This document shows positions 1-64,000 of a DNA stretch of 64,000 nucleotides, piece by piece. Every line of letters starts with the position of its first letter. Positions within the stretch are counted from its first letter, which is position 1. This DNA is from Bugula neritina (Eukaryota; Animalia; Bryozoa), in the NCBI GenBank assembly GCA_964035545.1, contig OZ037766.1, positions 10,034,722 to 10,098,721 of the forward strand, in the 5' to 3' direction. The notes under the pieces are model-generated. The model saw only the letters and a program-made list of their open reading frames with translations. It did no database searches and was not told where the DNA came from. The position numbers and the translations under genes are program-made.

Positions 1-242
1 AAAATAATTAGCACAATAATTAATTGTAGTCTATAATATATGTGTGAGTTGCCCATTCAGCTGCTACACATATTTCATTTTATTATAGCTTCCTAATGAA
101 TTAATTTGGTACAATATTGAACAAAAACCTTGGACCACCATTTTCATCATAACAGAAAGGTTTATTCTTCTCACCTGAATTCTTGCTTACGTTGAATGCT
201 TATATTGATTGGATCGGAATTTTTGACACGCTTTTTATTTAG

Positions 243-2116
243 GATTTATCGCTGTACCCGGAGCTGCTTTCGGTCAATTTACTGGAGGAGTCATTGTGAG
301 AAAGTTTAAACTAAAAGTCCGGGGCATTATAAGATTCAACATGGCGTGTACTGCGGCAGTTATTCTGCTTGTAGCAGTATTTTGGGCCAAGTGTGAACAA
401 GGAGATGTTGCTGGAGTAACTGTTGCTTATACAAATAAGTACGCAAGTCATTTACTGCACATACGAATACATATTATAAGACATACAATTAGAGTTTCCA
501 TGGCTAATAATGTGGAATGGTTAATGGTTAAAATTATTATTGTTATATAAAATTGTAGGCTACTTAAATTTTAAAAAAATTTGCTTGTTTTTTAACAACT
601 ATACTAGTTTAAAATTAAAAAAGCTTCTATAATTACAATGTATATGGTTATTAATTACAACACAGAGCTGTCTTATTTTATAGTGAGCCAGTATCTTCAG
701 TAAACTTAGCAGACAGTTGCAACAACAATTGTGGGTGTGACAAGTCAACTTACTCTCCAGTGTGTCTAGACGGTATAGAGTACTTCACACCTTGTCACGC
801 TGGATGTTTAGAACACAGCAGCACAGACACTAAGGCAATTTCTCACTTATTAGTAATTAGCATTATCTTCACTCTATAGCATGCATAGACAAAACTAAAA
901 GATCACTTCCAGTAGATGTATAAATGTACCACACTAGAGTGTAAATTGTACAATACAAATTTGTTCGAAGTTTTAAGTGTTGACATATTATATATTTATT
1001 TCAGAAGTATGTGAACTGTAGCTGTGCCATGAGTCAAGCTTCAAATATAAGCAGCATATTTTCATCATCGAATGGAACTATTAACGAAGCAGTTTTAGGA
1101 AAATGCAAATCCAATTGCAAGCTACTTTACGTATTTATTCCGGTGGTGTTTCTGGCCTTACTTGGTACTTTTATGATGGCTGTCCCTGGAACTACTATTA
1201 TTCTTAGGTATTGTAATATATTACTTCTAACAATAAACAGTTTTATCTTGTGCTCAACTAACATCTATAGTAGGCTAACACATACTATTCATTACTACAT
1301 AGTGTGCTCCTATCAAATTCACTGCAAATATTATGGGGTATTTATATAATTTTATCTAGGAGTGTCAATGATAAGCAGAGGACATTTGCTATCAGTATGC
1401 AACAGATGTGTATGAGATTTATAGGTAAGTGAAAAATTAGCTAATCTAAACTTGTTGGGTTTGTAAAGCTAGATGCACTGAAGCTCTCCTTGTCTTTCTC
1501 TTGGTTACAATAATATTTGAACTGCTCGTGAAGAAGGCGAAAGGAAAAGTGAAAAACTATAGCTGACTATATAATTTTGATGCAGTCAGAAGCCAAAATA
1601 TGATTTGTAGAAGACACATTTGCACACAGTAATTTTGATAGGCTGTCTCTGCGCTATGTGATAGTGGCTTTGCATTTACAGCAACGGTCTAAAAGTATTG
1701 GATAATAAGTTTGGAATAATACTAGTTAAATAATTTAACAGCATTGACCAACATTTTTATATACTCAAATCCTATGAACTATTTCAGTGATGACTACAAT
1801 ACTGCTGGTTAATCATTATATTAGTGTAATATGAAACAATTGAAATTCTTTTTCAGGAACAATTCCAGGTCCTTTGGTATTCGGTTACATCCTTGATCAG
1901 GTGTGCATAGTGTGGCAGGAGAAGTGCGGCAGTACTGGTTCGTGTTGGGTGTACAACAGCGAGCTCATGGGACAACACTTTTTCATAATGGGAGTTTGCG
2001 TGAAGGCAGTCACTTTGACGTTGCTAACCATAGCTTATTGCTTATACAAGCCTCCTGCTAAAGATGCTGCAGGTGAAGATTTATCATCGCAGAATTCCAC
2101 AGTAACTAAATTATAA
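243..2116 (+). CDS. SLCO/OATP organic anion transporter (SLCO4-like), 3' exons; 5' end lies upstream of the window
   Basis: Exons ~243-438, 683-834, 1005-1207, 1359-1424, 1857-2116 splice to FIAVPGAAFGQFTGG..CEQGDVAGVTVAY, Kazal-like CNNNCGCDKSTYSPVCLDGIEYFTPCHAGC, GTIPGPLVFGYILDQVCIVWQEKCGSTGSCWVY; TAA ends at 2116. These are OATP family hallmarks; subfamily uncertain. Confidence 0.9.
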
Positions 2117-2946
2117 ATTTAGTTCAGGAAGTGGAAGTGTTGCAGTGTTTACGTATTGCTGTGATTAAAATTAAATAACTTGTTTTGTACAATTTTTACC
2201 CAGTTGAATAACTATATTATATTTTGGTACATAATGGTGCTACTGAATTAAAGTTATACAAATTCCTTAATATGTTCATCAAACTCACCAAATCAACAAG
2301 TATTACTAGTTTATAGTATATGTCCATATTTTCATACTAAACATTATTATATAATATCTTTTATGAGTCCACATTTATTGTAATTCATATATGTGCATCT
2401 TACTCTTACCAAAAAACCTAAATAATTAGACATTTATATTTTCACACATAACCTCACAAAAAATGGAATTTCTACTATAAGCCAAAATATTTTTTTAAAA
2501 ACTTGAGAAACATGTGTTGATATATACATAAGTATATGACGTAATAGAATACTTTTAACACCTAAAGCAAAATGGTGTTTGCTGTTAATTTACAAAATAA
2601 AACTTTTGCTAAAGTGTGAGTCTATATGTCATATAGCTATATCTTATCCAATGTTTAAGTAAAATAAGTTTATATTTTCATATTAATTGAAAATAGTTCA
2701 CATTTATAATTAAAAGATATTTCTTGCCATTCAGTATTGATGAGCAAATAATCACACTGAGTGGTCAACATAAACATGAAAATACACTGAAAAATGCTGC
2801 CAAATGCAAACAAGATCCAATTTGCAGCTGTGGATGTACACGTGAGTGAATACAGAATAGAATAAAATGCTCTTTACGTTAAGTATTATAAAATTCAGAA
2901 AATATAAGTTACTGTCCGACACCTGTATAAAAAATATCACATGTGG

Positions 2947-5900
2947 CTATGAAGGCATGTGTCTAACATGCAAGTTGACTATGTATTGAGAGTTGCTCTT
3001 CCTTTGAACACTTATAGCAAACGGCATAGTAGGGTGGAAGGTGAAGGCAACTAACCGTCTAGTGTTACCACTCGGACTCTTTTCTGCCAGACTTCCGGTG
3101 TGAATCTTGAATTTGAGCAAATTACTTTGACGTCCATAAAACCTAAATAGAAGAATAGAGATGAAAAAAAGGTATTAAAAATTATAAGATTAATTTACCA
3201 AATAAGAAACATTAAGCCAGAACATTGCCACCATAAAACTTTAAGCAAATGTCTAAAATGCATAGAAACCGAGCTGAGAGTATAAATTCAAAGTTTTGTT
3301 GATGACATAAAATGAAAACTCTTAGGAAAGGCAACAGCATGCAATATAGTCTCAAACAGATGTAAAAGTGCTAATATATCCTACATATAGTCAACTGGGT
3401 CTTTGAATCAGCATAAATTTTTACCGGTGAACTATGGCATTTATTATTATAAAGTCACTTGAATTAACACCTTCAACATTATTTGCTACATAAACCAGCT
3501 CATAAAAACATTTCACCTGTTGGCTGTATCATGGGTAAAGTACAGTCTGTCCCGCAGGTAAAGCCTGCCAATAAATGACCCCAGAAAAATCACAAATCAT
3601 AAAGTTTGAAGTACCAGGAGTCAGTGTACTATGCTAACTGAAGATTATGTGCCACCTCCTTATAACTTCACTATACTACATGAACTATAAACTATACCAG
3701 CTACTTTTGTTCAAATGTAGATGTTCTAAAAAAATTTCCTTCTGAGCAATCACAACACTTCACCTTTTTTGATTTTTTTCCTTTTCATTTAAAATTCACC
3801 AAAAAACATGTTTCATACAATGCAATTAGTAAAACTTATCTGTATTACCCGACATTCTAGAACTTGGGATTTTCTTTATGTTATAGCCAATGTAAGATTT
3901 GTGAATATAATGTTGTGCTTAATGGATGCTGAAGGTATGAAACTAGTAGTTATACAATAACATATAGTACCAACTATAAATCACTTCAATTACTTAATCT
4001 TATAACTACTCATTACTCAATACAGAGCAAATTGAGTACTTCTATCTACTACCTTACAATACATTTTATGTCACTGTAGATTTATACTTGTACATAATAA
4101 AAAACTATTTTAGCATGTTCCATCAGCTATATTTTCTACTTATATGTTCAAGCATAACCAGTAAGATTAGTTCTGATGAAATTGGAATAATTAAGAATGG
4201 TTTGCAGTGTGAATGTGTCAAAGCTCAGCATCATTCAACAGCAACTACTGACCTGATAGGATAGTCACCGCAGGTTTTAGGTCTTTCCATCACAGACACC
4301 CATTTGTCATCATAACTGAAGAGTGTGAGATCGAGATAAGGACTGGAGCTGTAAGATTGAGCACTGATGGGTAACTGAGCAAGTATTCTCTTCACAGCTT
4401 CTGTATGTCCTCCATTCCTAAATCATTTAATATTAAATAATATTTTTAATAGAAAAACATTTTCGTTCTGAAAATGATTATCTCCCCATTGTACCAGGAA
4501 TGAAAGAAGTGGTTTAAATACAAAAGTATAGATATTAAAGATGTATCATTAGCTAGCATAAAATATTATTTCTGATAATTATAAATTTTAACATCAAGTT
4601 ATTAGATTAGAGCTAATAAAATTTGTGTCTTCATACATGGAATACAGTTTAAGGCAGAGACTGATACTTCACGTGTAAGTCAACGTTTGCATTGAAAAAC
4701 CTTTTGATCCAGTAAATTTAGCAGTGCTAAAAACTTTTGTTATAATAGCTGAGCAAAATTTTTAAATTCTAACTTTAAATTAAGGAATATGACAGAGCTA
4801 TGGCGACATCCCTAAACCATAGCAGAGCTGGGTTGAAGTCACAGCAAGTCAACAAGTCAAGCCATGGATTCAAAACTTTGTAAATTACGTCAATAAATTT
4901 AAAGTAAATGCAGGTACTTGATCAGGTTAACGAATGTGATGTCTATTCAAGATATTACACATAATTATTAGGAGTTGGTGAATAGTTACATGTATTTAGC
5001 AGCTTAGATAAAAAGTATCAATATGTTTTGTTAGGTGTAGCTGTTGTGAAATTAATGTTTACTTATATTCGTTTTCTAATAAAAACTAACATCAGTTGCC
5101 GTAATAATAACTGATTTACAATAGGTATTAAATCACATTGAAATTATAGAACTGATTGCTGAAGACATTATTAAAACACTTTCAAATAATTTAAAGTTTA
5201 AACATTCGCTATAAATGCTGAAAATTAATTCAAAGCAAATCGGTAACTACAGTTTCTTAGAATTTCCAAAGCTTGCAGAAAATAAATATATTATTGTCTT
5301 TCAAATCAAACAGTCAAGTCAATTTATGCAAAAAGTTAATGAATTTCAACTTAGATCTAATTTTGTACACATACCTTGCATTAATAATGGTTTGTTTGAA
5401 CCTAGCCTGCACTTGTCTAGCATAAATATTGTTGGTGGCGGAGCATAATACTCCATCACCTTGCAGGGGAAGCACATTTCGAAATTGGTCTGAAAAATTT
5501 TCAAACAGAGATAACAACTCGTTAGAGCTATTCTCCCAGACTCCAAGCACCTATAAAATATATAGTATTTACCATAAGGTACATCTTTCATCAGAACATA
5601 TCACAATCTCTTTTGTCAAGTAGCACTGTAACAACAAAGCAAATCACTGCAAACGACAGCATTCACAGTGACTGTAATTTAGGCCGATATACAGCAATTA
5701 TAACTACAAGAACTTAATACAAAATCATGATATATACACTTAATATAATATTTCACAACAAAACCAACAGGCAAACACATAAACTATCAATTTAAGTTCA
5801 CTTTTATCAAAATCTTATTGTATGTGTTGTTATATTTATTTATTGAAAAAGCAGATAAAAATAAATAAATACAGACTTAACAAAAAGGAACAGAGCAACC

Positions 5901-7818
5901 AGAAAACAAATCTGAGTGTGTTGTATGTGTTTACTAACTTGAGTCGTGTTGAAATTATAAAGGACGAAGAAGGCGGGCTGCGTGTTAGGATCTTGTACCC
6001 TCAAGGTTACCACATCTTCGCTGGCATATTTAATGAGCAAATGGGACTCGTCTACGAGTTGCATTTTCCACATCCGCAATTCACGGAATTGGTCAAAATA
6101 CCGATAAAATCTAAATTAAAACAAAGAATGGCTACAAAGTAAATCTACTCAAGGATAATCAATATTTAAAATATAAACTAGACTTCATCAAAATTGATAA
6201 GAAGAAATTTAGTGGAGTCAAGACTCAATGTTAGTTTCAAAGTTACCTTTTTAATTCGTATGGGCTATCTGCCTGTGCCTGCTTATATAAAAATGTAAGC
6301 AATCTGTGCTTTAGAGAGTTAATCGGCTTTTCGTTAAAAACTTTCACAACAGAATGAGAGAGCGGTTGGGGACGATCCCCAGTCATCTGTTGACAGTATG
6401 CTCTGCCCTCATGTGTTTCTCGGCCCAGTGATAAATAAATTTCATCATCTTCATAGCAAAACCTCCCTGCAGATAGAGTAACATTATTACCACATATAAC
6501 ACGTATATCATTACTATATGTAGTATGATTGCACAAACAGAACTTCATTTGGTGCTTTTAATTACTGGTTTTAAGAAATAAAAAAACACTTAGCTTTCTT
6601 TAAACAAAACACAATGAAATAAAAAAAACTGCACAAACCTATGGATCTAACATCCTGTAGTTTGCCATTTTCTTCTATGTGAAGAATATGGATGGTTTGT
6701 TGCTGGACGGACAGAACTGCTAGTGTGTTGTCATACAAGTACAGACCCTGCGAGTGAATGCGTAAATCATGTTACAATAGTGTGGTGTTGTTAGCAAAAT
6801 TTGAATTTCTATTGGGAATACTAAATACGAAAATAATTACTAAACATATAAAATAAGTAATAAATTGCAGCATAGCATATCTAATACTAACATAAAATAA
6901 ACATTGACAAAAACATTGTAACAATTATTATGAACTTTTCAGCTTACCTGATTGTGGGAAAGAAAAATTTTGTCACAAATATATTGTCTGGTATCGCAGC
7001 ACACACCAAGTTCAAGGTCAATTATATGAAGAGTATAGTTTTCCAAAGGAGCCCTTTGTTCATTGGGGGACACAGATTCATTATTTCTATGTGCCTAAAA
7101 AAACAATACTGAAAAACCACGTACTGTGTTTGATCAAATAACAAGAGAACTACAACATGAGAAATTGTAACTAAAATAAGTGAAGATAGAGTCTACCTCG
7201 TGAAAGGTGGGAGGGGGGTCGGTAGGTATACTGGCAGCCGACCCAACAATAATGTAACGGCTGTTGGCAGTAAATAGACTACATTCTCTATTAAGGTGCT
7301 CATTGCCATCTCCTAGGATAACTGAAAATCATCAAAATATAAGTGCTAAATATTATTTATTGTACAAAGTTATATAACACCATAACAAATTCAACTTTAG
7401 TGTACAAAACCATCTACCATCAATGTGTTACTGTGGGAACATGTGTGCACACTAGCATTATCAAAATAATTCAACAAAAAACAACTAATTGAAATATATG
7501 TAGGCTATAAACTAACCAGTGTGTAAAAGAGTAAAGAAGCGATTAAATACTGTACTCCTAATATTATTAGTTCTGGCTGACTTCTCTACTAAAACGTCTC
7601 CATGACATTCTGCCAATAAGTCTTCTGCAGCAGCAGGACCTTCACATATATAAATATAATATACACATATAAATATAATATACATATGTAAGTATAATAT
7701 ACATATATAAATAGAATATACATATATAAGTATAATATACATATATCTAAGTATAATATTCATATAAGTATAATATAAATATGTAAGTATAATATTCATA
7801 TATAAGTATAATATATAG

Positions 7819-7884
<66 letters not shown>

Positions 7885-8655
7885 TAATATACATGTATAA
7901 GTATAATATGCATATATAAATATAATATTCATATAAGTAGAATATAAATATATAAGTATAATATACATGTATAAGTATAATATACATATATAAGTATAAT
8001 ATGCATATATATGTATAATATAATATAATAAACAACAAAGCATAGCATTCTATCCTTACAACTACTACAATTTTTTTACAATTTGAACAAAGACCAATAC
8101 AAGTAATCACACAGATTAAATTAAAAGCTATAAGAAATTATTCTAGCTAAACTACTACATTGAATCTACAAACAATGCTGTATAAACAAGGCCCATATTT
8201 GGTAACTACATTTATTATTGGCTCTAGCAACATTAGTTTTCTTGCTTTTTATACATACTAAAGCGTTGTGGTAATGTATCTATTAATAGTTGAAAAGTTG
8301 GCAAGTATATAAAACTCAATGATGTAGTTCTACAAGCATATTGCAGCAGTTGAGATGAATTTTCAACATAATGTAGTTATGTTGATTTTTCCCAATTACC
8401 TTTAAAGCTATAAATTTCAAGAGAGGCTTGGTCAGAAGAAAAGGCCACAAAATAGCGACCATCCGGAGAAAACTTTCGTAAAAAGCATGGGGGCTTCTCT
8501 ACATCTATAATGGTGAAGTTTGGCAAAATGTTACAATAAAATTTTCGAGCCACGTGATGATGGGTGTTGGGTTTGGAGATGAATGTCTCTCTATTCCTTA
8601 ATCGATGAAGAATAGACAAATCTTTAACTGTTTTCACTTTAAATCCTAAATCCAT
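2947..8655 (-). CDS. DET1: DET1 (de-etiolated 1 homolog, COP1/DDB1-CUL4 E3 ligase partner), about 12 exons
   Basis: First coding exon gives [41 protein letters not shown]. Internal exons give [15 protein letters not shown] and [15 protein letters not shown]. Last exon gives [29 protein letters not shown] with stop at 2947-2949. All match DET1 as I recall it. Confidence 0.95.
7645..8030. repeat. AT-rich minisatellite (AAGTATAATATACATATATA-like units) surrounding a (TA)n microsatellite at ~7820-7880, in a DET1 intron
   Basis: Directly visible; it generates the spurious YIYI ORFs. Confidence 0.9.
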
Positions 8656-9079
8656 AGCATCTACAAAAATAACCCTTTAATATTGAGTAAAATACTATAA
8701 AAATAAGGCATTAGCTGCATTACTCTTAGGCTTACCAATTAAATGTGGATTTTCATTTTGTATAGTTATAATAATTCTAATTCATAGTTCTACTATTACT
8801 ATAACTATTAGTAGTAGTGTTATATAGCTATAATAAACTACATAATCACAATAACAGCAATACACTGGTGGTGTATTAAGTTAATTATTTATACTATTAA
8901 TTTCACGTAGTCAAACTCAAAGTCAATGTAATTTGAACTGCAAAAATACTTAACAGGAAATGAACGTTTTAAAGTTCAGATGTGTTCGCTTACTCACATT
9001 TGCACACGGGTAAACAATATTATTAAGAATTTTGTAGCGAGTATTTTTATGTTTCGTGATACTTTGCACGTGTATTGCA

Positions 9080-9860
9080 TATTAGTATGATATTAGTACT
9101 ACTACTAGTACTAGTAGTGGCTTAACATTGACTGTAACTGTAGGAGTATCAACTATCAATATTTATGATAACTGTACTAAATCAGTAATATAACTATTAG
9201 TATATGCGTTTTATGTTTTATATCTATAGTTAGTGCTATTAGTATTACTATAACAGTATAAGTTATACTATAACTATAAGTATAAGACAAGTAATACTAT
9301 TAGTATTACTAATACTAATAGTAATACTAATAGTAATAGTATAACTAATACTAATAGTAATACTATCAGTATTACTATTAGTATTACTATTAGTATTACT
9401 ATTAGACTTAGTATTACTATTAGTATTACTATAACTATTACTATTAGTATTACTATAAGTATTAGACTTAGAGTTACAGTTACACTCAAAGTCAAATTCA
9501 ATGGCTGTCACTGTCAGTCATTGTCAAGTCACACTCATTATCATTATGATTATCACTGTCAGACTCAGTGTCTTACAATTACTATTAGTGAATTACACTT
9601 GCAGTTGCAGTTACAGTTTGAGTTACAGTTGGACTAAATGTTATTGTTATTCATATTATTAGGCCTATTGTTTACCTTTGGCTTTAGGCTTTATGACTTA
9701 AACTTGAAGTTAAACCTAATCACTCATTTATTTTTTCTCAGTTCTGTCTTACTTTTGACTTGCACTTTGGGCTTGGCTTTCACTTTGTCTTTTAGTTTTA
9801 GTTTTAGTGTTAGTGTTACTCATCTTCATAGTCATGCTGTTAGTGTTACTGTTACTGTTG
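9080..9860. repeat. Low-complexity 3/6-nt periodic tract (TAGTAT/TACTAT/TTAGTG) in the DET1-NOL8 divergent intergenic region
   Basis: Visible repeats such as TATTAGTATTAC; they produce the ILIVILIV and NSNT pseudo-ORFs. Confidence 0.8.
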
Positions 9861-10756
9861 GTAACTTGCAATGCTTAGTTGAATATTCAAACATGAAGGG
9901 TGTTGATAGAGTTGATAAGTAGTTACTAGCAGTAGCATTTTTTGGTTCAGCATGGTAAAAAATATCTGGTTCTAGCCATTTTAAATCCACATTTATCATC
10001 AATCAATAATATTTATCTTGCAATATCTGCCGCAACACATTTATTTTTAAAACTCAGCTAGTACTAGTAGCTGTAGTAACTCAATTTCACTAATATGCTG
10101 AGATCATGGCTGATTGTTTAATTTATTTTGATCAATTTTACAAAAGCACTACTAAATTTGTAAGATTCAGTGAGCTTACAAAACTACAAAGCTGTAAGTA
10201 TAAATATGAAAAGTTAAATTACACAATTTTGAATTCTGATTTGCCGAAATTTCAAAGAGCTTCTGCAAGTCACTTGGGATTTTGGCATTTTTTTTCAGTA
10301 AATCCAATTAATCAGGGGGGGGGGCAAATAACATAAAGTTAATGTACTTCAGCAAGTTGACCTAATTATAGGAATTTTAAGCACTTCAGCTTGCAAGTAT
10401 TTGATTTGGCCCTAGCTTTGACGAAATTTAATACTAGTAATGATTGTAACAGTGGATCTAATAATTAGTATGATAAATTAGTGACTCAAATTTCATTCTC
10501 AATGATACCAAAATTACACAACTATACATTTATGTTACTGTAAAATGTTATATCTTAAACTCATATTTATAGTTTAGACAATACACTCGTGGCAAGAAGC
10601 ATAATTCAGTGTGTGGTTAATGGATTGATATTATTATATATAAATGTTATGAGTAGTAATCAACATTATTATACTTGTAATAAATTTATGAGCTTAAAAT
10701 ATAGTTAGTTTTCGCTACCATATCATATTTTAGGTTGCTTACCATCTTAGGAATCA

Positions 10757-13700
10757 ATGGAACTTATGCGGATGTTTGTTGGCGGTTTGCCGAAGCATAT
10801 AGCTGAAGAAGAACTTCGTACCCGCTTTACTAAATACGGAAAAATTACAACTGTTGACATCAAAAATAAACATAACCCTACAGGTGATAAGAGTGTTTTT
10901 CAATTCATAAAGTTTTAATAAAATGACTTTATTCATCTTCAAAATGATAGGCCTGGTTTTATCTATTGTTCACTTATTGGTAAATATTTTATTCATAGTT
11001 ACTTGAATTGAATTTGATTTTAGAGCCTGGTTTTGTGAACAAATATTTCACAGATATACCATTGAACGCTTGTGTTGTCTATGATCAAACAAGTATTCTG
11101 TTTTGTAGGAGAGTGGAATAAGACTTTTGCTTATCTCAATATTTACATGACACAACAAGGTTTTCAAAAGTGTAAGTTATCTATTCTTTTTTGTCTGAAA
11201 AGTTTGATAAATTTTGATGAGTATTTTATTAAAATATCATTTGCATAAGTTGGTTGAACTTTTCCAAATTGTCTAGGTCGAAGTCAATTGAACAACACTA
11301 CTTGGAGAGACGGAAAAATTACTATTCAATTGGCAAAGCAAGATGCCTGTTCCAAGTAAGTTTGGGTTACTCGGGTAGTCATTGATGTTGAAAAAAAGTT
11401 TAGTTAATTAATACATAAGACTGATCTGAATGTTTTTATTGTCTGTAAAATGGATTATTTATTTTAATGATTATCTTAATTTCTATGCCACCATTTGACA
11501 TTAAACAATTGTTCAGATATGCAGAAGAAAGAAAATCCCACATAGAAAGTGATCGAAATACAGAAGCAGATGCTCCAGCTAGTGTAATACCCACCGTGAA
11601 GAAGGGAGCTGTTCCTGGTACTCTACTTCCTGAGAATGAGGTAAATGTGTTATGAACATTTCATTGTTTGTCCCCAGTTTATAGGGGTGTTTTACTGCGC
11701 AGTCATGTTGTAGCTTACCTTTATATAGATGATAATGTGTGGCACAAGAGCAACAATAATCGAAATTGGCAATATAAAATTCATTTTTTATGGCTAGTTA
11801 CATATGATTCAAGACGTCAAGAGACAGAGTGTACAGTTTTTTATTTTTGTTAACATTTTTAAATTTGCTCTCAGCATTTCAGGAGTCATTAGCCCAAAAT
11901 TGAAGGCAGCTACAACTCTAGAATAAACACTTTAAAATATAAGACAATATTGGGAAAAAATTTTCAGGCTGTAGCATCATATAGGTTAAATTATAAATTC
12001 CGTATTTGTTCTATGGTTTGCATGTGATATGTATTATATTAATCCTTGCGTTTATAATCATTCTTTCTTCATAAAGGTTTTGTGCTATGATATGCAAATT
12101 TCTCTGGGACTAGTCACTAATTGATCATGTACTGTTTAGTGGTACTGTTTTTTTCTATTTCATTGTTAACTTTTGAATTTATATTATTTGGGTTAAATAA
12201 AATTTAGTATTAAAAATCAGTTTACATCAAATAGCATCAATAAAAATGTTTTTAAGCTAGAACGCCATGAGCTTGTGTCATTGATTGTAAATGCTTATTA
12301 AGTCCGAAAAAATATTTCCTGTACCATGAGTCATGACTCTCTGAAGCTGCTGCTCTTTCAGAGCTTTCTTATTGCAAAACTGAGTTCTACATTGCAGATT
12401 CTTAAAACTTTGTTTTTGTATTCTGGTAGGAATATTTTTTCTCATCTTTCCTGCTTTATGCCATTGGGAGCTCAAAATAAAGGGTTTACACATCAGAAAT
12501 TATATAGATCATTTATTGGATATTAAAATAATGTTGCATTGTTGTAGAATTGGGTAGTTACTAAGTACCAGAGAGTTGTTCCAGTGATGAACATAAGAAG
12601 TAAAGATAAAAAGAAAGTTATAAAATATGACCCATCTAAACACTGCCATCAAATTAAGAAGTTGGACAATGGGAAAAATATCAAGAATACTGTAAGTGTA
12701 ATATGTACATCATATAATTTCTATATCTTATTTCGTTCTCATTTCTGCATGTGTATTATTCTGTTTGTGAATGGTAGTTGTGAAGATTTTAATTGTATGA
12801 GTAGAATGATGAAGTGGCCGTCTCACAACTGTCTTGGGTATTAGAGGAAGAGGAATCTACTTCTTCGGAAAGTTATAAGGCGAAGATTGGAAACTTTACT
12901 GACAGGACCAACAAAAATACTAATGGCAGAAGTGCAGCTGAAATTTTAATGTCCCGAGCTGGTAAGGTTATTAACAATTTGATACATATGACAATGTTAG
13001 GTTTTCTATATGCACATTGACCCTTTGTTTTAGGATGATGACACTTTTCATTGAAAAGGCTATATTTGGTATTTTATAAAAATATAATTTGTTTTTTGGA
13101 TCCAATGCTTTTTTTATTCAAAAGAAAAACAATTGATAATTAAACGTTTGATAGATAACTTTCATATGGTAAGGAATATCAGACTTTAAATTTAACTCGT
13201 AGAATTTCATTAACTCGTCTATGAAAATGGCTCACTAAAACAATTATTTAACTCTGCATGGATATAGCTATATTTTATTTAATGTAGAATGTTTATATGC
13301 TAGAAAAATTGTCTTATATTTAAAAATGATGATTTTTCTAAATTAGCTTGATGCTCTGCTGCATTTAAAGCTGGGTACTGAAGATGAAAAGAAAAAAATC
13401 AAGTGGTAAATTTTTGTCGAATGACTTATTACATGTACATACTGGTAAAGTTTTGAAACTCTGAGAGTCATTCAAGTTCTAGTCTTTTTATTAGTTGTGG
13501 CTCTGTTATATTGTACCTAAGTGTATGCATATCATTTAAGCTTTCCAATTACGCATCATCTTAGTTGGTTCATTTTTTATAGCTGTAATTAGTTTACACA
13601 TTATTTTGGCTCTTTCTAAGGTCATTTGGAAAGTTTTCAAATTTCCTTATATATGCATATTATTTTGTCTATCACTACATGAATTTGATAAACAATTTTG

Positions 13701-16700
13701 TTGTAACATGATCAAAACTATAAATTTCAAAAGATTCGGTGTAAGATTGTAATGTTCTTTTTAAAATGATAACTTTTCTAGGCAGCTTTTAGTCATGATG
13801 AATAATCATTTTATATGCATACTATACAAATGGATGCTTCTTTTAACCAGTGTATTGAAATTTTGCTAATGTAGAGAAAAGGAAAAAAGCTATGTTGGAA
13901 GATGACATGGAGATTGTAGCTGGAACTGATATATCCCAAGCCTCTAAAAAAGTGAAACCCATCTCTACAGCCAAATCAATGGATTCTAATGCAGAGCCTA
14001 GTCAAAATACTGATCTTTCCAGATTTGACAGTGACTCGGATAATGATTTCGAGCCTGAGATTAAAAAGAAAACCAAGCAGTTCAGCCCAAAATCTAAAAA
14101 CACAAGACATGCATTTCCTGGCACAGCAGCATTTTCAATTGACAATGCTCTCAATAACGGCTCTGATGTCCCTATGGGCTCACAAAATAAACATGGCTCT
14201 ACTGAGACTAATGCACCTTCTAATTCTACAAACAGTAATGCACCTTCTAATTCTACAAGCAGTAATGCATCTTCTGATTCTACAGACAGTAATGCTTCTT
14301 CCGATTCTACTGACAGTAGTGCATCTTCTGATTCGGAAAATAGTGTAGCTGAGTCCACAGATTTATCTACTAAAAAGAAAACGAAAGATAAAGTCGAAAA
14401 ATGTAGTAAAATAAATAGCCCGGAATCACCTGCGCTGCTACACAAAACATCTGACAGCTCTACTGAGACGGAAAGTGCTAACAATCAATTACCTGAAAAT
14501 TCTGTCAATAATATTGAATCACAACTAGAGAATATTAAACAAAAAATTCCCGAACAGATTCATACTTTGACATCATTTTTAAGTTCAGCTGTACAGTCTG
14601 CTAATTTAGGACCAAATCTAAGCAGTACATTAAAGGAAAAGATGGCAGGCTCAAAGTCGAAATGTGACAGTGGCTCTAACACCTCACCTACACCTGTCTC
14701 CAATGCCAGCTCTGCAGATGCTCTAGTTTTTCTTTTAGAGTCTGCAGTCAGCATCATTAAATCTGCGAAAAAAACTGATTCTGAAGCTTTAAGCAAAAGT
14801 TTAGCTGTGCTTAATTCTGAATCAGATAAACCAGTGCCACAATCTCTCACAGGGAATAGCCGTTTGGCACAACCATCATTCTCATCTGACGAAAATGAAT
14901 CGGAAATGAAGCAACATACACACCGATTGTCCTCAAGCAGTCACACCAGCCAAGATTCTTCTTCAACTGACGATAGTGAATCACGGATTCCTCAATTAAA
15001 GCCAGATGTATGTTCTAGCTCCAACAGAAATAGTAGTTCACTTCAAAATGCTGATGTTTCAAAATCAAAACCATTGATGCTTATTACCAAAGACAAAAAG
15101 CAGACAATGGATACATCAAGTGACTCTTCGGACAGCGAAAATTCAGTCCCAGATGATTTACAACGGAAACCATCATTGATGTCTAAAAAAACTTCAAGTT
15201 GTGAAGATAATTCCTCTGCTAACAAGAATTCAAGCTCGGTGGTTGTTGGTCCAAAGGCTAATGGGAAAGTCAAGAACTTTATCTCAGTTGCAGAAAAGAG
15301 GGAACTAGCTAACCAGAAAAGGTTAGAAGCGTTAGCTAATAAAAGCAAGGAAATGAAAAATCAGAAGCTAGCCATTCAAAAGTCTCTATCTAATCTGGTA
15401 AGTTTATGCAATTATATAATATTGATTCCATGTCCTTTTTGTAGAGAAAACAGATGCTTTATTTTTTTTCTTGGTAGTTGGTCTTTGGCTTGCAGTATGG
15501 TATCAAATATTACATGCATATTATAATTTCAGGATACGAATGCTGCCAATCATAAGAGGATTGTGTTCGATTCAGACTCTGATGGTGAAGTTGGGCAGCC
15601 TGTTGCAAAAACACTTAAAACTGATGATCTGAATTCTTCTAAAAAGAAAAAAGTATATCTTATTTTAACTTTTATGTCTTACTACTGTGAATGCATGTAT
15701 ACAATTTATAGCGAATCAACAGAAATATGGACATAAATTTATAAATATATACAAATATTCTATTGCATTGACAATAATTCTGGTTTTATTGGTAGATACT
15801 TTTTGATGATTCTGATGAGGAGCAAGGAGAAGATTATGAAAAGATGTTTGCTTTAAAGCCCCAATTTGAGGGGAAGAGGGGTGCCGAGGTATAAACTTAT
15901 AGTTATTAAATATAAATTTCTTTACTTCTAAAGCTCCAAAACAAGTGATTATGTTGTTATGCAGTATTTTTCCAAATCCTTTGAATAATTGTTCTATTGA
16001 AACAATGTTTTACTTGTAGCTGTTGAACCTTCAAAAGACGTTTAATGATGATAATAGATTCAAATTAACAGAAAGATTTCTGGAGTCCGATTCTGACAAC
16101 GGAGATGAGGCAGAAAACTATACTACTGCAGGTGATGCCTTTTCTGTTTACTTTGTTCTTAAAATGATATTTACAATGTAGCAATTGAACTACTCTCTCA
16201 AGAGGTTTTACTTATGAATCTATGCAGTGGATTCCCCCACTCAATGTTTTTGAAATGTGAGGTCATTTTCAAGTTCTAAATCAATAAACATTGCTTCCAT
16301 TAAAAATATGCTTTTTCTATCAAAAAAAGCCGAAGCAACAGAAACTGTAACTGATGAAAGGCGACGGAACCTGGAGATACTTCAGTCTGTTGTTGGTAGT
16401 AAAAACATCCGGATAGATCATCCCGGTAGCTCGGTTAGCTCCAAGGCTAAAAAAATAGCTGATACTCCAGCTGCTGTATTCAGGTATTTTTATATCTTTT
16501 ATTTTTTATATTCCTTGTGCCTTTTTTGTTATTACTTGGATTTACTATATATTTCACTATTGTATAGTATTTTGTGGCCTAATAGTTGCTAATGTTACAG
16601 GTAAAATTGTTTTCTTCTGTATTTTTACTTCATCTTTTATTGTCGAAGCTTGCAACTTTTTTTGCTGTATTTTACAGAGATGTATCATCTATTCATTTTG

Positions 16701-19107
16701 ATCCTACCAACAAGGCACAAACTATGCTAGTTACTCCAACTACAGAACCCAAGAAAGCTAAAAAGCCTAAAAAATCGAAGTAAGATCATAACATAAATAT
16801 ATATCTAAAATTCAAATTCTTATTTAACCCATTTTGCTTCTCAATTTGCTCATTTATGATGTGATTCGCAGAAAGCTAGAGGGAGTAGATCCAGTAGTTG
16901 GTAGTGAATTGGCACCGGAAATAGATAGCAGCAGGTTTTTCGAAGTTTCTGCTGACTTGAAGAATAGTGTGACTGGAGTTGGCCAAACGGAAAGTAAAGG
17001 AGTAACTTTTGGTTTTTTGCCGGACGAAACAACTGAAAATACAAGCATGGATTCCCTTGAAATTCAAACTGATGTCGATAAAGATGGTAATCCAACAACA
17101 AGAAATGGTTAGTTGTTTTATTTATATGTGTTTCTTTTTGGTACATGTTTTAGCTAAAATCTGTCATACCTAAACTAAACATCCCCTCCTCCCTCCCCCC
17201 CCTCCCCACACAAAAGTTAGGGTATATGTTTAGCTGTACCATCGAAGCAGAGAAGTAATGAGCTGTATATATTTTTAGAGGTGTCTTTCAATAAGTATAA
17301 AAACCCATTGGATCCTAACAATGGTGCAATGCTATTTGATGACGAAAGTGATGAAAATGATGAAGAAAATCCCAATAAGGAGTCTGGGCCTACCAGGTGA
17401 GTTGCTAGACTTATCTGTTTCAAAGCAAAATTGTCAATGGCGTTCACAGTATGCTGAAAAGTACATCATCAATTTTCTAGAAAAAGTTCGTAAGTAATAG
17501 CAAAACTCGGAAAGAATAACTATGCAATAATACTCCTTAATGCTGAATTTATCTTTTCAATGATGAACTAAAAATGAATAATTGTTAATCTTGAGATTTT
17601 CCAGTTTGTATACGGTTATAAAAGTTGTTTGAGATGCAAATGTTTTGTTTTCAATTTCCACTAGCATAAAAGTTCACGTCATTGCATTAAATTAATTGTT
17701 TGTTGTTGAATATAAATTCATCAATATGACTACCAAGGAGGGCTTAGTAAAATTATTAGCCAATGCAACATTCCAATTAATAAATTATTATTTAAGATAT
17801 CTCTGCCATTGAAGTAAAGAAAACATTTTATCAATGCAACGAATATTCGCAAATATCAATTTTTACAGAACCTTTTTCTGGTAAAATTAAAAAATCAAAC
17901 CTAATTTCCAGCAAACACTAGAAACCAGCCAGCTATCTTGTTAACACACTACCAACATCTGATTATTTTTCAAGTGTTTGTAGTAAATTATTGAGGCTGA
18001 AGTCTTGAACCTAACCTTCTTAATTCTAATTTAAATGAACCATGTTTTATTTTACATAGTCCTCTTCTCCAATTTTACAATTCTCTACTTGATTGTGTTA
18101 ATATTATTATAATACTTTTATTCATATTTTAAAGTTGTACATTTTAGAACTTCCTTTTATTCAACGTTGTCTGGGTTGCACCTAATTCTATGCAATTATA
18201 GTATTTATATTATGATTATAGCAGTTCTAGTGTATCTGAAACAGCAACCAATAAAGACAGCTTGGCCATAAATACCGTTGTTGATTGGTTCTTCTTCACT
18301 CAAGAGGATCCTCGGCTAAAAGATGGAGCTAAACGTTTTTCTAAAACTTTGGGTGAAGAAAAGCTGCGAGAAAAGTGGGAAGTCATTAAACCTAAGTTAA
18401 TAGAGGTTTGTTTAACAAAATCTTTCAGTCATTTCTGAAAGGGGGCCAATTTTAATTATAAATATTTTCTATTGACTATTGCTTTTTATACTACTTGTCC
18501 AAGATTTCTTAGAGAGTTGGAATATAATAAAACATTAGTTTGACATATGTGTGAGATTTTGAGCAGTATTTTTTAAACTTAAATCTGTTTGCATAGGCCA
18601 ATGAAATGCGTTGTATAAAAGTAAACGATAAAATATCTGTGTGAGCATTACAAATTATAACAGAATTCTTTTGAACTCACCATCTCATGAGTTTTTAATT
18701 TCACTTTGGGTTTTCTGTCAGAATGTTTTTGTGGTGTTACAAAGCTTATCTTTTTGTTCAAACCTGACAAGCTATTACTTGCTAGATACACGGACTTCCT
18801 TTGTGAGTCATTGCAATAGGACAGCAAATCATACACAAATTATAAACATTTTTTTGTAGAATCAGTTTGTAAAAGTTTGAATAAGCTATTTTCTATCCAC
18901 AAAGTAACATCAGCTGTTTATGCCGTGCTCACATACAAACCTACTTTATTTGGCTTACCTCATGCTCGTGGTAAATGTGTTTTGTAGAATTACCGTTTGA
19001 AAAGTAAGAGGGCTTTAAAGAAAGCGAAGACTTCTAAAGTATCCATCATCAAGAAGAGATTCACTGATAAGTCTGCAAAGAAGCGTACTTGGCAATTCAA
19101 TTATTAG
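10757..19107 (+). CDS. NOL8: Nucleolar protein 8 (N-terminal RRM, long S/D-rich disordered middle)
   Basis: ATG 10757 gives MELMRMFVGGLPKHIAEEELRTRFTKYG (RRM). Later exons give GAVPGT, WVVTKYQRVVPV..KKVIKYDPSKHCHQIKKL, LFDDSDEE..KPQFEGKRG, DNRFKLTERFLE, FFFTQEDPRL, and a basic tail ending TAG at 19105-19107. Large exon ~13876-15397. Confidence 0.9.
14210..14344 (+). repeat. Coding 27-bp tandem repeat x5 (NAPSNSTNS / NASSDSTDS) inside the large NOL8 exon
   Basis: AATGCACCTTCTAATTCTACAAACAGT and four diverging copies, in frame. Confidence 0.9.
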
Positions 19108-20015
19108 AACTGTATATTATATTCTGAAATGTAATTTTATGCTTGACCTTGCTAAATTGTGTTATTTGTAATTTTACTGTTTTTTTAAACTATCAATGAC
19201 AAATATTTGTAATAAATTGCCATGCTGTATTTTGTTGTACTAATCATTCTAGTCTTCTAGTTTCATATGGACACCTTAAGTATTGTAAATGCTGGAATGG
19301 ATCGCCTAAAATGTTATAAAATATTAGACTTGCTTAATCTATAACTATTTTTGGAGCATTTTATACAGCTGATTTGGAGTCAATAGCTACAAAGGATCTG
19401 CAAATTTCTATCTAGTTGATTGTTATGTTAAAAATGAAGATATATAAATACCTGAATGAGAAGCAAACTGTAAACAATGAAATGTACATGCATGGAGCTT
19501 AAAAAGCTACAATTAGGGAAAACTCAATTTCTTGCATCATAAAAGATTTTTACCTCTATTTTAGAATTTATTTTATTTGTTGAAAAATAAATTTAATTAA
19601 TGTATTGAGCAGATGTGCACCCATGTTCATTTGATAGAGCATAAAACCTAGATGGGCACAAGTAGAAACCCAAGTATCAAGTTTATCCACTCTTGATCAC
19701 AAGTAAAAGCTTCTTGCATTAAATTTCTCCGTGAAATGGTAAAATACTACAGATTTCTGTAAATAAGACTGAATAATTGGGAGTTATCTTTTCATATTTA
19801 GTCCAGCTTATTTTTTCATAACCGTCGTTACATACTTCTTTTCTACAACTACCTGTTCACCAAGTCAATAATTCGCCCACTCTGACTCGCATTCAGTCTC
19901 ACTAAATTGTTTAAAAAAAGTTCAAATTCTGCAATCTAGTCGATGAAGTGATTAATAAAATCACTCTGGATTGTTTAGCGAAATCTTTTCATGATAAGCT
20001 AAATAAGAAAGCGCT

Positions 20016-37660
<17,645 letters not shown>

Positions 37661-40182
37661 ATATAGAGGGTGCTTCTTTCTGTCAAAGTATTGAAACAAA
37701 AACTGTTGTTTTTTAGTTTTTTACATGTTGTAAACAAGGTGTTAGGACTCAGATCAAATATTTTGTTATTCTGTATTTATTTAATTTACTGTTACAACAG
37801 TATACAATGCTATGAATGCAGTGCAAGAATTTAGATTCTACTTTTTGTCTTATGCATATTTAATTTATAACTATCAAAATAATAATTATTATGCAGATAT
37901 TTCAGGCTATTGAGTTTCACAAACATTAATTTTAGGGGACAAGTTGAATTAAAGCACATTGCTATTTGTTGACCCACCCTAATATACCTTTACAGTGTTT
38001 GCATCTTAAAACTGCTTTCTTGCAGCTGTTTAGAGAGTAGAGTTATCCCACTCAGGGCGGCAAAATGTCATGAACAAAAGCACAACATTTAAAAACTTTG
38101 ACTGGCTACTTCATGAAACTGTAAAATAGCTAGGTATTGTTAACTTGTATTTCTGTAAAATATTGCTAGTATTTCAATGTAAAGTTATATATCCATCATA
38201 TTGACCAGGCTTCAAATACCATATCATGCCAAATATATCAATGCTACATTTCTAATTGATCATCGGCCTGAAGTTCAGCCGAAATCGGATTTCCAGAAAA
38301 CTATGCAAAGAGTTTAGGAACACAAATAAAAATAGCTAATGCATTATAGCACTTTCCAGAATATAACTGGATGACTCCCAACATCTACTACACTAGCATA
38401 CAAGTAAAAATCATCTAATGTGAATTTATATCCTTGTGGATTACTTACTAGGTAGTCCACACTGTTATCTAGTGAAGCAGCTATGCATTTTATCTTCACG
38501 GCAACCTTTTTAAAATATTTCATCTCGAGAAACAGAGATAAGAGACCAGTGATGGGATGCTTTAATGCCCAACTGTTCCAATTAACACCCCTACAGTCCC
38601 TCACCTCTTGTTCTCTAGTGTAGTACACATAGGAGATGGTATAGCTGCAAAAATGTGTCAGCTAGCCTACAGATAGAATGTAGTCCCAAACGCTAACCAA
38701 AAAATAGTAGCCTGTTTTTGTTGCACAAGATTGGTACAGAGGTACACCCTATGGTGCATGTTGAGTCAACACCAAGCTTGGTAATGGTAATTTGTTTACA
38801 GTTGGAATTCTATCAGATTCTTCATTCTCCTGAAGTAAAAATGATAACTACTTTCTTATTTTGTTTGTGTGGATATACATTGTTGGTAATTATATGTTAG
38901 ACTTCAACATTATGTTCTCTTTTAATTACATATCTTGGTAAAAGTCAAATATTGTTACTTGCATACCTGGTAGTTTCCTGTACCTCTGGTCATGTGTAAA
39001 ACTGATTTCGTTTGTTTTCTTTAAATAATATTTTATAGTAAATTGCATTGCACAGGCGCAGCAAAAGCCTTCTCACTCGTTAGCAAATGTTCTCTCTAGT
39101 TTCCTGGGCCTCACTTGTGAGTCTAAAATCATGTTTGTGAAAGAAGTAATGCTTTTTGCTGTGTCATCATTGAATAACGATGCCACATCGCCTAGATCTT
39201 TAAAATGGATGACAACAAAAAATGCCTTGCTCTAAGTTTTCAATTTAGTTTGTAAGGGCACTAAATTGTTATTTATTAGATAACTAATTAGTCAATCAAA
39301 TATTGTTGGTATCACTAAGCAATCCAGTTTTGGTAAAACTATTAGACTTCCCCAGATTTTGAATTTATAAATATACAACTGCGTGCTGTATTTTTATGTA
39401 ATGCTATGCCATTGTATCATTATTGTTATTTTAACACTGTTTTGAAGCAATTACTATATCTACATTTTGAGTATGTTGCTTTTTTAAATTATTTGCTGCA
39501 CTGAATTTGTATGGAGTCTCTCTCTGTTTACTGTATCACCTTGAGAAAGAGAGGTTCTGTATTGTATGCTTGTATTAGATATTGTAATTTTTAGATGGAG
39601 CTCAATAAAGTTACCCAACATATCAACGTGTTTGTGTGTACAATAAATAGTTATCCCCTCCTGCAGTTGTAACATTACAGGTTAGGTGGGCACTTACCAT
39701 AATATGTCACAGATAAGATGGCTTATCACAGTTAATTTGAACTGTGCAACGAAACTAAATCACTGTTTTGCTTGTAAAATTTCTGTATTCATGGGTTTGG
39801 CCAGTTTTAGATGCTTAATATCTATTTGGTATTTGTGGGTTTCAGAAATATCGTATTCAGCTGACAGTCCAAATCAATGTGAGAAATGATGCCATTGTCA
39901 TAATTGCTCAGAATATAAATATAATATGGGAGGAGAGGGGCCCTTTCTTGTTTTATATTATGTAATGACTTATAATAGCATGCTAATTATGTGTTTTACT
40001 TGAAGAAGGAATGCTTTTGTTAAAAGCCAGTTAGCTGTTCCCAACGTATTTTGTAGAGCTGTAAATCGAAAGATGGCGTTCAATGAAGTGCAATGTTGTT
40101 ACAATATAACCAGTCCACTTGGCTGTAGTCAAGCTGGTACGCTATTGTTAGCATAAAGTATCGTGAAATATATTATAATTAA

Positions 40183-43100
40183 ACATCGTAGGCTTCCAGG
40201 TTATTTTGATAAAATCAATTACTGTTAATTAAGAGATCATACTTTTTTAGTTGCATTCACAAAATAAATACAAAAAATCTCAACTCAATATACCAGAAAA
40301 AATGAATTAAAATATATGTGTTAATAGCACTGATATTGACGTGACCGTGGCACATGAAAAATCTGAAAAAAGAGTTGTCTTCTACTTTTCTATATTAATA
40401 TATAGAGCTTGTCGTGAAAATAAAGATTTTTTAAAAAAAATATTGTGACCCTCTGGTAACTTCCTGAATTTAGAAAATTAGCTCATATATTTCTTTTCAT
40501 GTGGACAACAGCTCACTTTTTTTTAAATTTATTTTGAAGCTCTTTTCGTAAAAAATAATCAAAAGTAAAAAATCCAAAATTTTTACAAATTGGTTCGGGG
40601 CTTGACGTGAAAGGCATTTGGACGAAGATGTCAAGGTCACCATTAATAAATTTATTTTATCACAATTCACAATACTGCACGGAAAGTTAATGAAGTGAGC
40701 TGAAAATTAGGTTGCTAGCATATTGATATACATTATATTGATTGCTGCAGTATTATTTTTTAAATTTGTTTTGTTATCAGTTATGTTTAACTTTTTCATA
40801 GAGCTGCTGTTCGACTCAGAGTAAGACATAATATTAGCAACAATGATAATATTAAATTAAAATTATTATTAAATTCACGGTGAAGTATCACTATCACTAT
40901 GACTATGAGTATGAGTATCGTATAAATTAATTATGAGTATGAGTATCACTATGACATTAACTCAATCAGTGATTGATTATTACTATGAATATGACTATGC
41001 ATAACTCAATGAGAATATCAATATGAATATGGCTTCTAATTTTTGTAACTTTTGACTATGACGATGCTGATACTGATAGTGATAATCACTGCCAGCCCAA
41101 GTCTCATACTCATAGTGATACTATTACTAATAATAATTAGTATTACTATTAGTACAACTACTAGTATTACTCCTAGTTCTGATAATGATGCAGATGATAG
41201 TTTTAAAAGTTCTACTTCTACTTTTATAGTAAGCTAGATTGTATATTATAATTATGTTGAACTCGACTCATTTTTTACTACTAATGCTAATATTAATAGT
41301 AATAGTAATACTAATAATAATTATAGTTGTTATAATGATAGTAATACTAATAGTAATAATAACTATTTCAATTTGATAATTTATGTTATATAACAGCATT
41401 ATCGCTTATCAATTACATTGGTTCATAATATGCTTATTTTAATTTTGCTTTGTGTGTTTTGTCATGTTGTAAATATAAGTTCGTATGGTTATTTAATGAA
41501 CTAGAGAACTAGCCAAATGTTATGTAACGGTTGCAGTAATTTACTATAAACTCAGTGAAATTTAAAACCTAATTGATATTACTATGACATTGATTGTACA
41601 GAGGTAGCTAAAATATACATTAAATTACCAATAATTTTAACTCGCCAATACACTATGAGTAGAGCAATCAAATGCAATGATAGAAAATTAATTAGTCATA
41701 GCAGCCCAGGTCAGGTCTAAAATGATGTAGTTTTGTGATCCCTTATATAACAAAATAATTTTTTTAAACTAGTTTAATACTTTTATTATAAACACGCTTA
41801 TCAAAGTAACATGTTTTTGATGTATATTCTATTAAAAAAGCAATCACATCAGGTTTTCAATTTGTATGTTGTACAAAGTTCATTATGGTGACAAGTTACT
41901 AAATTATATGGTTCAGCTTTGTAAAGTAAAGCTGATAAAATAAAAACAATTATGTGATTGTTTTACTGCTATATATTAAATTTAAATGAGTTGAATAATA
42001 TCCTAGTGTAGTGAATTAGATATTTTTTTAGCTTTGGTACACCTGTTTGTTATAGGCTAACATTCCACCAATAGAAGAATGGTGCAAGTAGAAGAAATTT
42101 CAGGCGCAGAAAGCTAAGGAGCAGTCAGAATGCTGCCAGAGTTGTGAAGAGGCACTTGAAAAAGCTGAATTTCAATAATGACATGAAATTCGTAACAGAT
42201 CACCCTGGTGTATTTGAACTGACATGGCCAGCAGAGTTCTCGAAGTCACATACAACAGCTATTTACATCATCATGGTTAGCTTAAATTTAATTCCTATAT
42301 CAGTCTCTAATATATAGTTTGATATCTGCTGTAAATTCGCTTAAGGAGCATACACATGACCAAAACTGAGTTACACTATAGTATTTGTTCTTGAATATAT
42401 TTACCAAGATAAGTAGATTTGCTAATTCATTAACAGTAAAATTATAATGATACAACAATTTTTTTTTAGATGATTCAATCAATAACACAAGACACTACAA
42501 CATGGTTTTGCAGTTATAGAGTATTAATTTTCTGGCTCTTTCCAAATCTTCATAGAAGGCAAAGAAAACCACTGTCAGCTTGCCTTTATAACTGAGTGCA
42601 CACGTCTTCCACCTACAGATGATGATAAACAATTTGCTGGTGTGGAACTTTTTAATTTTGTTTACAATGAAGATAGATTATAGGACATTATTCTTTATGT
42701 ACAGATTGTCAAGTTTTGTTATAATTAAGAACAGTTTTAGTTTCAATAAATCAGTTCAACATTATGGACATCATTGCACAAGCATTTTAATCTTTACTAT
42801 CTACAAAGGTATCTGATGGACTACTTGAAAATACAAAACTATGCTCCAGATACACAATGAACTGACCAGCAAAGTTAAAATGAGTTGGAGATGTAGAACA
42901 TAATATCTTGTTCAAGGCTTTTCCCTGCTGTTGGAACCTTCTACTTCAGAACACTGAATTGAACAAACATATGTAGATATATGAAACTTTGCAAACAATA
43001 ATAATGTGAAATTACTTGCTAAGTATTACATTGCTAATAAATACAGCATTGAGTAATGTTTTATTTAATTTTTTGAGCCATTTGATCTATAGGCCCGCAT

Positions 43101-45474
43101 AGTATTTATACTATATTATAACTAATAAATTGCAGACACATTATGTCAGACCAGTTTCCATTTAAATAGAATCGTGTAGGCTATCAAATTTGTAGAAGTA
43201 AAAAACCGCATTCTTATTGAGTAAAATACTTGCCTTTTTGTTCATGATGCCTCCACTGCTACAAGAGAAGTTTTTATCAATACAGCTCCATCAATCTGTA
43301 TCCTGATGAAGCTAGTAGTTTAGGAACATTTGTGGCGGGGAGTGTAGGCTGAGCTGCAGTATAGGAAGAACCCCAACATATCATGTAATCTATTCAGCAC
43401 ATTATATGTATATTTATTCAAAAAAGAATTTAGAAAATGCTTTATGAAGCATGAACAAAGTAAAAATTAATGCTGGTGAAAGTAATATTATTACACCCAT
43501 TAGAATTACTAGCAGCTATAGCATTAAAATTATGTATTTTCATAAAAATGTGTCTAATTTATGCTACAAAGTTATTACTGCCAAAGGTTACAAAATTCAC
43601 CAGTCACATTCATGCAGCTGGCGGAGAATAACTAACTTTCACATGCAATAAATACAATTAGTAGCTCAATCTAATACTAATGCGCTATTAAATGTTAGGA
43701 GTATAAGTTATAGTTATTCTAAGGAATAATTGCAAAAAAAGTTACTTAGAGGAATTTAACTCTTATTATAATGTAATTATCTTCCAAGATAAATTACAAC
43801 ATCACTACTTGGATGCATACAATGTCATATTTATATTGGCAACAACATAATTTTCAATAATTTCCAATCTATTAACTTGAGCATTATGATGGTGATTATT
43901 TTATAAATAAGGCGATGATTAGGCACTGTTGGTATTTTGGTTCAATTTATTAATAGCTGTAACAGGCAGAGTTGTAAATATAATGGATATATCAAAATTC
44001 CAATGGGTATAGTACTCTAACACAACATTGATACTAATAATTGTAGCCACTTACTCTTAGAGTTAGTGAATAATGATACAGTCATAACAATCTGAATATC
44101 AATCAGCATTAGAGATAGGCTGACTGCTTTAATAATATTATAGTTATTATGTCAAATTGAATTTATTCACTATAACTATAAAAATTGTTATTATAATTAT
44201 AAATTAAAATAATTTAAATATTATATAATATATTGATAATTATTGGAATCATAATTATATTTATTGTTATGATCATTATGATTATAATTATTTAATATTA
44301 TCTTTGTTTGTATTTAAAGTTGTTCCTTAAATTTAAAGTTGTTTAAGTTTTATAAATTTATTCTAATTGTATTACTGTATAAGTATTGCTATTAGTATTA
44401 GTATAATTAAATTATTATAATTTATATTTTATTATTTATATTATTATTTATTTTACTTTTTATTTTAAGACCAGCAGTTCAAATTAATACTTGTGTCGTT
44501 TGCTTTATATTATAACTTACAAGTATAACGATTAACACAATAATATTACATTTGTTATTAGTATTACTATGAATATAAATATTTATATTAATATAAATAT
44601 AGCTATCGGTATAACTTATATTTATAGTTATAACTAATACTAATACTAATACTAATAGTAATATTTATATTATAAGTATTACTTTCGAAACTGATCCTGC
44701 TCCGTAACATTATGTCATATGATTATCATTATGACTAATAATAGTATTAATAAATATAACCATTGAATATGATTAATAATAGTTCACCAATAGGCGATAG
44801 TCATAGACTTAGAGTTAGAGTGAGAGTCATAGACATAGACTAGTGATACTCATACTGATACTCATACTCATACTGTGATTCAGTTTCACTGATTCAGTTA
44901 CAAATTTTAAAACTTGGTTTTACGTAGACAACTACTAACCTATAATTCATCACAAAACGGTTGAAAATCATCATTTACTGCATATTTAAGAGTAATTTTC
45001 TGGTAGTGTGGTCGACATGATAATTGAAATTAAAATAGGGAAAATTATTATTTTGTGATTTACAGCAAGTTACAAACTAGCGAAATGGAATAGTCCATTT
45101 GAAAACAGTCAAATTAGTTACCTTTCTTGATGTTGCGTAGCTAACGGTAGTTATTAGTAGCCGCCCGAAGAGTAACATTCATGTGATTTGAACTACGAAT
45201 AACGAGAATCTGTGACAAACCCGCTTCTTAATAACTTTACGCGATATAAACTCACGCTACAATAGGGCTATTTTGCCATCCCCACGTCAGAATAGGACAC
45301 GGAGGGCACGCTCGCGGGCAAGTCTGGGCAAGTCCAAGACACCTAATATGACCACTTTTACTTACATTTTTGTAGTGTTTTCGTATAAGAAATTGGATAA
45401 AATGCTGATAAAACAGTTGAAAAGCATGCAAACTTTTGCTCAAATGTAATAAATAACCTGGAAGCTTACCGCCT
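40183..45474 (+). mobile_element. Non-autonomous Kolobok-like DNA transposon, copy 1 (5292 bp)
   Basis: TTAA at 40179-40182 and 45475-45478. Imperfect TIRs ACATCGTAGGCTTCCAGGTTATTT vs reverse complement AGGCGGTAAGCTTCCAGGTTATTT (19/24). Near-identical second copy at 50876-55659; homology starts at the left TTAA and ends 3 nt past the right TTAA. Contains a KolX-like exon. Confidence 0.85.
42056..42275 (+). pseudogene. Decayed KolX-like (P2X7 ballast/Nanor-type Cys-rich) exon in transposon copy 1
   Basis: AG/GT-bounded 220-bp exon. Across one stop and two frameshifts it reads EEWCK*KKFQAQKAKEQSECCQSC..MKFVTDHPG..RVLEVTYNSYLHHH, resembling the WCxCxxC..ExxCC..CITxHPGF..VLxxAY pattern as I recall it. 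Confidence 0.6.
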
Positions 45475-45515
45475 TTAATGGCAAGTGGCAACCTACTCAA
45501 ATTATGGAAATATGT

Positions 45516-45527
45516 GGGGAAGTCCCC
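45516..45527 (-). promoter_or_regulatory. Candidate NF-kB (kappaB) site upstream of the cGLR gene
   Basis: GGGGAAGTCCCC; the minus strand contains GGGACTTCCC, a full match to GGGRNWYYCC, ~190 bp before the proposed ATG in very AT-rich DNA. Confidence 0.55.
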
Positions 45528-45712
45528 GTTTTGGTAATTTTTTTTCTATAGTGTTCCATTAGCTATTGATAACAGATTGAGCATATACACTATAATAGCA
45601 AGTATCACTTGTTGTTAGTTTAGCCAAGTGGTTTGTGCTGCTGGTATATCTCCCCCATATCAGGCTCCTTATTTACTATTTTATAGTGCAGTTTAATACG
45701 AATAAAGTCAGC

Positions 45713-48700
45713 ATGGAGGGTAAGAATAGAATTATTACATATTTATAGTACTAGTACTAGTTGCAGCATAAGACTCAATGTGTTTCTTCTATATTGTTAT
45801 TGTAGTTATTTATTTCTGTAGTTACATTACTAATAATTATTTCTACGATTATTAAACTATTATTATTATTAAGTAAACTAATATTAATAGCAACTTATAG
45901 ATGTTACCAAAATATGAATTTTGGCACCATTATTATAATTATGTACTAAAGTTATACTTAGCAAAGGTTGGGGCCCCCATCACTTGCACGAGGTCACACA
46001 CTGGTCAGTTCATCTAATTTAGTACAAACCCCTAATGTCAAACATAAAATATTTAAGCTGTCTGGTTTCAGTATTTTTTAGCTGTGAAAGATTTTGATTA
46101 CACTAATTTGGGTAAAAACGTATTCGAACCCTACAGAATTGATAAAAGTCAAAATATCTGTCCAGCTACACCACGTGCTATCAGCTGTGTTCCTAGGCGT
46201 CTTTTCTATAGGTGTTTGGTTCCAAGATTAAAATTTTCTGTAACACTAAAATTGACCTATTCATTCTCCGAAAAATGCAGTGCAATTACTGTATGCTTTA
46301 ATTGCTAGGTTCCACTTCATATAAGATTATAAGTTTAAAAACTTTCTTTCAGCTATTCTCGTTGTGTTCAACTTTGTAAAATGGTTTGAGCTGTGATAAT
46401 GCTGAAATAAAATCTGCTTATCCTTAGCCTCAATTATTCACAGTTTCAGTTTATTACGATTGAAAGCAGACTATGGCTAAATATAGACCAGTCACTTAGT
46501 ATATTAGCAGCTGAACAGATTAAAACTTGCAATACATTGCTGCAACTGCGTACTACAGTTCTGCTAGAGGACACAACTCCAAAATGTGGATTACGTTCTG
46601 CAATAATACTTGAGCATTTACCTTTACTGTTCAGAATTTTCTATTATGTGATTTCTGATTATGTTTAACTTTCTGTTCAAAATGCATTCACACAATGCAT
46701 GACAGTAATTTAACTTGTTCTATATGGCAAATACTGTTAGGCCAGTGAAATTTTATTTACTGGCACAGAATGTAGTCAAGAACTCCATGGTAACAAAAAT
46801 AAACTAATATAATGAATATTATTTCTGAGTATGGTGAAATACTATATTTGAAAAAATTGTCTTTTTTTCTCTAACAAATTTTACTGCAAAAATGTGTGAC
46901 ATTTACTTGGTTTGTGTTACTTTCCAATAACAAATAGTTTTTAATCAGCCACTTGTAAGTAATTCTAGTAAGCTATTTATCTTTTGATGCACTAAATAGA
47001 CCATATAAATTAGCTGCTCATCAAGAAGTAATCCCCACTATATAACCGCAGTTGTTGCTGGCCAACATAGTTCAGTTTGGAGCCCAGCTCTTCTACCTTA
47101 CCGCTAGGGAGCTTTGTTAACAGAGAATTTCTAATTCATTCAATTCATCTTGAGCCTTTACAGCAAATTGATAACTTATTTCTTCACCAATAGTCAACTG
47201 ACCTAAAGTGCTGTGCAGTGTCTACTTTTATATTTTCATACATTAAAAAAAGTAGCTAGTGTGCGCACTATTCAACAGATTTTTTTATTTCAGCTGGTAG
47301 TTGCTACATGAGCATTTTATGCATAAATTTTTTTCTGGCAAACTACATATTTTTGACAAGCTAGAAACCTTTGCAGTAATAAATAATTTTGCTGTTTTGT
47401 ATTTAGAGGTAAAAAAATTTGTTAATATACGTTCTCATTAATTTGAAAGTCCAAGAAATTATCATCCATTCTATTTTCCAATTGATTCAGGGACCTTTAA
47501 TAGAGTTTCATGAATCAAAAAGTTAAAAAGCACCTTTACAGGTATATACACGATTTTCTTTATCAGCATTTCCCTTTAGGAGTTGAACAACAAAGGTGGT
47601 GCCAGCAAACAGTATTATTTCTCATATTAATGTTGACAATAACCTTAAAGTGCAGTGATGGGTCACTTCCTCAAGATACTTGCCAGGTAAAAACTAAAGA
47701 ATGTGTTGGTAATCTTCACCCAGGGCTAACGAATTCTCTGCAGAAAATGACCATTGATGACGCGAAGTTATATGAACTGGCCAGGCAACTGAGGAGAATT
47801 GAGAAAAATTACCTGAGCTCTGAGTTGACACCTGTACAGAGAGCAAAGCCAGGTAATTCAACATTGATTTTGTCATAACGGCCTTTAGGCTTTCAGTTTT
47901 ACCATTATTATTACCAATACTACAAATAAGCGAAAAAATGGGACTTAGGTAAGTGCTACTAGCTTATATCATTTTAGTTGCTAACCTAAATTTTAGGTAG
48001 TCAATACATGCTACAGGTTTTGAAATGCTGATATATCTTTTTACAAAAGATCGAATGTTGCATTATTCAAAAGCCATAGCATCTTCATAATATTACTATT
48101 GTGTTACAAACACTGACATGTTTATGTTATTTTAAGCTGGTGCATATTTTATTTGCTAACAAAGATTGAATAGTCACTGTGCTTGCTTAGAATTTAAATT
48201 CATTTTCAAAAATTCTGGCCTCAGATCCTAAATTAATTATAAAAGCAATAATTATTGGTTGCAAGAGCATTAAATGATAACAAACTAGCTTTATGTGCGG
48301 ACTTTAGGCAACTACCAGGCTTACACATATATCATCAGGCTAAATATAAACAGCACTTTTTAAAAGTTATATCCGTTTGTTTGCTGCCACAACAAATTAA
48401 GATATTGTGGGACCATTTTCTGGCATGGCTTCTAATGTTGAATATTTTACAGGGTTGGTAAGCTACATCAAGGAGAAGCTGATTCAACCAGCACTGCAGG
48501 ACTGCTATGCTGACTTCGCTTACATGGGAAGTGCATACGAGTTCACATCTGTACCAGGTTCCTCGGATTTTGACATCCAGGTTTTTCTAAAAGTGCCATT
48601 TACCAGGCAAAACAGAGTGAAGATGTCATCAGCTACAGCCCTACCTAGTGGTGACCCAGACTGGATGAGAGTCAAAGGGGGACCAGAAAATCTACTGAAT

Positions 48701-50351
48701 GATGAAGGCTATTTTTCTCCAATTAAGGTCAAACCAAGTAATGATAATATGAACAATATCTAATGTAAAATTTGTAGCTGAACTTCATTTTTCTAAAACA
48801 AATCAAAAATTTCAATTAAAGCTATTTCGCAAACTAAAAGAAGTCATTTTATGTTTCAAACTTCAAGTCTAATTTTTATGACTGCATAGTTATGCTTTAA
48901 ACACAAGCCTGCGTGATACCAATAAAATTAATTTGGACAAAATAAATCAAATAGAAGACTAAGACCATGTTTATCAATTTACAGGCTCGCCAACTGGTCA
49001 CCAGTAAGATTGACAGGGCTCTGCAAGCAAATGGCTTTCAAATAAGTTTTCAAGGTTCTCCTGCTGTAGTTAGAAGATCCACACATGGACCAGCTACCAC
49101 CTTAGATGTGACCTGGAAAGAAGAAAAACTTTCCATTGACATAGTTGTTTGCTTGAGAAAAATAGATCTTCAGGGCAGGTGTGGTATAATCACATAGTTT
49201 CTTGCTTGCATGTGTTATGTTTCTGGTAAAACCCTGACTATTGTTTAACTATTGTGATTTCTTCCAGCAACTATGATCTGGTGGGGAAACCGTACCATGA
49301 AAAGGACAAGGATTTCTGGCGTCAATCGTATGCAGAAGAAGAGCTAGCCCAGCTTCGGAGATATCACTACAGTTCCATGTAAGTGAACTTGTGGGCTATG
49401 CATTTATGTTTTAAATATTAACAAATGGTTTTCAATAATATTGAAGCCTAAAGTAGAAAGCTCCAAGTAACCTGTAGTAAATTGTAGTATACACTTTTCA
49501 ACTAGCTGAAGCAAAGTGTATAACTATTCCAAACCATGTAAATGTATGGTGAAATTTTAACAACTTCAATAAAGCAAATAAATTGTCTCTCAACACTTGC
49601 TATTTACAAATATGGGGTGTACCTCTATTTACCAGACCCAACTTTCCTATTCACATATCGTTTTCATTAAATCATAGAATGAATTGACTTTAGGAGAAAG
49701 TCATTGCTGCTGAGAATAATGAAAGTTATAAAGAACCATCATCCTCAAATGAGAATGTTTGCCAGCTACTTCTACAAGAATGTCTTGTTTATGTTGGATG
49801 CTAGAAACCCAATTGCTAGCTGGGAAAGAGCTGACTTGGCGAACAGGTAATGTATTGTGTTAATTTTAGCTAAAAATCTCGATTGCAAGTTATAGGCCAT
49901 GTAGTTTTAACTTTCTGTGGAATAAAAAAAATCCTGTCTACGAGTGTACACTTTCATACACTTAGATTTAATATTGAAGTATGTATTAAGAAGAATTCAA
50001 CTTTTAAATAAACTAGGTTAATCTACAGTGAGAATTTTAATAAAGCTGTTTCCTTACAGCTATAGAAGTTGATAATAAACAATGCTAATTATAGAATACT
50101 ATGTACCATGACCTTTAAATACACTGAATGTATTAAGGTTAATACAATATTTTGTTGTCTATTTCAGGTTTATAGATATGATCAATCTGATCCACCAGGT
50201 GCTTTCAGACAGGTCATTGCCATTGCATTTCAATTCCAAGGTTAATTATCTTGCCAACAAAAGTGCTATCAGTATTTCTACTGTAGCCAATTACTTGGGT
50301 GATATCATCAAAAAAGGCAACTACAGCAATTTATTGGACAGAGTTCCTTAA
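45713..50351 (+). CDS. cGAS-like receptor (cGLR; Mab-21/cGAS-DncV-like nucleotidyltransferase), ~350 aa
   Basis: Exons 45713-45719 (proposed), 47724-47852, 48453-48727, 48985-49178, 49268-49378, 49694-49846, 50168-50351 join with GT-AG and consistent phases into 1053 nt. An alternative start at ATG 47747 gives 340 aa. Motifs: MGSAYE..SDFDIQV, HGPATTL, SIDIV, FWRQSYAEEE, LLRIMK, FASYFYKNVLF, SWERADL, LPLHFNSKVNYL. Confidence 0.9.
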
Positions 50352-50875
50352 GATTTTGAAAATATACCATCAGGTTCACTAACACCATGTTATATTTTCT
50401 GTACAACTTCGAAAATTTATTATTGATTTCACTTCCTCTTCCATCATTTAAGAACAATTTTTGCATCTAACCTAATGCATGCAATGTTAGCTTTCATATT
50501 TTGTGTTGCCATTTGTGATGGCTCCCGTCAGTTTTGGTCTCTTGGCATTATTCGCTATTGTTAGTTATAAGGGGTTTTATCTATAGTTGTCATAAATAGG
50601 TCAGTTTTAGCTTTTAGTGTGTAATAGTCAATTAACATGTGCTCTTTCTAGCTGTCCAATCAGTTTTGTGATATCTGCTATGGTTTATGAATGATTGGTG
50701 TTTTAATGAGCCATTCCATGGTTGGCAAGCTGGTCACGTGATTAGAGCATAATAGCGCGCACTTTAACAATAGTTAAAATAGCGGCGTAGTGTAGAGCGC
50801 AACGTAATTAGGTATAATTTGACTGAGAATTGTTACTAATAATAAACATGGCGACTGGATCGCGCTGCAAGTTAA

Positions 50876-53800
50876 ACATCGTAGGCATCCAGGTTATTTT
50901 GATAAAATCAATTACTGTTAATTAAAAGATCATACTTTTTTAGTTGCATTCACAAAATATATACAAAAAATCTCAACTCAATATACCAGAAAAAATGAAT
51001 TAAAATATATGTGTTAATAGCACTGAGATTGACGTGACCGTGGCACATGAAAAATCTGAAAGAAGAGTTGTCTTCTATTTTTCTATATTGATATATAGAG
51101 CTTGTCGTGAAAATGAAGATTTTTTAAAAAAAATATTGTGATCCTCTGGTAACTTCCTGAATTTAGAAAATTAACTCATATGTTTCTTTTTATGTGGACA
51201 ACAGCTCACTTTTTTTAAATTTATTTTGAAGCTCTTTTCGTAAAAAATAATCAAAAGTAAAAAATCCAAAATTTTTACAAATTGGTTCGGGGCTTGACGT
51301 GAAAGGCATTTGGACGAAGATGTCAAGGTCACCATTAATAAATTTATTTTATCACAATTCACAATACTGCACAGAAAGTTAATGAAGTGGGCTGAAAATT
51401 AGGTTGCTAGCATATTCATATTGATATGCATTATATTGATTGTTACAGTATTATTTTTTAAATGTGTTTTGTTATCAGTTATGTTTAACTTCTTTATAGA
51501 GCTGCTGTTAGACTAAGATTAAGACATAATATTAGCAACAATGAATGATTCAATGATAATATTAATAATTAATATCACTTTAATATTAAATTAAAATTAT
51601 TATTAAATTGAAATTCACGGTGACGTATCACTATCACTATGAGTATGAGTATCGTACAAATTAATTATGAGTATGAGTATCACTATGACATTAACTCAAT
51701 CAGTGATTGACTATTACTATGAATATGACTGTGCATAACTCAATGAGAATATCAATATGAATATGGCTTCTAATTCTTGTAACTTTTGACTATCACTATG
51801 ATGATGCTGATAGTGATAATCACTGCCAGCCCAAGTATCATACTCATAGTGATACTATTACTATTGTCTATTAGTATTAATAACTAGTATTACTATTAGT
51901 ACAACTACTAGTACTGTACTAGTATTACTCATAGTTCTGATAATGATGGAGATAATAGTTTTAAAAGTTCTACTTCTACTTTTATAGTAACTGTGAGCTA
52001 GATTGTATATGTTGAACTCTACTCATTTTTTACTACTAATGCTAATACTAATAGTAATAGTAATACTAATAATTATAGTTGTTATAATGATAGTAATACT
52101 AATAGTAATAATAACTATTTCAATTTGATAATTTATGTTTTACAACAGCATTATCGCTTATCAATTACATTGGTTCATAATATGATTATTTTAATTTTGC
52201 TTTGTGTGTTTTTTCATGTTGTAAATTTAAGTTCGTATGGTTATTTAATGAACTAGAGAACTAGCCAAATGTTATGTACCGATTGCAATAATTTACTATA
52301 AACTCAGTGAAATTTAAAACCTAATTGATATTACTATGACATTGATTGTACAGAGGTAGCTAAAATATACATTAAATTACCAATAATTTTAACTCGCCAA
52401 TACACTATGAGTAGAACAGTCAAATGCAATGATAGAAAATTAATTAGTCATAGCAGCCCGTTGCTTGAGGAACATTGAGCTACAGGTCTAAAATGATTTA
52501 GTTTTGTGATCCCTTATATAACAAAATAATTTTTTTTAAACTGGTTTAATACTTTTATTATAAACACGCTTATCAAAGTAACATGTTTTTGATGTATATT
52601 CTATTAAAAAAGCAATCACATCAGGTTTTCAATTTGTATGTTGTACAAAGTTTATTATGGTGACAAGTTACTAAATTATATGGTTCAGCTTTGTAAAGTA
52701 AAGCTGATAAAATAAATACAATTATGTGATTGTTTTACTGCTATATATTAAATTTAAATGAGTTGAATAATATCCTAGTGCATTGAATTAGATATTTTTT
52801 TTAGCTTTGGTACACCTGTTTGTTATAGGCTAACATTCCACCAATAGAAGAATGGTGCAAGTAGAAGAAATTTCAGGTGCAGAAAGCTAAGGAGCAGTCA
52901 GAATGCTGCCAGAGTTGTGAAGAGGCACTTGAAAAAGCTGAATTTCAATAATGACATGAAATTCGTAACAGATCACCCTGGTGTAATTGAACTGACATGG
53001 CCAGCAGAGTTCTCGAAGTCACATACAACAGCTATTTACATCATCATGGTTAGCTTAAATGTAATTCCTATATCAGTCTCTAATATATAGTTTGATATCT
53101 GCTGTAAATTCGCTTAAGGAGCATACACATAACCAAAACTGAGTTACACTATAGTATTTGTTCTTGAATATATTTACCAAGATAAGTAGATTTGCTAATT
53201 CATTAACAGTAAAATTATAATGATACAACAATTTTTCTTTTAGATGATTCAATCAATAACATAAGACACTACAACATGGTTTTGCAGTTATAGAGTATTA
53301 ATTTTCTGGCTCTTTCCAAATCTTCATAGAAGGCAAAGAAAACCACCGTCAGCTTGCCTTTATAACTGAGTGCACGCGTCTTCCACCTACAGATGATGAT
53401 TAACAATTTGCTGGTGTGGAACTTTCTAATTTTGTTTACAATGAAGATAGATTATAGGACATTATTCTTTATGTAAAGATTGTCAAGTTTTGTTATAATT
53501 AAGAACAGTTTTAGTTTCAATAAATCAGTTCAACATTATGGACATCATTGCACAAACATTTTAATCTTTACTATCTACAAAGGTATCTGATGGACTACTT
53601 AAAAATACAAAACTATGCTCCAGATACACAATGCACTGACCAGCAAAGTTAAAATGAGTTGGAGATGTAGAACATAATATCTTGTTCAAGGCTTTTCCCT
53701 GCTGTTGGAACCTTCTACTTCAGAACACTGAATTGAACAAACATATGTAGATATATGAAACTTTGCAAAAAATAATAATGTGAAATTAGTTGCTAAGTAT

Positions 53801-55659
53801 CACATTGCTAATAAATACAGCATTGTGTAATGTTTTATTTAATTTTTTTTGAGCCATTGGATCTATAGGCCCGCATAGTATTTACTATATTATAACTAAT
53901 AAATTGCAGACACATTATGTCAGACCAGTTTCCATTTAAATAGAATAGTGTAGGCTATCAAATTTGTAGAAGTAAAAAACCGCATTCATATTTAGTAAAA
54001 TACTTGCCTTTTTTTTTCATGATGCCTCTACTGCTAAAAAGAGAAGTTTTTATCAATACAGCTCCATCAATCTGTATCCTGATGAAGCTAGTAGTTTAGG
54101 AACAATTGTGGGGGGGGGGAGTGTAGGCTGAGCTGCAGTATAGGAAGAACCCCAACATATGTAATCTATTCAGCACATTATATGTATATTTATTCAAAAA
54201 AGGATTTAGAAAATGCTTTATGAAGAGATGAACAAAGTAAAAATTAATGCTGGTGAAAGTAATATTATTACACCCATTAGAATTACTAGCAGCTATAGCA
54301 TTAAAATTATGTATTTTCATAAAAATGTGTCTAATTTATGCTACAAAGTTATTACTGCCAAAGGTTACAAAATTTACCAGTCACATTCATGCAGCTGGCG
54401 GAGAATAACTAACTTTCACTTGCAATAAATATTATATAATATATTGATAATTATTGGAATCATAATTATATTTATTGTTATGATCATTATGATTATAATT
54501 ATTTAATATTATCTTTATGTTTGTATTTAAAGTTGTTCCTTAAATTAAAAGTTGTTTAAGTTTTATAAATTTATTATAATTATATTTCTGTATAAGTATT
54601 AGTATAATTAAATTATTATAATTTATATTTTATTATTTATATTTATTTCACTTTTTATTTCAAGACCAGCAGTTCAAATTGAAATTAATACTTGTGTCGT
54701 TTGCTTTATATTATAACTTACAAGTATAACTATTAACATAATAATATTACATTTGCTATTAGTATTACTATGAATATAAATATTTATATTAATATAGCTA
54801 TCGGTATAACTTATAGTTATAGTTATACTTATAGTTATAACTAATATTATAACTATAAGTATAAGTTAAAGTATTAGTTTCGAAACTGATCCTGCTCCGT
54901 AACATTAACATACTGATACTGTCATATGATTATCATTATGACTAATAATAGTATTAATAAATATAACCATTGAATATTATTAATAATAGTTCACCAATAG
55001 GCGATAGTCATAGACTTAGAGTGAGAGTCAATGTCATAGAAATAGAGTTAGACTAGTGACACTCATACTGATACTGTGATTCACTGATTTAGTTACAAAT
55101 TTCAAAACTTGGTTTTACGTAGACAACTACTAACCTATAATTCATCACAAAACGGTTGAAAATCATCATTTACTGCATATTTAAGAGTAATTTTCTGGTA
55201 GTGTGGTCGACATGATAATTGAAATTAAAATAGGGAAAATAATTATTTTGTGATTTACAGCAAGTTACAAACTAGCGAAATGGAATAGTCCATTTGAAAA
55301 CAGTTAAATTAGTTACCTTTCTTGATGTTGCGTAGCTAACGTTAGTTATTAGTAGCCGCCCGAAGAGTAACATTCATGTGATTTGAGCTACGAATAACGA
55401 GAATCTGTGACAAACCCGCTTCTTAATAACTTTACGCGATATAAACTCACGCTACAATTGGGCTATTTTGCCATCCCCACGTCACGGAGGGCACGCTCGC
55501 GGGCAAGTCTGGGCAAGTCTAAGACACCTAATATGACCACTTTTACTTACATTTTTGTAGTGTTTTCGTATAAGAAATTGGGTAAAATGCTGATAAAACA
55601 GTTGAAAAGCATGCAAACTTTTGCTCAAATGTAATAAATAACCTGGAAGCTTACCGCCT
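50876..55659 (+). mobile_element. Non-autonomous Kolobok-like DNA transposon, copy 2 (4784 bp)
   Basis: TTAA at 50872-50875 and 55660-55663. Same TIRs and colinear with copy 1 except a 566-bp internal gap and small indels. Confidence 0.85.
52829..53048 (+). pseudogene. Decayed KolX-like exon in transposon copy 2
   Basis: Same 220-bp exon with the same stop and frameshifts as 42056-42275. Confidence 0.6.
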
Positions 55660-57639
55660 TTAATGGATAACAGATATTGACAATTTAAAAGAATGTTTCT
55701 ACATTGAAAATTAAGGACAAGGACTAAAAGAGTAGTGGTGATAATAGTAATGATGAACTTAGTGACAACAGTGATACAAAAGAGTTAAATTTTATTATGA
55801 AACCACGTGGCATTATAGTATTAATCTCTCAGGATAATCATCAAAATGTTCTCATTATACTGAACTCAACTCTGGAATATTGATTAAAATATTGCAGATA
55901 TGAATTTTAAATTAATATTTTCATGATCAGCATAAAAAACTACCTCTGGTAATTAACTTTTGGGCTGATGGAGCTAATTGAAGACACTGTTGCTAGGTAG
56001 ATAAACAACGAATTTAGTACAATTTTGAGTCGCGAACTTTGACTGTTAATTACTCGCAATAATAAAAGTCGTTTGTTGTGGACCGCTGTGTGTATAACCT
56101 GGCATATTTCTGGTTCTATTTGACTGATTTTAAAAATTTAAAGTGCAATGTGATCACAAAGTCCTACTCTATTCATCCACATCAAAAAGTAAAAATCTTG
56201 GATGACCCCCAAGAGACCAAAAATGACAGCAGCCATCACATTTATTCAGTTATGCAATTTCACAATTTAGCTTATTCTAGTCATAATTTTTGACAAATTT
56301 TCTTCCCATTTCTGTTTATTATTAGCTAATATTCTAGAAAATCTATCTATATACTGAAAAATAAATTACCAACATGCATAATAAAGCCTTTCATAAACAA
56401 AGTGGCCTGAAGTCTGGATTTTTAGCATTGATTTGCATAAACCATTATTTTGTAGGCCTTCAAGCTTTGCCTACACTTTACTGTCTTTATACAGATATTG
56501 TCTTTACATATTACAAAAATTTCACAAGCAACTTGCTGGTCACTGTGACATACACCATTTAATTAGAAATTATGCACACTGCAGTTAGTAAACACAGATA
56601 GAAAGGAGCTATGTTCTGAGTTTTTGGTGAAATCAGGGGCGGAGAATTATGTATATCTTGCTAAAATTATTGAACCATCAGTGTTGGGGAAATCCACATG
56701 ATGAAAAAAAACTGTTCATTATTAGTATAAATAAACTATTAAATTAGAACAATCATTTGTTCAGTGTTGGTATATTCAAAGACACACCAATTGGCAATAG
56801 CTAATGGACAATGTTAACCTGGTGTACCAAATAGTGACATAATTAATAACAAAAATGTACTATAATCTTGTGATGCAATTAGGATAAAACAAACATTACT
56901 GTGAGTATTGATATCAACACATGGAAAATAAAATCAGAAACATACATTACTATGGTGAGCAAAAGTTTGAACACCTGAAATATGGCAATTGATAAAAAAC
57001 CAACTGTAATAGAGTAAAATCTGCACAGGCCTTCTTGCTCTCTAAAACTTTACAATGAGTCATCCATTAAATAAGAATTCAAACCTAACTAAAAGATTAG
57101 CATCAACAAAATTAAGTCTGTAATACTAGGAAATAATCATAAAATAAAATCCATTTGCACAAGACCCCATGCATAAAATAATGTGAAATAGAGCAACTGA
57201 TGTAATGCTCAACAGATACAAGTGAAAGACTGCCATTGTCACAGAGCATGAGCTCACTGAAGACACTCAAGCCGCCTCCTCTCAGTAGTGATTGACACCA
57301 AAATATGAACAGAAACCTGTAATCATAACATGAATGAATGTATTTGCATTGTTTCCATCTTTTACCAGGTCACATTATTAAGACATTCTTGAACATTTTC
57401 AGGAAAAATTTCAAGTTTATGAGATTTAAAACAAAATGCATTGCATGTATAAGTACGCAGAATGAACTCAAACATTGAAATACAAAATATATTCAATAAT
57501 ATTGATTGAGATAAATATTCAGTAGAGGTATATTCATTGCATGATATTCCACTGCCAGCCACTAGACTGAATAGAGTACTTAGAAGTAAATAAATACTAA
57601 CAACTGAGGATATTAAAAGCTGAGAAAACTTACTCAGGC

Positions 57640-60600
57640 GTTACTCTCCTTGTATATCACTATTATCTCTCGTCTTCAAATGCTCACTTATACTACTGTC
57701 TAGATTTTCTTCCACAAACAACTTGTCTCCACTAACCAATGAGGCTATTCAAAAATGATACAGAAATGCAGTCACCTTGACTGCACACCAACTGTTTGAA
57801 CGCTGTATAACTCCAACTTGAGGTTCTAGCTTCATATTGAATAGTTTAACCTTTTATAGTGTAGCATGCATAAAAATAGCAACAATAATACTTCATAACT
57901 AAAACATTTAAGGTAAAAATATATGTAAGCAAAAAATACTATCTCAGTTGAACAGTTTTAGCCCGTATTATAAAGCTATCCTTATAACCAACGTTGGATA
58001 TAATGCTTTAAGCATATGCTGAATATATTTGCAGTTAGGCTTTTTAATAGTAAAATCCTTTAGGAAAGATTAAACCAGCATAAGATTTAACTTACACTTC
58101 CCATCTTTCATTCTGCCACTTTTAGAGGCACTCATCATGGCTCTTACAGCTAAAAGACAATATTAAGGCATCACCTAACCATTTGTGTAACAGGTACTTC
58201 TATTTACCATAATATTAGCTCAAAAAATATGCCATCTTCAGTACAAGCTGCCATTTTATGGAGATAGAACATAGAAGTCTCTTTTAGAGTAAAGTAAAAG
58301 TAAGATCATATTTTTATTTCTCACAAACTAGTTAAAATATGTGTAATCTAAGATAAAATATAAATATATCAACTTATGATATATTTTATGAGGCTGTTAC
58401 TTACTGATTGGGCTCGGAGAGCAGCCAATTCTGCTCAAGTTTATCTTCTGTGAGGGACGCAGATAACTCGCTAAATCAGGACTAGCAGCAATTTGAAGGT
58501 TTTCTAATCCATTAAGAATCTTAGTAGATTTTCTACGACTACTCTTTGCAGATCTGGAAGCTATGTCTAAATATGGAGAAGCGTATAATGACGTAACAGC
58601 AACACAATCGCTAGCACACTATTGACAACACGGCTACCAATCTCTTAGTTATTATCACAAGAAATGTTGGCTAGATCAGAGATGTAGTTAGAAAACATGA
58701 TTACAACAGCTTCTTACTACACCATACACTTAGATTTTAATATTATAGAAGTATTACAGCAGTTTTGTAATTGCAAAGTTTGGTTCCAATGCTGCCATAA
58801 CAGTCTTAGTATGGATGCCCATTGCCAGTGAAATAATCATCACTTGCAGTAAATAAAGATTTACTATACTATTGGGCAACTTTTTTTCCAGAATCAGTTT
58901 TACAACATGTTAAAATAACAAACCCCCTTCCCCCCACTTTTATTTACTGCATGCTTTTTTACAAAGAAATCCTATCAATTATCCATGCTTGTTTATGGAT
59001 GTAACAATGGTAAACTAAAAAATCTAGCTTAATTAACTAAATGTTTCTTAGGTTGACAGATGATAAAAAAGGCAACTTTCAATATATTTTCTAGAAAAAG
59101 TTTTATGAAAAAACTTTGTGTGTGAATATGAGAAATCATGAAAAAAGTTACTAGAAGTGCAACCGGGGCTAAATAAGTTTGCATTGAGCTAATAAGTAGA
59201 ATGGCAAGTTTAAAAATTTAATATTTAAAATATATTTTACTTTATTGATTTTTAAATCACATACAAATTAACTTGATTACACACAAAATCTATAAATTTA
59301 AAATTTATTAAAATAATTAAGTGTAAAGTTTGATTTCATTAGATGAGCCTTCTGTAGTCCACATTCAACACACACCAGAAATTTGTGAATTCTATTGTAA
59401 AGTAATTACATAGTAAGTGAGAAATAGCATCGGATGCTATTTGTACAAGTACACTTACTTTTAAATTTAGTTTGGGATCTGGCTGGCGTGACAGACAATC
59501 TGCTCTCAAAAGTCTTCTCTATGGTGCTTCTGCGGAGAGAATACGTTCTCTCAGGAATCTGTAAAATGTTTTAGCGACTCAAGTAAAGTGTTAATTCATC
59601 AAGGTTTCAGAAGAAAAGTCGTGTCATTTCTTTATTGAAAACAGGTATTAGCTGCATCTATAAACTAGGTCCCTTCAGGATTTGCAATAACATTGATTTA
59701 AAGAAAAATAATATATGTTGCTATGAATAATGAATCACTAATGATATGCAAAGGAATAGGAATTAAGATATACTATTTACTTGTATATATAATATACAAG
59801 TAAATAGTATAGTATAGTATAGTATATATATAATATACAAAACCTGTAAAGCCTGAGCAATCGCTTCTTCTTTCTCTGCAATTAAATAGCATAACCCAGA
59901 GTTAAACAAGTTACTTCTTACATAGGCTACATTGTAATTTATACCTACAGGGAAAGACAACTTCAGTAGAAAACACGATGAAAGTAAAGTTGCTGCATCT
60001 TTATCTGAATAATAAGACTCACTTAGCTGTGGGCTGTCCATAGATTGGAGCTGTTTCAAATTTGCTCTAAAGGCTGCAAACTTAGAAGTGGCCTGAGGCT
60101 TGACGACTTTTTTCTACAAACACGATAACAAAACTTGGTTATGCATGCATTTCCTCTCACATGCAGACCAAATACAGGAACTTCTACCGCTTGATATTCA
60201 CCAAGTAACCAGATTAGACCCATAGACCTCATGCTAGACTATCCTCTATGCTAGTTTTACAAGAAGAAAGCATTTAAAAATTTATGAGGAAACATCTGAA
60301 ATATTCAGTAATAGCATTACACATATAGGCACACACAAGAACATTTAATAGGTGGAAACAGACTAGAGAAGGAAAGCTGGTAATAGTAAGCATCAATCTT
60401 GTCATAACTATTTACTGTATTATAAAAGCTGCATAGCAGATATTAAATGCCAGTCTCACTAACAAATGCTATTAAAGTACCTTCACAGCTTTGATTTTCT
60501 TAACAACAACTGGACTATTTTCTTTTTTCCAACCAGCTTCCTGTAGTTTAGCCAGCTTATCAAACTTGGCCAACACATCTTCAACCTTAAACAACCAAAG

Positions 60601-62745
60601 ACAAACAACTGACCATTTAAAGTACAATACTCAGATACAGTTTAATGTTATTTTTCAATACTTTCAACTTTCCTTGTTTATGAAGTTAAAGGCTTCCCTT
60701 TACAAAAGAGGCACAAACGGTGATGACTGTAACTGACAAGTAGCTTGCATTAAAGAAACAGCACTGATGAAAGAAACAGAAGCAAATACAGGTTTATGAA
60801 AACACATTGTTATATCACCTACCTGAAAGTAGATCATATCCCAAAACCCATCCAAATCTTCAACCAGAACTCGCTTTTCTCCGACATTGTCTTCACATTT
60901 CTTAATCAATCCAGAAAACTGCTTGAATCGTTCAGCTATAATTAATCTGGCTTGACACGAAACAGATCTGATTTCGCCATGAACTACAAGTATAACCTAG
61001 GAACTATAAGTATAACCTAGGAACTATAAGTATAACCTAGGAACTACAAGTATAACCTAGGATCTATAAGTATAACCTAGGAACTATAAGTGTAATACAC
61101 ATGTATATGAAATCAACCACAACATTTACTTGACTGGTCTTGGCTAACAAATAACATTAAAAAACCCTTATTTTATATACAACTTTCCTGTCCGGCATGT
61201 ATTTCTTGGATTTAGCTAAATTTGATATATTAAACATATTTGATTTTAAATCATTAGAAACCTGGTAAAAAGTTGGGAAAAACAAATAAACTTATTGTTC
61301 ATTCTAATTATGCACAGCCAAGGTATACAAGAAAGGAAAGCCCAACAAAACATGATCTCAAAAACCATTTTGATGTATGAGAAGTAAAATACCATCGTCA
61401 CAGAGTTCAGTATTCTCATTGAGTTGATCCCATTGGGCTGCTAGAGACTCTAATCTATCTGCATTAGTTTGCACAAGGTGCTTGAAGTAGTTCACATCTT
61501 TTAGGGGCTCACCTAGAAATTAGCCAGTAAAAACTAGATGAAGCCACATAGCTTTAGTACTCAATTCTAGGTGTGTGTGCGTGCATGCGTGTGTGTATGT
61601 GTGTGTGCGTGTGTGTATGTGAAAGAAAGGAAACTATGTGACTTATGGATGAAGCAAAATTTTGAAACTTTTTGACCTAATACGTAGAATTCCTTGACTA
61701 ATGAAATTGCTAAAATCATTGACTTGACAATTTTGACTGACTTGCTGCAACTATTTGAAATTCCTACAAATGAAAGCTAGAGATCACCCCATTCAGTATT
61801 TCTATTTTCTTTCTAATTTGTCTCGTAGTGAGGCGTAACACAAGAGCTCAGTTCACACCATGACACACAATTATTTTATATACCATATATTGTGTAAAAC
61901 TCATGTTATCAATTCAACCTGTATTCTCAGAGATGATTTGCTCGACTACCCTAGACTCTGCAGGACTTTGGTTCGCAACTGGACTTTGCTTCAATCTATT
62001 CTCATCTTGTATAAACTCATCCTGTAGAAAAAAAGTTTTATAAAAAGATTTAGATGAAAATTGTGAAAAAAAAACATACTAAAGCATTAAACATTTGATA
62101 ATACCACCATTGTTTTACATGCCAGGCAAAGTCGCCACAGATAAACCTAGCGACTATACTGAAGAGTTATAGCGATGACAAAACTATATTTAATATTGCC
62201 AACTTATAGAGGTAGCCAAGTGCACTTGTTTAAATATCAAGTCAAGAACAATACTTATTTTCTTTGAGCCAGTGCATAAAAAGCAATTGAAAAGATTACA
62301 TAAAATAAAACTTAGCTACCATAAAATTAAATACCTCTGTCTCAGTAGATGGTGCCTTGGGTTTTGCAGCAGTAGCTTTCCTATGTTTTATAACTGGTGC
62401 TTTTGATGCCTTTCCAGTTTTGTGTGTTTTTTGCATTGTCCTCACTGGAATTGTATATACGACAACATATCTATGACTGTAGTAATGCAACGAAGAGCGT
62501 ATTGTAATTTTGAAATTTAAAAGATGAAACACTTTATCCAAATGCATTCAAGTACTTACATCTATTTTTTGTTTCTAGTTGTCTCGCTCTGGCCTATAAA
62601 TAAAAAATACCATGATTAGTTTTTAATCAGAAATCAAATTAAACATTTTTTACAAATCTAATGAAGTTGTGTTACTTACAGACTTTGTTGACTGCATATA
62701 GCGAGGCAGAGACTTGGCCTGCTCCCACACTTCTTCTAGTGGCAT
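57640..62745 (-). CDS. DLGAP5: DLGAP5/HURP/Mars-like GKAP-domain spindle protein; 3' end approximate
   Basis: Exons 61393-61512, 60824-60983, ~60481-60585 give KDVNYFKHLVQTNADRLESLAAQWDQ..VHGEIRSVSCQARLIIAERFKQFSGLIKKCE..EDLDGFWDMIYFQVEDVLAKFDKLAKLQEAGW (GKAP domain). Proposed start MPLEEVWEQAKSLPRYMQSTKS at 62745. Orthology versus other GKAP-domain genes is inferred. Confidence 0.75.
60981..61091. repeat. 20-bp tandem repeat x5.5 (GAACTAYAAGTATAACCTAG) overlapping a DLGAP5 splice acceptor
   Basis: Directly visible. Confidence 0.95.
61571..61621. repeat. Imperfect (GT)n microsatellite
   Basis: GTGTGTGTGCGTGCATGCGTGTGTGTATGTGTG.. Confidence 0.85.
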
Positions 62746-62919
62746 ACTTGATCTTGCAACCACAAAGAAATTAAATAAATATATAAATATTAAAATCAAA
62801 TATTTAATTTTAAAATTGTAATATTATAATAATAAATGAACATTTATATTAAATTAATATTATAATTACATTTTATCAATAATTTCAATTTGCTTTAAAA
62901 TCACTAAAAAGCTAAAAGT

Positions 62920-63435
62920 ATCAGTATAACTATAAGTCTAAGTATAACTATAATTATAAGTAGTTTACTTTTACTCTTAGTACTATATAATAATAATATA
63001 AGTTATAACTATATTTATATTATTATTCATTAAATATCAAAATTACTAATACAGTAATGAGTAAATAATTAATAGTAAATCACTAAATGTAATACTAATA
63101 GTATTACTATTACTATTAGTATAGTAGTAATTGCATAGTAAGTAAGTAGTAGCAAAGTACTTAGTAGTATAGCAGTATTACTAGTAGTAGTACGTACTAG
63201 TAGTATAGTTATAGTAATACTATTAGTATTAGTATTAGTATTACTATTAGTATTACTAGTAAATATTAGTATTACTATTACATTTAGTTTTACTATTACA
63301 TTTACTATTAATTTATACTATTAGTATTACTATTAGCATTACTATTAGTATTAGTATTACTATTAGTATTAGTATAACTATAAGTATAAGATTAAGTATT
63401 AGTATAAGTATTAGTATCACTATCAGTATGAGTAT
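62920..63435. repeat. Low-complexity TAGTAT/TACTAT tract upstream of the DLGAP5 coding start
   Basis: Directly visible; same type as the 9080-9860 tract. Confidence 0.85.
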
Positions 63436-63643
63436 ATTTTCATTTTCAATTTTTAGATAAAATCATAACATATTCATATAATAATATAAGATATAAGTAC
63501 TGTATATGTATAGATTAGGGCTGATACTAATAATAGATAAAGCACTTTGCAGACCTTGAATAATCAATAGTATCACAATGATTGATGAATATTCTGCACT
63601 TCCAGTGGTAAAAGTATTTGTTATTGAATTTATAAAAGCGAAT

Positions 63644-63669
63644 ATTTGACTTTCGCGCTTTTGCCCGCA
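63644..63669. promoter_or_regulatory. Candidate E2F/DREAM promoter element of DLGAP5
   Basis: ATTTGACTTTCGCGC followed by TTTGCCCGC: an E2F site TTTCGCGC adjoining a CHR-like TTTGAC, upstream of a mitotic gene. Confidence 0.4.
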
Positions 63670-64000
63670 GTGTTAGTGTTACGATCATAAATTTTACTTT
63701 GTACAAATTAACTTTGTAAATATTAGTAATTAAATAAATTTTTTATGTATTATTTATTATTTAATAAAAAATTATTTAATAAATATTATTTTCACTATTA
63801 GAATGGCGAATGGTTTGAAGTCACTGTAACATTGCAAAGGGCAGATAACTATGACCCTACTTTATGCTTTATAGTTTGATTAATGAAGCATAAATACGTT
63901 TTAGTATGTACAAAATAATAATAGATAAATATATATTAATAATAGAGTAATTTTTGCACATCTTGGTACTACTTGTAGGCATTGATTTCGTAATTTCGAA

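Follow-up and report, generated by a model that had tools for sequence, protein, structure and literature searches.

Two copies of a recently active TTAA-bounded transposon family inserted independently around a resident cGAS-like receptor gene in Bugula neritina

In bacterial composite transposons of the Tn5, Tn9 and Tn10 type, the element encodes its own transposase, and the whole moves together and acquires a single new target duplication. In maize, Ac/Ds macrotransposons were reportedly described by Huang and Dooner in 2008. The products of maize Ac/Ds macrotransposons and of reversed-ends transposition have been isolated (PMC9910405, PMC3744419). Kojima and Bao (2022, PMC9587614) describe KolobokP, composite-like transposons that are dispersed as a family; their LTDRs are short (in some families about 660 bp) and enclose a transposase together with a His-Me finger nuclease. 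The window analysed here is a stretch of 64,000 nucleotides of Bugula neritina (assembly GCA_964035545.1, contig OZ037766.1, positions 10,034,722 to 10,098,721, forward strand), in which two colinear, same-strand, TTAA-bounded copies of one transposon family, A and B, lie around one intact six-exon cGAS-like (cGLR) gene (Table 1). The layout is that of a composite transposon or macrotransposon, with same-family elements, intact and correctly oriented outer ends and a passenger between them.

Table 1 Features of the locus, with positions counted from the first letter of the window
Feature	Position	Strand	Remarks
Span tandemly duplicated, as its element-free equivalent, in the other assembly	39528..57474	+	junction joins 57474 to 39528
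TTAA, left target-site copy of element A	40179..40182	.	single TTAA at orthologous empty site L063:7736-7739
Element A	40183..45474	+	5,292 bp; non-autonomous TTAA-targeting DNA transposon; imperfect ~24-bp inverted ends; intact ORF absent
TTAA, right target-site copy of element A	45475..45478	.	flank reading and empty site in L063
Putative NF-kB-like site, 12-mer (GGGGAAGTCCCC)	45516..45527	+	38 bp from right TTAA of A; 11/12 bases kept in L063
Short dispersed repeat fragment, ~115 bp	~46003..46120	.	84-90% identical to 8 other loci
cGLR coding exon 1	47747..47852	+	start Met inferred from conservation; matches residues 1-36 of B. neritina EB796_003364
cGLR exon 2	48453..48727	+	candidate GS-X11-DFD catalytic motif; weak GTCAAA donor
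cGLR exon 3	48985..49178	+	candidate third catalytic Asp (IDI); PF03281, E=8e-4
cGLR exon 4	49268..49378	+	PF03281 positions 159-193, E=0.13
cGLR exon 5	49694..49846	+	PF20266 positions 5-56, E=0.004
cGLR exon 6 with stop codon	50168..50351	+	PF20266 positions 57-99, E=0.004
ATTT, left target-site copy of host MITE	50511..50514	.	empty-site comparison
Left part of Sola1-like MITE	50515..50871	+	MITE ~937 bp, GTGATGGC ends, AWWT 4-bp TSD; split by B
TTAA, left target-site copy of element B	50872..50875	.	TTAA inside host MITE
Element B	50876..55659	+	4,784 bp; same family as A; member of 22-copy sub-lineage with 566-bp internal deletion
TTAA, right target-site copy of element B	55660..55663	.	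flank reading
Right part of host MITE (to 56239) and ATTT target-site copy (56240-43)	55664..56243	+	outside proposed composite

The preliminary description of this DNA had seen two colinear TTAA-bounded elements of about 5 kb in the same orientation, with outermost ends correctly oriented and flanked by TTAA, and both points are confirmed by the termini of A and B. The two copies are 97.2% identical over aligned columns, the longest perfect run common to both is 156 bp, and 566 bp of A (43649-44214) are missing in B. The terminal inverted repeats ascribed to them are imperfect: base 1 matches, bases 2-5 mismatch, and bases 6-24 match at 18 of 19 positions in A and 17 of 19 in B. In the 5.4-kb gap between A and B, an ORF search found no credible ORF besides the Mab-21/cGLR frame, and an Rfam search gave zero matches. 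The statement that the cGAS-like gene is the sole gene there stands as one intact frame, with the correction that the left ~360 bp of another transposon (50515-50871) and the dispersed repeat fragment lie in the interval as well.

The cGLR reading frame is intact (47747-50351, 340 codons plus stop). Homology searches were run exon by exon; they recovered PF03281 and then PF20266 pieces over the NTase core and the C-terminal helix bundle, each exon's match staying below the whole-protein cut-off, and the intact cGLR paralog in a second B. neritina assembly carries both domains. Atlas look-alikes of exon 2 were Mab-21/NTase clusters, on a weak match basis, and a PDB search with exon 2 was blank. 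The putative active site reads YMGS-X11-DFDI followed by LDV at 89 or IDI at 100, with the acidic residues intact. As judged from its residues, the gene appears to share with animal cGLRs (Li et al. 2023, PMC9980059) a Mab-21 NTase core, a C-terminal helix bundle, GS with three acidic residues and the absence of an accessory domain. It differs from the reference motif h[QT]GS X8-20 [DE]h[DE]h X50-90 h[DE]h in having Met at the [QT] position before GS and a spacing of 100 to the likely third Asp (89 to the alternative) against 50-90. The Bugula genome shows few cGLR-like loci, and no expansion of the bivalve type. No other cGLR copy, relocated or tandem, was found in GCA_964035545.1 by DNA or protein search; the gene is single-copy, and cGLR paralogs with the same flanks, for which the preliminary description had proposed to search, did not appear. 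The PF03281 profile had no match on the whole genome, but its controls were silent too, so that no paralog count can be taken from it.

The second assembly (GCA_010799875, locus L063) is about 11% divergent and contains clean, separate empty sites for A and for the MITE together with B, with no trace of either element. Its cGLR adjoins DLGAP5 and sequence matching 39528-40182; of the GAK-cGLR-DLGAP5 synteny, whose comparison had been suggested earlier, the DLGAP5 side is thereby covered. L063 carries two tandem cGLRs, and the tandem junction 57474|39528 falls outside A and B. In addition, the gene-to-flank read depth was 2.8-3.2 in three runs of the divergent lineage and 1.0 (1.01) in run X1, suggesting that the other lineage carries about three copies. 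The cGLR copy number between Bugula neritina lineages is therefore 1 versus 2-3. Since the duplication occurred in a lineage without both elements and has its breakpoints outside them, the copy-number change at this locus is due to ordinary tandem duplication in which A and B were not involved. The suggestion that the A/B pair is a route to cGLR copy-number variation is not supported by this sole duplication. The tandem duplicates differ mainly at amino-acid-changing sites.

On the 3' side of the gene, one insertion is nested in another. All nine other MITE copies (9/9) are contiguous, with one TTAA at the site of B followed by the sequence from 55664 onwards, and since B splits a MITE that is contiguous elsewhere, the MITE was inserted before B. 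The MITE has the AWWT 4-bp target duplication in 9/9 copies read; this duplication and ~30-bp inverted ends starting with G are shared with Sola1 non-autonomous elements (AWWT target, PMC3845634). Together with the empty sites in L063, the nesting of B in its host MITE agrees with the earlier view that the gene did not arrive as cargo.

The family of A and B comprises 100 copies, counted by left ends; exact termini number 191 in the whole genome. TTAA lies on both sides in 20/20 copies whose flanks were read, and the flanks beyond it are unrelated among the same number of copies, which rules out a CACAG-capped CMC element. An integrated circle, suggested by crossed outer and inner 4-mers (ATAA outer, CAAG inner), was also rejected: the other copies end at TTAA, and the flanks of B are the MITE halves. 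A is 98.1-98.7% identical to 20 dispersed copies and is nearer to distant copies than to B. The deletion junction of B occurs at 22 loci on 8 chromosomes. Because copies on different chromosomes are up to 100% identical, the family is very young, and a transposase is or was recently available. A 7.05-kb sub-lineage with a nested 1.78-kb Tc1/mariner, identical on C3 and C5, indicates that the family tolerates extra DNA. On C8, end pairs of the family lie 10.4 kb (2861182-2871615 and 3646991-3657379) and 18.2 kb (1719271-1737451) apart, and a head-to-tail dimer consists of identical units (1799/1799 bp) with one common TTAA; its left-end variant is AAG, that of B AGG. The family is very recently active, with asymmetric ends, and we assign it to no class.

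The label Kolobok-like is unproven. The TTAA target-site duplication of Kolobok is present (20/20 copies, and a single TTAA at the empty site of A), and the right end AGG...CCT (RR/YY) is that of non-autonomous Kolobok members. On the other hand, Kolobok termini follow the rule 5'-RR...YY-3' (PMC9587614); the right end CT fits, whereas the left end begins with AC and breaks it. Between the two ends, bases 2-5 are mismatched, and neither a transposase nor a KolX remnant was detected in the element. AC stands at all 100 listed left ends, where the search pattern fixed those bases, and 20/20 read copies agree. The transposase search covered Pfam (10 internal pieces), phmmer (1.8 billion proteins) and Atlas; the sole phmmer match to the internal pieces (P0002) was a spurious repeat protein. 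Intact PF20700 transposase ORFs of ~670 aa exist elsewhere in the genome; no PF20700 match lies between a family left end and right end, and by this comparison an autonomous partner with the same termini, for which a search had been proposed, was not found. The TIR pattern and the cGLR exon had zero matches in metagenome contigs.

A and B would be non-autonomous DNA transposons moved in trans by a TTAA-specific enzyme, for which a Kolobok-type DDE transposase is our slight favourite. It is rather less probable that the element is a tyrosine-recombinase (Crypton-like) or other circle-former with TTAA as recombination core rather than DDE target duplication, and an enzyme of some other kind ranks just below. 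Terminal direct repeats of 4 or 6 bp, in the absence of true TIRs, characterise Cryptons (PMC3212892), and asymmetric ends, a left end starting with AC, an inverted repeat from base 6 and the identical C8 dimer with one common TTAA would suit such a reading; TTAA at both ends with a subterminal inverted repeat fits a Crypton and a TTAA-specific DDE element equally. Against it, the right end TTAA-AGG is the usual Kolobok form, intact PF20700 ORFs are at hand in the genome, and tandem multimers are known in KolobokP too (PMC9587614). No tyrosine recombinase gene was found in the element, and the PF12012 (DUF3504) profile had no match on the B. neritina genome, though its control was silent too. 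The Crypton-like reading concerns element class and is compatible with a chance origin of the A/B pair. If it were true, a flanking pair could loop the cGLR out as a circle.

With 100 copies, the probability of at least one same-strand pair with a gap of at most 5.5 kb is 0.13, and 0.24 for either strand; a second such pair lies on the same chromosome (C2:6032183/6045782, 6.03-6.05 Mb). The five closest pairs genome-wide are all same-strand, and there are four same-strand pairs within 30 kb, more than uniform placement predicts (P=0.007), so that placement is not purely random. The A-cGLR-B layout is not clearly beyond chance, and the preliminary description had itself named a family abundant enough for a chance pair as an argument against its proposal, which is largely what these values and the second pair provide. 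Independent origins of A and B, the order MITE before B, the empty sites and the single cGLR copy are direct observations, and as a whole the best explanation, to which we give a probability of about 85%, is that of independent insertions around a resident cGLR, paired by chance. The cGLR would be an old resident gene between GAK and DLGAP5 whose flanks received three separate insertions after the split from the GCA_010799875 lineage. Element A would have entered a TTAA some 2.3 kb before the start codon, the Sola1-like MITE an ATTT 160 bp past the stop, and then B, from another sub-lineage of A's family, a TTAA within the MITE. The same-strand pair would be incidental to a burst of the family to 100 copies, with a mild tendency to cluster locally.

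A true composite transposon that brought the cGLR to its site could be read from the outer TTAA pair and the rightly oriented outer ends, but is practically excluded: one half of the host MITE falls beyond the block, and in L063 the cGLR occupies the same place with neither element present. The block was not inserted as a single unit and is not a unit that moved. Scarcely more credible is a pair made by local duplication, a local hop of one element or an assembly artefact. The common strand, the 5.4-kb distance and the over-representation of close pairs would favour it, but the deletion of B and a linked base change are common to 21 distant copies and absent in A, and A and B have different flanks and their own empty sites. 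The same deletion at 21 other loci and the separate empty sites rule out the artefact in particular, and the assembly is one of 132x HiFi (PMC11480708). We also consider it unlikely, to a lesser degree, that the pair is a working macrotransposon or recombination substrate in present populations, with the whole 15.5 kb moved by the outer ends, the gene excised by the inner ends, or the gene lost or doubled through unequal crossover. Maize Ac pairs behave in this way (PMC9910405), and the youth of the family, its tolerance of extra DNA and the intact outer ends would allow it. In addition, X1 contains at half depth an end-to-end joint 45474->50872, shaped like an inner-end excision. However, this joint is also present in the assembly as the C8 dimer, to which we attribute it (its 22-base side is compatible with a cGLR deletion allele too), the longest perfect A/B run is just 156 bp, and X1 seems to be without B at the locus. 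Marginally less probable again is that in colonies with both insertions the pair deletes, duplicates or relocates the cGLR, giving segregating cGLR-null or multi-copy alleles, with the X1 joint as a deletion.

The short reads also bear on the alleles at the locus. The match of X2 contig 10 stops exactly at the TTAA of A, and that of X1 contig 8, at near-full depth, exactly at the ATTT of the MITE; the empty sites in these runs are inferred from the stop points. The B side of the locus appears polymorphic. No relocated, tandem, excised or deleted cGLR copy was found in GCA_964035545.1 or in X1 (depth ratio 1.01), so that the structural variants for which a search had been proposed earlier were not encountered in either; the material covers one haplotype and four short-read runs, in which a rare structural allele would escape notice. 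Of the view that the locus is primed for deletion, duplication or trans-mobilisation, it holds that unequal crossover or macro-transposition could in principle start from two direct repeats with 97% identity; as a substrate the pair is latent, and no product was seen.

As it stands, the A-cGLR-B layout is an unremarkable result of a young burst of 100 transposon copies, and it shows that chance can produce a composite-transposon layout in a compact animal genome. The variation of cGLR copy number between lineages and the unclassified, very recently active family are side results of modest value. If the pair did move or delete the cGLR, this would be a rare animal case of immune-gene macro-transposition, in a common fouling species.

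Compared with known systems, the locus resembles Tn5, Tn9 and Tn10 in having two IS-like copies around a useful gene, but A and B are each flanked by a separate target duplication, and the gene has stayed in place. With maize Ac/Ds it shares two elements of one family that lie close together in the same direction, with host DNA between them; their outer ends could move the block and their inner ends delete or duplicate it; it differs in that no products were seen, the elements are non-autonomous and they belong to different sub-lineages. KolobokP (PMC9587614) is alike in having direct repeats that are each bounded by inverted ends, and in occurring as solo copies and as tandem multimers, whereas the repeats of the Bugula pair are independent elements of ~5 kb, the interior is a single-copy host cGLR, and the block occurs once.

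Self-comparison of the window placed two elements, A and B, colinearly on the same strand with TTAA at all four ends, bearing out the preliminary description of two same-orientation copies around one gene. The window occupies C2:10,034,722-10,098,721 in an assembly (G000) that comprises 216.0 Mb in nine chromosomes; B. neritina tzBugNeri2.1 (Darwin Tree of Life) was assembled from 132x HiFi reads (PMC11480708). A and B are 97.2% identical over aligned columns, with 566 bp absent from B relative to A and a longest perfect run of 156 bp. Their ends are imperfect inverted repeats (left ACATC-GTAGGC..., right, on the reverse strand, AGGCG-GTAAGC...), mismatched at bases 2-5 and matching at 17-18 of 19 positions at bases 6-24. 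The layout is confirmed, and its interpretation as a composite-transposon-like unit holds in part; neither its descent nor any demonstrated behaviour makes the block a composite transposon. At this locus three insertions have accumulated recently around a resident cGLR, and the arrangement is probably polymorphic.

Locations of the elements, genes and related copies (unprefixed, window positions; C1-C9, chromosomes of G000; L063, orthologous locus in GCA_010799875)
Feature	Location	Remark
Element A	40183-45474	TTAA both sides
Element B	50876-55659	TTAA both sides
MITE, Sola1-like	50515-56239	ends GTGATGGC; ATTT duplication
cGLR-like gene exons	47747-47852, 48453-48727, 48985-49178, 49268-49378, 49694-49846, 50168-50351
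Tandem cGLRs	L063:1058-7086, 7097-14044	reading frames intact in both
PF20700 ORFs	C3:2003681, C3:30958514, C5:8147839, C7:336185, C8:12986738, and others	profile matches in G000
End pairs	C8:2861182-2871615, 3646991-3657379, 1719271-1737451	10.4, 10.4 and 18.2 kb apart
Head-to-tail dimer (L015/L016)	C8:9944241-9954736	right 1,799 bp identical
7.05-kb sub-lineage (L036, L037)	C5:8543558, C3:9266138	nested 1.78-kb Tc1/mariner, broken frame
Second same-strand pair	C2:6032183/6045782	8.3 kb apart; different sub-lineages
Other close same-strand pairs	C2:6032183-6051128; C9:7223259/7252412; C3:18939346/18968702

A single intact gene of six exons with compatible phases (1,023 nt in total) lies between A and B. 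Searched exon by exon, the spliced gene matched Mab-21 and then Mab-21_C in order, each match being weak, and one exon matched Bugula neritina EB796_003364 at 89%. The GS-X11-DFD motif and a third Asp are intact, with Met in place of [QT] and spacing that reaches or exceeds the maximum in the published cGLR motif. Judged from its sequence, the gene is cGLR-like with putative activity. Intron 2 has a weak GTCAAA-type donor (48728-48733); the NCBI model of L063 copy 2 missed the intron 2 donor, so that the gene appears there as two pieces of 137 and 103 aa. In exon 4 (49328-49372), short-read run X1, from an individual close to the window but distinct from it, shows 6 differences within 45 bp, three of which alter the amino acid by our reading (E>K, Y>S, S>I), possibly allelic diversity. 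An NF-kB-like 12-mer (45516-45527), nearly conserved in L063, lies 38 bp from the right end of A, and the neighbouring gene GAK has polyA-like signals at 39604 and 39642. Since A stands between this 12-mer and ~560 bp behind those signals, it may have altered the cGLR promoter.

The deletion junction of B and a linked base change were found at 22 loci on eight chromosomes and are absent from A, which is nearer to distant copies than to B. B inserted at a TTAA within a ~937-bp MITE that is uninterrupted in nine of nine other copies and that extends with its right half beyond the proposed unit; the MITE's target fits AWWT, a Sola1 hallmark (PMC3845634). L063, ~11% divergent from the window, has one TTAA at the site of A and one ATTG at the site of MITE and B; its source was a Virginia colony typed S (GCA_010799875.2; PMC7576161). 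In addition, a contig match from the divergent-lineage run X2 ends exactly at 45475, with 348 further letters running on, and one from X1 ends at 50514 at near-full depth, with 59 further letters. As stop points only, these fit empty sites, and by the X1 stop the B side probably varies among individuals of the lineage to which the window belongs.

Exact patterns detected 191 family termini and 100 left ends, on all nine chromosomes. All 20 fetched copies were bounded by TTAA at each end, and their flanks were unrelated. Family copies share 98-100% identity, and in several sub-lineages members on separate chromosomes are identical, pointing to very recent activity. Members of the 7.05-kb sub-lineage are also identical on two chromosomes, and two further ~7-kb end pairs lie on C5 and C8. 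Under uniform placement of the observed copies per chromosome, 0.14 same-strand neighbours with a gap of at most 5.5 kb were expected (P of at least one = 0.13; either strand, 0.24). The same model gave P=0.03 for the two pairs within 10 kb and P=0.007 for the four within 30 kb, all same-strand, and these values indicate mildly clustered placement; the five nearest pairs are all same-strand. Possible causes of this clustering are a local bias in insertion, segmental duplication and the loss of pairs in inverted orientation. The chance of one named gene being flanked this tightly is ~3e-7, with the gene picked out afterwards; the fair test is whether any gene is enclosed, and such enclosure is not unlikely.

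The preliminary description had also proposed the elements as a route to cGLR copy-number variation. In G000 no second copy of the enclosed DNA or exon 2 was found; Mab-21_C matched two further, distant loci, L061 (C7:5182748), which we take to resemble developmental mab-21, and L062 (C3:2587440), which looks like a second divergent cGLR. L063 carries two tandem cGLRs whose junction joins the equivalents of window 57474 and 39528, the first lying 1.2 kb past the MITE and the second 650 bp short of A; no trace of A or B was found in L063. The two copies differ by 8.7% (7 synonymous codons) from each other and by 10.8-11.4% (24-25 synonymous codons) from the window gene; because they are nearer each other, the duplication would postdate the lineage split, or the copies were homogenised. 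Nonsynonymous to synonymous codon differences were 21:7 within the pair and 27:24 and 29:25 against the window gene (Fisher P ~0.09), an excess that may reflect relaxed or positive selection after duplication. Upstream of copy 1 (L063:1-1057), other sequence replaces what copy 2 and the window share, and copy 1 diverges most in its exon 1. The pair could possibly be a fused-haplotype artefact of the Canu assembly, but rough gene/upstream depth ratios were 2.8 (X2), 2.9 (X5) and 3.2 (X6) against 1.0 (X1), and X5 and X6 skip 48838-48949 as copy 1 does. Copy-number variation at the locus is therefore real, and the rough depth suggests a third copy. It arose where both elements are absent, with a junction outside both, the reverse of the proposal.

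In targeting TTAA and in its AGG right end the element recalls Kolobok, whereas its AC left end breaks the RR...YY of Kolobok ends (PMC9587614). No internal piece of the element matched a transposase or recombinase. G000 contains intact PF20700 ORFs, none between a pair of this family's ends; a young family of them (~673 aa, Mutator/Kolobok-type, equal scores) is a candidate trans-acting enzyme. The wide end pairs on C8 are candidate cargo-bearing or autonomous copies. A circle-forming, Crypton-like element is a possible alternative, suggested by the identical head-to-tail dimer on C8 with one common TTAA, whose junction also occurs in X1; the dimer may reflect a circular intermediate or an element targeting its own end. 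Kolobok-like is the better guess, by our estimate slightly better than even.

Unequal recombination can occur between 5-kb direct repeats that are 97% identical, and the family tolerates a nested Tc1/mariner. One X1 contig at half depth joins 45474 to 50872, the end-to-end junction also found in the C8 dimer. Because its short side has only 22 letters, depth over the gene shows no drop in X1 and B seems to be missing there, we do not count this joint as a cGLR deletion allele, though it is the one lead of note for such an allele. That the pair acts as a macrotransposon we consider very improbable. In maize, linked direct-orientation Ac elements macro-transpose (PMC9910405; PMC3744419), and A and B, likewise linked and in direct orientation, are a possible substrate for macro-transposition.
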